NCBI GenBank assembly: GCA_020697715.1
Contig: JAEHCO010000006.1
Span: forward strand, 13,941-77,940
Direction: 5' to 3'
Length of the DNA stretch: 64,000 bases
Source: Methanobacteriota archaeon
GTDB lineage: Archaea; Thermoplasmatota; Thermoplasmata; SG8-5; JAGLSY01
Part shown: positions 1 to 64,000 of the stretch, piece by piece
Position numbering within the stretch: the first letter of the stretch is position 1
Layout: every line of letters starts with the position of its first letter
Made by a program: the position numbers and the translations under genes
The notes under the pieces: model-generated
Database searches by the model: none
The model's input: the letters and a program-made list of their open reading frames with translations, nothing else
Told to the model about the DNA's origin: nothing

Positions 1-484
1 GAGAGGAACTGAACTTATCAACCAATTGATCGACAAAATGCCAGATAACATCAGCTTAAGGCTCATAGTTACCGGATCTGAATCCCAGATATCTGATATC
101 AAGGAACTGGTCAAAGGGAAGGATATACAATTATTCTCCAATGTTGATCCAAAAGATATGCCAGGGCAGCTCTGGAAGATGGATATCATATTGAATCCAG
201 TCATTTATGAAGGGAGTTCGCGTGCAACCCTGGAGGCTTTCGCCTGTGGCAGGCCTGCTATCATGATCGATGCAGGAAATAGATATCCTCTTATTGACAA
301 GGAAACGGGATTCCTTATTGAAAATAAGATAGATGAGCTATTAAAACTTATAAAAGATATATCCGAGAACAAGAATATCCTTAAGGATATGTCAATCAAA
401 GCTAGAAAGGTGGTTGAAGAAGAATATAGTAATGAGATCATAATCCCAAAAATAAAAAAAGTGTATGAATCATTAGGATCATAG
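1..484 (+). CDS. Glycosyltransferase family 4, C-terminal part (5' truncated by window)
   Basis: YEGSSRATLEAFACGRP EX7E motif, then ETGFLI and the typical GT-B C-terminal helix; frame open to the window edge. Confidence 0.85.
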   Translation, partial: RGTELINQLIDKMPDNISLRLIVTGSESQISDIKELVKGKDIQLFSNVDPKDMPGQLWKMDIILNPVIYEGSSRATLEAFACGRPAIMIDAGNRYPLIDKETGFLIENKIDELLKLIKDISENKNILKDMSIKARKVVEEEYSNEIIIPKIKKVYESLGS

Positions 485-489
485 GCGAG

Positions 490-1527
490 TTGAAAATGAC
501 AGATGATCAGTGGATAATAAGGAAATATGTCGAGTCGGACAAGGATCAGATAGTCCATGATCTCGAAAAAATATCCAAAATGAGCCGTGAAGAATGGGAA
601 TGGAAATATTTTGGCCAGAAAGAAGAGCCAGATATATGGGTGGTCGAGAAGGATAGCACTATCATCGGACATCTTGGCCTTATCAATCACAAAATAAATT
701 CAAAAGGAAATGTCATTGATGGATGTCACGCTGTTGACCTCTACATTTATGAAGAACACAGAAGAAAGGGCATATTTGTCGAGCTTGGTAAGAAAGCACT
801 GGATTCTGCTGGTGAGAAGGGGACGGACATCGCTTTCGGATTTCCAAACATAGAAGCAATGGGTGGACATTTGAAATATGGCTGGAAACAGATAGGAATG
901 ATCACCAGGGCGATGAAGCCCCTGAAGCCACATGAATATTCTATGAAAGTATTTCCAGATAATAAGCTCAAACAGACATTACTCAAGAGCAAGATGAAAC
1001 AGTATGGCAAAAGAAAGGCCATTGACCCTATTTCGGGATTGACCATATCAGGTATTGAGAAGTTTGACGATGACATCAATAAATTTATCGATACCTATGC
1101 AAATAAGAGCGAATTAAATATGGTTCAGAGAGATTCAGATCATCTAAACTGGAGATACAATGCTCACCCTGAAAAGAAATACAAGTCAATGGTAGCAATT
1201 GCAAATGGTGAGATCAAGGGATTCATAATCGGTACGACCGACAAAGGAAATGGATACATTGTCGATATGATGGTATCGCATGGCGAACATGACATACTGA
1301 AAAACCTTATATGGAATATGGAAGAATATTTCTTGAAAATGGATGCGGTTGCTGCATATACCTGGATCCCAAAACCATATCTTGAAATATTCAAGGGTAT
1401 GGAATATATAACAAGGAAGCCTACACAATATTTCATAGTGAGATCAAATTCAGATAGAACTGATCTGGATGAGATGTTTGACATTGATAATTGGTTTATT
1501 ACCATGGGAGATTCAGATCTTCATTAG
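490..1527 (+). CDS. GNAT-family N-acyltransferase (double GNAT) in glycan cluster
   Basis: DLYIYEEHRRKGIF acetyl-CoA motif A, FGFPN and RDSDHLNWRY motifs typical of polysaccharide-locus GNATs. Confidence 0.75.
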   Translation: MKMTDDQWIIRKYVESDKDQIVHDLEKISKMSREEWEWKYFGQKEEPDIWVVEKDSTIIGHLGLINHKINSKGNVIDGCHAVDLYIYEEHRRKGIFVELGKKALDSAGEKGTDIAFGFPNIEAMGGHLKYGWKQIGMITRAMKPLKPHEYSMKVFPDNKLKQTLLKSKMKQYGKRKAIDPISGLTISGIEKFDDDINKFIDTYANKSELNMVQRDSDHLNWRYNAHPEKKYKSMVAIANGEIKGFIIGTTDKGNGYIVDMMVSHGEHDILKNLIWNMEEYFLKMDAVAAYTWIPKPYLEIFKGMEYITRKPTQYFIVRSNSDRTDLDEMFDIDNWFITMGDSDLH

Positions 1528-1533
1528 GTGAAC

Positions 1534-2703
1534 ATGATGGTGCATGAAAATATCAATAAGGAAAAATTGCAGCAGACAATTCAAAAAGGCCTCAACTGGC
1601 TCACCTCCAGTGATATATATTGCGATAATGGAGGTATGAGATCAAAATATGATCCAAAAACAAAGCAATATGAAATCTGGAAAGAAGGCAACACGGATGT
1701 GTTATGTACATCTGGACTTGTCGAAGTAATAATAAATTATTCTGAGATGTTCAATGATGACCAGTATGATGATCAGCTTCTAAGATCTGTAAATCATCTA
1801 TGCGATCTTTGGGATGATGAAAAAGGATTAATGTGGGCGGGCCAGGGATCAAAATGGATATATCCTTTCTGGGCCAGTAATGCTGCATATGTTCTATACG
1901 ATTATTATGAAAAAACCAAGCATGAAAGATCAAAAAATATTGCTGAAAAGATTATTGATTGGTTGATATCCATTCAAAATCCAGATGGAGCAATTCCAAA
2001 GAATCAAATATGGTCTGGAAAGATCGATAAGAAGCCTGTTACTAGCTGGAACACGATACTTATCAGGGCATTCCTGAAAGCCGATGAAATGGGACATATT
2101 GGAGCTCAGGAAGCAGCTCTCCGCCTTTCTGAATGGATGCTGGCCAATCAATTGAAAGATGGAAGTTATTATTATTCATTTGACTCGATAAATAATATAT
2201 ACCGTAATATCAAGGATCGAAAAGAACATGCTATTTCATTAACTGGAGCAATGAAAAAGCACACATTGTGGAAGCACCCGACATCCCAGGCTAATTGTCT
2301 GTTAGCGTCTCTTCTTCTTTACGAAAGAAATAACGATGAGAAAATGATGAGATCAGCTCTCCAGACTCATAAATGGATCTCACACAATTTAAGCCCTCGG
2401 AACATCATGTATGAAAAGTATTACTTGAACAGCCACTCCATGCAGGAAGATGTCTATCCAACAGCTTTATTTGTGAACTCTATTTTGATATTATATGATA
2501 TCACTGGTAAAGAAAAATACCTTACAGAAGCAAAGCTAATTTGGAAAGATATGATCAATGTTCAATTTGACTCCGAAGATAAAAACCTACATGGTAGTTT
2601 TCCAGGTGTGCCTCTCCACCCAACAGAAGGTGGAAAAGCATATGCTTGGGACACGATCGGTGCAGTGTATTCACTAATGGAGCTTTACAAAAGAATTATA
2701 TAG
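1534..2703 (+). CDS. (alpha/alpha)-toroid protein (six-hairpin glycosidase/epimerase/prenyltransferase-like)
   Basis: QW-like repeats WLISIQNPDGA, WMLANQLKDGSY and QFDSEDKNLHGSF; SD AGGTGA before ATG. Confidence 0.6.
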   Translation: MMVHENINKEKLQQTIQKGLNWLTSSDIYCDNGGMRSKYDPKTKQYEIWKEGNTDVLCTSGLVEVIINYSEMFNDDQYDDQLLRSVNHLCDLWDDEKGLMWAGQGSKWIYPFWASNAAYVLYDYYEKTKHERSKNIAEKIIDWLISIQNPDGAIPKNQIWSGKIDKKPVTSWNTILIRAFLKADEMGHIGAQEAALRLSEWMLANQLKDGSYYYSFDSINNIYRNIKDRKEHAISLTGAMKKHTLWKHPTSQANCLLASLLLYERNNDEKMMRSALQTHKWISHNLSPRNIMYEKYYLNSHSMQEDVYPTALFVNSILILYDITGKEKYLTEAKLIWKDMINVQFDSEDKNLHGSFPGVPLHPTEGGKAYAWDTIGAVYSLMELYKRII

Positions 2704-2733
2704 AGAAGAAATGTAATGATAATTGGAAGGTGT

Positions 2734-4065
2734 ATGATGAAACAAAGACCATTGATCGGGATCATCGATGACCAGACACCGGAATTCAAGGTCATGGTCG
2801 AACTCCTTAATCTTAATGGTCATATTTTTGAAGAAGCTCAGGAAGATGAGAAATACATCTGCGTTCTGATACCTCATAAATCATACTCTGTGATCGAAGT
2901 TGCCAAGATGCATGTGGAGAATGAAAAGCACATCATCATTGTTGACGAGATTTTCCCATTAAAAGAGGTGTTTGACCACCTGGCAGGTATTGATGATAAG
3001 AGATATCTTGAAGATAAACTTATGGAAGTTCCAGTCAATGAATTTGCAGATAAATTATTGGATAGGATCAGGCGGCTTTTCATACTACGAAAATTCCCAC
3101 TTATAAGAAAATGGTATTGGCCAGATTTCGCCAATGCATGCGCGATAATCACGCATGACATTGACACCATGAACAATCCACCGTCTGGCTCAACAGCACA
3201 GACATTGAAATACGGATATACCAGGAAGGTCAAAAAAGAGCCATTCTCAGATAATATGGATAATATCTTTGAGATCGAAAAAGAGGCTGGCATATCATCC
3301 TCGTTCTTCTTCTTCTCGGATTATGGTAAGTTCCAAAGTCATTTCATAGAGAATTATTGTAATATGAAGGACAAATTCCCTGGAGAACTGGGATTGCATG
3401 GATCTCTACATTCTTTCCAGAGTCACCATGTACTGGCCAAGGAAAAGAATGATCTAGAAAAATTATTTGTAACGAGGATCACAGGAACAAGACAGCATGG
3501 TCTCAATTTCAGAATACCTCATACATGGCGATACCATGAGGAGGCTGGCTTTGATTATGACATGTCACATTATTACAATGATAAATTCGGTTTCAGAGCC
3601 GGTATATGCCATCCATATCACCCCTTTGATGCCCTAAAGAAAGAAAGGTTCGATATATTGGAATTACCAACCTCTTTCATGGACTGGACAGCATTGGATA
3701 TGAATATTGATCATGACAAAATAATGAAGAATATTACATCACTTTCAGATATCATTGAAAAAGAAAATGGTATATTTGCGCTTAACTTTCATAATATGTA
3801 CATCAATGAAGACACATATCCAGACATAACCAAGGCCTTTTCAGATTCGATTGCTCTTTTGAAACAAAAGAAGTTCTGGATCACAACTGGCAGGGAATGT
3901 GCAGGATGGTGGAGAAGGAGAGAGAATTCGAATATCGTGATCAAGGTTGCTCAAAACAAGATGGCGATCTATTCCAAGGAAAAGCTTCCTGTAATAATTG
4001 AATATCCAGATAAGAAGATCGTGAAGAAGATCATTGATGCCAAGGGTATAAGAATGGAGTGCTAA
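2734..4065 (+). CDS. Polysaccharide deacetylase (NodB-like) family protein
   Basis: ITHDID, ELGLHGS, GTRQHGL, GFRAGICHPY, ELPTSFMD and LNFH motifs. Confidence 0.8.
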   Translation: MMKQRPLIGIIDDQTPEFKVMVELLNLNGHIFEEAQEDEKYICVLIPHKSYSVIEVAKMHVENEKHIIIVDEIFPLKEVFDHLAGIDDKRYLEDKLMEVPVNEFADKLLDRIRRLFILRKFPLIRKWYWPDFANACAIITHDIDTMNNPPSGSTAQTLKYGYTRKVKKEPFSDNMDNIFEIEKEAGISSSFFFFSDYGKFQSHFIENYCNMKDKFPGELGLHGSLHSFQSHHVLAKEKNDLEKLFVTRITGTRQHGLNFRIPHTWRYHEEAGFDYDMSHYYNDKFGFRAGICHPYHPFDALKKERFDILELPTSFMDWTALDMNIDHDKIMKNITSLSDIIEKENGIFALNFHNMYINEDTYPDITKAFSDSIALLKQKKFWITTGRECAGWWRRRENSNIVIKVAQNKMAIYSKEKLPVIIEYPDKKIVKKIIDAKGIRMEC

Positions 4066-4066
4066 A

Positions 4067-5062
4067 ATGGTGACCATCAGAGAAGCCACAGAAGCAGATA
4101 AAGATGAATGGAATGAGGTGGCTTCTCAATCCAAAGATGGCACTTATGCACATACTTGGGAGTGGGCGGATGTCATCGAACAAGGCCTTGGAATTGGATC
4201 CGTGAAGCTCGTCGCAGAAGATGACGGGCACATCGTAGGGATCTATTCCGGCTTCCTGAAAGAAGGAAAACACAATGTCCTTTTCTCACCCATTGATATT
4301 ACCTGGGATTATGGTGGACCTTGTTGTCTGAGATCAGCACCCGGATCCACATTGTCAGAATTGCTTACTGCAATGGAGAAACAAGCCAAGGGAAAAAAGG
4401 CTGTTTCGCTTAGGATATCACCCTTTTTTAATTCAGATTATTTTTCGATGCTGGAAGATTCAGAATATCGAAGAAGTGAGAGACTTACCTCGATCATTGA
4501 CCTTGCCTTAGCTGAAGATGAATTATGGAGCAATGTGAAAAAGAATGCCCGTAGATATATCAATAAACCCAAAGAAGCTGGTATTAAGATCATTGAAGAT
4601 AATTCAATTAACGGTATAAGAAATTGTCATAATATTTTAGATAAATTCTCTTCAGAATCAGACATGAGATGCCCACCTCTAGTCTTTTTCGAAAAGCTTC
4701 ATGAATACTTTTCTCCCCTTGGTTTTTTAAAGATCCATTTAGTTTACGATGATGATAAAATAATTGGAACTGGCCTAAGCTTCAGATACAATGGGGTATC
4801 GACGTTTAGATATGCTGCAATAATGGATGAATACAAGGAAACTTATGCTCATTATTTACTTCATTGGGAGAGGATCCTTGAAGCAAAACAAGATAGATTA
4901 AAAATGGTAGACCTGGGCGGTATGCCAAATGATGAAGATAATGGAGTTTATTTCTTTAAAAGTAGATTTGGTGGTAAAATAGTCAATGTGGACTGGTTTG
5001 TGAAAGACATTAAATACAAAACACTTCGTAAGATTCGTAGAGACATGAAGGGTAGAAAATGA
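4067..5062 (+). CDS. FemAB-like GNAT (aminoacyl/acyltransferase)
   Basis: HTWEW, YGGP, IIDL..EDELWSNVKKNARRYI, DLGG and GVYFFKSRFGG FemAB/Acetyltransf_6 motifs. Confidence 0.8.
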   Translation: MVTIREATEADKDEWNEVASQSKDGTYAHTWEWADVIEQGLGIGSVKLVAEDDGHIVGIYSGFLKEGKHNVLFSPIDITWDYGGPCCLRSAPGSTLSELLTAMEKQAKGKKAVSLRISPFFNSDYFSMLEDSEYRRSERLTSIIDLALAEDELWSNVKKNARRYINKPKEAGIKIIEDNSINGIRNCHNILDKFSSESDMRCPPLVFFEKLHEYFSPLGFLKIHLVYDDDKIIGTGLSFRYNGVSTFRYAAIMDEYKETYAHYLLHWERILEAKQDRLKMVDLGGMPNDEDNGVYFFKSRFGGKIVNVDWFVKDIKYKTLRKIRRDMKGRK

Positions 5063-6096
5063 ATGAAATAACAGTGCAGATCGCTGAAGAAGATCAACAT
5101 GATGCTTGGAACAGCATAGTCAACCAAAGTCCAAATGGAACTTTTTATCATACTTGGGAATGGACCAAAGTTATTGAAGACGGTATTGTGGGCAATGGCG
5201 AGAGCACATATCGTATCTGTGCTATTGTTGATGGGAAAGTTGCAGGAATTATGCCAGTATTCATTAGAAAAGCATTCATTGATACTAAATTGAAGGTACA
5301 TTTGCCACTATATGTTGCCTGGTCACCCCATCCTAAGCTATACGGATTTGGTGGACCTTGTACAACACCGGAACATAAAGATGAAGTATCTAAGGCTCTC
5401 ATTTCTGAATCCATAAAATTGATCTCTGAAAAGCACAAAATGAGAACTTGCTGGATGTGGTGCTATGATGAAAGGCCATTGGAAAATGTTTTGGCCAGAT
5501 CCAACTATCAATTACGTCGCCACAAGAAAACATCATTCATTGATCTAAGACCACCTGAGGATGATATATTAAATAACATCAAGAAAAAATATCGACAGAA
5601 TATCAGAACTGCAGAGAAATCAGGAGTTCGTATAATTGAATCTAACAATGTCGATGATGTAGATCATTTTTACAATAAATTTCAGACAGAGCTTATAAAA
5701 AACATAAAAAGCCAACCAGGAAATAAATATAGGCAGGTCTCAAATGCAACTTTGACCAAGAACTATTTTGATGCTTTGTTCAAACATGCTTTCTCAAAAA
5801 AAATGGCACGTCTTTTCTTTGCCGAGTACCAGGGTGAGCGAATTGGTGCTTTGATCAATTTTTATTTCAAAGGTGTGGTATCTCTCGGCCACACTTCGAT
5901 ATTAAGTGAGCATGGCAATCTCCAAGCCTATAAGTTATTGATCTGGAACACAATATTAGATGCAAAAAATAAAGGGTACGTTAGATTGGATCTGACAGGA
6001 CTTCCACCTGACGAATCACATGGTCAATACAGATTCAAGAAAGATTGGAATGGAGATATAGTGGACATAGGAATATACAAAAGGAAGGTGGAGTGA
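5059..6096 (+). CDS. FemAB-like GNAT (paralog of upstream gene)
   Basis: TFYHTWEW, FGGP, IDLRPPEDDILNNIKKKYRQNIR and YRFKKDWNG; ATGA overlap with upstream gene. Confidence 0.8.
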   Translation: MNEITVQIAEEDQHDAWNSIVNQSPNGTFYHTWEWTKVIEDGIVGNGESTYRICAIVDGKVAGIMPVFIRKAFIDTKLKVHLPLYVAWSPHPKLYGFGGPCTTPEHKDEVSKALISESIKLISEKHKMRTCWMWCYDERPLENVLARSNYQLRRHKKTSFIDLRPPEDDILNNIKKKYRQNIRTAEKSGVRIIESNNVDDVDHFYNKFQTELIKNIKSQPGNKYRQVSNATLTKNYFDALFKHAFSKKMARLFFAEYQGERIGALINFYFKGVVSLGHTSILSEHGNLQAYKLLIWNTILDAKNKGYVRLDLTGLPPDESHGQYRFKKDWNGDIVDIGIYKRKVE

Positions 6097-7311
6097 ACGT
6101 CAAAGAAAGTTGCCATGGTGATCAAAGAAGATTTTCTTTCAGGATCTGTTCGCGACCCTAGAGTGGACAAGGCCGCTATTAGTCTTAAAAAAGCAGGTTA
6201 TGATGTGCATATAATTATTCGTAATGCTGCTCCAGATGTAGAAAGAATTCGAAGTTATGGCAATATTCCTGTTATCGTAGGACGCCTACCTCCAAAATTA
6301 TTGATCCCAAAATCCTCTATTTCAAGGAAGATTGCTAAAAAAGCAAAGTTGTTTCTTTGCGCAAAAGAGATCATTGATATCAACCCAGATATAATTCATA
6401 TTCATGAAGAGAACATACTACATATTGGAGTACTGGCTAAACTATTATCTGGAAAGCCATTGGTCTATGATGCTCATGAAGATTATGTAAGATACATCAT
6501 CGGAAGAATGAATATTGATCTCAAGGAAAATCGTAGCTTAAGAAAAGTTCTCCATTATAAAATACAAATTCTTCGCAGATCATTCACCGAAGCTTTCTTT
6601 ATTAAGCATTTTGTAGACCATGTAATTACTGTGAACTCATTTTTGGAGAATAAATATTCTAAATGGGCACCGACCTCGATAGTCATGAATTCCAGGAGTA
6701 TCAATGACTTGCCCAAATCCTCATCAAATGACATTCTGGATCAGTTTGATATAGCAAAAGAGCAATTCAAGGTTATCTTTGTAACGAAATATTATAATAA
6801 TTGGGGATTTGAAACAGTTTTTGAAGCCTCTAAATTACTTCCAGAAGGATATCAAATAATCGTGGTTTGTCCATTGAGAGATGAACTTAAGTCATTGATA
6901 AAGGAATATGAGCCAATGCCAAATGTCATTTTTACGGATGCTGTTTCTAAGGAAGGTGTCATGGAACTAATTGCTAACTCCGATGTTGGAATAATTCCAT
7001 TACCGTATGACCCAAATACCTTCATTAGTACCCCAAATAAAATATTTGAATATATGCTGGGCGGCATCCCAATAATTTCATCTAATTTCCCAGAGATAGA
7101 GAAGATCATCAAGAATGATAATTGCGGTTTATTGATCAAGCCAGAAGATCCTGAAGAATTGGCGAAAGCTATCATTTATTTGAAGAATAATGAAGAAAAA
7201 AGAATTAACATGGGCAATAATGGTAAAAAGGCCAACCGGGAAAAATATAACTGGGAGATTCAGGAAAGAAGATTGCTCGGAGTGTATGATAAATTATTGA
7301 AGAATAATTAA
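6097..7311 (+). CDS. Glycosyltransferase family 4 (start uncertain: ACG 6097 or ATG 6115)
   Basis: DPRV, LVYDAHE and PNKIFEYMLGGIPIISS motifs; in-frame KKVAMVI beta-strand begins upstream of the first ATG. Confidence 0.85.
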   Translation, partial: TSKKVAMVIKEDFLSGSVRDPRVDKAAISLKKAGYDVHIIIRNAAPDVERIRSYGNIPVIVGRLPPKLLIPKSSISRKIAKKAKLFLCAKEIIDINPDIIHIHEENILHIGVLAKLLSGKPLVYDAHEDYVRYIIGRMNIDLKENRSLRKVLHYKIQILRRSFTEAFFIKHFVDHVITVNSFLENKYSKWAPTSIVMNSRSINDLPKSSSNDILDQFDIAKEQFKVIFVTKYYNNWGFETVFEASKLLPEGYQIIVVCPLRDELKSLIKEYEPMPNVIFTDAVSKEGVMELIANSDVGIIPLPYDPNTFISTPNKIFEYMLGGIPIISSNFPEIEKIIKNDNCGLLIKPEDPEELAKAIIYLKNNEEKRINMGNNGKKANREKYNWEIQERRLLGVYDKLLKNN

Positions 7312-7339
7312 TTATAGTGATTATATTATCCGATAATAG

Positions 7340-8527
7340 ATGAAAGTATGTATAATTGGAAATATTGAAAGTATTCATATCCAAAGATGGTGCCAATACT
7401 TTTCAAACAAAGACCATGAAGTTCATCTAATTTATTTTACAGAATCACAAGGAAAGAAAGATGTATTATCCATTTTCCCAAATGCTGATAATTCCAATAT
7501 AATGTTTCATCATATGAAGACAATCACGTTTAATGATAGGCCAATAAAGCCTTTTTTTAATTTTTTTAATATGCTAAGTAATGATCATTTAAGAATACGA
7601 ATTCATAAAGTATATTTAGATAAGATAATAGATAATATCAAGCCAGATATAATACATGGCCATTATCTTGAAAGATATGGATATTGGGCCACCAAAAGTG
7701 GAGTACGTCCTCTTGTTCTAACTGCATGGGGCAGTGATATTATTTTTGCCGAATCTAAAACTCAACTTAAAAATCTAAAATATATGTTCAATAAAACAGA
7801 CCTGATCCACACAGGAGATACAGAAGGAAGGATGAGATTGATTGAATTTGGCTGTGATCCAGATAAGATATTCATACAGCCATGGGGTATAAATACAAAT
7901 AGATTCAAACCATCTGCGAAAGAGGATGAATTACGAAAGAAAATAATAGATGATGAAGATGGCTGTATCATAACCATAGTTCGTTCTTTGAAAGAAGTTT
8001 ATGATATTCCTACTCTGATTAAAGCAGCATCTGTTATTGTCAAAAAAGGAAGTGATGTGAAATTTTTAGTTATCGGTGAAGGTAAAGAGAAAGAAAATCT
8101 AAAAATGATGGCTAAAGAATTGAGCATAAGTGATAATATCATTTTCAAGGGAGCGATCCCTAATGATCAATTACACACTTATCTTGCAAGTAGTGATATT
8201 TATGTAGATACCCCACACCCTACAAAAGGTGGGGGCGGAATTGGAGTTGCTTTAATGGAAGCTATGAGCTCCGGATTGCCTTGTGTCGTGGCCAAGAGAC
8301 CAGGGGCAGAATCTGGTGTCTTAGATGGTGAGAATGGATATGTTTTTGAAGGCGGTAACTATGAAGAATTAGCTGAAAAGTTACTTACACTTATAGAAAA
8401 TAATGATGCAAGAATCGAATTTGGTGAAAAAGGTAGAGCTATTGCCCTTGAAATTGGAGATTGGGATAAGAATATGAAAATATTTGAGGATAAATACCTC
8501 AAGTTGATAGAAAAACTCAATGCCTGA
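7340..8527 (+). CDS. Glycosyltransferase family 4
   Basis: SIHIQRW, LTAWGSDI and GVALMEAMSSGLP motifs. Confidence 0.9.
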   Translation: MKVCIIGNIESIHIQRWCQYFSNKDHEVHLIYFTESQGKKDVLSIFPNADNSNIMFHHMKTITFNDRPIKPFFNFFNMLSNDHLRIRIHKVYLDKIIDNIKPDIIHGHYLERYGYWATKSGVRPLVLTAWGSDIIFAESKTQLKNLKYMFNKTDLIHTGDTEGRMRLIEFGCDPDKIFIQPWGINTNRFKPSAKEDELRKKIIDDEDGCIITIVRSLKEVYDIPTLIKAASVIVKKGSDVKFLVIGEGKEKENLKMMAKELSISDNIIFKGAIPNDQLHTYLASSDIYVDTPHPTKGGGGIGVALMEAMSSGLPCVVAKRPGAESGVLDGENGYVFEGGNYEELAEKLLTLIENNDARIEFGEKGRAIALEIGDWDKNMKIFEDKYLKLIEKLNA

Positions 8528-8583
8528 TTGTCTGAGAATTATAGATAAACCTAATTATTCATCTTTATTAGTTTAGGTTATAC

Positions 8584-8664
8584 ATGAATGACAAGATTCC
8601 TTTGTTAAAGCCATACTTTGATTCAGAAGAACTTGATGAAATTATAATGTTAATGAAGAGGTAA
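8584..8664 (+). pseudogene. N-terminal remnant of a DegT/DnrJ/EryC1 sugar aminotransferase
   Basis: MNDKIPLLKPYFDSEELDEI resembles the typical DegT N-terminus; stops after 26 aa, about 100 bp before the oppositely oriented AT-rich genes. Confidence 0.55.
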
Positions 8665-8764
8665 GGCTTCGTCTTTGGCTATAGATTATTCTTTTGTTGA
8701 AATATGCATAGGCACTATTTTTATATAAGAGAGGCAATAAATATGAGGTTATGAGACATTAATA

Positions 8765-9835
8765 TTAAGAATATTTTATTTGTTTATTTTTCATCTTCTT
8801 TTTATACCATATATTTGGTTGTCCAGTCCAAAAATCACATCCCTTGCAATCGGGAATTTTGTCCCATTGACCTGATAAATGTAATTCTCTTAAGGTATTT
8901 AACTTCGTCCCAAAATAGACTTCACGCAATGGTTTATCTTTTATATTGCCCAGTGATAATGAGCCTTTTTCACGAGATGATAAGCCAATACAACATGGAT
9001 AAATATTACCATTTTTGTCTATTGATATTGTTGTCCATAAATTATAACATGGATATCTTATTATCCTATTTTTTTCAATTGTATTTTCTTCAATTTCTAA
9101 TTCATCAAGATTTATTTCGCCTGACCAATTTACTAAAGGGCGAACATGGATCAAATCATTTTCTTCAATAAGGGGACTCCAATCTTTTTTGAATTGTTGT
9201 ACTTCATCTTTAGTCTTAGCAGTCTCTAATATTTGAATGATGAGTCTTGGGTTTTCGACACCATTTGATTTTCTTATTTCTAAAAAAGTTTTTATATTTT
9301 CAACAACTAAATCAAACTTATCATCCCCCATTAACCATTTGTAGGTCTCAGGTGTTCCTGAATTTAAACTTATTAATAATCTATCACCAATATTATTTAA
9401 CAAATTGACTAGTAATAAAGAATTACTTTTATTTAATAAAATTCCGTTCATATCAAAAATTATTGGAATGCCTGGGCATTTTTCTTTGGCATATATTATT
9501 GCCTCAGATAGATGAGGATAAAACAAGGGGTCGCCAAGACCCACAGGAGTCAATGTGGCAGATTTATTCAAATTATTAGAAATATCGTCTATTATTTTTT
9601 TATATAACTCAATATCGATATCACCAATGTCAAGATCTTTCATATTTGGACGAGGGCACATCCGACAAGTTAGATTACATTTATTTGTAAGTTCAATAAT
9701 TATTGCGTAAGGGAAATCCTTTAGTATTTGATTTCTTAACATCATGAATCTCTCTTTTTTTATTTTTTCTCTATATAAAGACGTAGAGGAAATTTTTTGT
9801 TTAACTGGCTTAGGTATTAGATTTTTCAAACTCAT
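8765..9835 (-). CDS. Radical SAM protein with SPASM/twitch domain
   Basis: ELTNKCNLTCRMCP CX3CX2C; PCYNLW...GNIYPCC...CKGC SPASM cysteines. Confidence 0.9.
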   Translation of the reverse strand: MSLKNLIPKPVKQKISSTSLYREKIKKERFMMLRNQILKDFPYAIIIELTNKCNLTCRMCPRPNMKDLDIGDIDIELYKKIIDDISNNLNKSATLTPVGLGDPLFYPHLSEAIIYAKEKCPGIPIIFDMNGILLNKSNSLLLVNLLNNIGDRLLISLNSGTPETYKWLMGDDKFDLVVENIKTFLEIRKSNGVENPRLIIQILETAKTKDEVQQFKKDWSPLIEENDLIHVRPLVNWSGEINLDELEIEENTIEKNRIIRYPCYNLWTTISIDKNGNIYPCCIGLSSREKGSLSLGNIKDKPLREVYFGTKLNTLRELHLSGQWDKIPDCKGCDFWTGQPNIWYKKKMKNKQIKYS

Positions 9836-9926
9836 TAAAATTCAATATGTATTTAGACTATTTGAAATTATCCTCTTAATAAAACAATTATGAGTTTCTT
9901 ACTTGTGGTTAATATGAAGTATTTGT

Positions 9927-11438
9927 CTATGGCTTTAATTTGTTAAGAAATTTTTTAACATCATTTTTTTCAGAATTATCTAGGCTAAATGTGAAAAATA
10001 ATCCAAAATAAATGCAAACTCCAATAAGCCCTTCAATTCCCAGGGATATAATATTAGTTGGTGGAAGGAAATTAAGCAGGAAAAACATACTAATGCCCAT
10101 AATTGCGGCAGGAATATAGGTAGTTATAACCACTGCCATGAAATATTTTCGGAGATTGAATCCTAGGTGTTTAATCACATATGAAGCAACAAATGGGGAG
10201 CTTACAACCCATGGAATGGCAGTACCCAAAACAACACCAGTTACACCATAATATTGTACAAGTATCAAACTCAAGATGAGATTGGAAACAGTGACGAAAA
10301 CCAGCGGTATCAAAATCAACTTATATTTTTCCTGTGCAAACAGAATCTTTCCACTAATTCCGCCATAAGATGTGAAGAATGTGTAAAATATAAATATCCT
10401 GGTTGGGAAAACCATATCCAAAAATTTATCACCCATCCAGAAATGAATTATTGGCTCAGCAAATACAAAAATCAAAGTCCCAGTTAATAATGCTATAGCA
10501 CATGTGTATTTAGAACCCCTAATTAACAGACGTTCCAACTCCTCTTTTTTATTCATAGTATCTAGTTCGGTAGCAGCTGGAAGAAGTGCACTTTGAGGAA
10601 GTAAAGTAGCAGTGCTGACAAGATCAAATAATTTTCTAGCAACTGCGTAAGATGTTATAGCCCCTACTGAAACATAAAAGCCTACTAAAATCCTGTCCAA
10701 ACCTAACATTAGAATTCCCATTATTTGGCTGATAAAAATTACAGAGCTGAAAGTGAATATTTTCTTCAATGTGGAAAAACCCATATATTTGAATCTTAAA
10801 TCCAGATAGGGTAAAAGACGTTGAACAGGAATAACCAGGGCAATCTGACCAATTGCACCTATTACTATTCCCCAGAATATTATCTCTGTTATTCCATAAC
10901 CACTGATTAAGATCAATACTGTGGCAATTGCATTTATAATACTAATAATAAAAACCCTGACTGCATTTATGTCATGTCTCTGCATACCAGATAGTACCGT
11001 GGCGAAGCTACGCATGGGCCATGATGTTAAAGCACCAATAGCAACAAGGTAAGCGATTAAGCGAGCTTTATCACCTTGGCTTTGATCTATGTTAAATATA
11101 TCAACGAAAAAAGTTCCAATGATCATTATGGATATGAATATCACAATGCCCACACATAGATAGAATATGAAAGTGGAATTCACCATTTTATTAATGGTTT
11201 CTTTATCATCCTTAGCATTGAATTCTGCTACGTATTTAACCAGAGCGCTTCCAACTCCGAAATCCAGCAAGCCAAAGTATCCAATAAATGCCCCGACAAG
11301 GAGGTAAACCCCATAATCTTCAACACCGACATAGCTGACGATAAATGGGAACAATAAAAACCCAATAATATATTGTGAAAATTTCAATAGAGTATTGGCA
11401 ATAGTGTTTTTAATAATCTTTTTCTTGACACTTGCCAT
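9927..11438 (-). CDS. Wzx/MOP-family oligosaccharide flippase
   Basis: Multiple TM helices; KNTIAN...GVEDYG...LDFGVGSALVKYVA, DRILVG and YGVTGVVLGT motifs. Confidence 0.9.
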   Translation of the reverse strand: MASVKKKIIKNTIANTLLKFSQYIIGFLLFPFIVSYVGVEDYGVYLLVGAFIGYFGLLDFGVGSALVKYVAEFNAKDDKETINKMVNSTFIFYLCVGIVIFISIMIIGTFFVDIFNIDQSQGDKARLIAYLVAIGALTSWPMRSFATVLSGMQRHDINAVRVFIISIINAIATVLILISGYGITEIIFWGIVIGAIGQIALVIPVQRLLPYLDLRFKYMGFSTLKKIFTFSSVIFISQIMGILMLGLDRILVGFYVSVGAITSYAVARKLFDLVSTATLLPQSALLPAATELDTMNKKEELERLLIRGSKYTCAIALLTGTLIFVFAEPIIHFWMGDKFLDMVFPTRIFIFYTFFTSYGGISGKILFAQEKYKLILIPLVFVTVSNLILSLILVQYYGVTGVVLGTAIPWVVSSPFVASYVIKHLGFNLRKYFMAVVITTYIPAAIMGISMFFLLNFLPPTNIISLGIEGLIGVCIYFGLFFTFSLDNSEKNDVKKFLNKLKP

Positions 11439-11613
11439 ACAAGTATGTTGAGATTTAGCTTGATATAAATAAGTTTCCATTTCAAATATATAAAATGTAT
11501 TGCCAGATAAAGAAGAAAAAACGAAAGGTTTAAGTGCGATTGTATATATGTGTATTTAACTTGGATGACTAGGTGGAGTTTAGTCAACTAAATATAAAGG
11601 AGTGAGGAAAAAT

Positions 11614-12567
11614 ATGAAGAAAATAATACCATTTGTATTATGCTTGGCACTTGTGGCAACATGTGGAGGAGTAATTGCAACAGATTCATTGCCTACGGAG
11701 ATCAATGGCACAGGAACTGTAACAATATCCAATGTGGCTCCAAGCCTTACAAGCATAGCGATAAATGATGGAGCATGGATAAACTACATAGATGTAGCAA
11801 CAGAGTATGATTTCTACGTCAATGTGACAGACACAAATGCCATAAATGACATCAAAGAGATCACCTTGGAAGCATGGATGGTGTCCCACGAGGCAGATGA
11901 CGACCCGACATACAGGTACAAATTCACATACACAGAAACAACAACTGGTGATGGAGTACTTGCAGGAAACTGGGTTCAGAATTTCCCAACAACAGAGAAC
12001 TACCTGGATGTCACAACTGCAAGCACATTACCTGGTGACCCAGCATTAACCACTGGAAGCTATATGTTCAGCTTGACATTGAATAAAACTGCAAAGGCAG
12101 GAAGCTGGAGATACAATGCGACAGTTACTGATGAGAGCGGTGCCAAATCCACAATAGGATATGAGGCATTTGGAGTCTACAAGTATGTGGAAATGACATA
12201 CGATACCGGCGCAGGAAATGATTTCGCATGGACATCTTCAGCAGGTCAGAATGATGTTTTAGCGACCTTTGATACAACTGTTACATCAAACACAGTATAC
12301 ACATTAGCTGCAGCCTATGAGGACAGTTTCTATGGTGATGACCCAGCAACCACATGGTGGGGAAGTGAACCGTCATTAGAAATTCAAACGTCTAGTCAGT
12401 CCAAGGTTACAGTGACCAACTACACTGTATCATTTGCAGATTGGACGATCAACGCGCTACCAGTATACGACCAGACCCTGACACACAATCTCTATCTGGA
12501 TGTACCTATTGGATTGCCATCGGCGACCTACACTGGTGTGACGATCTACATACGTGCTTCAGTATAA
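11614..12567 (+). CDS. Secreted two-domain beta-sandwich protein, putative fimbrial/WxL/Csu-like subunit
   Basis: Signal peptide MKKIIPFVLCLALVATCGGVIA; Thr-rich; C-terminal LDVPIGLPSATYTGVTIYI; no membrane anchor. Confidence 0.55.
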   Translation: MKKIIPFVLCLALVATCGGVIATDSLPTEINGTGTVTISNVAPSLTSIAINDGAWINYIDVATEYDFYVNVTDTNAINDIKEITLEAWMVSHEADDDPTYRYKFTYTETTTGDGVLAGNWVQNFPTTENYLDVTTASTLPGDPALTTGSYMFSLTLNKTAKAGSWRYNATVTDESGAKSTIGYEAFGVYKYVEMTYDTGAGNDFAWTSSAGQNDVLATFDTTVTSNTVYTLAAAYEDSFYGDDPATTWWGSEPSLEIQTSSQSKVTVTNYTVSFADWTINALPVYDQTLTHNLYLDVPIGLPSATYTGVTIYIRASV

Positions 12568-12580
12568 GCATAAAATGCAT

Positions 12581-12620
12581 ACGTGCCTCTTAACGGAGGC
12601 ACGTCCCTTTTACTTTTTTT
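12581..12620 (+). terminator. Hairpin plus T-tract
   Basis: ACGTGCCTC-ttaacg-GAGGCACGT followed by CCCTTTTTTACTTTTTT. Confidence 0.7.
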
Positions 12621-12672
12621 ATTTACTAAATAAGAAATATACATATATATGATAAATGGGTTAAGTGGTCTG

Positions 12673-14544
12673 ATGCGTGGCAAAATAATATTGATCGCAA
12701 TACTGCTCCTTACATCGATACTGATAGTCCCAGCAAACACAAGTGCTAACTATCCATTGGGGATATCAGGAGCATCGGGCTTTGTTGTTCCACCTTTCCA
12801 ATCAGAACTGCTTAATGATACAACAACTTACTTCAGATTGTATCTGGCAGACACTGCCCAGTCATCTTTGGATATAGAGGTGGATGTAGAAGGAGATATT
12901 GCACAATACATTACTTTCCCTGGTTATGATGGGGAACTGCCCACCTTCACGATCTATCCTGGAGATAATTTGAAGATTCCATATATGATCGATTTTCCTG
13001 CTTCATTGCCTGGAAAGTATCCCGGGACGATCCTAGCAATAGGCAGCCCACCGCCATCACAGATCACTGGAACAGGTGCTATAGGCAAGCCAGTTTTGTC
13101 CGTCGATATTATTGTTGATGTTCCAACAGATGTTCAGGTCTATAATTTCGCTGTGACAAATCCGAATGGATTTGTAGATCAGGATTGGAGCAATTGGGGA
13201 ACTGGATGGGGTACAAGCTTCGATGTTATCAATGGAGCTAATAAGACCTTCAATGGCTATTGCAATGTGACACTCAGCGATATTGATGGGGTAATTGAAT
13301 ATGATAATTACAGCATTATCAATCTTACCGCATTGACAGGAACTGATCCACATACAGTATCTTGGCAGACTGATCTCCCTCTGGGAGAGACATACATGAT
13401 TAGTGCGAAGGTCTACTCTTCGGACAATGTTGCTTTCGATGAAGAATTTGGATCAATAGTCATTCCATCTCCAGCAAAGATCAGCGATGTTTATCGGCAG
13501 CCAGACATTGTGTTTGGAGATGATGTTGTCACGGTCTATGCCGTACTTGCAAGCTCAGATTCGACAGTGACATTACATTGGCAACCAGTCGGTGGCTCTG
13601 AAACAACAGTACCCATGACCTTTTCCGCCACACTAGGAGAAGATGGAGAGTTCATAGGCAATATACCAGCCCAGCCAATAGATACGACCATCAATTACTG
13701 GGTTACCTCAGACAATGATGCATTTTCATATCGGTCACCAGGAGCGGGCTCTTATTCTTATTATGTATTTTCACCAAATATTCCAGACCTGGTAATGGAT
13801 GAGAATAGCATATCTTTCTCTCCCATAGATCCCACTGCAACCATTATGAATGAGTCTGAAGCCGGAACTAATATCATCATAACTGTAAGAAATACTGGCC
13901 CGGGAGATGCAGCCAATATTTTAGTTAGAGTGTATGACTTGGAAGTAATGGTATTCGAGCATACGATACCAAGCTTAGCCGGGGAAGGCAATTCAGACAC
14001 TGTGAACTTCAACTGGGCTCCAACTCAGGGTGAACATAATCTGAGGTTCGATGTTGATCCAGATAATACGATCTTTGAATTAAATGAGAACAATAATGAT
14101 TATTCCATATCTGTCACCATACACGAGGCTCCTCCTGTAGTGGAGGATGAAGCAGATGACCCTCTGGCAGACGATCTTGCATTCATATCCATTCCATTAA
14201 TAATCCTTCTAGTTATCTTCTTATTATTATTCCTCATGAAGAAGGGAAAGAAGATCAATGTCATGGTGTACAAGGCTAGACCATCCAGGTCAGATAAAGA
14301 AGGGAAGATGAGATGGATCTACAACTGCGGCTACGGTGATGAGATCAGACTGGGAAACACAAACCCAACAACTGTGAAAGCCACCAAAGGCGATATTATT
14401 CAAGTAGAGGTCAAAGGCCTCTCACAAAGAGATGACGGCCGAATCGTGTGGCAGAGTGCGAATGCCACCAAGCTGCAGCCGAAGTTGGACAAGGCAGATG
14501 ACCCGGACAAGATCAGGAAGATGATCGCGAAAAAGAAGAAGTAA
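12673..14544 (+). CDS. Membrane-anchored surface protein: Ig-like domains, CARDB, TM and cytoplasmic OB-like tail
   Basis: Signal peptide; PDL...ITVRNTG...VDPDNTIFELNENNN CARDB motif; TM near 14176-14235; basic ~100-aa C-terminal domain. Confidence 0.7.
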   Translation: MRGKIILIAILLLTSILIVPANTSANYPLGISGASGFVVPPFQSELLNDTTTYFRLYLADTAQSSLDIEVDVEGDIAQYITFPGYDGELPTFTIYPGDNLKIPYMIDFPASLPGKYPGTILAIGSPPPSQITGTGAIGKPVLSVDIIVDVPTDVQVYNFAVTNPNGFVDQDWSNWGTGWGTSFDVINGANKTFNGYCNVTLSDIDGVIEYDNYSIINLTALTGTDPHTVSWQTDLPLGETYMISAKVYSSDNVAFDEEFGSIVIPSPAKISDVYRQPDIVFGDDVVTVYAVLASSDSTVTLHWQPVGGSETTVPMTFSATLGEDGEFIGNIPAQPIDTTINYWVTSDNDAFSYRSPGAGSYSYYVFSPNIPDLVMDENSISFSPIDPTATIMNESEAGTNIIITVRNTGPGDAANILVRVYDLEVMVFEHTIPSLAGEGNSDTVNFNWAPTQGEHNLRFDVDPDNTIFELNENNNDYSISVTIHEAPPVVEDEADDPLADDLAFISIPLIILLVIFLLLFLMKKGKKINVMVYKARPSRSDKEGKMRWIYNCGYGDEIRLGNTNPTTVKATKGDIIQVEVKGLSQRDDGRIVWQSANATKLQPKLDKADDPDKIRKMIAKKKK

Positions 14545-14641
14545 GGACTCACACCCATAAGGGGTCCATATCTCATCCACATCCTGGATAGTTTAATAAA
14601 CAACCTCTTTATTCTATAAGCCAACATCATGGTGAAGGAAC

Positions 14642-15589
14642 ATGAATGCCATTGACACTGTATTGACGATATATCTCATCATCGCTTTCCTTGTGGGTAT
14701 AAAGATATTTACAAAGAAGAAGCTCACATTCACAAGCCTCTACAATATGGCATGCAGGTACCAGTATCATTTCTACATCCTGTTCACCATAATGATCATA
14801 AGGGTCTTTGTGGACTGGGCGGAGGATCCCATCGAATTGATACTGAATATAGATTTCACACCGTTGATATATGATCTGGAAGGCCACAGGGTGTATTATA
14901 TCCAGAAGGCACTGCTCAATGATAATTTTACAACGTTCATGGCCCTGATCTATATTGGATCCTTCATGTTCATCATGACCTTTTCCTTCTCCATGTTCGC
15001 CTACGTTGACAAATACAAGATCGCTAGTCAACTGGCATTGCTGAACATCGTGCTCCTCCTCATGGCCATTCCCTTCCAGCTTCTGGTCATTGTCTATGTG
15101 CCTTCGTATCCAAAAATGTTTTACCCGGGAGCAACACCAGTGGTCTCTGGGATCGAGCCTTTACTTTATAATTACAACCCACTGGTCAATGAATGGTTCG
15201 TTGGTTATGAGACCTTCAACAATTGCTTCCCATCACTGCATATAGGCTATCCAACGGCTATATTGATGATGATGGTGAGGAATGTCAAGGGTTTCAGAGG
15301 ATACAAGATCTTCATGTTCTCCATGATAATACTCATAGCTATATCGATATTATACCTGGGCATCCACTGGCTGACGGACATTTTCGGAGGTGTGGGGATA
15401 GCTATAGTCGCTGTCATGGTCACAGAGAGATTATCCTATCCCTTCTGGAGAAAGGTTCACATATTTGATAAGAATAGGACATTCAGGCTCGAATTACCTC
15501 AAAAGAAAGATCCTGAAGAAGAGACTGTTATCGGATCAGATGAAGAGCAACTGGAATCTGAAGAAATTTTACAAGATCCAGACCAATAG
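14642..15589 (+). CDS. PAP2-superfamily membrane phosphatase/phosphotransferase (IPC-synthase-like)
   Basis: NCFPSLH and SILYLGIHWLTD catalytic motifs; multiple TMs. Confidence 0.85.
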   Translation: MNAIDTVLTIYLIIAFLVGIKIFTKKKLTFTSLYNMACRYQYHFYILFTIMIIRVFVDWAEDPIELILNIDFTPLIYDLEGHRVYYIQKALLNDNFTTFMALIYIGSFMFIMTFSFSMFAYVDKYKIASQLALLNIVLLLMAIPFQLLVIVYVPSYPKMFYPGATPVVSGIEPLLYNYNPLVNEWFVGYETFNNCFPSLHIGYPTAILMMMVRNVKGFRGYKIFMFSMIILIAISILYLGIHWLTDIFGGVGIAIVAVMVTERLSYPFWRKVHIFDKNRTFRLELPQKKDPEEETVIGSDEEQLESEEILQDPDQ

Positions 15590-15594
15590 ATAAT

Positions 15595-16761
15595 TCAATA
15601 AAATTCTTCCATCGCCCTGGAATAAAAGGCCTTGGTTTGGTCAGATATGATCTCCCAATCGAATTTCTCAACCGCTATCTCACGGCTCTTCCTGCCCATG
15701 TCCCGTCTTAGATTATTATCGGACAGCATGATATTGACCTTGTTAGCCAATGCCTTTGGATCGGCCTTTTCGAATACCAGGCCATTCTTACCATCCTGAA
15801 TGACCTCGGGTATCCCACCGGCATTCGAGCCGCAGAGTGGAGTGCCACAAGCTCCGGCTTCGACAAGAACGAAACCAAAAGTTTCCCAGAGGGATGGCAA
15901 TACGAAGAGATCGGCAGAAGAGTAAAGTTCTGGCATTCGGGCATCATCTATGAAGCCCGGAAATATTATATTATTATCAAGTCCCATCTTGGATATCTTC
16001 TCCTGAAGTCGTGGGACGAGCTTGCCCTTGCCGACTATCAGAAGGCGGGTGCTCTTATGTTCCTTCAGGATAGCTGGCATCGCGTCAATGAGATGATCAA
16101 GTCCCTTTTGTTGGATAATTCTCCCGACAAATACCAGTAGATTATCAAATCCTTCAGCGTGTTCCTCCCTGAAGGTCTTTTCCGATGGTTTGTAGAATTC
16201 CGTGTCCACGCCATTGTATATGACATCTATCTTGTCGCCATCCAGGCCATATTCCATGATATCCTTTTTCAGAGCATGGCTGACTGAGATTATTCGGTCC
16301 ACACTTCGCAGAACGTCCTTTCCTCTCAGGCCGTCGTATGTTGTGCCGAAAAGATCGATGGTCTTGCTGATGCCAACAGGTCTTGCATTATGCAGGGTGA
16401 AGACCATTAGCTTTTTCTTTTTCTTGGCATAATCCACAACTGAATTATAACTGCCGAACCAGCGGCCATGCAGATTGAACACATCGTATTGATTCTCATC
16501 GTCCAGCTTGGCTATCCTGGAGATAACGCCTTTTGTAACTGGGAGAGGTGGGGGATAGATAACTGGCATCTTGTAATGCTTTGTTGGGAGTCTATGGACA
16601 TTGATGCCTTCGATGACCTCGAACTCAGAAGTTCCTTCCATCTGAGAGGTGACAACCGAGACATCATCCACTCTGGCCAGTCTTTTTCCGATCTCGTACA
16701 TGTTCTTCTCGGAGCCACCGATGAAAGGATGAAAATAGCCATTGACCATGCATAGCTTCAT
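15595..16761 (-). CDS. Glycosyltransferase family 4
   Basis: FHPFIGGSE, YNGVD, VGRIIQQKG and ETFGFVLVEAGACG motifs. Confidence 0.92.
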   Translation of the reverse strand: MKLCMVNGYFHPFIGGSEKNMYEIGKRLARVDDVSVVTSQMEGTSEFEVIEGINVHRLPTKHYKMPVIYPPPLPVTKGVISRIAKLDDENQYDVFNLHGRWFGSYNSVVDYAKKKKKLMVFTLHNARPVGISKTIDLFGTTYDGLRGKDVLRSVDRIISVSHALKKDIMEYGLDGDKIDVIYNGVDTEFYKPSEKTFREEHAEGFDNLLVFVGRIIQQKGLDHLIDAMPAILKEHKSTRLLIVGKGKLVPRLQEKISKMGLDNNIIFPGFIDDARMPELYSSADLFVLPSLWETFGFVLVEAGACGTPLCGSNAGGIPEVIQDGKNGLVFEKADPKALANKVNIMLSDNNLRRDMGRKSREIAVEKFDWEIISDQTKAFYSRAMEEFY

Positions 16762-16871
16762 AGGATTGTTGAGAATAAGCCAGCCAATATATATTTATCG
16801 TAAGATGGGAACGAACATCTAATATATTGTCAAGATCATAATGTATCAATTGTAGCAGAGGTGGAAGTATC

Positions 16872-19800
16872 ATGAATGACGTACTTGTTGGGAGAAAGGA
16901 AGAGACAAGGATATTGAGCGAGTTCATGGACAATTCACTAAATGGAAAGGGTGTGGCTGCCATTATCAAAGGCGGCGCGGGCATTGGGAAGAGCAGGCTT
17001 ATTGCGGAATTCAAGGAAATCGCCGAAGGAAAGGGATTGAAGATCCTCACAGGAATAGCAGATGCCTATACGTCAAGACCATTCCATCTTTTTCGTGAGA
17101 TCCTTGATAATATTGATGAAGAGCCAATGCTCAGAGATTCGGAATTCACTAACTTTGCCAAAGTATTTGCCGTGAACAAGGGCAGCCTCCTTATAGCCGA
17201 TGCGTCACCGCAGGATGAAAAAGGCCTTGATTCGGACATATTTGCAGGAATGCTCTCTGCGGTTCAGGATTTCATCAGAGATTCCTTTGGCGGGACTGGC
17301 AAGCAGTCATCTGGATTGGGGAGATTGGAATATGGGGATCTGAAGATCATCATAGAACATGGAGAAAGTGTGTTCCTTGCAGTTGTTTTCAGAGGTAAAG
17401 AACATCCCAATATGAAAAATTCCATCAGGCTGGCTGTCAATGACATAGATGAGGCTTGCGGAGACACCCTCGCTGATTGGAATGGCAATATGGAACATGT
17501 AAAGCCAGCGCAGGATATCCTGGAAAAACTGGTGGATATTCGCTTTCTGGTCAGAAAGGATCTGGAAGGTGTGAAGCTGGATGCCGAGAGGATACGTGTG
17601 GCAGACTCGGTGCTCGATCATCTAATATCAGTATCTGATGAGCAAACTCTGGCCATATTATTGGAAGACATGCATTGGGCGGATGAATCCTCGCTATTCG
17701 TCCTCCAGTACTTGATGAGAAGTATATCGAATAGACGAATTATTATCCTTTCCACACTGAGAACTGGAGAGGTGGAGAGCGTGGAAGAATTTGCTGATCT
17801 GATGATAGATGAGGGCAGTTGCAAGGATATTGCCCTTGAAAGACTGGCATCCAAGGATATATTGAACATGGTGGAGAACATATTACCAAAGCATGGACTT
17901 GGCATGAATTTCATAGATGAGCTTGAGTCCCGATGTGAGGGAAATCCCTTCTTCATCCAGGAGATTTTGAGACACATGTTATTGGATGGGGCCATTGTTC
18001 AGGAAGATGGCGGATACTCATTGATAGGGGATATGTACATGATCCCAGACAATATCGAGGAATTGGTCCACAGAAAGCTGGAGGCCATAGAGCCAGATGC
18101 ATTGTCCATAGTGGAATTCTCATCATGCATTGGGAGGGAATTCGATATCAATATACCAGGATCATCGAGAATGGTCAGTGATATAGGATCCGCGATAAGC
18201 AAACTGGAAGATTCTGGCCTGATACAGATCATTAATGAAAAAGCGATATTCACCCACGCTTTGTTCCAAGAGGTGATATACAAAGGGATAACAGATCGCT
18301 GGAGATCCGTGTACCATCAGAACATTGGGGAGATATACGAATCATTGTACAATCATGATATGGTCATATTTGAATTGGCCAGACATTTCTCCAGGTCAAG
18401 GAAGCATAGCAAGGCCTTTGATTATTGTTCCAGGGCGGGAGAGAGATCCGAAGCCATGTTAGCTCCTGAACAGGCCATTGACTATTACCTGGACGCGATA
18501 AAGGCATTGGACAATATGAGGAAGATCACTGGCACGAACGAGAGCAGAGGCGAGCTCCTGCAAAGGTTGGGAGATGCCTATTCACTTATCAGCGACTTCG
18601 ATAAGGCCATAGAGAAATACGATATGGCCTTCGAATTGGACACAGATATTGATACCATGGCCATGCTGCACAGGAAGAGAGCGGGCATATTCGAGAAGCG
18701 AGGAGATTATATTGAGAGTGGTTTGGAATGCCAGAAGGGACTGGATCTACTGGATGGGAAGATAAATGCCGTCACTGTCAACCTAATGCTTGTAAGATCT
18801 GCGAACTTGCTCAGGACGGGATCTGTCGAAGAGGCTGGAGAGCTTGCGAACAAAGCACTCGGGCTGGCAAAAGAACTGGGCGACAAAAAGCTTGAAGCCA
18901 ATACCTATCATTTACTCGGAAGTATGGGCCTTATAACTGGACAGTTCGCAACGGCGATCGAGAACCTTGATAAAGCGATAGGGATAAGAGAGGAGATAGG
19001 AGACGAGTCTGGAGCCTCCGCCTCCCTGAACAATCTGGGTATCGCCCATTATTATACTGGTGATGTGAACATGGCACTGGATTGTTATAGCAAGAGCCTG
19101 GCCATATATCAGAAGATAGGTGACAAATATGGAATGGCCTCCCTATTGAACAATATGGGAGGCTTCAGCCAAGATTTTGGAGAGCTCGATAAAGCACTGG
19201 ATTACCATATGCAGAGCATGGACATCAAGAAGCAGATAGGAGACAAATACGGTATGGCCAGCACTTACACCAATCTTGGCATCGTGCACAGAGGCCTTGG
19301 CAAGCTTGATGAGGCACTGGAATTCAATCAGAAGGGGTTGAAGCTGGCTACCGAGATCGCCAATGCAAAGGAGATCACGATTAACATCAACAATATAGGA
19401 GAGGCATATTTTGAAAAGGGCGAATACAGCAAGGCCGAAGAGCAATACAAGAAGGCCATCCTGATATGCCAGGAGTGCAAGGACAAGCATCAGGAATCTC
19501 ACTCCCTAAGAGGAATGGCCAAGATAAATATCATGATGAAGGATAGTGGAAAGGCCGTGGAATTTGCAGATGAGGCTTTGGCCATATCCATAGAGATCGG
19601 ATCACAGGGCGAGGAGTGGAGGTCCAGGAACATATTGGGAGCCGCACTCAGATCATCCGGATCATTTGACAAATCCAAAGAGGAGCTGGACAAGGCCCTG
19701 GAGATACTAACAGCCACAGGAAGTAGTGAGAAAGAACCAGCGGTGATGTTCGAATTAGGTCTTTTGCACAGAGATATGGGAAATACAGATGAAGCAAAAA

Positions 19801-19895
19801 AGAGCTTCTCAGTCGCCAGAGAGATATATGATAAGAGAGGGTATATCAGAGATGTGAGCAAGATCGACAAGGAATTGGTCAATCTGAACCAGTGA
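16872..19895 (+). CDS. STAND-class AAA ATPase with inserted roadblock/longin-like domain and C-terminal TPRs
   Basis: LVGRKEE, Walker A GGAGIGKS, Walker B LLEDMHWAD, GNPFF; MalT-like TPR repeats (ASLNNLG, STYTNLG). Confidence 0.85.
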   Translation: MNDVLVGRKEETRILSEFMDNSLNGKGVAAIIKGGAGIGKSRLIAEFKEIAEGKGLKILTGIADAYTSRPFHLFREILDNIDEEPMLRDSEFTNFAKVFAVNKGSLLIADASPQDEKGLDSDIFAGMLSAVQDFIRDSFGGTGKQSSGLGRLEYGDLKIIIEHGESVFLAVVFRGKEHPNMKNSIRLAVNDIDEACGDTLADWNGNMEHVKPAQDILEKLVDIRFLVRKDLEGVKLDAERIRVADSVLDHLISVSDEQTLAILLEDMHWADESSLFVLQYLMRSISNRRIIILSTLRTGEVESVEEFADLMIDEGSCKDIALERLASKDILNMVENILPKHGLGMNFIDELESRCEGNPFFIQEILRHMLLDGAIVQEDGGYSLIGDMYMIPDNIEELVHRKLEAIEPDALSIVEFSSCIGREFDINIPGSSRMVSDIGSAISKLEDSGLIQIINEKAIFTHALFQEVIYKGITDRWRSVYHQNIGEIYESLYNHDMVIFELARHFSRSRKHSKAFDYCSRAGERSEAMLAPEQAIDYYLDAIKALDNMRKITGTNESRGELLQRLGDAYSLISDFDKAIEKYDMAFELDTDIDTMAMLHRKRAGIFEKRGDYIESGLECQKGLDLLDGKINAVTVNLMLVRSANLLRTGSVEEAGELANKALGLAKELGDKKLEANTYHLLGSMGLITGQFATAIENLDKAIGIREEIGDESGASASLNNLGIAHYYTGDVNMALDCYSKSLAIYQKIGDKYGMASLLNNMGGFSQDFGELDKALDYHMQSMDIKKQIGDKYGMASTYTNLGIVHRGLGKLDEALEFNQKGLKLATEIANAKEITININNIGEAYFEKGEYSKAEEQYKKAILICQECKDKHQESHSLRGMAKINIMMKDSGKAVEFADEALAISIEIGSQGEEWRSRNILGAALRSSGSFDKSKEELDKALEILTATGSSEKEPAVMFELGLLHRDMGNTDEAKKSFSVAREIYDKRGYIRDVSKIDKELVNLNQ

Positions 19896-20466
19896 TGGTA
19901 TCCTTGCCTATTCTTTTTTGATATATGTACGATGATAGGAAGCTAAGACCGATCACGATGAAAAGAGACAGTATTGTGAACTTTTGAGCTGTCTCTTGCT
20001 CGAACTGGATATTGAGGAAGCCTATCAGGGCGAAGAGAGCGCCGTACTTGGCCAATCCACCTATTATCAAGTAAGACATGGACTTCCAGTAGTTCCACTC
20101 ACAAACTGCGATAAAAGCGCCTGTAAAGGGCACTATGGGGGCCACTCGGTTGATGAGGATGATGCGTTCATCCTTCAGGAATATGAAATCCGTCCACTTC
20201 TTCATCGCCTTTTTGATGAAATCCGGGAGCTTCGCTTTCTTTACCAGGCCATAAAGTAAAGAATTGCCTGTGAACTCCGCAGCCACGGCCGTGATAAGTA
20301 AAATAATACCCCATATTAGAGTGGGGTCAAGAAGGAAGGCCAGTGTGGCAAATACCTCCGGTAATGTTGGGAATATCACGGAATCTATGACCAGTATGAT
20401 GAATATGGCTATCAGGGCGTAGTACATCCCGTGATTGACGAACCAGTCGAAAAGTCCTTCGAACAT
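19879..20466 (-). CDS. DedA/VTT-family membrane protein
   Basis: Hydrophobic; FPTLPE, GNSLLY and NRVAP motifs. Confidence 0.65.
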   Translation of the reverse strand: MFEGLFDWFVNHGMYYALIAIFIILVIDSVIFPTLPEVFATLAFLLDPTLIWGIILLITAVAAEFTGNSLLYGLVKKAKLPDFIKKAMKKWTDFIFLKDERIILINRVAPIVPFTGAFIAVCEWNYWKSMSYLIIGGLAKYGALFALIGFLNIQFEQETAQKFTILSLFIVIGLSFLSSYIYQKRIGKDTITGSD

Positions 20467-20587
20467 CAGAACTGGATGTTTCCGTGTTCATATAAGGATA
20501 TTGATTCGTCGAATGTACTCTGGAGAGGTATTTTTAAATAATATTCTTGAGTTAATGTGGTTTAGGGAAAGAGATAGAGGATCCTAA

Positions 20588-21115
20588 ATGACTCATCCAG
20601 AACATGAGCTATATGAATTTAAAAAGAAGGTCAAGAAGGGGCAGAGAATTATTAATGTTGTATTGATTATCTGCATACCAGTAATACTTTACATTCTTTT
20701 TGATCTATTGTTCGAAGTGGCCGGTCCATATGCTGGAATCGCTATCACGATCGTTGCATTTTCTATTGGCGGAATTCAAACAATAGGCAATTATCTTGAT
20801 CTGAAAAGATGCAGGTATCATAGATTCTATGGATCCGTGGAAGAGCTAAAAGAAAGGCTGGAATCATATTTCGATGAAAATAATATGAAATATGAAAAAG
20901 ATCTAAATTACAAATATAAAAAACCATATAATCCGACCAAAACAGACAGTGTGAATTATGATCTGCGAACATTTGATATTAACATATTTCCTTTTCCTGG
21001 CCACGGTTTTTCTGATATTCGTATCCTGCCAAAAGGCCTATTGGAGACTTTTGTTGATGACATTGAAGAACAGATATATGATCTGATAAAGGATAAGCGA
21101 GGATGGGAGAATTAA
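20588..21115 (+). CDS. Hypothetical membrane protein (2 TM)
   Basis: 175-aa ORF with two N-terminal TM helices; AT-rich promoter-like sequence and GAGG upstream. Confidence 0.6.
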   Translation: MTHPEHELYEFKKKVKKGQRIINVVLIICIPVILYILFDLLFEVAGPYAGIAITIVAFSIGGIQTIGNYLDLKRCRYHRFYGSVEELKERLESYFDENNMKYEKDLNYKYKKPYNPTKTDSVNYDLRTFDINIFPFPGHGFSDIRILPKGLLETFVDDIEEQIYDLIKDKRGWEN

Positions 21116-21131
21116 TTCGCCTCATCAACCC

Positions 21132-21211
21132 TCATAAACATTCAATGACTTGATATTGGTAAATGCCAAGATCAAGATTCATAAACATTCAATGACTTGA
21201 TATTGGTAAAT
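21132..21211. repeat. 33-bp perfect direct repeat (offset 47 bp) duplicating the 3' end of the SSADH gene
   Basis: TCATAAACATTCAATGACTTGATATTGGTAAAT at 21132-21164 and 21179-21211. Confidence 0.9.
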
Positions 21212-22542
21212 TCCCTGATGCCGAACTTTCCAAGTTCCCGGCCAATACCACTTTTCTTGATGCCACCAAAAGGTACACGTGGGTCGGATTTGGTTATGGA
21301 ATTGATAAAGACCGTGCCAGCTTCTATCCTGCTGGCAATTCGTTTTCCATTATCCAGATCACTGGTCCATACACTTCCGCCCAAACCAAACTCCGTCATA
21401 TTCGCGATCTTGATGGCCTCATCATCGTCCTTGAAAGATATTATGGGAGCCACAGGCCCAAAGACTTCCTCTTTCATCACCCTCATGTCCAAATCCACAT
21501 TCCCAATAACAGTCGGCATATAGAAGAAGCCAGTGCCTTGCCGGATATTGCCGCCGGCAAGTATCGACGCGCCCTTTTCAACAGCATCCCTCACCTGCCC
21601 ATCCACTTCCTCAAGGGCATGTTGATCCACTATGGGGCCTATTTGTGTTTCAGGGCTCATTGGATCGCCCACTTTCAGGGCACTGACCTTTTCTGCAAAT
21701 AAAGTTGAGAAAGACTTCAGAACGGACTCATGCACGATGAAGCGCTTGGCCGCGATACAGCTCTGGCCATTGTTCATCATTCGACCGATGACTGCATTGC
21801 CTGCGGCCTTTTCAATGTCCGCATCCGCCATAACTATAAAGGGGTCGGAACCACCCAGTTCGAGCACCACTTTCTTCAGACCCTGGCCAGCGGATGAAGC
21901 GACCATGCTTCCCGCAGCTGTACTTCCGGTCAGCGACACACCTTTGATAAGATCCGAATTGAGCAAAGGGGCTACATCATCATGCCCGGCGATTATGGTT
22001 CGGAATACATCCTTGGGGAAGCCAGCTTTCATGAAAGCGAACCTGATGGCCATCGCACACCCAGGAACCGTATTGGAATGTTTCAAGATCGAAACATTTC
22101 CAGCAAGAGTTGTGGGAATAGCGAATCTCAGAGCCTGCCAGAAGGGGAAGTTCCAGGGCATTATCGACAAAATAACACCCAGTGGTTCGTATGACACTTG
22201 GTGTTCCAGGCCATCGGCCACAATACTTTCCGGGGCAAGCCATTCAACCGCATTCTCTGCAAACACCTCCGCGGTCCAGGCGCATTTCTCCACCTCGGCC
22301 AGCGCCTCGGATATGGGCTTTCCCATTTCCCTCACCATCAACCGTGAATATTCATCCTTATTATCTCTCAAGACCTCTGCCAATCTTAGATAATGTGGTA
22401 TCCTGTCCTCGAGAGGGACATCCCGCCATGAGAGAAAGGCCTCATGGCATTCCTTCGATATCTGGATGATCTCGTCCCCAGTCATGGTATCATACTCGCC
22501 CATGACGGAGCCGGTCGTTGGATCTATGGTGTAAAATCTCAT
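21172..22542 (-). CDS. NAD(P)-dependent succinate-semialdehyde dehydrogenase-like aldehyde dehydrogenase
   Basis: MPWNFPFWQ, LTGS, LELGGSDP, NNGQSCIAAKR, EEVFGP and PFGGIKKSG motifs. Confidence 0.9.
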   Translation of the reverse strand: MRFYTIDPTTGSVMGEYDTMTGDEIIQISKECHEAFLSWRDVPLEDRIPHYLRLAEVLRDNKDEYSRLMVREMGKPISEALAEVEKCAWTAEVFAENAVEWLAPESIVADGLEHQVSYEPLGVILSIMPWNFPFWQALRFAIPTTLAGNVSILKHSNTVPGCAMAIRFAFMKAGFPKDVFRTIIAGHDDVAPLLNSDLIKGVSLTGSTAAGSMVASSAGQGLKKVVLELGGSDPFIVMADADIEKAAGNAVIGRMMNNGQSCIAAKRFIVHESVLKSFSTLFAEKVSALKVGDPMSPETQIGPIVDQHALEEVDGQVRDAVEKGASILAGGNIRQGTGFFYMPTVIGNVDLDMRVMKEEVFGPVAPIISFKDDDEAIKIANMTEFGLGGSVWTSDLDNGKRIASRIEAGTVFINSITKSDPRVPFGGIKKSGIGRELGKFGIREFTNIKSLNVYES

Positions 22543-22563
22543 TGAGCTATTAATGGCTTTAGT

Positions 22564-22704
22564 CATATATGATATTAATCATACTCATGATAGTTGATAT
22601 CATAGATCGACATATATGATATTAATCGTGCTTATGGTAGTTGATATCATAGATCGACATATATGTTATTAATCATGCTCATGGTAGTGAATGTCACATA
22701 TCAT
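22564..22704. repeat. Three tandem 47-bp imperfect repeats upstream of SSADH
   Basis: Unit CATATATGATATTAATCATACTCATGATAGTTGATATCATAGATCGA starting at 22564, 22611 and 22658. Confidence 0.9.
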
Positions 22705-23138
22705 TATGGACAGTATAACATTTTTATATGTTCTATTCCAGCCTCTAAGAACACATCCCCCACGGGTTTGAAACCAAGCTCGATATAGAAATCTCTGGCG
22801 GTCAATTGCGCATGACCGCCAATTGGGATGTCAGGCCTCTTTTCACATTCATCCAAAATGGCCTTTACCATTAATTTTCCCAATCCCAGGCCCCGGTAAT
22901 CTTTCAGGATGGCAATTCGCTCCACCTTCTGCATATCCTCATGAATGGTCAATCTTCCAGCACCAACAGCCTGGCCATTGACCAAACCGATGAAGTGCAT
23001 GGCCTCATCCTCAAATCCATCATATTCTATGTCCGCTGGAACATTCTGTTCGGTGATGAAAACCTCTCTACGGATATCGAAGACCTTCTGCCTTTCATCC
23101 AGATCAAGAATGGGGCGGCATACGATATCACTTGTCAA
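22704..23138 (-). CDS. ElaA/YjcF-like GNAT acetyltransferase
   Basis: IRREVFITEQNVP, RIAILKDYRGLGLG, HAQ and FLEAGIEHIKM motifs. Confidence 0.9.
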   Translation of the reverse strand: MTSDIVCRPILDLDERQKVFDIRREVFITEQNVPADIEYDGFEDEAMHFIGLVNGQAVGAGRLTIHEDMQKVERIAILKDYRGLGLGKLMVKAILDECEKRPDIPIGGHAQLTARDFYIELGFKPVGDVFLEAGIEHIKMLYCP

Positions 23139-25191
23139 GATACCGCTTCCCTATCAAGACCATGATGACGGTCGCGATGATCGCAATGACAATAAGCACA
23201 CCGAGATATCCCGATGCCTCTTCAATGGATTCACTTATCGGGACAGTCCTTATAGGCTCGCTGGTGAAGGAAAGTACCAGGCCATCTTTCAGATGATTCC
23301 CCCAAAGGTCCGTGGCATCATCAGATAATGTCACGACATAATATGTGAGATTAGTAAAAGAGCTTGATGGTGTGAAGGTCATATTATTATCAGACCAGGA
23401 AAAGACACCAGTGACATTATTTGATATGATGAAGGACTCTTCCACCGAGGTCTTGTTCATGGCCTCGGAGAAGTATATGATAATGGTGGAGTTCAGATTC
23501 ACATCCAGCTGGCCATGTATCAGATTCGTCGATGTGATCACAGGCGGGGTTATATCTCCAAGATCGGTGAATGTCACAAGGACCTCATCGGCGATCTCCA
23601 CGCTTCGAGGATTATTATTGAAGGCCATTCCAGGGTTCCAGACTTCCACTTCCAATGTGTAATAGAAAAGCCCGACCGAGGTCACTCTGATCTTCTGTAC
23701 CAGTATGAAATCAGTAAAGCCAGATGCGCCGGTTGAGATATTATTGCTGTAAATGGTGGAAAGCTCCCTGATCTCCACCGTGGCATTCTGCACAGGATGT
23801 TCTGTGAAGTTCTGCACCTGAACCCGGATGCTGCCATATGACACGAAATAACAGCTTTCCCCAACAATTATCCGGGATTCATTGACAGAATTATTATATG
23901 ATCTGGCATTCGATGTTTCGAAGAGGTTCACATCCCCATGCCTGGAATTTGAGAACGCGGAATTATAGATATTGAAAGAAGAATTAACAGCATAGATACC
24001 ATTCATATTGAAGGATATCGTACAATTATCAATGGTCACATTCTTACAATCATAAAGGGTGATAGAGCCCTGATTTGTAGCAAAACCATAGAAGCCATTG
24101 TCAAGCCCAGAGTTCAGATTGACATCTTTAATTGTCGTGTCCTTGAGCCCTATATGATAAAGATCACCTGCTGGGATGCCATTGATAGAATTGCCACTCA
24201 TATTCATTATCACATTCTTGGAATCATATGGAATATCCACGCCCACATCATTAAATTCCATTCGATTGTTCCTGAAAGTGGAATTAGAACCTATGAACCG
24301 CGTACCATTGCCATCGCATGATCTTATCAAATTACCTTCAACAAGAGGAGAGCAGTAGAAAACGAATAATCCATCATAGCAATGACTGACCGTATTATCT
24401 CTTATGATGGTTGATGAATTCCATAAGAGCATGCCAACAGCGCACACTTCGATATTATTATTCAGAATTAGGGCGTCGGAATAAGCGATTATACCATGCC
24501 AGCATGTGTTGATACGATTATTCAGGATGGTCGGCATAGAGAGATTGTCGCATATTATCCCTGCATAGAGCGAATTGTTGATATGGCAATTATTTATCAT
24601 CGGAGTTGAATTGGCACCACAGTAAACAGCGAAAAAATGACTGTAAGCGATGGTGGAGTTCGATATGACTGGCGAAGTTCCATTAGAGCATTTGATCCCT
24701 TCAGTAGCGAATGTCACGTCCACGTAATCGAGCACTGTGTTCTTGCTGGTCGATAGGATATCGATGCCGTCCCAATCTCGAGATGCAGGATTAGGGGTCG
24801 CTGGTTTGAACTGGATCCGACTCTGAGGATCCAGCGGATCCCTCCCATGCGCATCCAGAGTTCCAGCCACATTGAGTTTGGCACCTAAACTGAAAAGCAT
24901 GACGACACCAGGTTCGATCGTGAGAACAGCACCAATTCCAATAGTGATAGTGTTCTGCACCTTGTACGGGCTCCTTCCAATATCCCAGGTTGTGGATGAG
25001 AGAATATCATCTGTTATTATTGTCCCGGGATCGATAGCCCTTGTGCCACCCGGATCAAAATCCTGGGCTACAGGAACCTGGATGTCCAGGTCATGGACAT
25101 CCAGGGTATCATCCGCAGGGCCATAGGAAAATGGCAATGGCGCTATCATGAATATAACAAGCAATATGGCCAGTACACGAACGTGGTTCAT
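23128..25191 (-). CDS. Secreted right-handed beta-helix (NosD-like) protein with Ig-like (Big_5) domain and C-terminal TM anchor
   Basis: Signal peptide; SPY...LTIEPGV and Asn-ladder repeats; DITPP...FSEAMNKTSVE...DLWGN motif; C-terminal TM. Confidence 0.8.
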   Translation of the reverse strand: MNHVRVLAILLVIFMIAPLPFSYGPADDTLDVHDLDIQVPVAQDFDPGGTRAIDPGTIITDDILSSTTWDIGRSPYKVQNTITIGIGAVLTIEPGVVMLFSLGAKLNVAGTLDAHGRDPLDPQSRIQFKPATPNPASRDWDGIDILSTSKNTVLDYVDVTFATEGIKCSNGTSPVISNSTIAYSHFFAVYCGANSTPMINNCHINNSLYAGIICDNLSMPTILNNRINTCWHGIIAYSDALILNNNIEVCAVGMLLWNSSTIIRDNTVSHCYDGLFVFYCSPLVEGNLIRSCDGNGTRFIGSNSTFRNNRMEFNDVGVDIPYDSKNVIMNMSGNSINGIPAGDLYHIGLKDTTIKDVNLNSGLDNGFYGFATNQGSITLYDCKNVTIDNCTISFNMNGIYAVNSSFNIYNSAFSNSRHGDVNLFETSNARSYNNSVNESRIIVGESCYFVSYGSIRVQVQNFTEHPVQNATVEIRELSTIYSNNISTGASGFTDFILVQKIRVTSVGLFYYTLEVEVWNPGMAFNNNPRSVEIADEVLVTFTDLGDITPPVITSTNLIHGQLDVNLNSTIIIYFSEAMNKTSVEESFIISNNVTGVFSWSDNNMTFTPSSSFTNLTYYVVTLSDDATDLWGNHLKDGLVLSFTSEPIRTVPISESIEEASGYLGVLIVIAIIATVIMVLIGKRYLDK

Positions 25192-25200
25192 ATTATCGGC

Positions 25201-25824
25201 TCATTTGTCTGATTTTTCCACACGGGTCCTTAGCAAGCCAGCTGCCCTGAGTTCTTTCTTCAGAGTCTCTACACCTGTTATGATGTCCGCTTCCTGCTTC
25301 GCACCTGTGCACACGACCTTTCCTGATCCGAATAGAAGCATGACGACCTTTGGCACTGCAACCCTGTAAACCAATCCAGGGAACTGCTCTGGCTCGTATT
25401 CCACTCTTTCCAATCCCAGAGTGATGGCTATCGCATTGAGATTGAGATCGCTCTTGAGGTCATAAACTGCAACGATGTTCTGAACTGTTATGACTGGTTT
25501 CTTGATGATCCCGGCCATGCCAGCATCTTCCAGTTTCTTGCTCACTGTCTTGATCGTGGTCTGCACACTCTCAATGGTCTTGGCGCCTGTACAATTTGCC
25601 TTACCACTTCTGAAAAGTAATATAGCTGTCTTCTCTGACTTCAGCCTGTACACGAGCCCAGGAAACTGCTCTGGCTCGTATTCCGCACCCTCAAGTGCGA
25701 GAGCGACTGCTGTAAGATCCAGCTTTTCTGCCAATACTGTCGAAGCAACGATATTCTCGATGCTAACCTCTGTCTTCTGTACTTTCTTATCATCAGATTT
25801 TTTATCTGCTTTCTTTGCTGCCAT
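25201..25824 (-). CDS. tbp: TATA-box-binding protein
   Basis: Two repeats IENIVAS/VQNIVA...YEPEQFPGLVYR...LLF.SGK..CTGAK. Confidence 0.98.
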   Translation of the reverse strand: MAAKKADKKSDDKKVQKTEVSIENIVASTVLAEKLDLTAVALALEGAEYEPEQFPGLVYRLKSEKTAILLFRSGKANCTGAKTIESVQTTIKTVSKKLEDAGMAGIIKKPVITVQNIVAVYDLKSDLNLNAIAITLGLERVEYEPEQFPGLVYRVAVPKVVMLLFGSGKVVCTGAKQEADIITGVETLKKELRAAGLLRTRVEKSDK

Positions 25825-25840
25825 TTTCAAACTCCCCTTA

Positions 25841-25908
25841 CTTTAAATACTCTTTATATAGTCTTTATATACTAATTTATCACGCGAGATACTCTTACTG
25901 TTTAAATA
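25841..25908. promoter_or_regulatory. TATA-like boxes upstream of tbp, three of them at 11-bp period
   Basis: CTTTAAATA 25841, CTTTATATA 25852, CTTTATATA 25863, GTTTAAATA 25900. Confidence 0.6.
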
Positions 25909-26000
25909 GTATTTGGTTCAAAGCCCCTATTTTGAGCAATTCTACAATAATCAAATCCAGGCCAAAATATTGAAATGGTCCTGGTGTTTACGGCCTACTG

Positions 26001-26636
26001 ATGAAAGCGATCATATTCGACCTTGATGGAACTCTTCTGGATTCCCGCCAGACAATTAGAAGATGTCTCAATGCCGCGATAATGGAATTCGGAGAAGAGC
26101 CATTTGAGGGAGAGGATCTGAAACAACTTATTGGCAGACATCTGATGGAGATCCTGGCCCTGAAAGGTCTGGGAACCGAGGAAGTGGCCGAAAGATATCG
26201 GCAGATACAGATGGACACATACCACCAGGACATGAAGATGTATGACGGAGTGGTCCAGATGCTGGATCTGCTTAAGAAAAATGGTCTTTCTCTGGGAGTG
26301 GCCACCATGAGGAATGGCCGAATAACAAGGGACATACTGAATGGTATCGGGATCGGCCATTATTTTGATGCGATGGTGGGAGTGGATGATGCAGAAAGGC
26401 CGAAGCCAGAGCCGGATCAGGTGGTCAAGGCTTGCCGTCTTTTAGGAGTGAGTGAAAAGGATGCGGCAATGGTGGGAGACACCACCATGGATGTTCTATC
26501 TGGCAAGGCAGCGGGTTGTGCCGCTATCGGAGTCTCATGGGGAAATGGCGAGGCGCAGGATCTGAAGAATGCGGGCGCGGATCATGTATGTGATTCCATG
26601 AAGGAACTGGAGCAATTGCTTCTTGGTATGATCTAA
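26001..26636 (+). CDS. HAD-superfamily hydrolase (phosphoglycolate phosphatase-like)
   Basis: FDLDGTLLDS, KPEP and MVGDTTMD motifs. Confidence 0.92.
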   Translation: MKAIIFDLDGTLLDSRQTIRRCLNAAIMEFGEEPFEGEDLKQLIGRHLMEILALKGLGTEEVAERYRQIQMDTYHQDMKMYDGVVQMLDLLKKNGLSLGVATMRNGRITRDILNGIGIGHYFDAMVGVDDAERPKPEPDQVVKACRLLGVSEKDAAMVGDTTMDVLSGKAAGCAAIGVSWGNGEAQDLKNAGADHVCDSMKELEQLLLGMI

Positions 26637-26673
26637 GAAAATTGGTCAGATGTTTTTCAATATATTGAGATAC

Positions 26674-26702
26674 AAAAAAAGATGGGGCAGACGAACTGCC
26701 CC
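26674..26702 (-). terminator. Hairpin plus U-tract downstream of ftsZ
   Basis: GGGGCAG-acgaa-CTGCCCC with an A7 run on the + strand side. Confidence 0.65.
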
Positions 26703-26802
26703 AGAGATCTTTGGATAGGTTAATTCGGATACTGGCTGTAGACCAGCCAATTCATTAATTTGAATACCGGAGGTGTCATGAATACCCCCGGAGGCTATCT
26801 TA

Positions 26803-27846
26803 TCAGGCGATCATGGGTATCGCATATTGGATCGTCGTCTGCTCGGACTGCATGCTCATATATGGGTCTGAGAATTCCACACCATTTACCACGGACATTA
26901 TCTTGATCTCTCCATGATAATCATCATCTATCCTGGCACCGAATATCACATTGGCATCTGGTCCCATGAAATCAGTCATTCCACTGATTATCTCATTGGT
27001 CTGAGCCACTGTCAGATCTGGTCCAGAGGTTATGTGAATGAAGGTACTGGAGGCACCGGAATAATCCACATTGAGAAGAGGATTGCCCAATGCTTCCGCG
27101 ATCACAGCCTGTGGATCGTGAGAGGAGTTCTCCGCATAGAGAATGGTGGACGTTCCACCGCCGCTCATGACCGTACGAAGATCTGCAAAGTCCAGATTTA
27201 TCATGGAGGGTTTGAGAATGGCGTCGCTTATGCTCTTTATGACCTCGGAGATAAGCTGATCCATGACACTGAATGCCTGACCAATTGGTAAGGAAGGCAC
27301 CATTGTCAATAATCTATTATTATCCATAATGATCGTACTATCAGTAGCTTTTTTCAGCTTATCAATGCCGATCATGGCCTTCTGCCTTCGACCCTTTTCA
27401 GCATCGAAAGGTGTTGTCACCATGCCGATAACTACTGATCCTAATTCTTTCGCGATTTCTGCTACAACTGGTGCTGAGCCTGTGCCTGTGCCACCGCCCA
27501 TACCTGCTGTAATGAAAGTTATGTCCGCTCCGGAGAGAAGTGATCTAATTTCTTCTCTCGCTTCTTCTGCACAATACTCACCAACCTCTGGGTGTCCACC
27601 TGCGCCTCGGCCCTTCGTGGTCTTGCGACCAATGAGGAGCTTCTTATCAGCGATGATGGTCTTGAGGTGCGCCTCATCGGTGTTGATAGCAATGGTCTCG
27701 GCTCCATGAACACCAAGACGTCCCAGTCTATCCAGACTGTTATTGCCACCACCACCGCAGCCAACCACGACTATCCTGGGGTCAGCTATGAGTTGCTCCA
27801 TCGGCGAGGAGTACTGCAATGCATCGTCTACTATTTTTAATCCCAT
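26803..27846 (-). CDS. ftsZ: Cell division protein FtsZ (probably FtsZ2 type)
   Basis: VVGCGGGGNN, AINTD, GMGGGTGTG and NLDFAD motifs; lies downstream of an RHH gene as in cdrS-ftsZ2 loci. Confidence 0.97.
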   Translation of the reverse strand: MGLKIVDDALQYSSPMEQLIADPRIVVVGCGGGGNNSLDRLGRLGVHGAETIAINTDEAHLKTIIADKKLLIGRKTTKGRGAGGHPEVGEYCAEEAREEIRSLLSGADITFITAGMGGGTGTGSAPVVAEIAKELGSVVIGMVTTPFDAEKGRRQKAMIGIDKLKKATDSTIIMDNNRLLTMVPSLPIGQAFSVMDQLISEVIKSISDAILKPSMINLDFADLRTVMSGGGTSTILYAENSSHDPQAVIAEALGNPLLNVDYSGASSTFIHITSGPDLTVAQTNEIISGMTDFMGPDANVIFGARIDDDYHGEIKIMSVVNGVEFSDPYMSMQSEQTTIQYAIPMIA

Positions 27847-27863
27847 GTTTATCCATCCTGTTT

Positions 27864-28244
27864 GGAGCAGTATTACTGTAAATAATGCATTATCTAATCG
27901 CCCTCGTATCACTAGCGATTAGATGAACTAACACGTCCCAGTTCATATATCTGGTAAGTGTTTGTTCATGAAGAGGTGTACTGCTCCGTAGCACCTTTTC
28001 GTGCATCCCATTCGAGAAATCCTTGTGCGGGCCTTTGGCGGCCCTCGATAAGGTATCCTGAGTGGAGCCATAACTCCACCTGGACATTTCTCGTCCCTAA
28101 TCCAATACCCTATCCCTATGGTATTGGATCCTGACAAGACCATGTTCCCTTCGCCTATTTTCTAATCGCCTCCGTTCTTAATATCGCTAGCGATTAGTTG
28201 AACATACACTTGCCAGTTCATATATCTAGCAAGTGTTTGTTCAA
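27864..28244 (-). ncRNA. Candidate structured cis-regulatory RNA/ncRNA with duplicated two-hairpin module (27893-27968 and 28161-28244)
   Basis: At least 8 stems visible by eye; the two module copies keep their stems while their loops differ. Confidence 0.5.
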
Positions 28245-28564
28245 GGTTCCTGTGAATCCTGCTCCAGGGTCCTTTTTAGCTTCATGCGCACGTAATCTCG
28301 CACGGCATTTCGGACCGCGTCGTCGACGGAGATAGCGTCTCCATCGTGAACGAGCTCTTCGAGCTTGACCACATTTCCCTTTGGCAATTCAACCGTCATA
28401 CGGGTGATGTGCTCCGGTGTGATATGCGTTTCAACGAATTCATCGATGGCGGCCCGGACCACGTCGGATATATTGGTGTACTGGCCCTTGTCAATTAGTA
28501 TCTGGAGGGCTTCTAATTTATCCACGGGTATCCTGACTGTCACTCTCTCTGATTCTTTTGCCAT
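28241..28564 (-). CDS. Ribbon-helix-helix regulator with two RHH domains (CdrS-like)
   Basis: ERVTVRIP...GQYTNISDVVRAAI and RMTVELP...ISVDDAVRNAVRDY; upstream of ftsZ. Confidence 0.85.
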   Translation of the reverse strand: MAKESERVTVRIPVDKLEALQILIDKGQYTNISDVVRAAIDEFVETHITPEHITRMTVELPKGNVVKLEELVHDGDAISVDDAVRNAVRDYVRMKLKRTLEQDSQEP

Positions 28565-28586
28565 GATCGCACCTAGTTTTTCGCCT

Positions 28587-28650
28587 TGTCAGACAGATTT
28601 ATCGTTTCTGTCCGACAGGTATATGACAAAGAAAGTATATAAACCCTTCG
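28587..28650 (-). promoter_or_regulatory. BRE-TATA promoter with two TGTC-N-GACA palindromes downstream
   Basis: Minus strand CGAAGGG-TTTATATA (28636-28650); TGTCAGACA 28587-28595 and TGTCCGACA 28609-28617. Confidence 0.6.
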
Positions 28651-28745
28651 ATAAAAGTGCATTGTTAAGTTATTGTTGTACGAAACCTCTATAAGGGCAA
28701 TGAGTGATTCACCTGTACGATCAAATAAAAGTGAGGGTGAAAAAT

Positions 28746-29123
28746 ATGGGTTTATTAGACGCAGTATTAGGAAATGCAGGGGTTGTTAACTCCCAGGAGT
28801 TAACAAGCGAATACGGAACATTATTGACTGAAGGAGAGATAATTGAAGTTGGATTCAAAGTGATCAGAGATACTTTTATTTTCACTAATAAAAGGATGAT
28901 CCTTGTTGATAAGCAAGGGATCACGGGCAAAAAAACAGAGTACAAATCGATCTTGTACAAAAGCATCTCGAGGTTCAGCATTGAAACCGCAGGAACATTC
29001 GATATGGATGCCGAGCTGAAGATATGGATATCAAGCGAGACAATACCATCCATAGTCAAGACCTTCAATAAAAAGGTCAATATCTACGACTTGCAAAAAG
29101 TGTTGGCAAATCATCTATTGTAA
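28746..29123 (+). CDS. Bacterial PH-domain protein (YvbH/bPH_1-like)
   Basis: IRDTFIFTNKRMILVDKQGITGKK and FSIETAGTFDMDAELKIW motifs. Confidence 0.9.
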   Translation: MGLLDAVLGNAGVVNSQELTSEYGTLLTEGEIIEVGFKVIRDTFIFTNKRMILVDKQGITGKKTEYKSILYKSISRFSIETAGTFDMDAELKIWISSETIPSIVKTFNKKVNIYDLQKVLANHLL

Positions 29124-29448
29124 GTTACCAGTCTCTAAATAGGCTTGATCAGGTCAAATCCTAATGTATATTTTAGATATGCACAAGAAGCTGGCATTCC
29201 TGTTTCGGGATCTGTATCAGATACAAGATCCCGCTCATCATACGAATTGAGTACGATATCAGTTAGATATGTAGGGTTTATACATATATACATAAACCTT
29301 TTAATAACAAGTATAAATAGTTTTAAGTATAACTTCAATAATTGGTATATTGGATGGGTTTTGCACTCATATTGAATGGGTCCATGCTCATATAATGATA
29401 TGAGAAAGTGCGCTGGAGAAGGCGGACTATGACTCAAAAACAAGGGTG

Positions 29449-31539
29449 ATGAAGATGAGAAAAATATTTGCGATCGCATTAGGAATGGTGATGTTATTGT
29501 CTATAACATCAATATTTGTAGTTGGTGACACCGAGCCAAATGATAGCTTCGCGGAAGCTGACTACACCTATGATGGCGACATAATAAGTGGGACATTGAA
29601 TGAATTTACAGATGAATATGACTATTACAGGATGTGGCTGACAGCGGATAATACCGTCAGTATCACCATGTCCAGTTATGCAGATGATTTCGATATGGAA
29701 CTCTATGATAGTGACATGGATTTCTCAATTGATGAATCTACAGATTGGGATTCGAATGAATTGATCATCTATACAGTATCTACAAGTGGATATTATTACT
29801 TAGAGGTCTATGCAGTTAGTGGCTCTGGCAGTTACACACTTTACATAAATGTGGAATCAGCTGCCTCGGATGATGGTAATGACGACTTCTGGGAAGCGGA
29901 TTACACCTATGATGGAGACACGATCTACGGATTATTGGATCAAAGCTCTGACTATGCGGATTATTATCGACTATGGGTGAGTGAGGATGAGACCATCACT
30001 GTCACCATGACAGGCACAGGGGATGACTTTGACATATTCCTGTATGATTACATGGAGAACAATGTCGATTATTCTGATAATAGTGGCACCTCCACCGAAG
30101 AGATAATCTACAAGGTTTTGTCAAGTGGTAATTACTACATAGAGGTCGTTGCATCGTCAGGAGATGGTGATTACACATTGAATGTAGATGCTGCTTATGA
30201 TCTAAGTGCCACTGGCTCCGGTCCAGCTGCCGATGTTCCAGATTGGAACGTGGGCCAGGAATGGGCCTTTGGAAACGTAGTGGATATAGAAAAGGTTCTG
30301 AATCCATATATTGAGGACACACTGACCCAATTGGATGCATTCGGCTTCGAGACCGTCTTTGATATAAATGGAGGAGCGGGATTACTATTTGGAATAGAAG
30401 TAACGGATGACAGCACCATGGTCAATGGAGAAGAGTGCTATGATACAACTGTGAACGCGGCTGTAGCCATTGACTTCGACATGGAGGCTTCTGTTGATGG
30501 AGCCACATCATTATTCGGCCCAAGGATCATCGCGGAAGGTGAAGGTACCGCATCCGGAGAAGGAGAGATCGTCGTAGCAGGAAACGTATACTTCACAAAA
30601 GACAAGCTGGCAATAGCAAAGATCGACCTTAAGATATCAGCTGAGATCGTTGCAGAGGCTTACATGGATGCTACCGTGACAGTCGATGGAGATACAGAGT
30701 TCATCGAATTTGATGCAGAGTTCTCTGCCGAAGATGTTGAGGTCAATTTGAAAATGAACTTTGATCCGCCAATAGACCTGTTCGACTTCCCTATAATGGA
30801 GGGTGATGTCTGGTATGTGCCTCATACAGGAACAGACACATGGGGAAGCGTAACCGCATCTGGTGTCGTTAGGATGGACGTGTCCGGAAATGGACCAGAT
30901 GGAGCAGTCATTAACGAGAGAGAGGTCGAATACCTGAATGACCTGAATGATGGTAACTTCGAAAGCTACATAGATGGTGGACCAGGACGATATGGTGGAG
31001 GCACCTTGTTCGAATGTACTGATCTTACTGGCGATGTTTACACTATCGAATATTACAATGACAACTCCATGGACATATTTGGAACCAGGCAAGACACTGG
31101 CATTATGAACACATTGAGCACTATCCAGGACTCGACAGCAGGTGTTCAGTTCGATGCTTCTTCCGGATTCGTAACCGGTATAACGGTCAATGGAGACACT
31201 ATAACGGATACCGCGACAATGGATGAGGTAGAGGACTTCACAGCAGATCCACAGGGAGAGGTCGATGAGGTCATTGACGGCGGCAGTGGAGCATTCGGCA
31301 TACTTCTGATAATCATCATAGTCGTTGTCGTTGCAGTTGTCATGATGGTGGTCATAATGAACAAGAAGAAATCAAAACAGCCACCACAACATCATCAGCC
31401 ACAGCCATACGGTGGGCAACAAAGCCATCAGCCTTATGATGGTCACCAGCAGCCACCACCACCGCCACAGCACACTCCTGAGCAATACCCGCCTCAGGAA
31501 AATCATCAGCAACCACCACCACCGCCACCACAATATTGA
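29449..31539 (+). CDS. Membrane-anchored surface protein with two PPC domains and Pro/Gln-rich cytoplasmic tail
   Basis: EPNDSF...DYYR...DFDMELYD...SGYYYLEV...GSYTL repeated twice; C-terminal TM; QQPPPPP tail. Confidence 0.8.
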   Translation: MKMRKIFAIALGMVMLLSITSIFVVGDTEPNDSFAEADYTYDGDIISGTLNEFTDEYDYYRMWLTADNTVSITMSSYADDFDMELYDSDMDFSIDESTDWDSNELIIYTVSTSGYYYLEVYAVSGSGSYTLYINVESAASDDGNDDFWEADYTYDGDTIYGLLDQSSDYADYYRLWVSEDETITVTMTGTGDDFDIFLYDYMENNVDYSDNSGTSTEEIIYKVLSSGNYYIEVVASSGDGDYTLNVDAAYDLSATGSGPAADVPDWNVGQEWAFGNVVDIEKVLNPYIEDTLTQLDAFGFETVFDINGGAGLLFGIEVTDDSTMVNGEECYDTTVNAAVAIDFDMEASVDGATSLFGPRIIAEGEGTASGEGEIVVAGNVYFTKDKLAIAKIDLKISAEIVAEAYMDATVTVDGDTEFIEFDAEFSAEDVEVNLKMNFDPPIDLFDFPIMEGDVWYVPHTGTDTWGSVTASGVVRMDVSGNGPDGAVINEREVEYLNDLNDGNFESYIDGGPGRYGGGTLFECTDLTGDVYTIEYYNDNSMDIFGTRQDTGIMNTLSTIQDSTAGVQFDASSGFVTGITVNGDTITDTATMDEVEDFTADPQGEVDEVIDGGSGAFGILLIIIIVVVVAVVMMVVIMNKKKSKQPPQHHQPQPYGGQQSHQPYDGHQQPPPPPQHTPEQYPPQENHQQPPPPPPQY

Positions 31540-31589
31540 GTTGCGGTACAGCAACTCCTGATGAGCCAGCGGTAATGGATAAATAAAAT

Positions 31590-31633
31590 ATCTGAGTGCG
31601 CGAAAAACGCACTCAGATCCCTTTTTACTTTTA
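31590..31633 (+). terminator. Hairpin plus T-tract
   Basis: ATCTGAGTGCG-cgaaaaa-CGCACTCAGAT followed by CCCTTTTTACTTTT. Confidence 0.75.
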
Positions 31634-31717
31634 TTGGAATTGTGATCATTATACATTATTCATATTATGTTCAGATATCTAACATGTTTTTAATAATTTA
31701 ATGCAATAGGACTCCCT

Positions 31718-33289
31718 GTGTTAATCTCCATTCTTGACGGATATACAGATGAACCTTCGAGGCTGGGAGTTCCTCCCTTCATAGCAGGATATCCAAGATA
31801 CATCGCGGGTGCTGTGATATCAGCTGGCCATGATGTAGAATACATCACCATCGATCAGTTGAGAAAGGGTCGTACACCTTCATCAGAACTGCTTTTCATA
31901 ATATCAAATGCGAATGTCCCGGGCAAGTATCTCAGAGGAACACCAATATCAGAAAGAGAGCTATTGCAGATAAGAAAAGACTTCAAAGGCCAGGTCCATG
32001 TATGGAGTTCCTTGGATGCAAAGGGCGACCCAGATGCCTTGGCCTATGACATTCTCACGAATGAATATGAAAAACCAAGAAGAAGAACATTAAAGGAATG
32101 GAAGAATTGGTCCGAAGCAGGAGCCAGTATGTTAGAACAGCATCCTGATTTCCCCCAGCCCGCGATCATGGAGATGGATATGTCCTTCGGATGTCCGAGA
32201 TATGTAACTGGAGGATGTAGTTTCTGCCCGGAGATCGGATTTGGCCAGCCTGTTTTCAGACCAATAGCGGATATAATATCCGAGATGCAAGCACTCGTCA
32301 AACAAGGAGCTACCAATTTCAGGTTGGGTGGCCAGTCCTGCCTTTTCACCTATATGACGGAAGAGCTGGGTGAGGATGCCCCGAGGCCGAATGTCAAGGC
32401 ACTGAAGGAATTATTCGAAAAGATCGGCCAGCTTGATGGCATCGAGATCCTGCATACTGACAATGCCAACCCGGGAATCATGGCCAGCCATCCGGAAGAC
32501 ACGAGGGAGATCCTCGAATCCCTTGTCAAGGTATGTACTGGAGGAAATTTACTCTCAATGGGCATGGAAAGCGCAGATCCAGCAGTCATAAAGGCGAACA
32601 ACCTCAATGCAACTCCTGACCAGGTCATGTCCGCGATCAGGATGGTAAATGATATCGGTGGCGAGAGGGCGGACAATGGAATGCCAAAACTGCTTCCGGG
32701 ATTGAACCTTGTCGCGGGCCTTGAAGGCGAGACTGTAGATACCTTCGACCTGAACTTCAAATTCCTCAAAGAGGTACTGGATGAGGGATTGATGTTGAGA
32801 AGGATCAATATAAGACAAGTGGCCTCCACAAGAAAGAATTTTGGGCCATCACGACTGAAAAAGGATTTTATCAGATTCAAGAACCTGGTGAGAGAGGAGA
32901 TAGATGCCCCTATGTTGAAGAAAGTGATACCCACTGGCACGATATTGAGAAATGTCTACATGGAGACCAATAGAGGCAAAAGGAGCTTTGGAAGGCAGAT
33001 CGGGACTTATCCGATACTTGTTGGTATGGAGTATGAAGTGGAATTGGAAAGATCGTTAGATCTCCGGATAGTATCACATGGACAGAGGAGCATCACCGGG
33101 ATAGAACATCCCTTTGATATCAATAAGGCGAAAATGCAGGCACTTGCCTCACTGCCAGGCATTGGGAAGAAAAGAGCGGCAAGGATAATCAGATCCAGAC
33201 CATATGGTTCGATTGAAGAATTGGAAAAGGTAATAGAAGATCCTTTGGTGATGGAAGGTCTTGAGGCCTTAGGCCTTGTGTTCAGATAG
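31718..33289 (+). CDS. Radical SAM protein with C-terminal helix-hairpin-helix (COG1031-like)
   Basis: ILDGYTDEP..LGVPP, CPRYVTGGCSFC, RRINIRQV and DIN.A....LASLPGIGKKRA motifs. Confidence 0.88.
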   Translation: MLISILDGYTDEPSRLGVPPFIAGYPRYIAGAVISAGHDVEYITIDQLRKGRTPSSELLFIISNANVPGKYLRGTPISERELLQIRKDFKGQVHVWSSLDAKGDPDALAYDILTNEYEKPRRRTLKEWKNWSEAGASMLEQHPDFPQPAIMEMDMSFGCPRYVTGGCSFCPEIGFGQPVFRPIADIISEMQALVKQGATNFRLGGQSCLFTYMTEELGEDAPRPNVKALKELFEKIGQLDGIEILHTDNANPGIMASHPEDTREILESLVKVCTGGNLLSMGMESADPAVIKANNLNATPDQVMSAIRMVNDIGGERADNGMPKLLPGLNLVAGLEGETVDTFDLNFKFLKEVLDEGLMLRRINIRQVASTRKNFGPSRLKKDFIRFKNLVREEIDAPMLKKVIPTGTILRNVYMETNRGKRSFGRQIGTYPILVGMEYEVELERSLDLRIVSHGQRSITGIEHPFDINKAKMQALASLPGIGKKRAARIIRSRPYGSIEELEKVIEDPLVMEGLEALGLVFR

Positions 33290-33337
33290 TATGCTGATTG
33301 ATAGGCCAGAAGATGGCTTTAGATGATCTTTTCATCA

Positions 33338-33439
33338 TTACAATATATCAAAAACAAACATTGCCGCCATCAGAAGCCCGAACATGAACAGTGGGAGACT
33401 ATTCATCAATTTCTCGCCTATGACCTTCAGCTTTTTCAT
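33338..33439 (-). CDS. Putative small single-TM protein (33 aa)
   Basis: MKKLKVIGEKLMNSLPLFMFGLLMAAMFVFDIL; TATA-like AATATATTAA about 26-35 nt upstream, consistent with a leaderless transcript. Confidence 0.4.
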   Translation of the reverse strand: MKKLKVIGEKLMNSLPLFMFGLLMAAMFVFDIL

Positions 33440-33504
33440 ATGGTCAAATGATGGAGGGTTCATGTTAATATATTGTGCGTTTTTATTATCATTTTTGGTT
33501 TCGT

Positions 33505-36500
33505 TCATTCATTCACTTCCTTTTTTTCCTTTCTTCTAAATCCTATAAATGTTATACCCATTATCCCCAGAGCCAATGGCAATATGGATGAGAATTCCGG
33601 AATTATGACAACGGTTATGGTTGCGGAGTCCGATTGCTCAGCGAACTGGTATCCACCAGGTGATGTGTAGTTAAGGGAAGCCCAGTTCGTTATGGTGCCA
33701 GCAGGTGCGAGAGCATCCACCAGGACAGTGATCGTGAGGGAATTGACCGTGTTCTTTCTCACATTGGGGAAATACCAGGAATAATCATCGACCACTATCG
33801 AATCAGGTGCCGAGCTGGAAGATACGTATGTCGTGCCAGCAGGTATGGTATCATTTATCCACACATTGGCAGGTGCCCCGCCTGTATTGTTGTACCAGAT
33901 GGTGTATACCACTTCTGTTCCAGGAGCGGCAGTGGTGGTGTTCGCCACCTTCACGATGGTGATATCAGGTCTCGCACATTCCGTGGATGCGCTATCTGAA
34001 TCACTGCCATAAGGAACTCCTGCGGCATCTGTGAAGTCCACATCCACATTATTTACGAGGTTGGTACCATCAGCCACTGTGTCATCCACCTGGACCACGA
34101 TGTCGAAGGTGATGGTGGTTCCGCCGGCCAGGTTCGTGAATGGATAGGTGTATGTCTGCCCATTTATAGTGGGGGATATACCACTTGTATCGCTTATGTA
34201 AGTGACACCAGTGGGCAGAGTGTCATTCAGCCAGACATACGCGGATGTTGCGGAATTCCTCTTATTCTCCAATGTGATGGTGTAGGAGATATAATCTCCA
34301 GGTTCGGCAGTCCGGAGATCCGCATCCTTAGAGACAGATACCTGAGGAACTGGAGGTGGTTTGGGCAATGGTACATCACCAGGAGGTGCGGAACGTGTCC
34401 CAGATGGCGCCTGAGCATTGTGAGACATCGTATCATCACTCTGATCTATCGAATGCTTCCAATCTGATATCTCGATGAATACCGAAAATTCATCCATGGA
34501 GTTCAGACCCATCATGGATAGAGGGATGCCCATTTCCATCCTGTGATAATCAAGATCAGATGATATGGTCCCAATATATTCCCATGGTATGGAATTGGTT
34601 GGCAAGTATGTGAAAAGTTCACTGGATATGATCTTATTGTTTCTTCCGGCGATCAGAACCATGTGATCCGCTCCCAAGATCCCACCTTTGTAATCACCTG
34701 TGCTTACATCGTTATCTGAGTCAATGAAGATGCTTAGATAGTCCTGTCCGATGATCTCCACATGCCCTATTGGGCCGATATATCTACTTATGAAGTTCCC
34801 TGAATAATTTGGGTCAAAGTCCAAAGGTATGGTCGTATTCAACCACATATCTGGACCATCATTATTGTAATCAATAACACCATCGCCATCAATATCCCCA
34901 TTGGAATTCTGGTCATCTATGCCATCATTATTGAAATCATAGGCATAGCTTCCATTTGGTCCATCGATATTGTTAGGGACACCATCATTGTCAGAATCCG
35001 GCAGAGGTGCAGGTGTGATGGGTGACACATTGGTAACAGGCGCAATGCCTGGACGATATCTTATCGTCGGCACATCCATGCCTCCCATTGCCACCCCAGA
35101 AAGTGAAGTGTATATCAACAGGCGATCATCCACTGACATCCTGTAATCTCCTATATCGACATTACGATTGATACGGCTGGTGTTGGTGTCCGAGGCACCA
35201 ACAACATCATTGGCTGCATCGATATTGCTTCCTATCCCAAGCCAATCTCCGAAAGCACCATCAATTTCGATGTTCTCCGGATCTCCAATATTGTGAACTG
35301 CTCCTGAATTCTCAGCAATATGTACCTTGATACCATCTGGAACCAGAACATCAGTAAGATAAACACCGACATTGGGGGCATCTGTGGATACAGGTATATC
35401 GAAGATCAGGAAGATGGATACCCGCTCTCCAGCCTCTATTGTCAAAGGCCTATCGAAATTAATAGTAAAATCACCACCATCACCTGTCATGGTGGTCTCC
35501 AATACCTGGTCACTGGAAGCATCGTATATCTGGTTGCCTTCATCCACAACCAGTCTGAGACCTATCATTTCTTCATAACCAAGCTCTCCCCTGGAGCTGA
35601 ATGCAAGGCCTTCGACATCCGAATCCAGACCAAAGCTCTCCAATAGTAAAAGGCTGGCATCATGATCTCCAGGCTGAATTATATCGCTGTCAACAGCCTC
35701 GGACATGCTCGCTCTCAATGTTCCTCTCAGGGGCGAGATTACAGAATCGGATATATCAAAGTGCCCGAAGGAATCCTGCATCATGATAGCATAAGATGGC
35801 TGGGATGAGGGTGTCAGTTCATCAAGGATCACCCTTATCTCCATCTCATTATCATTGACAGCTGCATTTGCTTCATGGGAGTATTCAAATGCATTCCAAT
35901 CATTATGATCCATATCATTATTGAACCTCTTCAGATCTATCTCGGATATTCTATTTCCCCATCCTTGAACATCCAGAAGTACATCCGCACCCATATTGGA
36001 TATCTCATATCCCGTGGACGTATCTGAGTCCGTGTCGATGAATATGAAAACAGAATCCAGACCTCTAACAGAATCACTTGATGAACCTCCCAGAAGATCA
36101 CCTTCGACCATGATGTAAAAGTACATGTTCGGAGGGCGGAAATTGACCCTTGTTTCAATGATGTTCAGATCATCATTGGATATCTGGTCAATTGAAGAAT
36201 CATGATAGGATGTGAATTCCCTCCACTCGGAGAAATCACCATCGATATCCATGCCATATGTGTCATCACCTATCATGGAATTGGTCAATATAGGAAGGAA
36301 CAACATGATGAATATCAGAGCGGCCATCATGGTCACTCTCATCCTCCAAGCGGATGACGCATTGGATTTGATGTTCTTACGGTGCGCCCTGCCCCGGTTA
36401 TTTGCGAGAGCATCACCATTTATCAGACCCATGCCATTTACAAGACCATTGACACGACCATTGACCAGTCCTGAGAGGCGGCCATTGATCAGGCCATTGG

Positions 36501-39500
36501 TGCTACCAGTGGCATGCCCGGTTGTTCCAAAAGCATGACCATTGATCATACCGCCAGAACCATTGATGAGGCCATTCACCCTGCCATTTACAAGACCATT
36601 AACACGGCCGTTCACAAGGCCATTGATGCCACCAATGACGCGACCATTGACCAGCCCATTGGTCCTTCCATTGGTCTTACCGTTCACGCGGCCATTGGTT
36701 TTCCCAAAGGCATGGCCATTTGTTCTTCCATTGACGTGGCCATTGGTCTTGCCGTTCACACGACCGTCGACTGTTCCGACAGCACGGCCATTGACCTTGC
36801 CATTCACACGCCCAGTCCCATTTATCAGACCTGCGGGCGTCTTGCCAGTTTTCTTAAGTGACTCTGCCTCGATCTCCTCATAGGAGCTATGGATCACCTG
36901 GTCATAGCATTCGAGAGCGGCCTCATGCAGACCCAGCTTATCCAATAATTCTCCCTTTTCCATAAGCAGGCTTTCAGTTCCCGGGAAAAGTTCCAGGTCT
37001 TTGTCTATGTCTATCAAGCGGGCTTTTATTATCCCAACACCCGGATCTGGAGCCTCATCCAGCTCGAGGTCCAGAAGATCGTCCTCATCATCGGGAATAA
37101 CAGATCCATGTAATATTTCCAATATCTGTTTTTTGTATTCCGGGGCCTTCTCATCATCTAACTCCGCTGCCTTATCATAGCATGATATTGCTTCATCAAA
37201 ACTGCCGGCCTTTGCCAGGAGCCTTGCTTTCCTTGCCCAGTGAATGTGATTATCTGGGTCTTCTTTGATCTTCTCATCCAGAGCATCCAAGTCCTCGAGG
37301 ATAATGACCTCGCCAATATCCATGTCTATATCTACGACATCGGGTAAAGAGAGATCATCATCGGTCTCATCTTCATCCATTCCAAGGAATTGTTTTATGA
37401 AGTCATCGGTCGGGCCAGAAGGTTTTGTATCCTCTTCTGGCTCATCACCAAGTTTTGACCAGCGAGATAGGAAATCTTTGGATATCCCTCTCTTTTCCTC
37501 TTTGGTCTCGAGCTCTGGCAGGATAAGATCAGATTCCATTTCCTCAAGAACATCCATTTCGGATAATTCTTCATCAGTATCGTCGTCTGCAAGTGAGTCC
37601 ACCATGGATCCCAGGCCGACCTTGGGATCGGGCTCGGCCTGATCAACTAGGATATCTGAATCGTCACCATCTGGCTCATCATCATCATCTTCCTCATCGA
37701 TCAAAATATCAATGGGATCGTCCAGGTCCAATGAGATATTTTCAATAATATCTTCATCAGAAATTATCTCGGATAATATTGGCTCATCGATATCAAGCTC
37801 AAGTTCATCTGTTTCCGTCGTGAATAGCTCGATGCCATCTATATCGAAGCTGTCATCCTGGGCGATGATATCCTCCAGGAGTTTTTCTCCCAGTATATCT
37901 CTTTCATCCAGATCATCAGATGCGGCATCTGCAGTTGCATCATCTTCAGATACTGCATCTGATTCGAATCCATCAAGAACATCCGCAATGTCCAGATCGA
38001 CAGCGATGTCCTCAAGGGTGATGATATCAGGTTCATCAATATCAAGTTCAAGCTCATCGGATACTTCCTCAGCATCACTTATTATGATCCCACAATCCGG
38101 GCATTCTGAAAGTTCTGCCTGGACAAAGGAGCCACAGCCAGGACACAGGTTGAGTTCCGAAACACTCTCCTCCCATTCCATATCCTGAATGAGCTGGGCT
38201 TCAGCATCCTTTTTATCACTCACCTCGACCAGAAGGTCAGAAAGCTCCTCGATCTCCCGTTCAGCCCTGACCTCTTTATCCAGGTCGATCTCCACATCCA
38301 GGTCTTCATCGTATACGGCTCCACAATTGGAACACTTGCCAGCATCCTCAGCCAGAAGAGCACCACATTCGACACATAGGAATATCTGGGTCTTCTCTTC
38401 CTTGTACCAGTATCCATCTGGTTCATCAGGATCTATACTGACATCATCGGATGGATCAAGCTGTGAGATAGGAATATCACCATCTGGCTCGAATTCCGCA
38501 TGGCATATGTCACAACTGCTTGCTCCGCCAGATAAGAAAGCACCGCAATTAGGGCAGAGAAATAGCTCAGCTTCATCCTTGTACCAATGGCCATCAAGAT
38601 CTGTATCGGTCTTTTCCACCAGCATGTCGGCCAGTTCCTCTGTATCCGCATCCAGCTCAAGAGCAGGTTCTTCAATATTGGGGTCGAACTTCACACCACA
38701 ATTATTACAACTACTGGCATCCTCAGAGATCAGTGCCCCACACTCGGGGCACATGAAGAACTGGCTCTTCTCCTCTTTGTACCAGAAGCCATCTGGAGCA
38801 TCTGGATCCCTCGCAATTTCAGGTTCCATATCCGTATCTGGCTCGACCTCTCCATCATCAGCCTCGAACACTATGCCACAGTATTGACAACTATCAGCGG
38901 CAGAAGATATGAAAGACCCACAATTGGGACAGAGAAATAGCTCGACCTCATCCTTGTACCAGTGGCCATCCAGCTCATCCAGGTCAGATGATCCTCCCTC
39001 CAGTTCATCATCGTGGAGGAGCATATCTGCCAGTTCTTTTAACTCACTGCCATCTTCAATAGATATGGCAGTTCCCAATTCGATCTGATCATCATCGATG
39101 CCATGGTCATCATCGAGATCAAGGTCCGCATCTGCGATCATGGTCAATTCATCTGTCAGGATGTCCTCATCTTCAGACCCTATTGGGACGGTTGCTTCAT
39201 CTGCACTCGCAACCTCTTCTTCATCATGGCTGGTGAACTCTTCCAACATATCGAGTATGTCTGGATCGGATGTCGTGGTCTCTGGCGGAAGTGGTTCCTT
39301 ATCAAGCTCCGATCTTAGCTTTTCTTCTGTAAATGACAGGCCACATGTATCACATTCCGAGGCATTTCCGGATATAAATGCACCACAATCAGGACATAGG
39401 AATAGCTCGGCCTTGTCCCTGTACCAGAAGCCATCTATGTCATCATTCTTTTCCTCTTTTTCAGTGCCATCGACCAATAGGTCCATAAGGTCTTCCGACT

Positions 39501-40410
39501 CCTTATCTGGCTGGATCTCTGGTTCGGTCTCATCCATATCGAACTTGATCCCGCAATTAGAGCATTTTTCAGCGTCCTCCGAGATCAGGGAGCCGCATTC
39601 GGGGCAGAGTAAGAACTGACTCTTCTCTTCCTTGTACCAATATCCATCCGGAGCATCGGGATCCCTTGCGACCTCCAGGTCAGGACTGGCAGCTACCTCA
39701 TCAGCAGTCTCATCATCAGCCTCGAACACTACTCCACATTTGGAGCAATTGCCCGCATCTGAAGGTATGAAAGACCCACAATTGGGGCAGAGGAAAAGCT
39801 CGGCCTCATCCTTGTACCAGTGGCCATCGATATCACCATCTGCCTTTTCCACCAGCATATCTGCCAGTTCCTGTGATTCCGCATCCACTTCGGAAGTTTC
39901 TGGAGATACATCCTCCATATCGGGGTCGAATTTCACGCCACAATTATTACATTTACTGGCATCCTCAGAAATAAGTGCCCCACAATCGGGGCACATGAAG
40001 AACTGGCTCTTCTCCTCTTTGTACCAGAAGCCATCTGGAGCGTCTGGATCCATCTCCTGGGCAGGGGTTTGGGAAACCTCCTCCTCGCCTTCGAAGGCGA
40101 TGCCACAATTCGGGCAATTGTCTGTATCCTCTCCCAGAAGTGATCCACACATTGGACACATTGTCAGTCCTGTGCTTGTTTCCAGCTTATCGGATGGTTC
40201 TTCATCCACATCCACCATCATCTCCGCATAGTCCCTTATGCTGTATGCGAGACTCTTACCTATGCCAGGTATCCCAGAGAGTTCATCAAATGGACATTCG
40301 ACAAGTTCCTGCAATGACCTGAAACCCGCGGAGTATAGAATTCGAGCTTTTGCTCTTCCTATACCCGGTATGAGCAATAATTCTACAAGATGGTCATCAC
40401 TAGTAGACAT
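33505..40410 (-). CDS. Giant multidomain membrane protein: HhH, 10 Zn-ribbons, acidic linkers, TPR, (xxNG)n, TM, ectodomain with DUF11 repeats, PEF-CTERM
   Basis: IPGIG twice; ten CxxC-x10-CxxC; FDEAISCYDKA; xxNG repeats; internal TM; SVSKDAD/ITIVKVA DUF11 starts; IPEF-TM-RRK C-terminus. Confidence 0.85.
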   Translation of the reverse strand: MSTSDDHLVELLLIPGIGRAKARILYSAGFRSLQELVECPFDELSGIPGIGKSLAYSIRDYAEMMVDVDEEPSDKLETSTGLTMCPMCGSLLGEDTDNCPNCGIAFEGEEEVSQTPAQEMDPDAPDGFWYKEEKSQFFMCPDCGALISEDASKCNNCGVKFDPDMEDVSPETSEVDAESQELADMLVEKADGDIDGHWYKDEAELFLCPNCGSFIPSDAGNCSKCGVVFEADDETADEVAASPDLEVARDPDAPDGYWYKEEKSQFLLCPECGSLISEDAEKCSNCGIKFDMDETEPEIQPDKESEDLMDLLVDGTEKEEKNDDIDGFWYRDKAELFLCPDCGAFISGNASECDTCGLSFTEEKLRSELDKEPLPPETTTSDPDILDMLEEFTSHDEEEVASADEATVPIGSEDEDILTDELTMIADADLDLDDDHGIDDDQIELGTAISIEDGSELKELADMLLHDDELEGGSSDLDELDGHWYKDEVELFLCPNCGSFISSAADSCQYCGIVFEADDGEVEPDTDMEPEIARDPDAPDGFWYKEEKSQFFMCPECGALISEDASSCNNCGVKFDPNIEEPALELDADTEELADMLVEKTDTDLDGHWYKDEAELFLCPNCGAFLSGGASSCDICHAEFEPDGDIPISQLDPSDDVSIDPDEPDGYWYKEEKTQIFLCVECGALLAEDAGKCSNCGAVYDEDLDVEIDLDKEVRAEREIEELSDLLVEVSDKKDAEAQLIQDMEWEESVSELNLCPGCGSFVQAELSECPDCGIIISDAEEVSDELELDIDEPDIITLEDIAVDLDIADVLDGFESDAVSEDDATADAASDDLDERDILGEKLLEDIIAQDDSFDIDGIELFTTETDELELDIDEPILSEIISDEDIIENISLDLDDPIDILIDEEDDDDEPDGDDSDILVDQAEPDPKVGLGSMVDSLADDDTDEELSEMDVLEEMESDLILPELETKEEKRGISKDFLSRWSKLGDEPEEDTKPSGPTDDFIKQFLGMDEDETDDDLSLPDVVDIDMDIGEVIILEDLDALDEKIKEDPDNHIHWARKARLLAKAGSFDEAISCYDKAAELDDEKAPEYKKQILEILHGSVIPDDEDDLLDLELDEAPDPGVGIIKARLIDIDKDLELFPGTESLLMEKGELLDKLGLHEAALECYDQVIHSSYEEIEAESLKKTGKTPAGLINGTGRVNGKVNGRAVGTVDGRVNGKTNGHVNGRTNGHAFGKTNGRVNGKTNGRTNGLVNGRVIGGINGLVNGRVNGLVNGRVNGLINGSGGMINGHAFGTTGHATGSTNGLINGRLSGLVNGRVNGLVNGMGLINGDALANNRGRAHRKNIKSNASSAWRMRVTMMAALIFIMLFLPILTNSMIGDDTYGMDIDGDFSEWREFTSYHDSSIDQISNDDLNIIETRVNFRPPNMYFYIMVEGDLLGGSSSDSVRGLDSVFIFIDTDSDTSTGYEISNMGADVLLDVQGWGNRISEIDLKRFNNDMDHNDWNAFEYSHEANAAVNDNEMEIRVILDELTPSSQPSYAIMMQDSFGHFDISDSVISPLRGTLRASMSEAVDSDIIQPGDHDASLLLLESFGLDSDVEGLAFSSRGELGYEEMIGLRLVVDEGNQIYDASSDQVLETTMTGDGGDFTINFDRPLTIEAGERVSIFLIFDIPVSTDAPNVGVYLTDVLVPDGIKVHIAENSGAVHNIGDPENIEIDGAFGDWLGIGSNIDAANDVVGASDTNTSRINRNVDIGDYRMSVDDRLLIYTSLSGVAMGGMDVPTIRYRPGIAPVTNVSPITPAPLPDSDNDGVPNNIDGPNGSYAYDFNNDGIDDQNSNGDIDGDGVIDYNNDGPDMWLNTTIPLDFDPNYSGNFISRYIGPIGHVEIIGQDYLSIFIDSDNDVSTGDYKGGILGADHMVLIAGRNNKIISSELFTYLPTNSIPWEYIGTISSDLDYHRMEMGIPLSMMGLNSMDEFSVFIEISDWKHSIDQSDDTMSHNAQAPSGTRSAPPGDVPLPKPPPVPQVSVSKDADLRTAEPGDYISYTITLENKRNSATSAYVWLNDTLPTGVTYISDTSGISPTINGQTYTYPFTNLAGGTTITFDIVVQVDDTVADGTNLVNNVDVDFTDAAGVPYGSDSDSASTECARPDITIVKVANTTTAAPGTEVVYTIWYNNTGGAPANVWINDTIPAGTTYVSSSSAPDSIVVDDYSWYFPNVRKNTVNSLTITVLVDALAPAGTITNWASLNYTSPGGYQFAEQSDSATITVVIIPEFSSILPLALGIMGITFIGFRRKEKKEVNE
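36413..36831 (-). repeat. Degenerate 12-bp coding tandem repeat encoding xxNG tetrapeptides
   Basis: CCATT recurs at 12-nt period on the + strand; protein GRVNGKVNG...LVNGRVNGLING. Confidence 0.9.
38681..40051 (-). repeat. Near-identical ~130-bp internal duplications among Zn-ribbon modules (38681-38809 vs 39923-40051)
   Basis: Direct DNA match with few substitutions; offset 1242 bp, in frame. Confidence 0.85.
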
Positions 40411-40527
40411 AAGCAAGTATTGTTTGTCTTACTAAGTATATAGGCATTGTATCTCGAAAAGTAGATGTGCTATCTGCAAAATATGCGACAATATTACAAA
40501 AAGTTGTTAATCATCATATCTCGATCT

Positions 40528-41238
40528 TCATATCTCAAGAGCCGTGGAAAAGGGATCCAATCCGATATCCATAACATGTATCTCGGACTTTTGACCGATC
40601 TCCAATATCAATCGATCATTGGAACTCTTGATGACCTTGGGATCCTCGCCACCAGACCTCAATTTTTCAATGATGAAATCTCGAAAAGCTTTTGTTCGGT
40701 CATATTTGGACTCGGACATTTCCGCAAGTAATCTTGTTGGATAATATCGAGTATGGGTTCCTTCGTTCATCACACTGACAAGACCGATATTGATCAGTTT
40801 ATTGACCATTATGGACAGGCCTTGATGAGTCATTTCAAAATCCTGGGCATATTCTTTCTGGGTCATGCCAGGCTCATTTATTATCTTGATAAAAAGAGCT
40901 TTTGTCTTTTTTGAAGACAAAACGCAGAAGATATTGACATCCTCATCATCTATTTGACCCTCTGGCCACATGGATCTCTTGCGGCCTAATTTTCTCTCGA
41001 CCAAGAATCCCGAGGCCACGAGTTTGCCAATATGCCATTTGACGGTCGTATCACTCACATTCAAGATATCGGAGATATCCTTCAGTCCCAGACATGGATG
41101 AAAAGTGAGAAGAGAAAATATATTTCTCCGGATCTTATTATCGAATATCCTGGCATTCTCAGAAATTCCACCAGGTCTCTTGATATTATCAGGTTCCTTG
41201 ATCGCGCTTTCCAGAGCTTTTCCTACATTCCTACTCAT
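40528..41238 (-). CDS. Double winged-HTH transcriptional regulator
   Basis: RRNIFSLL..HP....DISDILNVSDTTVKWHIGKL and EPGMTQKE......HQGLSIMVNKL. Confidence 0.8.
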   Translation of the reverse strand: MSRNVGKALESAIKEPDNIKRPGGISENARIFDNKIRRNIFSLLTFHPCLGLKDISDILNVSDTTVKWHIGKLVASGFLVERKLGRKRSMWPEGQIDDEDVNIFCVLSSKKTKALFIKIINEPGMTQKEYAQDFEMTHQGLSIMVNKLINIGLVSVMNEGTHTRYYPTRLLAEMSESKYDRTKAFRDFIIEKLRSGGEDPKVIKSSNDRLILEIGQKSEIHVMDIGLDPFSTALEI

Positions 41239-41239
41239 C

Positions 41240-42118
41240 CTAATCTCCTTGATGTTCAGACAATATGGCATTGATCAACTCTTCGGTATTGACCTCTGAA
41301 AGGTCCCTATCTTTGAGATCCTTCAATGAATTTGCCAATCTTTTGAAAACATAGGACGGTAACTGCCCTTCGATCTTATTGAGATCAGTTGCGAATTGAC
41401 CAACTTTCTCTCGTTTTGGTATCAATGGATAATCTCCAGCCTGTACAACAAGACCAAAGCCTTTCATCAAAGAATATGGATGCTCCAGTTCACTGTGGGC
41501 ACTGGATCGGCACTTGATTATCTTCAGCTTTCTCTCCAATCTGGAACCTGCTTCGAAGCTACTTCTAAGGTGAATGACACAATCAGACAAGTACATGGGG
41601 ATCACAGTTTCATTACCCGACAGGTCGCCAACTGTGCCATGCTCCTCCAGTGTGCAGAGTACTGTTCCGACCTTTCTTGTTTCCTTCAGCATGAATCCTA
41701 TCAGATCACGTTGCTCATATCTGTCGGAAGTGGACCACACCACTGGAGTGAGAGGATCCACAGCAATTCGGGCATTAGCTCCCTTCCATGAGGATACGAA
41801 ATCAGGTAATTCCTTCTTTATGAACTGAGAGAACTCCTGACCACTGGCATCGATAAAGACAAGCTTGTCCTCCTCGATGAAGTTCAGGATCTCCGTCCAA
41901 CCCATCTCGATAGCTTCCTTGATGATCTGCTCCTTGTTCTCATCAAGGCTTACGAATATCCCTTCCTGGCCTGCTTCGAGGCCGCGTCTTATGAATTGAG
42001 TTGCGAAGGTGGTCTTTCCCGCCCCGCTCATCCCTATGACGACAGTGGTAGAATTCTCATTGATGCCTCCATCCAGAAGGGCATTGAGTCCGTAAATACC
42101 ACTGCTTATTTTCTTCAT
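41240..42118 (-). CDS. KaiC/RAD55-like RecA-superfamily ATPase
   Basis: SSGIYGLNALLDGG, GMSGAGKT, SLDE, IAVD and LKIIKCRSSAH motifs. Confidence 0.9.
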   Translation of the reverse strand: MKKISSGIYGLNALLDGGINENSTTVVIGMSGAGKTTFATQFIRRGLEAGQEGIFVSLDENKEQIIKEAIEMGWTEILNFIEEDKLVFIDASGQEFSQFIKKELPDFVSSWKGANARIAVDPLTPVVWSTSDRYEQRDLIGFMLKETRKVGTVLCTLEEHGTVGDLSGNETVIPMYLSDCVIHLRSSFEAGSRLERKLKIIKCRSSAHSELEHPYSLMKGFGLVVQAGDYPLIPKREKVGQFATDLNKIEGQLPSYVFKRLANSLKDLKDRDLSEVNTEELINAILSEHQGD

Positions 42119-42159
42119 ATATCATCAATCCTTATTTATCAGATCATGGATCTCTAAGA

Positions 42160-43176
42160 TCATAGGCCTCGATTCTGAAGTATTTGGTCATCAGGTATCT
42201 GTCCGATATCAAGTCCTGGCATCGCATTACCAAGTCCCATGGAAACTTCAGTTAGTGTTTTTGCATCCTCGTAGTTCGTGACAGCATCGGCGATCGACTT
42301 GGCCATCTTCTGAGGATCGCTTGATTTGAATATTCCAGAGCCAACGAACACGCCATCGCAACCCATGCTCATCATCAGGCTTGCATCTGCGGGTGTCGCT
42401 ATTCCACCAGCAGCGAAGTTAACGACTGGCAGTCTACCCAGGTCTCTGATCTCTATCAAAATAGCTTTAACATCGGCCTCCCAATCGGCCAATGTTCTTC
42501 CGCCAAAGACGATCGCATCGGCCGCGGTCTCAGCATCGCACCATTCCTCGCGGGTCGCTGATTCCAATTTTCCAAATGGCAGAGCGTATGTGTGGGCCAC
42601 GGCGTTTAACTTTTCCTCGTCGATGGTCTTCAGATTCTCGATCATCCTGTTCACCAGGTGCATGTGCCTGACAGCCTCAACAACATTGCCGGTGCCAGCC
42701 TCGCCCTTGGTCCTTATCATGGCCGCGCCCTCGGCGATACGTCTGACAGCCTCACCCAGATAGGTGCAACCACAGACGAAAGGAACTGTGAATTCTGATT
42801 TATTGATGTGATAATATGGATCTGCTGGAGTTAGGACCTCGGACTCGTCTATCATGTCCGCGCCCATGGACTCCCAAATTCGAGCTTCTGTAAAATGGCC
42901 AATTCTAACTTTGGCCATCACCGGAATACTTACCTCGTCCAGTATCTCCTGGAGCTTGGTCGGATCCGCAGCTCTAGCCACTCCACCCATGGCTCGAATA
43001 TCCGATGGCACACGCTCGAGGGACATCACGGCCACTGCGCCTGCGTCCTCCGCGATCCTGGCCTGTTCCGCTGTAACGACGTCCATTATGACGCCGCCTT
43101 TCTGCATCTTGGCAAATCCTCTTTTTAGAAGTTCGGTCCCGTGTCTGAATGAAGTTAGGTCTATGTCAATTGGCAA
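42160..43176 (-). CDS. pdxS: Pyridoxal 5'-phosphate synthase lyase subunit
   Basis: [36 protein letters not shown] and [11 protein letters not shown] motifs; TTG start with GGTGA SD. Confidence 0.96.
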
Positions 43177-43275
43177 TATATCACCAGTTTCCCCAATAAA
43201 TACATCTGTATTTTAAAGTATTGGAAGATGGACATGAAAAATAAGGTTAATTATCAATTAATAAATGATAGATAA

Positions 43276-43324
43276 AAATGAAAAGATGATGATGGTCTTT
43301 GAAGGACCATCATCTTTCTGTTTT
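43276..43324. terminator. Hairpin flanked by A/T tracts downstream of pepF
   Basis: GATGATGGTC/GACCATCATC stem at 43288-43314. Confidence 0.6.
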
Positions 43325-43338
43325 CGAGCCTAGTTGAA

Positions 43339-45144
43339 TTAATACCCAACTTCCTTGGCCAGTTCCTCAGCCTGTTTGACCAGTTCATCAACAAGGTCAA
43401 ATCCTCTCTGCCAGAATCCTGGGTCTGTTATGTCCAGACCAAGTTTCGCAACCGTGTTCCTTGGGTAGTCGGAGCCGCCAGCTTTCAGAAGATCGATATA
43501 CTTACCGACAAACTCGTCGCCAGTCCTTCTGTATTCTTCATAAAGCGAAAGGACCATCAGTTCCCCGAAAGAGTAGGCGTAGGTGTAGAAAGGATAATGG
43601 ATGAAGTGGAGCACGTACGACCACCACTTTCCGTATTCCTCTGTCATCACGACAGAGTCCCCGAACATCCAAACATTCTCCTCGGTCCAGATCTTGTGGA
43701 GATCCTCAGGCTTCAGCTCGCCAATGTCCCGCCTATGAGCGTGCATGCGCTTCTCGAACCTGGTCATCATCACCTGGCGGAAGGAAGTGGCGAATATGTC
43801 CTCTATCTTTCCACATAGAAGTGATAATCTTAGTTTCGGGTCATCCTCCTTATCCAGCAGACTGTGGAAGAGGATCATCTCACCCATGACACTGGCCGTC
43901 TCAGCCATGGCCAGTGATGTGCTCATCTGCATGAATCCCTGCTCCCTGGCAAGATACTGGTGAATTCCATGGCCCAGTTCATGTGCCATGGTCATCGTGT
44001 CTGATAGATTATCTGTGTGATTGAGCTTGATATAAGGATGCATATCGGGTGTTATACCAGCACTGAATGCGCCTCCCTCTTTCCCATGCCTTACTTCGGC
44101 ATCGATCCAGTTATTGTCGAAGAACTTCTGGGCGATCTCACCAGAGATAGGTGAGAAATTCTTGTATGATTCCAGTGTCATGTTCTTCGCATCCTCATAG
44201 AGGCATTCCTTCTCGATCGGAAGAATGGGTGCGTATCTATCATAATCATACAGTGTGTCCAGACCCATTATCCTCTTCTTCAAATTGTAGAAGCGAGCAA
44301 CAAGTTCCACATTCTTATCAGTGGCATCCAGCAGACTCTGAACAGTGGAATCATCAACCTGATTGTCCATGTTCCTGACAGCCATCGGGTGCTTGTAATC
44401 CCTGAATGTATCGTGGGTGTAATGATCCTGTACAAGGGTATTGAACACGAAAGTAAGTAAGGACATCTGGTCCTCCAAAGATTTGGTAACGGCCTTATGG
44501 GCTTGGATCCTCATATCCCTGTCCGGATTGCGTAGATAGTTCAATGCCGCATCCAGAGGGAATTCTTTCTCTTCGCCGCCATCATTGATCTTGACGACCA
44601 TGTGACCCATTGTCTCATCGAATAGCCTTATGAAAGCAGATTTGCCAGTATTGGAAAGTGCATCCCATAGCTTTTCCTCACCCTCGGAAAGCTGGTGGGG
44701 CGCTCTCAGTCTCTCGACTTCCAGGAAATGCCTGTACTTGGCAACTTCCGGGCTGTCCAGCAATTTCTTCGCCTCGTCATCGCCTATCCTACACCAGGCC
44801 AATTCAAAGAATATTAGATGTGATTTGATCTCCGTGAACCTTTCTTGTGATCTCTGCATGAGAGCACCGTTCTCTGGTGAGAGGCAATCTCCCGCGAAGG
44901 TCAGATGTGCATAATAAAGGGGCTTGACAGCATCCTGATAAATGTCCTCCAACTCCTTCACAGCTTCAAATAGATCGCTTGGAGAGATGCCGGGTTTGAC
45001 GATATCCCTGTACTTGCTTTCAAAGGAACTAGCTCTTTGCTTGATGGCCTGGACATCGCTTTCTATCTTTGGGTCATCTATGCCAGCATAAAAATCTGTC
45101 AGATCCCAGCGAACTCCATGAGCACTGCTTTTCTTGTCTTCCAT
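43339..45144 (-). CDS. pepF: M3B oligoendopeptidase F
   Basis: WDL, GKEGGAF, TMAHELGHGIH, AETAS and HFIHYPFYTYAY motifs. Confidence 0.92.
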   Translation of the reverse strand: MEDKKSSAHGVRWDLTDFYAGIDDPKIESDVQAIKQRASSFESKYRDIVKPGISPSDLFEAVKELEDIYQDAVKPLYYAHLTFAGDCLSPENGALMQRSQERFTEIKSHLIFFELAWCRIGDDEAKKLLDSPEVAKYRHFLEVERLRAPHQLSEGEEKLWDALSNTGKSAFIRLFDETMGHMVVKINDGGEEKEFPLDAALNYLRNPDRDMRIQAHKAVTKSLEDQMSLLTFVFNTLVQDHYTHDTFRDYKHPMAVRNMDNQVDDSTVQSLLDATDKNVELVARFYNLKKRIMGLDTLYDYDRYAPILPIEKECLYEDAKNMTLESYKNFSPISGEIAQKFFDNNWIDAEVRHGKEGGAFSAGITPDMHPYIKLNHTDNLSDTMTMAHELGHGIHQYLAREQGFMQMSTSLAMAETASVMGEMILFHSLLDKEDDPKLRLSLLCGKIEDIFATSFRQVMMTRFEKRMHAHRRDIGELKPEDLHKIWTEENVWMFGDSVVMTEEYGKWWSYVLHFIHYPFYTYAYSFGELMVLSLYEEYRRTGDEFVGKYIDLLKAGGSDYPRNTVAKLGLDITDPGFWQRGFDLVDELVKQAEELAKEVGY

Positions 45145-45348
45145 ATTAACACCTTTTAGGAGCATAATATAAGGGAGGGTATTAGTGCTTTTTGTTAGGT
45201 TCAAGGATTATGGAAGTGGTGACCATCATTCTATGGCCGTTTCTTAAATTCGTCAATTGACGTACCCACAAATCGAAAGGTACTTATTATCTCAAGTGAT
45301 ATTCGTCTCCAGATGGGACGCACATACTCTTGAGGAGGGGTGGATACT

Positions 45349-46140
45349 ATGGTTCTGGATATTGAATATGAAACGATCGCGCTTGTATTCGAAGAAGGTA
45401 TGGTGAAGCTTGAGCTGAACAGGCCGGATGTTCACAATGCCTTCAATGATATCATGATCGCGGAGATCTCCGATGCCTTTAGAAGATTAGCATCAGAAAA
45501 AGAAATACTGGCTGTGGTCATAACAGGAAATGGAAAGAGCTTCTGCGCAGGAGCTGACCTCAATTGGATGAAGAAGATGGCTGGCTATTCTCGCGATGAG
45601 AACATAGAGGATGCCAGAAAAATGGCCGAGATGTTCATGGCCATTCAAGAATGTCCATTTCCCACGATCGCCAGTGTGAATGGGGCAGCCTTTGGTGGAG
45701 GTGTTGGTCTGGTCGCGGTCTGTGACTTTGCTTTCGCAACCCCAAATGCAAAATTCTCCTTCAGTGAGACCAACCTTGGTTTAATTCCTGCAGTTATTTC
45801 AAAATGGGTGATCGAGCGCATTGGGGTCAAGAGGGCGAAGCAGCTTTTCATGACTGGTGAGAGATTCGAAGCACCCTATGCTTGCGACATCGGACTGATA
45901 GATGGTTCGGTTCATGATCTGGATGGCACGATAAATGAGGTCATGACGCAATTCAGGACAAGCGGACCTATGTCGATAATTGAATCCAAGAAGCTCATAG
46001 ATAGATATCAAGATGATACTGGCTTCCTGGAATATTCCATAAATGCCATTGCCGACCTTCGAGCATCGGATGAAGGCAAGGAAGGAATAGCGGCCTTCCT
46101 TGACAAGAGGAAGGCAACTTGGAGGAGGGATGGATCATGA
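45349..46140 (+). CDS. Enoyl-CoA hydratase family, probable methylglutaconyl-CoA hydratase
   Basis: LNRPDVHNAFN, FCAGADLNWM, GGGVGL and SETNLGLIPAVI motifs; next to MCC genes. Confidence 0.88.
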   Translation: MVLDIEYETIALVFEEGMVKLELNRPDVHNAFNDIMIAEISDAFRRLASEKEILAVVITGNGKSFCAGADLNWMKKMAGYSRDENIEDARKMAEMFMAIQECPFPTIASVNGAAFGGGVGLVAVCDFAFATPNAKFSFSETNLGLIPAVISKWVIERIGVKRAKQLFMTGERFEAPYACDIGLIDGSVHDLDGTINEVMTQFRTSGPMSIIESKKLIDRYQDDTGFLEYSINAIADLRASDEGKEGIAAFLDKRKATWRRDGS

Positions 46141-47639
46141 TAGAAAAAGTACTTATTGCGAATAGAGGAGAGATAGCTGTTCGAGTGATCAACGCTTGCC
46201 AGGAAATGGATATCCAGACAGTCGCCATATACTCGGATGTGGATGAGAGTTCTTTACATGTGCAAAATGCTGATGAGGCATATCCTCTGGGCGATCCAAC
46301 ACCTTCAGAGAGCTATCTGAATATCCCGAAGATACTGGATATCGCTGCAAAGAGCGGCGCGGATGCCGTCCATCCTGGTTATGGATTCCTTTCAGAGAGG
46401 GAGGAATTTGCTCAAGCTTGTCTCGATGCTGGCTTGAAGTTCATAGGCCCCAGTGCGGAGGTCATTCATGGAATGGGTGACAAGATCGAGGCAAAACGCA
46501 CCATGGCCAATGCTGGAGTTCCGGTCATACCGGGATTCACAGGGGGCGAGGAGGATGGCGAAGAGACCCTTGAACAGGCGTGCCAGCGTATCGGATTCCC
46601 TGTCCTTATCAAGGCCACGGCAGGTGGCGGTGGCAAGGGGATGAAGGTCGTCGAGACGATGGAGGATCTAAAGGGTGCGGTTGATTCCGCTCGAAGGGAG
46701 GCCATATCCTCTTTTGGCAATGGCGAACTACTCCTTGAAAAATACCTGGAAAGACCCAGACATATCGAGTTCCAAATACTGGCTGACGAGCATGGAAAGA
46801 TCATTCACTTATTCGAGAGGGAATGCTCCATTCAGAGAAGGCACCAGAAGGTCATAGAGGAATCACCTTCTGTCGTGATCGATGACGATCTCAGGAACAG
46901 GATGGGCGAGGCCGCGATATTGGCTGCCAAAACCATCGGGTACACCAATGCTGGAACCGTGGAATTCATGGTCGATAAGAACAAGGATTTTTACTTCTTG
47001 GAGATGAATACCCGTCTGCAGGTGGAGCACGCTATCACGGAGATGACAACTGGTATAGATATTGTGAAATGGCAGTTGCGGATCGCATCCGGTGAGCCAT
47101 TAACACTGGAGCAGGACCAGGTTGGGCAGAGAGGGCATTCAATTGAGTGTCGAATTTACGCCGAGGACCCGGAGCAGGGATTCATGCCATCCACCGGGAA
47201 GCTGAAGACGGTGGATGTTCCACATGGCATCAATATCAGACATGATACTGGTGTGAAGGAAGGGGTGGAGATCACTCCTTACTATGACCCTATGCTGGCC
47301 AAGCTCATCGTGCGTGGTGAGAAGCGCGAGGATGCCATAAACAAAATGAAATGGGCATTGTCCAATTATATCACACTGGGTGTCACGACCAATGTGCCTT
47401 TTCTCAAAGCGATAATCGCCCATGAAGCCTTTGCCAGTGGGGATATAGACACTCATTTCATAGATACATATTTCAAAGACTGGGAGATGGCTGCGGAACT
47501 TCCAATGGAGGTGCTGATAGCCGCCGCCCTGGATGATATCAGCCGGAGTGGTCTGGCAGGTGGAGATGATCAAAAGGACGAGGCGCATGATGCGCATTCC
47601 CCGTGGAAGAATGCGGGACCCTGGAGGATAGACAGCTGA
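46137..47639 (+). CDS. Biotin carboxylase subunit (methylcrotonyl-CoA carboxylase alpha, N-terminal part)
   Basis: ANRGEIA, HPGYGFLSE, GGGGKGM, ECSIQRRHQK and EMNTRLQVEH motifs. Confidence 0.95.
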   Translation: MIEKVLIANRGEIAVRVINACQEMDIQTVAIYSDVDESSLHVQNADEAYPLGDPTPSESYLNIPKILDIAAKSGADAVHPGYGFLSEREEFAQACLDAGLKFIGPSAEVIHGMGDKIEAKRTMANAGVPVIPGFTGGEEDGEETLEQACQRIGFPVLIKATAGGGGKGMKVVETMEDLKGAVDSARREAISSFGNGELLLEKYLERPRHIEFQILADEHGKIIHLFERECSIQRRHQKVIEESPSVVIDDDLRNRMGEAAILAAKTIGYTNAGTVEFMVDKNKDFYFLEMNTRLQVEHAITEMTTGIDIVKWQLRIASGEPLTLEQDQVGQRGHSIECRIYAEDPEQGFMPSTGKLKTVDVPHGINIRHDTGVKEGVEITPYYDPMLAKLIVRGEKREDAINKMKWALSNYITLGVTTNVPFLKAIIAHEAFASGDIDTHFIDTYFKDWEMAAELPMEVLIAAALDDISRSGLAGGDDQKDEAHDAHSPWKNAGPWRIDS

Positions 47640-47649
47640 GGTGATTTGA

Positions 47650-47760
47650 ATGCGAGAACGAAGTGATTGTATTCCGACCTTCGGACAAAGTCCGAACCCT
47701 CATATGTGCGAACATAGTTCTCACATACGAAAAATCCGAGTGAAAGGAGGAGATTAGAAT
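47650..47760 (+). other. 111-bp intergenic hairpin-containing insert carrying a 35-codon ORF
   Basis: TTCGGAC-aaa-GTCCGAA and TATGTG...CACATA hairpins; ATG 47650 to TAG 47757; SD-like sequences at both ends. Confidence 0.45.
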
Positions 47761-48273
47761 ATGGAATTTCAATATGAATATGCAGGAAAATCATATCCAG
47801 TGAACATGAAGCGCGATGGTGATCATTTTACCGCCACCATCGGTGAGAAGGAGTACAAGGTATCCTCCAAAGAGATCAAACCAGGCTTTTTCGTTCTCAA
47901 TATAGATGGAAAGCCAGTTAAGGTATCCATCGCATCAGAAGGGAACCAGCGCCACATATTCCATGCAGGCGCGGTTTACAGGTTCACCAGGCAGGAGGGT
48001 CGCAAGCGAGGCGGAGGGCAAGATGGGGAGATATCACCCGAGATAACATCGCCGATCTCTGGCAAGCTGGTGAAAGTGGATTCGTCGGGCGGACAGGAAG
48101 TGGAAGCAGGCCAGAGCCTGATGACCATCGAGGCCATGAAGATGGAGTATCAGATCAAGGCTCCTTACGATGGAAAGGTAGAGAATGTCAATTTCAAGGA
48201 GGGCGATCAAGTGGATATCGGGGTCGTTCTCATAGTCATGGAAAAGAAGGAAGAAGAGGTCAAGGAGGAGTGA
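47761..48273 (+). CDS. Biotin carboxyl carrier subunit (BT plus biotinyl domain)
   Basis: EAMKME biotinylation motif. Confidence 0.93.
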
Positions 48274-48275
48274 AT

Positions 48276-49883
48276 ATGGATGCGATAGAGAGCCAGATCG
48301 ATGTTAATAATGAGGATTTCAAGGAGAATAAAGAGCATTATCTTCTAATGGTGGCTGACCTTAAAGAGAAGGTGGCATGGGCCAAGGCCGGTGGAGGAGA
48401 TAAGGTCATAGCCCTTCACAAGGAAAGAGGGAAGATGCTGGCCAGGGAGAGAATAGACGCCCTGGTGGACTCGGATACTCCTTTCCTGGAACTGAACCCG
48501 CTCGCGGGTCTGGGCATGTACGATAATAAAGCTCCGGGCGCTGGTATCGTGACTGGCATAGGAGCTGTCCATGGCAATGAGGTGATGATAATAGCCAATG
48601 ATGCCACCGTCAAAGGCGGCACTTACTTCCCCATGACCGTGAAGAAGCACATTCGCGCCCAGGATATAGCGATGGAGAACAATCTTCCATGTATCTATCT
48701 GGTAGATTCTGGAGGGGCTTTCCTTCCAATGCAGGATGAGGTGTTCCCGGATAGAGAGCACTTTGGCAGGATATTCTACAATCAAGCTCAGATGTCATCC
48801 AGGATGATACCACAGATCGCACTTGTCATGGGCTCATGTACCGCGGGCGGAGCTTATGTGCCCGCGATGTCTGATGAGACAGTAATTGTCAAGGGAACTG
48901 GCACTATCTTTTTGGGAGGACCACCTCTTGTCAAGGCCGCGACTGGTGAGGAGGTCAGCGCGGAGGACCTTGGAGGAGCTGACGTGCATTGCCGCCAGTC
49001 CGGTGTATCGGACCATTATGCCACCAGCGACGAGGAGGCACTGGCCATTGGCCGGAACATCATCGAGAATCTCAATCGGCCAAAAAAGACCTATTTGAAG
49101 ATCAAGAAACCTGAAGACCCCCTATATCCGATAGACGAGATATACGGCATAATATCAAAGGACTCGCGGAAGCCTTTCGAGGTCCGTGAGATAATAGCCA
49201 GGCTGGTCGATGGTAGTAAATTCCACGAGTTCAAGGAATTGTACGGAACCACCCTTGTCACGGGCTTCGCCCACATCATGGGTTATCCTGTCGGGATACT
49301 GGCCAATAATGGCGTGCTGTTCTCTGAGAGCGCCTTGAAGGGCACTCACTTCATCGAGCTTTGCTGCCAGCGTAAGATACCACTGGTCTTCCTCCAGAAC
49401 ATAACCGGCTTCATGATTGGCAGGGAATACGAGGCAAAGGGAATTGCAAAGGATGGTGCCAAGATGGTGGCCGCTGTCTCCAATGCCCAGGTCCCGAAGT
49501 TCACAGTTCTTATTGGAGGGTCATTCGGTGCTGGCAACTACGGAATGTGCGGACGCGCTTATGATCCGCGCCAACTCTGGATGTGGCCCAATGCCCGGAT
49601 CTCGGTCATGGGCGGCGAGCAGGCCGCTAATGTTCTTTCAACTGTCAAGAAGGACCAGTTGTTCAGAAAAGGAGTGGAAATGAGCGATGACGAGGTCGAT
49701 GAGCTCAAGAAGCCGATCCTGGAGAAGTACGAGATGGAAGGCAATCCCTACTACTCGAGTGCGAGGATATGGGATGACGGTATCATCGACCCAGTGCAGA
49801 CGAGATTGGTACTGGCACTTGGAATATCTGCTTCATTGAATGCGGATATACCTGAGGCTCCGTTCAGCCTTTATAGAATGTAG
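48276..49883 (+). CDS. Methylcrotonyl-CoA carboxylase beta (carboxyltransferase) subunit
   Basis: [42 protein letters not shown] and [12 protein letters not shown] motifs. Confidence 0.93.
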
Positions 49884-49893
49884 AGAAATTAAT

Positions 49894-49923
49894 AAGCCAG
49901 CGTCATCTAAAGAACGCTGGCTT
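49894..49923. terminator. Hairpin between convergent genes
   Basis: AAGCCAGCGT/ACGCTGGCTT stem. Confidence 0.65.
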
Positions 49924-49933
49924 CCTTATTATT

Positions 49934-50911
49934 TTACAATACAGCGACGATCTTCTTCAGCACAGCCAGTCCTTTCTCTTCCGCATCCCTTGCAGCCTCA
50001 AGGTATTTGACTCCTTCCGCCCGATGCTCAGGGTCATTCAGCTGTTCCTGCTGCCTAGTGACGAAGGGATACAATTTGGCAAAGCATTCCATATTGTCTC
50101 TGACAGTTGAATAATGCTCGATGGCCTGGTCGAACAATTCCAAATGCTGGCCGACCTTGTCCTTGGCTTCGTACAGGAAGTCTACAGCGTACTTCCTGCA
50201 TTCGTGCCATACCTCCGCATTGTACCCGATACCATGGGCGTGTCCCTCATGATATTCCAAACTGCCATCCAGGAACTTCATCCACAAGTCATAGGCCTTG
50301 AGGCCAGATGCGTATTTCGGATACACAAAACCTTCAGGATTCTCCGCGAACCATAATGCCTTCTGGAAAGCATCCTTCACCACTTTTTCAGGAGGTGCAT
50401 GCTCCCCTGGGTGGATAGCGGTCACATCCAGAACTCCTATTTCAGTCTGCCCAAGTTCTTGCCAAGGAGCAGGGCCTTTTCCTCCCGGAGCCAGGCATCC
50501 ATTGTAGTAATATCCTGTTTCATCATAGCCATGTATGCAGTAGAACTCAGGTATTTCCAACTCCCAGCCATATACTGGTATGTTGGCATCCAGCTTCTTC
50601 TTCACGAAATCCCAAGCAGCCTTGGGAGCGTCCTCCCATTCGGTACATCCGCCCTTGCCTTCCTTGAAAGAAAGAACTCCATCTGTCTTGTATCCCAGAT
50701 TGGGGGCCAACTCGAACAACATCAATGCGCCCCAAGCTGTTGGACCGCTTGGGCATAATTCCTCATGAATGTTCATGACAAAAGCATGGCCAGTGCCACC
50801 GTATATCCATGGCAGGCTGATGCCCAGATCAAGGTAATCCGTACAACCCTTGATACATCCGATATGACTGGTCCACAAACTATGCCACTTGAAACCCTCT
50901 AATTCCTTCAT
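49934..50911 (-). CDS. Hypothetical protein, possible BtrH/papain-like fold
   Basis: N-terminal SHIGC..., GTGHAF, IHGYDETGYYY; helical C-terminal domain. Confidence 0.5.
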   Translation of the reverse strand: MKELEGFKWHSLWTSHIGCIKGCTDYLDLGISLPWIYGGTGHAFVMNIHEELCPSGPTAWGALMLFELAPNLGYKTDGVLSFKEGKGGCTEWEDAPKAAWDFVKKKLDANIPVYGWELEIPEFYCIHGYDETGYYYNGCLAPGGKGPAPWQELGQTEIGVLDVTAIHPGEHAPPEKVVKDAFQKALWFAENPEGFVYPKYASGLKAYDLWMKFLDGSLEYHEGHAHGIGYNAEVWHECRKYAVDFLYEAKDKVGQHLELFDQAIEHYSTVRDNMECFAKLYPFVTRQQEQLNDPEHRAEGVKYLEAARDAEEKGLAVLKKIVAVL

Positions 50912-51000
50912 CTCTTTCACCAATAACATCATTGTATAAGGAGTATAAAAACATGTACAAGAGTGAGGTGAAAATATTATTCAAGATCTGAATAGGTTCG

Positions 51001-53856
51001 TCAGGGCACCCACATAATATCATTTGCCACATTCACCCAGTAGGCTTCGCCTTTTGCCAGGACATATGAGTCTGGAAGCTCCGACAATCCATATTCCGCC
51101 GAGGAGTTAAAGCCCTCGACTATCATGGCTCCAGTGTCTGCCTTCATATCCGCAATTGTATATGCGCTATCATCGTCCACGGGATAGCCCACCATGTTCC
51201 AGCCAGCATGCATCTGTACTCTGACATTGATAGAAGGTGTGCCATACACCGTGAGGATCGTGTTAGTCGTTGCATTAAGCCAGAAGCCCATGGTGATGTC
51301 TATGTTAGATGTGTCTTGAGGCAAACCAGCCGCGGCCTGTGCTATATCATATATTTTCCAATGATCTGAAATATTTGATGCATCATAATACTGGATAATA
51401 TTCCAATCACCATCGATGGTGGAAAGTGTTGTCTGGATGGATGTATCTGGTCTCACCAATGGAATTGATATGAAGTTCCAACCAGGAGACAATGAGATAT
51501 CAAATGATCCCGGATGCGTATGATTCCAGGGCATCATGAGAGGATAACTATCCTCCGCCATGGTGGAGATAGGAATGTAATCTATCCATCCATGAATGTA
51601 TGATGGATTATCCCACCATCCATTTGGATAATACTCGGGGTTCAGGGTCACTTCTCCCGTGGCATAATCCAGGAAATAATCATCCCAGCCTCCAGTTCCC
51701 ACCTCATCCATATTCCACCAGTCCCATGGGTCTGAAGCGAATTCATTCTCATCAGCGAATAAGGTACAATCAATTATATTGGTATATCCTAAATTGAAGG
51801 ATGTCTGAAACTCTACCATTGGGCCATATACTGTTTCATTTACCAGAGATATAATGGTCCCGTGGTCAAGAATGGTGATATATGGAGTGTCAGATATCCA
51901 ATCCATACCAGGTTCTGTCTGATCAGGTCCTGAAAATTCATCCACTCCCACATGATCATCCCAGTAATTGCCACCAGATGGATAGCCATTGTCCCATGAA
52001 TTATTCAGATCATCAAGTGCATTGAATGTGTTATCAATGAAATTATTGTGATATATCGTATTGTTCACACTTCCATTAGCACATACTCCAATGTAGTTCA
52101 TTGTCAGTTCATTGTTCCATACAAGGCAATCCTGCACATTTGATAATTTGATGCCAGCATCCATCATCGCCTGACCGCTGTTTGTGATACTGAAGCCATT
52201 GATCTCTGAGCCATTGGCTGATAATGTAACAATGGTTCCCCCACCACGTCCATCTATCGCGGTCATGTCCATTCCCGCACCACTGATATTCACACCCTGG
52301 TCATCTACAGGATGCTCGAAATATGTTCCAGAAGATACGGAAATACTGTCTCCAGGATCAGCATTGTCTATACCTCTTTGGATGGTGAAATGGTAGGAGG
52401 AGTTATCAATATTATGAACCAGGGGCGCATTGACATAAAGATTGCCAGGGTTGCCCTGGGGGGCATCCATAGATGCCGGTGATATATAATCTGGAAGATG
52501 GGGGTCATAACCATCATCATATCTCTCCAATTCAAACGATGAGACAGTTCCCCGTATGCCCATCCAAGAAGTGTCACTCAAGTAAAAGGAAAATATGCCA
52601 GCACCCGTATTGTATTGTGCCTCAAATTCAGTCAGATCAAGGCACATGAACTCGGGGAATTGCCGATCATTCATCCAGTAATTGTAACTATAGAATGGAT
52701 CTTTTAACTGCACTATGTCCATACCATCCAGTAATCCTAAGATTATGTTTCCGCATATTGTTGGAGATTCAGAGAATTCCCAAGTCGCCAGTATTTTTGG
52801 TTCATAATCTGGTTTGTCCTCAAGATAGGTCAGGTAAAGGCATTCTATATCCCCTATCTCCTTGAAGGCATCGTAAGTGATCCAGTAATAACCATCATCA
52901 CCAAAACCCGCGCCCCAAGAATTGACGACCCTGAATGCTCCAACTTCTCCATCATCTGTTATGGAATCATCATATCCGACTATTGTCTGGACATGATTGA
53001 TGGTATCGGATTCATATTCGAAAGCAGATAGGATGTAATCAGTGCCCCAATCATATTTATCAGCATCTATACAGAAGGTCACTGGCACACTGCCCGAAAC
53101 AATGCTTTTCACGGTTTCCACAGTGGGATCCCCAGAATAAGGAATGAAATAACCCTCTTTGATCCTGTGAAGGGGCGCGTCCCTGTAGGCTTCCTCATTT
53201 CCCCATGTGGAATCGTCGTGAGGGACATAAGGGCGAAGTGCCATATTTGGAACTCCCCAATCCTTTATCACGTCTACATTATCGCATTCCCAAGAACCTC
53301 CATCTATCCCTTCATTGACTATATTGTATGTCCAGCCAGGGCTCATCAGATGTTCTGGATTACCAGTTGAAGCATCGGTCCAATTATTGTCCTTGGCCTC
53401 GAGATATCCGTATGTGTAATAGGTAATGGCCCAGGCAGTGCAGGAACCCTGTGCAAACTGATTCCCCACTATTGGGAAATATGGTGAAGTAGAGAAGTCG
53501 CAGGACGATGGCAATTCTGCATTGACATCATTTATTCCCAATACCATGGGCTTGTCCATCATTCGCTCCCATCCTTCTTCAGTAGGGGGCGCGCGGCCAG
53601 TCCCATTATCTCCGATCATGACATTGTAATTCGTATCAGGATCACGAACACCGATGGTGGCTTTCAATTTGCTAATATCATCCTGATCCATGAAAGCCAT
53701 ATCATATGCAACACCATTCTGATTGAGAATGAAGGTCTCTGGATTGGCATCCGGGACGATACCTGGCTCAGTCATCGCAGTCAGTTCACCCACAAAGCCA
53801 ATGATACTGGCACTTATCATAACGAACACTAAAATAAATGATATTCCTTTTTTCAT
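51001..53856 (-). CDS. Secreted C1A papain-family cysteine protease with beta-helix/NosD and C-terminal GWN repeats
   Basis: NQFAQGSCTAW (catalytic Cys), NHVQTIVGYDD (His), VVNSWG (Asn); signal peptide; GGNYWDD. Confidence 0.9.
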   Translation of the reverse strand: MKKGISFILVFVMISASIIGFVGELTAMTEPGIVPDANPETFILNQNGVAYDMAFMDQDDISKLKATIGVRDPDTNYNVMIGDNGTGRAPPTEEGWERMMDKPMVLGINDVNAELPSSCDFSTSPYFPIVGNQFAQGSCTAWAITYYTYGYLEAKDNNWTDASTGNPEHLMSPGWTYNIVNEGIDGGSWECDNVDVIKDWGVPNMALRPYVPHDDSTWGNEEAYRDAPLHRIKEGYFIPYSGDPTVETVKSIVSGSVPVTFCIDADKYDWGTDYILSAFEYESDTINHVQTIVGYDDSITDDGEVGAFRVVNSWGAGFGDDGYYWITYDAFKEIGDIECLYLTYLEDKPDYEPKILATWEFSESPTICGNIILGLLDGMDIVQLKDPFYSYNYWMNDRQFPEFMCLDLTEFEAQYNTGAGIFSFYLSDTSWMGIRGTVSSFELERYDDGYDPHLPDYISPASMDAPQGNPGNLYVNAPLVHNIDNSSYHFTIQRGIDNADPGDSISVSSGTYFEHPVDDQGVNISGAGMDMTAIDGRGGGTIVTLSANGSEINGFSITNSGQAMMDAGIKLSNVQDCLVWNNELTMNYIGVCANGSVNNTIYHNNFIDNTFNALDDLNNSWDNGYPSGGNYWDDHVGVDEFSGPDQTEPGMDWISDTPYITILDHGTIISLVNETVYGPMVEFQTSFNLGYTNIIDCTLFADENEFASDPWDWWNMDEVGTGGWDDYFLDYATGEVTLNPEYYPNGWWDNPSYIHGWIDYIPISTMAEDSYPLMMPWNHTHPGSFDISLSPGWNFISIPLVRPDTSIQTTLSTIDGDWNIIQYYDASNISDHWKIYDIAQAAAGLPQDTSNIDITMGFWLNATTNTILTVYGTPSINVRVQMHAGWNMVGYPVDDDSAYTIADMKADTGAMIVEGFNSSAEYGLSELPDSYVLAKGEAYWVNVANDIMWVP

Positions 53857-54027
53857 CTTCTCATCTCCCATATAATTAAAAAAATACAATTTCCATATAT
53901 AATCATATGTGACAGATACCCTACTTATACACCATAATGATCGACAAAAAAGGAATATTAGGTTACAAAATTAGCAAATATCTTTTTAGGTATATGCGCC
54001 ATATCTTCCAGCATAGGAAGGAAGGAT

Positions 54028-54255
54028 ATGGATAAATTGGTCATTCAGATAATTTGGACAACAGCCTGGCTGATCATATTCCTGGGCGAGTTATTGTATC
54101 TGCTCATCAATGAGATCTATGACACTGGCACCTTCGTGATAATGATTCTGTTCCTCATTTGCATAGTCGGGGAATTCCTATTGTTCAGGAAGTATGGCCA
54201 GAATAATGTTGAGGAAGAGACCCTTCTTATAGACCGTGGCATGGAAAAGAAATAG
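54028..54255 (+). CDS. Small two-TM hypothetical protein
   Basis: 75-aa hydrophobic ORF with GGAAGGAAGG upstream. Confidence 0.55.
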   Translation: MDKLVIQIIWTTAWLIIFLGELLYLLINEIYDTGTFVIMILFLICIVGEFLLFRKYGQNNVEEETLLIDRGMEKK

Positions 54256-54257
54256 GA

Positions 54258-54977
54258 TCATTCTAGAATAACAGGCAGGTCTGGCTCGTCCAACACCACG
54301 CCTTTTGCCTTTGGATCATAATGCAGTGAAAAGGCCCGTATCTCTACTCCGAATTTTTTTGCTTTTCTAAGAAGAATGGATATCTGTGGGTCTCCCTCAT
54401 CATATGGGATGAAACCCCGAACATTGGGAAGGCCAGCGGCAAAGCATATGAAGGCCTTGCCTCCCTTCTTTTCATGCTCAGTTAACTCCCTAATATGGCG
54501 CTGTCCCCTCTCTGTTGGGCAATCAGGGTATGAAGCCAGGTCCCCAACTCGAAGGACCGCGCTTTTCACTTCGAGGAGGGCTGTAACACCATCATCGTTT
54601 TGTAGCAGATAATCGGTCTTCCCATTGCCAAGCTTGGGCTCCTTTGCCTTTATCTCCCATCCATCCAGCCAGGGAATGAGAGAGCGGTTTACCGCGCTCT
54701 CATAGCTCCGCATCTGGTATTGTGTATCGATCAATGCACCCATACCATCCTGCTCGGCTATCGCGAATAATCGATAGCCAGTACTTTTTCCTCCATGTGG
54801 GTGGCAGTAAGCCCGCATGCCCTCGACCATGAACTCGGAAAGGCGGCCAGTATTGTTGATCCAGGCCCTTTCCTCCTTGCCATCAATCTCAACAATGACC
54901 ACGAAGCGGTTCAGCTTCCTGACGATCCTGCAAGGTATGGGATCGTCTATCTTTTTCAGAATTGGCTTGGAAGGCAT
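54258..54977 (-). CDS. sfsA: SfsA-family nuclease (sugar fermentation stimulation protein)
   Basis: NRF, NTGRL, DYLL, EVKS and PDCPTERGQRHIREL motifs. Confidence 0.9.
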   Translation of the reverse strand: MPSKPILKKIDDPIPCRIVRKLNRFVVIVEIDGKEERAWINNTGRLSEFMVEGMRAYCHPHGGKSTGYRLFAIAEQDGMGALIDTQYQMRSYESAVNRSLIPWLDGWEIKAKEPKLGNGKTDYLLQNDDGVTALLEVKSAVLRVGDLASYPDCPTERGQRHIRELTEHEKKGGKAFICFAAGLPNVRGFIPYDEGDPQISILLRKAKKFGVEIRAFSLHYDPKAKGVVLDEPDLPVILE

Positions 54978-54981
54978 AATT

Positions 54982-55566
54982 TCACTCACTATCTGATGGG
55001 AAGGTGATGGCGATGGTACAAACATCATCGCCATTCAAGATACTGGCTAGAACCTCAACGTCCACTGGGCTTTGAGTAATTTCCTCCCATAGGAATTTGT
55101 AGAAGCCAGCACCGCAGTAGCAGTAGATCGGTGGCACGGTCTCTCCCTTGCTAAGAGCATCCCTCACGGTCGGGCAGTGGCAGTATAATTCTCTTCTTCT
55201 TTCGGGATCTGGCTCAGCCAGATATTTCAATAAATTACCGCTCTTCGGTATCTTGGTCGCCAATATCCTGTCCCCGTCGATGATCCCCGCAGACCCCCAG
55301 CCCTTGGAAACGATCTCCTTCATCTGGCCAGGGTTCAGTCCAATGTCTGCCCTGAGGAAGTCCTCAAATTTATCCTGAAGCATCTTATGGGGAACTTCGA
55401 TGGAGCCGGTCTCCTCGAATGCCTTTTTCATTGGCTGGAGGTCTTCCTTCGGGTACTGGCAAGCACGGCCTATCATGATCTTCTTGATGGCATCCTCATC
55501 CAATTCTTTGTCTGAGCTGATTATCTCCAGAATATCGCCCTGTTCATTATCTGACAAGGTTATCAC
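54982..55566 (-). CDS. Cys-rich V4R-like ligand-binding protein (DUF6144-like)
   Basis: RAC, YCHCP, YCYCGAG and SILNGDDVC cysteine pattern. Confidence 0.6.
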   Translation of the reverse strand: MITLSDNEQGDILEIISSDKELDEDAIKKIMIGRACQYPKEDLQPMKKAFEETGSIEVPHKMLQDKFEDFLRADIGLNPGQMKEIVSKGWGSAGIIDGDRILATKIPKSGNLLKYLAEPDPERRRELYCHCPTVRDALSKGETVPPIYCYCGAGFYKFLWEEITQSPVDVEVLASILNGDDVCTIAITFPSDSE

Positions 55567-56342
55567 TCCTCTGCTTCATTCAGCAATACATCCAGTGCGG
55601 CCTTGTAGAGTATCTCAAGGCCTTTTTTTGTTTCATCTGAGTGAAATTCAGGCTTCCATACAAGATCGGCTAGACTGTCGCTTATCGTTAGTATGGCTCC
55701 AATTGGAACATTACGGTATTCGGCGACTGCAAAGAGGGCGGATGCCTCCATTTCCACGGTCAAAATGCCTTCCTTCTGGTATTGCTTCACTTCGGCAATT
55801 GTCTCACGGTAGATCGCATCAGTTGTCCAGCTAGTGCCAGTGAGATATTTCTGACCTTGCCTGTCCAATGAGTCCTTGATCTTCCGGGTCATGTCCTCGG
55901 AAGCATGGGCGTATTTTGAATTTGGCAGATAATGATGTGAAGTACCTTCATCCCGGATGGCTCGGTCACAGACCACGATATCCCCGATATCGAGATCATT
56001 TTGAAGTGAGCCAGCAGATCCAATGGATATGAACTTCCTAACACCAAAGCCTATCAATTCCTCGAGCACCCCAACGGCTACTGGAGCTCCGACCCCGAAT
56101 TTTCCTATCACCCCGACCTTTCCCCTGGTCTCATCCAGGAGATATAGACCTCCAAATCTTTTGGTGTCAGTGGTCTCATGGTTTTCCAGAATATGATCCA
56201 TAAGACTGTGCTGGTAGCAGAATATGACACTCTCTGGAGGCTCGAAAATGAGCCTGTTCCTGGTCGTAGCATATTTTATGAAATCATCTGGGTTGAACAA
56301 TGCTGTTTCGGAATGCTTGTTCTCGAAGTTGGGGAATGGCAT
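55563..56342 (-). CDS. Nucleoside phosphorylase (PNP/UDP family 1)
   Basis: GVGAP, IGSAG, AIRDEGTSHHY, WTTDAIYRET, VEMEASA and ISD motifs. Confidence 0.9.
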   Translation of the reverse strand: MPFPNFENKHSETALFNPDDFIKYATTRNRLIFEPPESVIFCYQHSLMDHILENHETTDTKRFGGLYLLDETRGKVGVIGKFGVGAPVAVGVLEELIGFGVRKFISIGSAGSLQNDLDIGDIVVCDRAIRDEGTSHHYLPNSKYAHASEDMTRKIKDSLDRQGQKYLTGTSWTTDAIYRETIAEVKQYQKEGILTVEMEASALFAVAEYRNVPIGAILTISDSLADLVWKPEFHSDETKKGLEILYKAALDVLLNEAEE

Positions 56343-56350
56343 AAAGAGCC

Positions 56351-58036
56351 TCAAAGCTTGGATTCCACAACTGCTAGAATATCTTTCAGCAGAGCATCTC
56401 CCTCCGCTGCCAGATCGTCACATTTCTTCAGCATATCCACCTTGTAAACCTCATCGGTGACTTCCGGCATATTGATCTTCACATTGAGTATCGCGCCGTG
56501 CATACCGGCATTGGCCATTAGAGCTCCGACACCCACATCACTCGCACTGGCTGCCAATCCCTTCGGCGCCAATTGTTTGGCCAGTCTCAGAACATCCAGG
56601 CACTTCGCGGCCACACTATAAGGCACGTCGATAGCTCCCTTGTATGCTTCCAGAATAGCAGCTTTCTTCGCTGCTTCTTCCTCCGGGGTGCTGGCCTTTA
56701 TCTTATTGGCCTCGACCACGCCATTGAATGCATTGGTATCCGCATCTACTCCATTAACAAGGAACGCTTTCAAGCTCTCGCCTGTCTCGCCTATCTGGCA
56801 AATTTCCGGATATATCTCCAGGAAATCCTTTCCACCACTGAGATTGGAGACCATCGCGACAAGGCCAGCTCCCAGTGCTCCACCCAGAGAGGCAACACTT
56901 CCACCACCAGGTGCCATGGAATCTGTCTGGACCTCGTCCACGAAATCAGTGACTGTCATATCCACCAGACCGCATTTCTCGGCCAGGACATAATCAACAA
57001 CTCTCTCTTCAAGAGGGAAAGGAGCTATGTCAGCCAGACCCATGGAGAAAGCTGCTATCTCGACAAGCTCGCGCTCTGGCAGACCAGTTGGCTTTCCCAT
57101 TTTCTTCAGATAGTGTTTGCCTGCAGCGACCATGGCCGCTTTTGGAACAAGCCCAACTATCTCGGAGCCAGTCACTTGAAGCCCGCGGTCAAGGGCGGCC
57201 TTGACCACATAATCATAGACATCGTGGACCGCTGTCTCTTTGTAATTTGTAAGATTTATCGATATCTGAGCTCTGCCATATTCCGGAATATACCAGCCAA
57301 TGGCCTTGCAGAATTTGAAAGCACCAGGAATAGTGGTCTTTTTACCATTCTCATCCTTGATGATATCCCCGTCTCTCTTGTACTTGGTCGGGGAAGGTGT
57401 TCGAGCCACCCTGCCCTTTTCACGGATATCACTCGCGATATCAAAGGCCAGCTTCTTATCCTTGGTATTGAGATTGATATTGTAAGCAATGAGGAATTCT
57501 CTCGCACTCATGGCTGTGGCTCCGCACTTTGGCTTGAATTCTTTCGGGCCAAAGTCAGGTGTGTATTCCGGTGTCTGGAATTTTCTTTCGAGAGCCTCAT
57601 ACTCGCCCTCTCGTACATTTGCCAGATTCCTCCATTCTGGCCTTGTGGCACTTTCCTCATACAGGAAGATCGGAATACCAAGCTCGTCTCCAACACGCTT
57701 TCCAACCTTCTTGGAAATTTCAACACAATCATCCATTGTCACCCCACTCACAGGAATGAATGGACATACATCGGTCGCGCCCATTCTTGGATGCGCGCCA
57801 CTGTGCTGGCTCATATCAATTAGTTCAGCCGCTTTCTTTATGGCCAAGAAAGCGGATTCCTGCACGCTTTCTGGATTTCCAAAGAAAGTGACCACGGTAC
57901 GGTTGGTATCGGCTCCCATGTCCACATCGACAACCAAGCTACCTTCCACACTATTGATCTCGGCCACTATCTGGTCCAAGACGCCTTTATCTCGCCCCTC
58001 ACTGAAATTCGGTACACACTCTATGATCTTCTGCAT
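56351..58036 (-). CDS. ftcd: Bifunctional glutamate formimidoyltransferase/cyclodeaminase
   Basis: IECVPNFSEGRD, HPRMGATDVCPF; C-terminal APGGGSVA and DADTNAF. Confidence 0.95.
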   Translation of the reverse strand: MQKIIECVPNFSEGRDKGVLDQIVAEINSVEGSLVVDVDMGADTNRTVVTFFGNPESVQESAFLAIKKAAELIDMSQHSGAHPRMGATDVCPFIPVSGVTMDDCVEISKKVGKRVGDELGIPIFLYEESATRPEWRNLANVREGEYEALERKFQTPEYTPDFGPKEFKPKCGATAMSAREFLIAYNINLNTKDKKLAFDIASDIREKGRVARTPSPTKYKRDGDIIKDENGKKTTIPGAFKFCKAIGWYIPEYGRAQISINLTNYKETAVHDVYDYVVKAALDRGLQVTGSEIVGLVPKAAMVAAGKHYLKKMGKPTGLPERELVEIAAFSMGLADIAPFPLEERVVDYVLAEKCGLVDMTVTDFVDEVQTDSMAPGGGSVASLGGALGAGLVAMVSNLSGGKDFLEIYPEICQIGETGESLKAFLVNGVDADTNAFNGVVEANKIKASTPEEEAAKKAAILEAYKGAIDVPYSVAAKCLDVLRLAKQLAPKGLAASASDVGVGALMANAGMHGAILNVKINMPEVTDEVYKVDMLKKCDDLAAEGDALLKDILAVVESKL

Positions 58037-58261
58037 CAAATCACCTTGGAATCCGGTAATCCAATAATCGATATAAGCCTATCGTGAATATTGAAGATAT
58101 GAGCTTTAAAGAATAATATATAAGAATTACATTATTGCAAAACTAATATATATGCAACCTGTATTGGGCGAATGCTCAGAATGAGCCGATGAATAATGAT
58201 CCGTAGACAGCCAGACATTATCAAAGGTCGTGGTTCGATGCGGGGAATGAGGTGATTAATA

Positions 58262-58627
58262 ATGCCGATGTATGTAAGATATGAAACACCAAAAGAGCTA
58301 GCAGATAAGATATTCCAGTTGGTAGAACTGGCCCGCGACACAGGTAAGGTCAAGAAAGGAAGCAATGAAGTGACCAAGCTTGTAGAGAAGGGAACCGCCA
58401 ACTTTGTTGTAATGGCCGAAGATGTGACCCCGGAAGAGATACTGGCTCACATGCCTTTGCTATGTGCGGAAAAGAATGTACCATTCGGATACGTTCCAAG
58501 CAAGCAGGAACTGGGAGTTGCCTGCGGTCTGGAGAAACCAACCGCATCCGTGGCTATCACAAGTGTAGGAAAAGGAAAGGCACTTCTTGAGGAAGTGACA
58601 AAGTCCCTGACCGATCTGAACAAGTAA
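58262..58627 (+). CDS. rpl7ae: 50S ribosomal protein L7Ae
   Basis: GKVKKGSNEVTK, AEDVTPEEILAH and SKQELG motifs. Confidence 0.97.
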   Translation: MPMYVRYETPKELADKIFQLVELARDTGKVKKGSNEVTKLVEKGTANFVVMAEDVTPEEILAHMPLLCAEKNVPFGYVPSKQELGVACGLEKPTASVAITSVGKGKALLEEVTKSLTDLNK

Positions 58628-58642
58628 TAAGGTGGCAGTCAA

Positions 58643-58855
58643 ATGACTACTTTGAATGGAATTCCTGCAGAGATCGTCGAGGTCGTTGGCCGCACTGGGA
58701 TGACTGGAGAGGCATCACAGGTCAAGGTCAGAGTTCTCGATGGTAGAGATAAAGGCAGGATAATAACCAGGAATGTAATGGGTCCGGTCCAGATCGGTGA
58801 TATTCTCTTACTAAGGGAAACACAGAGAGAGGCCAGAAAACTCAGCATGAGGTAG
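58643..58855 (+). CDS. rps28e: 30S ribosomal protein S28e
   Basis: [15 protein letters not shown] and RNVMGPV..GDIL.L.ET.REAR motifs. Confidence 0.97.
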
Positions 58856-58863
58856 GTGAGCGA

Positions 58864-59247
58864 ATGGTTGAAAAAAGAATGTGTAACTTCTGCGGAGATG
58901 CTATCGAGCCAGGAACTGGTAAGATGTTCGTGAAGAAGGACGGCACGACATACAATCTATGCTCGAACAAGTGCAAGAAGAATCTTATTGACCTTAAGAG
59001 AGTCCCAAGAAGGACAAAATGGACAAAAAGGTATGCGGAGCTTAAAGAATCCGCTCTCAAGCACGAGAAAGCAATGGCTGATAAGGAAGCGGAGGACAAA
59101 AAAGCAGGTAAGACAAAGAAAGCCACACCTGCGAAGAAAGCTGCTCCCGCAAAGAAAGCAGCTCCTGCAAAAAAGCCTGCAGAAGCAAAGCTGAAACCTG
59201 CCAAGCTGAAGCCCGTAGAAACCACTCCCGAACCAGAAGGAGAGTAA
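58864..59247 (+). CDS. rpl24e: 50S ribosomal protein L24e with Lys/Ala/Pro-rich extension
   Basis: [17 protein letters not shown]....CSNKC, PR..KWT; PAKK repeats. Confidence 0.95.
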
Positions 59248-59251
59248 TACC

Positions 59252-59701
59252 TTGGAAAGAACCTTCGTTATGATCAAGCCAGATGGCGTCCAAAGATGCC
59301 TGGTAGGTAAGGTCATTCAGAGATTCGAGGAGAAGGGATTCAAATTAGTGGGCGCGAAGCTCATGACCATCTCCCCGGAGCTTGCTGGCGAGCATTATAA
59401 GGAGCATGTTGGCAAGGGTTTCTATAACAGTCTGATGGAATATATCACATCAGGGCCTGTTATGGCAATGGTCCTCGAGGGAAAGGATGTCGTATCCGCA
59501 GTCAGAACTGTGGTGGGCAAGACCAATCCACTGGAAGCATCACCCGGAACAATAAGGGGTGATTTTGGTATAGAGACTGGCAGGAACATAATCCATGCCT
59601 CGGACTCAGTACCAAGTTCAGACAGGGAAATTGGCCTTTTCTTCAAACCAGAAGAACTTCAGGGCTATGAGAGAATAGACAATGTCTGGCTCTACGAGTG
59701 A
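59252..59701 (+). CDS. ndk: Nucleoside diphosphate kinase
   Basis: [22 protein letters not shown] and NIIHASD motifs. Confidence 0.97.
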
Positions 59702-59715
59702 ATCAGATCCAAAAT

Positions 59716-59741
59716 ATGACTGGGTTCTTTAGCCCAGTCAT
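59716..59741. terminator. Hairpin between convergent ndk and mptE
   Basis: ATGACTGGG/CCCAGTCAT stem. Confidence 0.65.
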
Positions 59742-59746
59742 CCATT

Positions 59747-60394
59747 TTACTTTTCTTCTAATAATTGAGATATCAATCGTTTAGCCCAGCCCAGCTTTTT
59801 CTTCTTGACCTCGGGGTCTTTGCCTGGCTTAGGTATCGGATCATCAAAATCAAAACCCAGGAGCTTGATATCACTGGCATCAAAGTGCGATGCCAGGAAC
59901 ACTCCCCTGTCACCATCCGTGAAACCACCAAAGTTGTGAATGACACCATGCGGACGATTCTGAGTGGTCCCCATTATCCGGCCTGTGAATTTCGGCACCC
60001 AGTGTCGCAGAGAATCCATATTATCGCCATGAGCGTGTATGATGGCGATCGAGCCACGGGAATTTGCATGTATCTGTTCTTCCACATCCCCATCCAGATC
60101 TGTGATTATTATGTCAGGCAGGATATCATGGCGCAGTAAGATAGTGACTGCGCCTTCAGCCGCGATGATGATTGCCTCTTCATCAAGGCAGTCCATGTCT
60201 TCTGGCCGCATTGCCACACCCAATACGATCGCGGGATTGCCAGATATCATATTCTTCAAGATATCTGGGTCCATGATATTCATTTCGTGGATCAAGGAGG
60301 AAAGAAGCTCGGACGATGAGGAATCTGCGACCTCATCGTATCCAAAGTCCGCTATTATCTCTTTATACAGAATAGACCAGTCATTGAAGTTCAA
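59747..60394 (-). CDS. mptE: 6-hydroxymethyl-7,8-dihydropterin pyrophosphokinase (MptE-like)
   Basis: W...Y..I..DFGY, ITDLDG, HAHGDN, NFGGFTDGDR and K.KKL.WA motifs. Confidence 0.85.
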   Translation of the reverse strand: MNFNDWSILYKEIIADFGYDEVADSSSSELLSSLIHEMNIMDPDILKNMISGNPAIVLGVAMRPEDMDCLDEEAIIIAAEGAVTILLRHDILPDIIITDLDGDVEEQIHANSRGSIAIIHAHGDNMDSLRHWVPKFTGRIMGTTQNRPHGVIHNFGGFTDGDRGVFLASHFDASDIKLLGFDFDDPIPKPGKDPEVKKKKLGWAKRLISQLLEEK

Positions 60395-60410
60395 GAATTA
60401 TCTCTCCATC

Positions 60411-60635
60411 TATTGAATCATCCCCAAGCTCTATTACCACAATATTTAGGTTTGTGGATGTAGAGTTATTGTGGTATTAGTTTGGGTTGAATTCAATAAG
60501 GGCTCGTATCCCTGTTAATATATAAAGATTTAACAGAAGGGATACCCACGACAGTAATAATCCATTTTGTGGAATGGTTGATTACTGTTCAAGAAGAACC
60601 AAAACGGTTCTTCCCCTTTAGGGTTGGGGAGCCCT
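60411..60635. ncRNA. Candidate structured RNA/leader: long hairpin plus multibranch structure
   Basis: Six stems identifiable by eye, filling almost the entire intergenic region. Confidence 0.45.
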
Positions 60636-63600
60636 CATTTCTTCTCAATGGTTATCTCACAGCTTGAGGAACCATCTGCCATGGTCTTCCGAAGTTTGAT
60701 AGAAACATCTGATTTCGAGCGCTGTGCGAATTTGCCAGCTATACCCCGGCATAGGATACAGAGGATCAGATTCCTTGTTTTCTGATTGTTCCACGGGCAT
60801 CCAGTGACCTTGGCAAGACAGGAATCGTCACTGGAGCAATCCAGATGTGATTGACCTCCAAGGTCTTCCAGGACTCGAATGTAGGCATGTCCGATATCCT
60901 TCGCGGTATCCTCGGCGATGCCATCATAATACTTCTTATCCAGCACGCCTTCCAATTTATCTGATAGATTCTCGATGAACTGAACACGATCCGTACTGCC
61001 CATTGAATCAAGGAATATGGGAACCAGGTCTGTGAGTACGGATTTCATCTCGAACTGAGCCTCGAGAATACGTTGTTGAATATTCTCTTCCTGTCTTCGT
61101 TTTTCTTCGGTCATGTCCCTGATAACTGTGACAATTCTGTCAACCAGGCCACCCTCCATTAGTGGGATCTTCCGAGTTTTGGTCGTGTACATCTTTCCAT
61201 CGATATCGATCTCATCCACAGTCTCAATAATTTGACCATCCTCGAAGGCCTTATTATATTCTGCCATAACGGTTTCTGATAGGAATGGGAATATATCCCG
61301 AATGTGTTTGCCGACGGCATCTACACAATCAAGATTCAGCTCATCGCACCATTCTTGGAATGACTCATTGAAGAGAGTTATTATCATATTCCTGTCAACG
61401 ACATGGATGGAGTCGCTGATGGAATTAACAGTGGATCTGTATTGTGCTTCGGAGGTCCTTCTCTGGTTTTCGGCCTGCTTCCTTTCAGTAATGTCCCTGA
61501 CAAAGCCCACGGTGTAGAAATCATCTTTGATCTTGTATTCGTGGATCGAAACCTCGGCGTCAAAGGTCGAGCCATCATTCTTACGAACTGCCTGGAACTC
61601 GTAGTATGTCGGCGCAAATTTGCCAGCTGTCCTCTGGACATGGTACTCACTCACCATGATGGCAGATTCGGGTGACATGAAATCACTGGGCTTCTTCCCT
61701 ATAAGTTCCGATAAATCATTGCAGCCAAAGAGCTCGACCAATCTCGGGTTCGCATATATGAACCTCTCATCCTCCTCTATACCGATACCATCAGTGGAGG
61801 CATGGAAAAAGGCATCGAGCTGATTCTGGAAGGCCAAGCGCTCTTCCTCTGCCTTTCTTTGTTCAGTTATGTCTCTCACATATTCTATGACACCAGTCAA
61901 ATCTCCAGTATCAACATCGTGCATGGGAAAGCTATGCAATTCCAACCAGCCTATATGGGCATTGTCCTGACCCATCTTTCTTATCACTCTTATTTCAGAT
62001 TCTTCTGAGGCCAGAACATCGGCACTTGGGCATTTGCAATCATCACCCTGCTCATCACACCGAAGGAGATCATTGCAGGTCTTGCCTTCAAAAGGCATCT
62101 TGTGAGGGAACCACTCCTCAATGGTCTGGTTGGTGCTGACTATCTTCAGATCAGTGTCCATGATGATAAGACCATCCTGGATGCTCTCGAATATATTGGC
62201 CAGGAATCTCTCGCCATCTCTAAGGGCTCTTTCAGAGTTCTTTTTCTGTGTTATGTCCCTGACAACCGAGATAAAGCCACTAGGCTTATTGTTCAATACA
62301 TAGGGGGACATCTTGGCCGAGAACCACAGGTCCACTTCCTCAGTCTTGAACGGATATTCGAATTCATATATCTCTCCATTCTTGGTCTTCTCAAATCCAA
62401 TATCAATATGCTCAGAGATAATTGGTGGCAGAATATCAGAATATTTCTGACCCAGGAAATCCTCTGGCTTGGCTATCAATTTTGATTTATGAGGTGAATG
62501 GTAGAAAATAAAGACACCTTCAGAATCCACACCGAAAACAAGATCATCCATTGACGAGAATATACCTCTTATCTTCTCATGTGATTCTTGAATGGCCTTC
62601 TCGGATTTCTTCCTATCAGTGATGTCTCTGGCAATTGCACAGTTGTATTCCTGGTCCTTGTAGCGGATATAATTATTGGCAATATCAACAGAGAATATGC
62701 TACCATCCTTTCTCTTATGAATGGATTCCAGATTCAAGGATTCGCCTTTCTTGATATTCTCCCAATGTTCTGGCCATATATCTTTGCAGAAGTCCGGGTC
62801 AATATCATGAACAGTCATACCCAGTAGCTCCGTCCTGGTGTAGCCAAGGCTCTCGCAAGCGGCATTGTTCACATAGAAGAATCTCGCATCCGAATCCATC
62901 CAAAATGCCGCATCAGATGATCTTTCTATTGCGAACTGAGTTATGAGTGGAGCTTCTTCAGCCTTTTTCCTCTCGGTGATATCCGTGTCAAGACCTCTAT
63001 AACCAACCAGGTCATTATTCTTATCCAAGACCGGAGTTCCACTTGTTTCCAGGAATACCACATGTCCATCCTTGTGGAGGTTTGTGTTCTCAAATTTGCT
63101 GATATGCTCTTTCCTTTCAAAGGCTGATAAGGCAACCTGTTTCATCTCATCTCTGGCATCCTGTGTGAAAAAGTCATAGAAATGCTTCTTGCCCACCACT
63201 TCTTCAGGCTTGTAGCCAAGTATCCTTTCGATGACTGGGCTGACATAGGTGTACATACCATGGGCATCCACTTCCCAGATCCATTCACCAGCACTTTCAG
63301 CCACCTGTCTGAATCTTTCCTCACTTACTCTGATGGCCTCCTCTGCCTTCTTTCGCTCACTTATATCGGTGATCACACCAAGTATTCCTGGCTGTCCCAT
63401 ATAACTGATGATCTTCGTGGAATTTATTACATTAAATCCTTTGCCTTCCTTGTCCAAAATGATGCACTCATATGCCTGGATCTCAATGCCCTGCATATGA
63501 TTTTTGAACTTATCGATAACCATTTCCTTATATTCAGGAGGTATCAAGATCATGAAATCAAAGTCAGGATCGTAAAATTCTTCCTTGGTGTAGCCCATGA

Positions 63601-64000
63601 CCCTTTCGCATTCTGGATTGACATAGACCACCTTGCCTCCTTGATTGATGAATATCATGTTCGGAGATTGCTCGGCCAGATCCCTGAATTTCTCTTCACT
63701 CTCGATCAAGGCTTTCTCTGTCTTTTTCCTCTGAGTAAGATCTCTGATGAAAGCAAGGTCGGCTGGCCTCCCCTCAAAGTTTATGACACCAGCATTGATC
63801 TCAACAGGCACAACATCTCCATTTTTATTCAAAAGTGTTATCTCATAGATGCTTGGGAGATCCTCTCCCGCCATCCTTCTTTTGTAGAAATCAAATATCT
63901 GACTTTTTATTTCAGGAGGTATTAGATTGGTAAATTCATTCTCAAGTATCTCATCTTCTTCCAATCCAGTTATCTGCAATATTTTATCATTTAGATATTT
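60635..64000 (-). CDS. Multi-PAS sensor (at least 8 PAS/PAC) with C-terminal V4R-like/MetOD1-like output domain; 5' end outside window
   Basis: Repeated RDIT.RK PAC ends; C-terminal GCPW...LCILCRGI...TMADGSSSCEI; no HisKA/HATPase. Confidence 0.85.
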   Translation of the reverse strand, partial: KYLNDKILQITGLEEDEILENEFTNLIPPEIKSQIFDFYKRRMAGEDLPSIYEITLLNKNGDVVPVEINAGVINFEGRPADLAFIRDLTQRKKTEKALIESEEKFRDLAEQSPNMIFINQGGKVVYVNPECERVMGYTKEEFYDPDFDFMILIPPEYKEMVIDKFKNHMQGIEIQAYECIILDKEGKGFNVINSTKIISYMGQPGILGVITDISERKKAEEAIRVSEERFRQVAESAGEWIWEVDAHGMYTYVSPVIERILGYKPEEVVGKKHFYDFFTQDARDEMKQVALSAFERKEHISKFENTNLHKDGHVVFLETSGTPVLDKNNDLVGYRGLDTDITERKKAEEAPLITQFAIERSSDAAFWMDSDARFFYVNNAACESLGYTRTELLGMTVHDIDPDFCKDIWPEHWENIKKGESLNLESIHKRKDGSIFSVDIANNYIRYKDQEYNCAIARDITDRKKSEKAIQESHEKIRGIFSSMDDLVFGVDSEGVFIFYHSPHKSKLIAKPEDFLGQKYSDILPPIISEHIDIGFEKTKNGEIYEFEYPFKTEEVDLWFSAKMSPYVLNNKPSGFISVVRDITQKKNSERALRDGERFLANIFESIQDGLIIMDTDLKIVSTNQTIEEWFPHKMPFEGKTCNDLLRCDEQGDDCKCPSADVLASEESEIRVIRKMGQDNAHIGWLELHSFPMHDVDTGDLTGVIEYVRDITEQRKAEEERLAFQNQLDAFFHASTDGIGIEEDERFIYANPRLVELFGCNDLSELIGKKPSDFMSPESAIMVSEYHVQRTAGKFAPTYYEFQAVRKNDGSTFDAEVSIHEYKIKDDFYTVGFVRDITERKQAENQRRTSEAQYRSTVNSISDSIHVVDRNMIITLFNESFQEWCDELNLDCVDAVGKHIRDIFPFLSETVMAEYNKAFEDGQIIETVDEIDIDGKMYTTKTRKIPLMEGGLVDRIVTVIRDMTEEKRRQEENIQQRILEAQFEMKSVLTDLVPIFLDSMGSTDRVQFIENLSDKLEGVLDKKYYDGIAEDTAKDIGHAYIRVLEDLGGQSHLDCSSDDSCLAKVTGCPWNNQKTRNLILCILCRGIAGKFAQRSKSDVSIKLRKTMADGSSSCEITIEKK

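Follow-up and report, generated by a model that had tools for sequence, protein, structure and literature searches.

What kind of element fills the long, densely folded spacer that separates a cdrS-like gene from ftsZ in the stretch of archaeal DNA analyzed here (64,000 nt in all, hereafter the window)? The upstream gene (28241..28564, minus strand; stop codon TGA at 28243-28241) encodes a 107-aa protein with two ribbon-helix-helix (RHH) repeats that matches Pfam RHH_1 at E 9e-9. Its best NCBIfam match is CdrS (NF058555; 57.2 bits, E 1.2e-15, two stretches), and the gene is named cdrS-like because this score falls under the 100-bit cut-off, with the RHH_1 match in place and orthologues that adjoin ftsZ in relatives. 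The downstream gene (26803..27846, minus strand) encodes a 347-aa FtsZ with Pfam Tubulin and FtsZ_C domains (TIGR00065, 357.4 bits; cut-off 295.2), whose start codon (ATG, 27846-27844) was picked by agreement with the N-termini of orthologues. Directly before this start lies an A-rich stretch (27847..27863, minus strand) with the SD-like word GGAUGG at 27853-27858; at the same position, relatives carry an A-rich stretch followed by GAGGUGA and then AUG.

The original prediction treated the intervening DNA as a single undescribed regulatory element, and this interpretation is only partly upheld because the 381-nt element appears to be a composite of two parts that differ in age and kind, a reading to which we assign a probability of roughly 0.6. 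One part would consist of two copies of an 88-nt dispersed repeat unit, classed within the same estimate as a REP/MITE-like structured intergenic repeat that is lineage-specific to an uncultured Thermoplasmata family; the other would be an older cdrS-ftsZ intercistronic leader, hosting the two copies at permissive spots, one immediately downstream of the cdrS stop codon and the other within the apical loop of its last helix. Judging from sequence, it is the leader and not the repeat module that may be the real regulatory candidate, acting either as an RNA element or as a CdrS operator. The comparisons below involve this genome (G000), a genome of the same genus (G003) and the three others (G001, G002 and G004) that complete family f1; since relatives are kin and not independent, all counts across them overstate the support they lend.

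Anatomy and fold of the 88-nt repeat unit

The sense strand of the region (397 nt) folds to −145.5 kcal/mol, as against −93.8 ± 5.5 kcal/mol in 100 shuffles, none of which is as good (z −9.49), so that the dense structure described for the element is borne out. All stems named in the original prediction are present where it placed them, and the element does begin where the RHH gene ends, the stop codon lying within the first stem. A search of Rfam 15 with positions 27000-29200 returned four matches, all with E of at least 1 and far below the gathering score.

Two direct-repeat blocks define the duplication, a 62-nt one (27907-27968 and 28182-28243, 87% identical) and a 19-nt one (27889-27907 and 28157-28175, 84%). 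On the minus strand, copy 2 (28158..28244; 80.3 bits, E 2.7e-13 with the covariance model R1, built from 13 copies) comprises a hairpin P1 (~28199-28243) that holds the cdrS stop codon and a hairpin P2 (~28161-28197), and copy 1 (27890..27969, minus strand; 75.5 bits, E 3e-12) lies in the loop at the apex of the leader's terminal helix. Both copies contain CTAATCGC/GCGATTAG arms, separated by 13 and 20 nt, which confirms the proposed difference in the length of the first loop, as well as long TGAAC...GTTCA stems with 19-nt arms (84% and 89% complementary) and 9-nt loops. They also have in common an extended P1 stem that is absent from the 11 other aligned copies of the genome. An SD-like GGAGGCGAU noted earlier on the mRNA strand turns out to lie within the repeat, over 300 nt away from where ftsZ starts, and other copies read AUAGGCGAU or similar.

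In the 13-copy alignment, where P1 starts with YGRA-AC and P2 with TCTAATCGC, 96.9% of 260 cells are paired, compared to 31-50% in slid controls; two-sided changes occur at five P1 pairs, and the covariation score of the unit (0.232 vs 0.124 in shuffles) is reached by 0 of 500 shuffles. Covariation between genomes is seen in P2, where CTAAT/ATTAG stands against GTAGT/ACTAC. At orthologous copies of G000 and G003, changes affect 13 of 160 stem positions and 35 of 185 loop positions, with three compensatory pairs and four one-sided changes that keep pairing, three of these as sense-strand G-U. Moreover, at two pairs of the G000 unit, 8 and 12 of 13 copies carry G-U pairs that work on the sense strand only. 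P2 of the G001/G002 type has a sense-strand C-A mismatch, which the opposite strand would pair as G-T.

Readings of the unit as a C/D-box, H/ACA, K-turn or tRNA-like RNA were dropped on missing boxes, the alignment being judged by eye. An Rfam search of ten repeat loci found tRNAs only and no family for the unit; these tRNAs are neighbors that lie outside it.

Dispersal, gain and loss of the unit

The duplicated module had been proposed as a device specific to ftsZ, with many dispersed copies of the MITE or REP kind named as what would speak against this, and such dispersal is what was found: R1 detects 14 copies in G000 (E ≤ 7e-8) and 15, 33, 23 and 13 matches in the other four f1 genomes. 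Matches occur in 6 of 41 genomes, G000 counted; outside f1 they are confined to 1 of 36 (1/13 in family f4, 0/23 elsewhere). The genes upstream of the copies are functionally unrelated and have no common theme, and relatives lack one spacer copy or the other; therefore, the module is not specific to ftsZ.

As a rule, copies are found downstream of the end of a gene. The stop codon of an ORF of at least 100 aa lies at −1 to +1 of the unit in 6/14 G000 and 7/21 G003 copies, and stop codons fall within P1 far above the expectation for a random position in spacers. When both genomes are taken together (35 copies), P1 is turned toward the 3′ end of a gene in 24 cases and toward a 5′ end in 5, with the P2 side balanced (16 vs 13). 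Exceptions to this orientation are C22:294896, which lies between divergent genes, and six of the 35 copies, whose P1 side is free of long ORFs over the first 300 nt. None of the 14 G000 copies lies within a long ORF, save for the last few codons, and most copies in G001, G002 and G004 are located 7-113 nt past the stop codon and not on it. A promoter reading, suggested by the AT-rich P2 loop (GAATATA), was rejected, as 13 of the 35 copies face a gene 3′ end there.

Gain and loss are evident at several levels. Sites that are empty in G000 are filled in G003, G001, G002 and G004, and 11 of the 21 G003 copies are without a G000 counterpart, with 10 sites common to both. Same-genus G003 retains both spacer copies, and G001 and G004 possess the leader core with no R1 match in the spacer. 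DNA contigs from three sediment runs skip 28160-28247, 28147-28247 or 27864-27968; the first interval, skipped by contigs of run X1, corresponds to the 88 nt of copy 2, and the last, skipped by a contig of run X2, to copy 1, the helix strands being kept.

These data weigh heavily on the idea that the ~350 nt form, together with the modules, a single element dedicated to setting FtsZ dosage, be it a cis-regulatory RNA, a processing element or an sRNA, with the modules giving alternative folds near the ftsZ start. The very strong predicted folding (z −9.5), the retention of both copies in G003, the extended P1 stem peculiar to the two local copies and the 9-bp helix that spans the proximal one are all in its favor; but the 12 further copies behind unrelated genes, the leader cores of G001 and G004 that lack a model match, the metagenomic relatives that lack copy 1 or copy 2 with flanks kept, and a competing local hairpin near the 3′ strand of that helix that is not conserved in G003, G001 or G004 make it improbable, the dispersed copies having already largely refuted it. 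Clearly less remote, if still doubtful, is the possibility that the 88-nt unit is not a selfish repeat but mainly a functional module at the RNA level whose spread is secondary, namely a 3′-UTR device in which terminating ribosomes open the stop-holding first stem and thereby couple upstream translation to the stability of the mRNA 3′ end, to how efficiently termination occurs or to expression of the gene that follows. Such a device would account for the compensatory changes at orthologous copies, the stem substitution rate of less than half the loop rate, the G-U pairs that work on the sense strand only, the 3′-end bias of the P1 side that P2 does not share, and the excess of stop codons in P1; at the G003 orthologue of copy C11:812530, where TGG replaces TGA, the ORF extends to the next stop and still ends in the P1 loop, and in E. 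coli, translation is lowered by REPs that lie under 16 nt from a stop codon (PMC12306157). It fits less well with host genes that share no functional theme, with copies that are dispensable between close relatives, with the distance of most G001, G002 and G004 copies from the stop codon and with the sense-strand mismatch of the G001/G002-type P2; besides, single-stranded DNA hairpins recognized by a transposase would be conserved likewise.

Returning to the REP/MITE-like repeat that we favor, the unit would land, or be retained, downstream of genes and in their orientation, the base of P1 often taking in the stop codon, and would end up in 3′ untranslated RNA, its stems apparently being under sense-strand selection despite gain and loss between close relatives. 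Its role there would be to protect the 3′ end and, at sites directly adjoining a stop codon, to damp or sense the termination of translation on the preceding gene, which in this locus is cdrS. The label "selfish repeat" may thus be too weak, since compensatory changes at orthologous copies argue for function.

The proposed cdrS-ftsZ leader

The middle part of the spacer is unique by own-genome search. Its 5′ domain, the leader core (27991..28157, minus strand), folds with a z of −4.4, shows two-sided changes relative to G003 and contains a GAAGGGAAC box and GUCUUGUCAGG. On this strand, the core includes a hairpin at 28100-28129 that has AUAGGGAU in its loop (GGGAU at 28112-28116). Next come a GGGAC word (28093-28097) and a three-way junction (28013-28093), and then a GGGAUGCAC box at 28001-28009 that is followed by a GCAC/GUGC hairpin. 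The ATCCAATACC/GGTATTGGAT words form 13-nt arms with 92% complementarity, and CGAGAAAT/ATTTCTCG, 8 nt long and 65 nt apart, are 100% complementary. The junction itself had been predicted: its GTGGAG/CTCCAC and GGGCC/GGCCC arms recur in predicted folds, and the CGAGAAAT closing helix is absent from the minimum-energy fold. Support for this helix comes from a two-sided change to CGAGAAAA/TTTTCTCG in G003, where the second arm also changes, from GGGCC/GGCCC to GGGTC/GACCC.

Pairing around the proximal repeat copy, likewise anticipated, is recovered, when the 3′ part is folded to minimum energy, as a 9-bp helix between GGAGCAGTA (27864) and TACTGCTCC (27979), two 9-nt words that are 100% complementary and 106 nt apart; on the minus strand, the 5′ strand of this terminal helix (GGAGCAGUA) occupies 27979..27987 and its 3′ strand (UACUGCUCC) 27864..27872. 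Its GAGCA/UGCUC core, which closes directly before the ribosome-binding site of ftsZ, is invariant in 8/8 relatives' spacers and, because these five base pairs never vary, is uninformative on pairing.

Homologous boxes are found in G001, G004, SG8-5 and family f4, and at the order level the cdrS-ftsZ spacers of SG8-5 and of families f1 and f4 carry the element at the same place, with covarying hairpins. Across the class, 26 of 30 spacers contain GGGATG, corresponding to a GGGAUG(CAC) box, a 23-fold enrichment over the rest of the loci. The genome holds 11 GGGATGCAC words, two of them in sense orientation in the spacers of its two RHH/FtsZ pairs, the second of which is FtsZ-like and carries the GGGAUG box in its spacer; furthermore, AGGGATGGGA directly precedes another ftsZ paralogue. 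All three G000 loci and 26/30 spacers have the boxes in sense orientation; the boxes are commonly tandem, forming short direct repeats (GGGATGGGATG). Lineages differ in the distance between boxes (0 to over 90 nt), and the difference is filled by covarying hairpins. When their predicted unpaired probability was compared to that of other G-rich words, GGGAU boxes did not rank above them (13/23 spacers, Wilcoxon p 0.62).

Uniqueness in the genome, absence of a conserved ORF, compensatory changes and a class-wide GGGAUG box keep the cis-regulatory reading good for the core; of the undescribed cis-regulatory element as first conceived, the leader core therefore remains a good candidate, and the duplicated module, a dispersed repeat, does not. 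The leader would be made of purine boxes (GAAGGGAAC, GGGAUG, GGGAUGCAC) spaced by hairpins of variable size, and would end in the GAGCA/UGCUC-closed helix immediately before the A-rich stretch, SD-like word and AUG of ftsZ. On a presumed cdrS-ftsZ co-transcript, it would set FtsZ synthesis apart from CdrS synthesis, with the GGGAUG boxes being read by a factor, either a protein or the ribosome. Public runs contain no more than small portions of the stretch; among them, only one metatranscriptome run (X4) shares words with it, and its contigs represent only the cdrS coding sequence of relatives, under 90-99% likeness.

The conserved spacer lends itself to two further explanations. Ribbon-helix-helix proteins often bind short direct repeats, and the GGGAT(G) boxes may be DNA operators for CdrS or a paralogue, so that control of ftsZ would be transcriptional, by roadblock or internal promoter, and the hairpins incidental. 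The often tandem arrangement of the boxes, the same box in the second RHH/FtsZ-like spacer, the AGGGATGGGA before the other ftsZ paralogue and the folding test, which showed no preferential unpairing of boxes, agree with this proposal, as does the binding of Haloferax CdrS to DNA upstream of ftsZ1 (PMC8406309). However, variable spacing filled by covarying hairpins suits RNA and not co-operative DNA sites, the boxes keep to the sense strand, and lineages with spacers of 21-46 nt have no room for a promoter; on balance, we regard operators as a possibility worth keeping but not a probable one. That conservation reflects a small protein encoded in the spacer is very improbable indeed: counted from stop to stop, the G000 spacer does contain ORFs of 47-72 codons on the sense strand, and the conserved box contains AUG, but indels switch frames between G000 and G003, homologous ORFs are missing from G001 and G004, and the ORFs that start at box AUGs vary in both frame and length from one f4 spacer to another. 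An upstream ORF initiated at the box AUG was likewise rejected on reading the f4 spacer sequences.

In its boldest form, the composite reading would join two linked novelties, and we advance this extension only tentatively, as unlikely to hold in full. The 88-nt unit would be a new archaeal 3′-end module, copied to or selected at stop codons, transcription-directed and with the stop in its first stem, that is kept by RNA-pairing selection and serves as a portable tie of translation termination to mRNA fate. The GGGAUG(CAC) leader would be a class-wide Thermoplasmata FtsZ riboregulator, common to the two RHH/FtsZ pairs and read by a factor that is possibly an RHH protein acting on RNA.

Relation to known operons and repeats

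In gene pair and order, with a small RHH regulator directly upstream of ftsZ, the locus resembles the haloarchaeal cdrS-ftsZ2 operon, which is co-transcribed in Halobacterium and Haloferax (PMC7439475, PMC8406309) and for which post-transcriptional control and a processing site near the ftsZ2 5′ end have been proposed (PMC8303175). The first two reports also correct the remark that cdrL occupies this spacer in haloarchaea, where it lies upstream of cdrS and not between cdrS and ftsZ2. Unlike in the Haloferax operon, whose ORFs are 3 nt apart, the distance is 394 nt here and ~180-330 nt in repeat-free relatives of the order; the conserved structured leader and its GGGAUG boxes have no mention in the accessible portions of PMC7439475, PMC8406309 and PMC8303175, and the protein itself falls under the NCBIfam CdrS cut-off. 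Control of FtsZ dosage in archaea is poorly known, work so far being haloarchaeal and ascribing control to transcription factors, with post-transcriptional hints. A folded spacer of such length and conservation, which keeps a fixed box and is found across the mostly uncultured Thermoplasmata, provides a concrete element on which to test post-transcriptional or operator control of division; the repeat family calls for caution, as the most striking structure of the region is probably a passenger.

The unit is akin to bacterial REPs in being a short structured repeat at many intergenic sites, mostly behind genes, with which it would be transcribed, with the hairpin kept rather than the loop, and in its proximity to stop codons (some REPs lie within 15 nt; here the stop is in the first stem of 6/14 copies). 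It departs from them in having two different adjacent hairpins over 88 nt and not one palindrome of 20-40 bp, only 14 copies, an archaeal host and no RAYT-type transposase flanked by the unit; the GTAG/CGTC end tag (PMC3733652) flanks neither hairpin in the 13-copy alignment.

Small size, lack of coding capacity, multiple copies and sites filled or empty between close relatives are also properties of MITEs and of PATEs, the hairpin-ended elements derived from IS200/IS605; the two related hairpins at two ends without inverted termini recall IS200/IS605-type elements in particular. Terminal inverted repeats and a clear target duplication were not seen in the 88-nt unit itself, but a stop-like word at both of its ends (UGAA/UAGAA) could hide a duplication of 3-4 nt, and a longer form of the repeat, which gains a third covarying hairpin, has ends that are complementary in part (GGCCAT...ATGGCC, CCGCCGT...ACGGCGG). 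No parent element with a transposase was found. The genome has no TnpB-type domain and a single Y1_Tnp gene, IS200-like (C1:16359-16709), whose flanks, like those of its G003 and G001 counterparts, lack an R1 match at E ≤ 1; nor do Y1 transposases and the repeat co-occur across 41 genomes (Y1 in 2/4 f1 genomes vs 13/17 in f2-f4, where the repeat is present in 1/17). A recent burst is at odds with the age of the copies, which have diverged loops, stems kept by compensation and 10 sites in common with G003. The one match of a viral collection to the P2 arms, in an ORF of an unrelated contig, scores 13.7 bits with the model and was taken as chance.

As an archaeal case in which the first stem swallows the stop codon and stems are kept by compensation, the repeat makes a REP-like stop-codon effect testable outside bacteria.

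The cdrS-ftsZ spacer and its dispersed repeat

The source genome (G000; 2.1 Mb, 34 contigs, 94% complete) is that of an uncultured Thermoplasmata archaeon, whose closest titled matches are MAGs labelled Thermoplasmata, 'Methanomassiliicoccales' and Candidatus Proteinoplasmatales SG8-5. On the minus strand, a cdrS-like gene (28564-28241) is separated from ftsZ (ATG at 27846, down to 26803; TIGR00065, 357 bits) by a 394-nt spacer, nearly the whole of which is spanned by the element of the original prediction. The 107-residue CdrS-like protein carries two ribbon-helix-helix (RHH) repeats and matches Pfam RHH_1; its top NCBIfam match is CdrS, at 57 bits and thus below the 100-bit cut-off. Our own heuristics, on which all ORF assignments rest, place neighboring ORFs at 25201-25830, 26001-26636, 28704-29123 and 29446-31539; these include a TATA-binding protein and a bacterial-PH-domain protein, both confirmed by Pfam, as well as, by eye, a HAD-like ORF and a 697-residue secreted-looking protein with a proline/glutamine-rich tail.

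All stems proposed for the element are present, and its sense strand folds densely (-145.5 kcal/mol versus -93.8 ± 5.5 in shuffles; z -9.49); no conserved ORF explains the spacer. Two details were mistaken: the SD-like GGAGGCGAU belongs to a repeat unit more than 300 nt away from the ftsZ start, and the element does not occupy the place of haloarchaeal cdrL, which, in the excerpts considered of two reports, lies 5' of cdrS, with cdrS ending 3 nt before ftsZ2 (PMC7439475, PMC8406309). Rfam returned only four matches to the element, all with E of at least 1 and far below gathering, and has no family matching either the repeat unit or the leader; a small open-access literature search, which does not prove absence, found no description of either. 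When the spacer was compared with G000 by BLAST, both parts of its duplicated module matched about a dozen further places, and the middle matched nothing else below E 0.2. The module, predicted to be part of a local regulatory RNA, is a dispersed repeat; the middle of the spacer is unique in this genome.

Thirteen copies can be aligned over 88 nt, corresponding to two directly adjacent hairpins, P1 and P2, and were used to make a covariance model (R1). Standard pairs fill 96.9% of the 260 pair cells of this alignment, dropping to only 31-50% when the 3' partners are slid, and the covariation score of 0.232 (0.124 ± 0.016 in shuffles) is reached by none of 500 shuffles. P1 has two-sided changes at five pairs (20 cells; 13 copies); P2 is near-invariant within G000, with six of ten pairs lacking any variation, and covaries between genomes (CTAATCGC/GCGATTAG in G000 versus GTAGTTGCG/CGCAACTAC or GTAGTTGTG/CACAACTAC in G004, another genome of the same family). 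In four pairs of orthologous copies from G000 and G003, a member of the same genus, changes affect 13/160 stem positions versus 35/185 loop positions, which argues that the hairpins are maintained by selection once a copy is in place; the pair changes comprise three compensatory ones, three breaks and four one-sided changes that preserve pairing, three of them as G-U on the sense strand. As to which strand pairs, the sequence evidence is mixed: two G-U pairs (8/13 and 12/13 copies) are possible only on the strand sense to the upstream gene, whereas the unit of the G001/G002 type has a C-A mismatch on that strand where the opposite one would give G-T.

R1 matches G000 14 times at E ≤ 7e-8, followed by weak hits (E 0.002, 0.03 and 0.5). 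Across 41 genomes, G000 included, it has matches in six: besides G000, all four others of its family (f1; 15, 33, 23 and 13 matches) and one of 13 in family f4 (two matches); there was no match in the remaining 23 genomes of the order and class, which does not amount to absence, because several assemblies are only 59-85% complete. The f4 genome, G021 (59% complete), carries a copy (L036:2566-2653) near-identical to one in G004 (L058:1501-1588), with similar flanks, a resemblance that points to horizontal transfer or to mis-binning of a contig. The two spacer copies (27890-27969 and 28158-28244, minus strand; copies 1 and 2) are each other's closest relatives and share an extended P1 stem missing from the other 11 aligned copies; their simplest history would be a local duplication older than the split between G000 and G003.

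Position and turnover of the repeat

Many copies begin at the end of a gene. In 6/14 G000 copies an ORF of at least 100 codons has its stop at -1 to +1 of the model start, in 10/14 within -47 to +14, and one further copy follows a tRNA gene; the corresponding figures for G003 are 7/21 (-1 to +1) and 10/21 (-8 to +17). The majority of 21 copies examined in G001, G002, G004 and G021 do not lie on an ORF end but 7-113 nt past it. For the 35 copies of G000 and G003, we tabulated the nearest such ORF within 300 nt, keeping the longest of overlapping ones. The P1 side faced 23 gene 3' ends and six 5' ends, with six copies lacking an ORF in range, and the P2 side 13, 16 and six, respectively. Because the cdrS row had been misassigned to a longer antisense ORF, the P1 tally becomes 24 versus 5, representing only about 16 versus 3 distinct loci since ten G003 copies occupy sites also filled in G000. 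An exception is C22:294896, between divergent genes, where G003 has two tandem copies. The upstream genes have no common theme: they encode a PIN nuclease, a CBS protein, a polyprenyl synthase, CGI-121, a phosphoribosyltransferase, PrsW, an aminotransferase, two proteins without Pfam match and the CdrS-like protein. At one orthologous pair (G000 C11:812530, G003 L055), the upstream TGA is TGG in G003, whose ORF gains about six codons, ending at the following TGA within the loop of P1.

Occupancy differs between relatives. Of the 21 G003 copies, ten are orthologous in position to a G000 copy and 11 have no G000 counterpart; in one case the unit lies exactly at a stop codon, the orthologous gene of G000 being followed by a plain spacer of 40 nt, and in G001, G002 and G004 units are found within longer insertions (200-400 nt) at places with short spacers in G000. 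Three runs from cold seeps or marine sediment yielded DNA contigs (85-99% alike) that retain the flanks of the cdrS-ftsZ spacer and skip parts of it: 28160-28247 (88 nt, replaced by 11 other letters), 28147-28247, 27864-27968 (replaced by 33 other letters in which the terminal helix still has its 3' strand) and also the GTGGAG arm (28051-28086 or 28051-28098). These contigs without copy 1 or copy 2 argue that both were gained by, or lost from, an otherwise continuous leader.

The 88-nt unit has neither inverted termini nor a clear target duplication, and G000 has no detected TnpB-type domain. Its one IS200-like Y1 transposase gene (C1:16359-16709), which lies beside a long palindrome and a stretch resembling a tRNA, could not be tied to the repeat: flanks of Y1 genes in G000, G003 and G001 are without the unit, and such genes do not co-occur with it, being present in 22/41 genomes (mostly one or two copies), including 13/17 of families f2-f4, only one of these 17 having the repeat, and only 2/4 other f1 genomes. 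A long form, found at 3-4 places in G000 and common in G001, G002 and G004, adds to the unit a third covarying GC-rich hairpin (CGCGGAG/CTCCGCG, CGCAGAG/CTCTGCG or CTCGAAGC/GCTTCGAG) and a conserved end (TTGATGGGCATACGGCGG or TTGAGCATATGGCC), its ends being partly complementary; the short unit may be its remnant. Long-form loci are C11:314647, C28:68661 and C34:23406 in G000, L039 in G003, and L035, L041 and L057 in G002; three of them adjoin tRNA genes. Unit-bearing insertions of 300-400 nt in two different genera (G001 L061 and G004 L048, compared with G000 C22:72.9k and C11:500.9k) terminate in an identical 32-nt hairpin word and may reflect a larger composite element.

The leader core and its GGGAUG boxes

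G003 has the same spacer, both units included. Around them, the core shows two-sided changes relative to G000 (GGGCC/GGCCC to GGGTC/GACCC; CGAGAAAT/ATTTCTCG to CGAGAAAA/TTTTCTCG) and sense-strand G-U wobbles in the ATCCAATACC hairpin, and lacks the GTGGAG arm. Spacers of 183-327 nt occur in G001, G004, SG8-5, CSMAG_2432 and five f4 genomes; R1 has no match in the loci of the first four and two f4 records. The parts of these spacers come in a shared order. A box rich in GGGA (GAAGGGAAC or ACAGGGAGAAU) is followed by CCUUGUCRG and then by one or two hairpins that differ in size and have GGGAUG words at their flanks; next come GGGAUGCACG, which is invariant, a small hairpin, a GAGCA/UGCUC-closed helix and, lastly, an A-rich stretch, SD and AUG. 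Several hairpins covary within f4 (for example GGACUGCC/GGCAGUUC, GGACCGCC/GGCGGUUC and CAGAUCGC/GCGGUCUG), and in the 3' domain 6/7 pairs of the variable hairpin have two-sided changes; all comparative counts, these included, rest on related, non-independent genomes. Within the terminal helix (27979-27987 with 27864-27872 in G000) the 5-bp core never varies, so that only lineage-specific extensions support its pairing (GUA/UAC in G000, GC/GC in G004, AU...AU outward in SG8-5). In many lineages a CCUAGAA or CUCUAGAA word, often in a hairpin loop, lies 3-15 nt past the cdrS stop codon, a place occupied by copy 2 in G000 and G003.

We tentatively propose, with a probability of about 0.4, that cdrS and ftsZ would be co-transcribed and that the folded leader between them sets FtsZ synthesis apart from that of CdrS. 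The row of hairpins would gather GGGAUG boxes for a factor, and the terminal helix would fix the structure beside the ribosome-binding site, thereby decoupling synthesis of the two proteins; the two repeat units would be passengers at permissive sites. Copy 2 places the cdrS stop codon inside a stem and, if E. coli REPs lying under 16 nt from a stop codon are a guide, as described in the part of a report considered here (PMC12306157), may reduce or sense translation of CdrS and shield the 3' end of cdrS.

CdrS-like genes occur in 99/121 genomes of the class, a tally including G109, which is flagged as unpublished and enters no other result. GGGATG is present on the sense strand of 26/30 cdrS-ftsZ spacers, 23-fold denser than in the remainder of those loci; the other four have GGATGGGA variants or a box cut off at the edge of the analyzed segment. 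Such boxes could act in RNA or as a DNA operator. The former is favored by their constant location on the sense strand, by box-to-box distances that vary greatly, with covarying hairpins taking up the difference, and by spacers of just 21-46 nt in some lineages. An operator would fit short, often tandem direct repeats adjoining genes for RHH proteins, and Haloferax CdrS binds DNA upstream of ftsZ1, according to the excerpt considered of one study (PMC8406309). The boxes are not predicted to be preferentially unpaired (13/23 spacers, p 0.62), and no conserved TATA-like word was seen by eye in the final 60 nt of the spacers.

Within G000, 2/11 GGGATGCAC words fall, in sense, within spacers between RHH and FtsZ-type genes. 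A second, paralogous pair (C22:302727-301335, minus strand; L117) has a spacer of about 250 nt that contains GGGAUGCAC, with GGGAUG placed directly at the stop codon of the RHH gene; its 124-residue RHH protein has two RHH-like repeats and is distant from CdrS, and its 256-residue FtsZ-like protein scores 162 bits against TIGR00065, below the cut-off. A further ftsZ paralogue, 44% identical to that of the window (C11, about 370679-370700; L118), has AGGGAUGGGAAUAAA / CAUAGGGAUGGGAAUAAA immediately 5' of its AUG, and in a fourth (C11:376.6k) its place is taken by an ordinary GGUAGGUG word.

Follow-up and report, generated by a model that had tools for sequence, protein, structure and literature searches.

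A giant, probably bitopic surface protein encoded beside a KaiC-like ATPase and a double winged-helix protein in a Thermoplasmata archaeon: a candidate receptor or adhesin cassette

The stretch of DNA analysed here, 64,000 nucleotides long and hereafter called the window, carries a gene for a giant protein that we propose is a type-II-like bitopic membrane protein with about 1,350 residues inside the cell and about 900 displayed outside. Upstream of it and in the same orientation lie genes for a double winged-helix (wHTH) protein and a KaiC-like ATPase, which overlap each other by 32 nt (Table 1). The giant would act as a surface-binding receptor or adhesin, KaiC-family ATPases would dock on its cytoplasmic tail, and the wHTH protein would supply the transcriptional output; we hold this reading as a whole, the topology included, to be evenly poised between right and wrong.

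Table 1. Positions in the window of the genes, protein segments and candidate control elements of the cassette
Feature	Position	Strand	Details
Giant bitopic surface protein gene (proposed)	33505..40416	-	2303 aa, open from TTG
Double winged-helix (ArsR/MarR-like) gene	40528..41271	-	247 aa; HTH_24 aa 45-90, MarR_2 aa 131-167
KaiC-like single-domain ATPase gene	41240..42118	-	292 aa; PF06745
Palindrome ACAACTTTTTGT (ACA-N6-TGT), candidate operator between wHTH and giant genes	40496..40507	-
TATATA box, some 30 nt ahead of the ATG, with a conserved CTAYAAT-like block preceding it	40437..40442	-	conservation
(HhH)2 head, aa 3-72	40201..40410	-	HHH_5 (PF14520) 42.7 bits, cut-off 27
Ten CPxCG-type zinc ribbons on acidic linkers, aa 80-790	38047..40179	-	Zn_ribbon_3 118 bits
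Ribbon-free polyacidic linker, aa 791-1033	37318..38046	-	residue composition
Two TPR-like helical hairpin units, aa 1034-1190	36847..37317	-	TPR_1 32.7 bits
Basic xxNG repeat, aa 1191-1337	36406..36846	-	25 NG dipeptides; predicted disordered
Basic patch and signal-anchor TM helix, aa 1338-1384	36265..36405	-	hydrophobic segment 1358-1384
Ectodomain module 1, CBM9/DOMON-like beta-sandwich	35725..36261	-	starts IDGDFSEW; AF2 mean pLDDT 82.4
Ectodomain module 2, Ig/cohesin-like beta-sandwich	35275..35724	-	Z 8-10, adhesin/cohesin/integrin-leg domains
Ectodomain module 3, CBM-like sandwich with inserted DxDxDG Ca-loop cluster	34411..35274	-	starts IDGAFGDW
Two DUF11 Ig-like repeats	33616..34335	-	PF01345 80.5 bits (cut-off 24.6); TIGR01451 68.1 bits (cut-off 24)
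PEF-CTERM-like sorting signal: IPEF, TM helix, RRKEKK	33508..33606	-	C-terminal end

An earlier note on this DNA had described a single open reading frame of about 2,300 residues downstream of the KaiC-like and double-wHTH genes, and both the frame and the gene order have been confirmed. The frame is intact, and an ortholog from the same genus is stop-free and 80% identical to it across residues 1-2299. Because its twin in the database, P0005, is 2301 aa long, the ATG at 40410 is a likelier start than the TTG. The giant has 37 matches among database proteins at E ≤ 1e-3, of which about 25 are full-length proteins that share its set of domains. The giant ORF is not an assembly chimera because collinear orthologs occur in many Thermoplasmata MAGs. 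When the loci of giant orthologs in other genomes were surveyed, the wHTH gene was found at 16/16 and the KaiC gene at 14/16, the two misses being loci without upstream DNA.

The protein begins with a bona fide (HhH)2 head that has IPGIG at aa 16 and aa 49, as the earlier note had read it, and that is N-terminal in all 26 aligned orthologs. The profile of the head matches the HhH2 of Topo V (5e-22), eL32, Hel308, the NusA acidic repeats and the RadA N-terminal domain, and ComEA is related. The earlier note had suggested that such a protein links the cell surface to chromosomal or incoming DNA, in which case the head and the wHTH protein would hold that DNA at the membrane for segregation, uptake or tethered transcription. 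The kinship with the domains of Topo V, Hel308, RadA and ComEA, the constant N-terminal position of the head, and the co-occurrence of HhH heads with the wHTH gene (9/13, against 1/11 where the head is an inactivated KaiC domain, or iKaiC) are in keeping with this suggestion. However, the head is itself net acidic (median -3, range -7 to +2 in the 26 orthologs) and is carried on a very acidic tail with a net charge of -0.24 per residue; only 3/816 long ORFs of the proteome are more acidic. The NusA acidic repeats, moreover, are (HhH)2 domains that bind proteins. The head is also dispensable, paralogs having an iKaiC domain or nothing in its place, and the cassette is without DNA-translocation, partition or competence genes. 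With head and tail both acidic, and with other heads able to take its place, a link from the envelope to DNA is unsupported, and we consider it highly improbable.

Behind the head there are exactly ten CxxC-x10-CxxC ribbons (aa 87-775), the number counted earlier. Judging from the internal repeats of 144 nt at the DNA level (four copies, 65-92% identical), the array was built by tandem duplication, and the number of ribbons among relatives ranges from 1 to 15. The linkers are very acidic, as had been observed, with 97 D+E and 11 K+R in aa 791-1040. The TPRs score above the Pfam cut-off for TPR_1 and are modelled by AF2 as helices with a pLDDT of about 85-90. The xxNG run that follows is present, but the figure of about 35 repeats given for it was approximate; we count 25 exact NG dipeptides (aa 1199-1334) and 30 loose xx[NSTDIG]G tetrads. 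The N and G positions of the run are invariant across 15 orthologs, its net charge is +19, and with a pLDDT of about 30 (AF2, aa 1190-1347) it is predicted to be disordered.

The basic patch and TM helix were found where the earlier note had placed them, that is, after the xxNG run, and an N-in/ectodomain-out/C-in topology, in which the ectodomain is anchored at both ends, fits the sequence because there is no signal peptide, the basic patch precedes the first TM helix, the Cys-rich ribbons are on its N-terminal side, and a basic tail follows the second TM helix. Across aa 1386-2020 there was no Pfam or NCBIfam match at E ≤ 0.1, so that it is by fold similarity and not by a sequence-profile match that this part of the ectodomain is CBM9/DOMON-like. 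The predicted fold of module 1 resembles CBM9 (1i82; VIA Z 11.5, rmsd 3.7, 151 aligned residues) and 2ivf_C (Z 11.2), and that of module 3 resembles Sas6 (7uwu; Z 12.7, rmsd 3.3, 171 aligned residues) and 4jpq (Z 11.2). The two IDGxFxxW motifs noticed earlier are at aa 1391 and aa 1718, and the DxDxDG calcium-binding motifs, also noticed earlier, are five DxDxDG-like sequences at aa 1807-1854 whose D and G columns are invariant. Both DUF11 copies scored above the PF01345 and TIGR01451 cut-offs. As modelled, modules 1-3 thus resemble carbohydrate-binding and adhesin modules, namely CBM9/DOMON-like domains and Ig domains of the MSCRAMM and integrin-leg type, but unlike those known modules they have no sequence-family match and are not attached to an enzyme. 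Fold matches, even at Z 11-13, give shape and not ligand.

The earlier note had called the C-terminus a PEF-CTERM signal of the archaeosortase type. The layout stood, with IPEF at 2272-2275, a hydrophobic segment at 2267-2293 and RRKEKK after it, and the genome has archaeosortase-family genes, but the score did not: TIGR03024 (PEF-CTERM) aligned with the giant in all of its 25 positions at 14.1 bits, below the cut-off of 23. A paralog (G000:C30) scores 27.8 bits on the same model. One archaeosortase gene is clearly ArtA (120.2 bits, cut-off 75). Another, G000:C1, is a divergent ArtC-like gene that stays below the archaeo_artC cut-off (64.8 bits against 100) and passes that of the exo_archaeo signature (55.8 bits against 23); PMC5244752 names ArtC as the enzyme linked to PEF-CTERM. 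A PEF-type C-terminal anchor on the giant is therefore best described as plausible. Known archaeosortase substrates with PGF- or PEF-CTERM, such as the Haloferax S-layer glycoprotein, likewise have a short motif, a TM helix and a basic cluster. Typically, however, they are made with an N-terminal signal peptide and lack a cytoplasmic domain, whereas this protein has an N-terminal signal-anchor and a giant cytoplasmic tail, so that processing would leave it tethered at either end.

An anchored protein of this kind could instead belong to a structural envelope or cortex under inside-out control, in which the paralogs would be S-layer-like or matrix-binding anchors whose polyanionic tails and xxNG tethers form a sub-membrane scaffold that KaiC-family ATPases would assemble, cluster or remodel. 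By analogy this has a precedent in the Myxococcus Agl-Glt focal adhesion, where the MglA GTPase, a P-loop NTPase, reads a switch formed by the Zn-ribbon and linker on the cytosolic side of GltJ (PMC11135422). The copy number of the family (five in the source genome), the PEF-type anchor on an Ig-like/DUF11 stalk, the FG-GAP or lamin-tail domains of paralogs and the predicted disorder of the juxtamembrane basic repeat would all suit such a scaffold. Yet neither an S-layer nor a lattice-forming family was found among the Pfam, NCBIfam and fold matches of the giant, a ribbon count that varies from 1 to 15 would be odd for a defined scaffold, and a DNA-binding regulator in the cassette suggests gene control over pure mechanics. 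We regard a structural role of this kind as decidedly unlikely.

The KaiC gene product matches PF06745 with 123.3 bits (cut-off 26.6), and in the PDB it comes closest to KaiC CI domains (E 1e-34). It has a Walker A motif (GMSGAGKT), a conserved D59-E60 and a conserved C-terminal extension of 65 aa, and the alignment columns of 28 orthologs are on average 74% identical, those of the P-loop, D59/E60 and Walker B (L86-VFIDA) being invariant. By these residues the stand-alone KaiC looks catalytically intact and highly constrained. A cyanobacterial-type circadian KaiC has two tandem KaiC domains and works with KaiA/KaiB, whereas this protein is a single domain of 292 aa that scores 74.5 bits on circ_KaiC against a cut-off of 546. 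The wHTH protein scores 38.3 bits on HTH_24 (Pfam), and each of its halves has profile matches to ArsR/SmtB/MarR structures. The wHTH and giant genes are separated by 117 nt of intergenic DNA (40411-40527). In all 11 aligned orthologous intergenic regions the ACA and TGT of the palindrome and the TATA box (alignment T79-A84) are invariant; a strict motif search found a TATA-like hexamer at -42..-24 in 17/36 ortholog loci, and a paralogous cassette has a similar AAC-T6-GTT. From this conservation we infer that the TATATA box is the giant gene's own promoter, and the palindrome is a candidate for the operator.

The xxNG-TM-CBM9-like core defines a multi-copy family that was found in 99/201 genomes of the class, and several genomes have at least nine scored family matches each. 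In 28 of 120 listed core-family proteins, by a hand count over precomputed Pfam lists, there is an N-terminal KaiC-family domain (PF06745); a separate HMM run gave fused KaiC heads in 23/133, HhH heads in 77/133, and both together in 1/133. The fused proteins have the order KaiC-TPR-Zn ribbon-xxNG-TM-ectodomain, and in 14/14 that were inspected the P-loop is degenerate (GPxGxEK), so the fusion ties the tail to the KaiC fold and not to ATPase activity. The type of head tracks the upstream gene. Among 40 giants that were retrieved by the core match alone, KaiC and wHTH genes are upstream of 9/13 with HhH heads, 1/11 with iKaiC heads and 2/16 with other heads, and a lone KaiC gene abuts 6/11 of the iKaiC-headed giants, these loci being partly from related genomes and so non-independent, with the HhH/wHTH correlation drawn from about 2-3 cassette lineages. 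In 18/40 there is no KaiC-family link in cis. In the source genome the pairing recurs in paralogous cassettes, one with its own KaiC (52% identity) and wHTH genes (C11:211720) and the other with a KaiC-like gene 77 nt upstream (C11:61357).

These data raise the question whether the KaiC and wHTH genes have anything to do with the tail, or whether this is a plain transcriptional unit in which KaiC modulates the wHTH protein and the pair controls a structural surface protein, an adhesin or envelope protein, with no tail contact and no transmembrane signal. At 80 KaiC-ortholog loci the wHTH gene is next in 61/74, the genes overlapping or being a few nt apart, while the giant is next after KaiC-wHTH in 38/63 (22/22 where the KaiC identity is ≥65%), and the pair predates the triad and is more widespread. 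In the other 25/63, from other lineages, an RpiA or clostripain-type protease gene follows instead of the giant, or a CPxCG zinc-finger gene stands in for the wHTH gene, so that the pair could be a regulator of general use that happens to lie upstream. Double-wHTH paralogs are multi-copy and are also found elsewhere, for example beside a Ras-like GTPase gene, and the giant gene is preceded by a conserved TATA box of its own and by the palindrome, both of which would also suit a plain unit. Against it, the fusions of KaiC-family domains to paralog tails, the lone KaiC next to iKaiC-headed giants and the head type that follows the upstream partner are unexpected if the tail were irrelevant. Thus the earlier claim of a functional tie of the giant to KaiC and wHTH has gained support from synteny and from the fusions, and a plain unit is in our estimate rather unlikely.

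Based on these findings, we propose the following for the receptor or adhesin reading. Outside, the three modules and the two DUF11 repeats would lead to the PEF-type anchor, which archaeosortase probably processes. Inside, the (HhH)2 head, the ten ribbons on polyacidic strings and the TPR pair would form a flexible platform with the basic, disordered xxNG tether at the membrane, and this tail would physically engage KaiC-family ATPases. In the HhH cassette the partner would be the separately encoded active KaiC with the double-wHTH protein, and in paralogous cassettes an inactivated KaiC domain would head the tail with a lone active KaiC gene adjoining. The likely targets of the wHTH protein are the promoter and the palindrome conserved ahead of the giant gene, and an ATP-dependent switch would couple surface engagement with gene expression; what we infer here is the physical binding, the type of ligand, the direction of signalling and the wHTH target. 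Carried further, the family could be an archaeal counterpart of integrin/focal-adhesion signalling, a large set of rapidly diversifying giant bitopic receptors in which a swappable N-terminal plug selects the partner (HhH the double-wHTH/KaiC pair, iKaiC the KaiC hexamer) and a KaiC switch couples touch to transcription, and in which the HhH class might hold promoter DNA at the membrane via wHTH/HhH, but this extension we think unlikely.

The proposal agrees in part with known systems. In haloarchaea, GvpD, a KaiC/RAD55-type P-loop protein, acts on the transcription factor GvpE. CirA-CsmR of haloarchaea is also a KaiC-family protein that acts with a transcription factor (PMC13286277). Both pairs join a KaiC-family NTPase to a transcription regulator as here, but neither is known to have a transmembrane partner, and the regulators belong to other families. 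More generally, archaeal KaiC-like ATPases, iKaiC domains included, have been described as a signal-transduction hub (PMC5847659, PMC13286277). As in the hub modules, a single-domain KaiC/RadA-like ATPase lies beside a wHTH regulator, an adjacency conserved in 61/74 loci, and degenerate KaiC domains occur in fusions with signalling or scaffold domains; the role proposed for the modules is that of a post-translational switch on partner proteins. Unlike the partners described there, the partner here would be a bitopic surface giant that has 1,350 aa in its tail and 900 aa in its ectodomain, and its head type, HhH or iKaiC, tracks the partner gene. GltJ and the Caulobacter protein ZitP are analogous in being bitopic with an N-terminal Zn ribbon inside, the ribbon and linker being read by an NTPase that controls a surface adhesion or motility complex. 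However, they are bacterial and have one ribbon each in contrast to ten, a Ras-like GTPase in the place of a KaiC/RecA-like ATPase, no large ectodomain of their own and no archaeosortase signal.

KaiC-like ATPases are proposed to be native archaeal signalling hubs, and their signal inputs are largely undescribed. The cassette links a KaiC ATPase and a transcription factor to what would be a surface-exposed receptor of the sugar-binding type, through genetics alone (synteny, fusion and head/partner matching), and points to a so far unstudied way for the cell surface to influence gene control. What is new is the ectodomain folds, the xxNG-TM-CBM9-like family, its iKaiC-headed members, the tracking of head and partner, and the conserved TATA box and palindrome. 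Roughly half of the Thermoplasmata genomes sampled carry the family, in several copies each, and the lineages concerned are dominant in sediments and without cultured representatives. The KaiC and wHTH proteins, the 75-aa head, the 117-nt promoter region and the 635-aa ectodomain are clonable parts with which surface or polymer sensing by these archaea could be studied.

The giant surface protein gene, the double winged-helix (wHTH) gene and the gene for the KaiC-like ATPase form a cassette which is a real, conserved and uncharacterised system. The giant is encoded in one open frame, and since the database protein identical to it has 2301 residues, the ATG at 40410 is its likely start. All the elements that the earlier note had listed for this protein were found in the frame. 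IPGIG occurs twice, at residues 16 and 49, and the CxxC-x10-CxxC ribbons number exactly ten. The N-terminal 1,190 residues are extremely acidic: their net charge per residue is -0.241 and the proteome median is -0.032, with just 3 of 816 long ORFs exceeding them in acidity. There is a TPR match, and residues 1199-1334 hold 25 exact NG dipeptides. A basic patch precedes the hydrophobic helix of 1358-1384, after which come IDGxFxxW at residues 1391 and 1718, a set of five DxDxDG-like motifs (1807-1854) and a pair of DUF11 repeats. At the C-terminus IPEF is followed by a hydrophobic helix and then RRKEKK. Within the ribbon array the DNA itself is repeated, as four 144-nt copies with 65-92% identity, and thus the array grew by tandem duplication. 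A search with the whole length of the giant gave 37 proteins at E<=1e-3, of which about 25 have 1,500-2,800 residues and the same domain set, and all the named matches are from Thermoplasmata/Thermoplasmatota MAGs. In a genome of the same genus the ortholog is 80% identical over residues 1-2299 and has no stops. An assembly chimera, for which the earlier note had allowed, is ruled out by these collinear orthologs and the giant stands as a single gene. The partial homolog P0007, which is C-terminal, lacks PF28085, PF26408 and PF27618, three families found in the precomputed domain lists, and these matches are thus probably in the N-terminal half.

Features of the cassette and of the modelled ectodomain (nt, positions in the window; aa, residues of the giant)
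Feature	Position	Strand	Remarks
Giant gene	33505-40416 nt	-	one open frame, 2303 codons from TTG
TATATA box	40437-40442 nt		about 30 nt before the ATG of the giant
Palindrome ACA-N6-TGT	40496-40507 nt		about 55 nt upstream of the TATA box
Double winged-helix protein, 247 aa	40528-41271 nt	-	co-oriented with the giant, upstream
KaiC-like ATPase, 292 aa	41240-42118 nt	-	co-oriented with the giant; overlaps the wHTH gene by 32 nt
PdxS	42160-43176 nt	-	co-oriented with the giant, upstream of KaiC
Ectodomain module 1	1386-1564 aa		family-9 carbohydrate-binding module/DOMON-like; Z 11.5 to 1i82, 11.2 to 2ivf_C
Ectodomain module 2	~1565-1714 aa		Ig/cohesin-like sandwich; Z 8-10 to adhesin, cohesin and integrin-leg domains
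Ectodomain module 3	1715-2002 aa		like Sas6, a starch-adherence protein (Z 12.7), and a Bacteroides carbohydrate-binding protein (Z 11.2)

The giant is not a one-off but a member of a family defined by its core, which is the xxNG run, the TM helix and the IDGxFxxW module. The source genome has five proteins that share this core while their heads and distal ectodomains vary, one paralog carrying FG-GAP repeats. A search with this core (residues 1190-1570) found 268 database proteins at E<=1e-5, and 99 of the 201 sampled genomes of the class gave matches at E<=1e-10, often in many copies, and several whole families among the genomes searched gave no match. The ectodomain was modelled by AlphaFold2 over residues 1386-2020 from an alignment of 19 sequences (mean pLDDT 82.4), a region that none of the sequence families covers. 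The whole 635-aa model gave in Foldseek only low-TM multi-domain matches (integrin alpha, PrgB and MSCRAMMs; TMq ~0.15), and searching the ESM Atlas for the ectodomain yielded nothing usable; per-domain VIA structural alignment assigned three modules, the third of which bears an acidic Ca-loop insert. A model of residues 1030-1390 shows the TM helix and, predicted with confidence, a pair of TPR-like helical units. The xxNG run, which is the sole basic part of the tail (charge +19), has no predicted fold (pLDDT ~30), so that a folded beta-helix is unsupported, and despite this its N and G positions are invariant in 15 orthologs. At the C-terminus all 25 positions of the PEF-CTERM model were aligned with 14.1 bits, which is under the cut-off of 23, and one paralog of the same genome scored 27.8 bits. 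Of the archaeosortases, ArtA is clearly present in the source genome, together with a divergent ArtC-like one that falls under the ArtC cut-off and over the family signature cut-off; ArtC is the enzyme tied to PEF-CTERM (PMC5244752). The membrane topology of the giant and its C-terminal processing are predictions.

In the 16 ortholog loci from other genomes wHTH was found in all 16 and KaiC in 14, the remaining two being loci without upstream DNA. A survey based on KaiC covered 80 loci with 51-89% KaiC identity, from MAGs labelled Thermoplasmata, Methanomassiliicoccales, SG8-5, RBG-16 and DHVE2. Here wHTH followed KaiC in 61 of the 74 loci with enough DNA and the giant came next in 38 of 63, that is, in 22 of 22 at KaiC identities of at least 65%, in 15 of 23 at 60-64%, and in 1 of 18 below 60%. 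The giant-less loci have the KaiC-wHTH pair followed by unrelated genes, for example, RpiA or a clostripain-type protease. Since the giant becomes rarer with falling KaiC identity and the pair occurs elsewhere with unrelated genes, KaiC-wHTH is the older unit and the triad with the giant is clade-specific. The pairing with KaiC is repeated in the paralogous cassettes: one paralog, of 2917 aa, comes with a KaiC (52% identity) and a wHTH of its own, another, of 1767 aa, is preceded at a distance of 77 nt by a KaiC-like gene, and in two other genomes a second pair of a KaiC-like gene and an xxNG protein lies just downstream of the ortholog. Upstream of KaiC, PdxS is spaced by 41 nt in the window and by 9-10 nt in several orthologous loci, and it is conserved in the closer clade only; this is probably plain conserved gene order, and co-transcription with KaiC is possible.

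Two variant arrangements were seen in the survey. At seven loci a CPxCG-related zinc-finger protein (197-204 aa; PF19769, 174 bits on L107) stands in place of wHTH. These loci, L107:695-2167 and the six homologous L109, L111, L115, L118, L123 and L128, have KaiC orthologs of 60-64% identity with both wHTH and the giant replaced, and the zinc-finger protein after KaiC echoes the CPxCG ribbons in the tail of the giant. At L116:10001-20681 (CP070767.1) no more than residues 1-228 are covered by the best match to KaiC (77% identity). A 1466-aa ORF with PKD domains and a PQQ-like beta-propeller precedes wHTH and the giant there, its C-terminal end being similar to the C-terminal extension of KaiC; the cassette may have been rearranged or fused.

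KaiC-type domains also occur fused within the family. PF06745 was counted by hand on 28 of 120 listed core-family proteins from precomputed lists, and the order in the fused proteins is KaiC-TPR-Zn ribbon-xxNG-TM-ectodomain. In all 14 inspected, the fused domain has a degenerate P-loop, GPxGxEK and not GxxGxGKT, which fits the inactivated 'iKaiC' domains as named in PMC5847659. In the stand-alone KaiC, on the other hand, GMSGAGKT, D59-E60 and Walker B are invariant in 28 orthologs, with a mean column identity of 74%. Two soluble proteins of the source genome with degenerate-P-loop KaiC-like domains (C11:47137-48693 and C11:381461-384040), one with a TPR region and the other with two KaiC-like repeats, are the closest relatives of the fused iKaiC heads in that genome (E 1e-22 to 1e-42).

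The head of the giant is a true (HhH)2 domain, with Topo V, eL32, Hel308, the NusA acidic repeats, UvrC and RadA as relatives, and it is N-terminal in 26 of 26 aligned triad orthologs. The earlier note had proposed that the giant links the envelope to DNA, and HhH heads do co-occur with the wHTH gene. However, over the 26 orthologs the head is net acidic (median charge -3, range -7 to +2), it is mounted on a polyanionic tail, and it is dispensable in paralogs; this reading was therefore lowered and we regard it as quite improbable. What the pairing of head types with upstream genes suggests is that the head may be the socket for the protein encoded just upstream. Among 133 family proteins, 77 have an HhH head and 23 a KaiC-type head by a home-made HMM, and only one has both. 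A further 40 giants were chosen by core match only to avoid selection through KaiC. KaiC and wHTH were upstream of 9 of the 13 with HhH heads, 1 of the 11 with iKaiC heads and 2 of the 16 with other heads; a lone abutting KaiC was found with 6 of the iKaiC heads and with none of the HhH or other heads; and neither was found in 4, 4 and 14 cases, respectively. Since 7 of the 9 HhH cases are orthologs of one paralog, the independent events are few, about 2-3 cassette lineages. Complex prediction with KaiC, wHTH and the HhH head (residues 1-85), each as an alignment, gave a score of 0.00, which speaks neither for nor against binding.

The spacer between wHTH and the giant is 117 nt long. In 11 of 11 aligned orthologous spacers the TATATA box and the palindrome are invariant, compared to a mean column identity of 59% elsewhere in the spacer, and a strict TATA motif at -42..-24 is found in 17 of 36 ortholog loci. 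GC-rich lineages have TTAATA-like boxes with a different upstream repeat, and a paralogous cassette has a similar palindrome, AAC-T6-GTT. The giant gene thus has a putative promoter of its own, and the palindrome is a candidate wHTH site.

The cassette would work in the manner of the archaeal KaiC-hub modules that have been proposed, and of pairs of a KaiC-like protein and a transcription factor such as CirA/CsmR (PMC13286277). By analogy it may also resemble bacterial GltJ, a membrane protein in which an NTPase reads the cytosolic Zn ribbon together with its linker to control an adhesion complex (PMC11135422). In the limited set of literature searched (KaiC-like neighbourhoods, PEF-CTERM/archaeosortase and Thermoplasmatota surface proteins) no earlier description of this architecture was found. 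What is new is the proposed input device, a widespread family of giant bitopic surface proteins of the archaeosortase type with CBM9-like ectodomains and modular tails. The analysis contributes the folds of the ectodomain, the fusions with iKaiC, the rule linking head to partner, and the footprint in the promoter.

Some other genes nearby and in the source genome are worth recording. A double-wHTH paralog (C1:9765-11067) lies directly downstream not of KaiC but of a 174-aa Ras-family small GTPase, near glycosyltransferase and flippase genes and the ArtC-like archaeosortase (C1:5365-6612), and so the same type of regulator may be paired there with a different NTPase. In the window, 490-11480 is low in GC (0.30-0.38 against ~0.45 elsewhere) and encodes a surface-glycan cluster, which may be a glycosylation island acquired by horizontal transfer. 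The cluster comprises genes for two glycosyltransferases of the GT4 type, for acyltransferases (two FemAB-like and one GNAT), for an enzyme of the radical-SAM/SPASM class and for a flippase of the Wzx/MurJ type, along with two ORFs that match nothing in Pfam. Two plus-strand genes are convergent with that of the giant: 29446-31539 encodes a protein of 697 aa that has two PPC (pre-peptidase C-terminal) domains, and 31718-33289 a radical-SAM protein of 523 aa with HhH_3 at its C-terminus.
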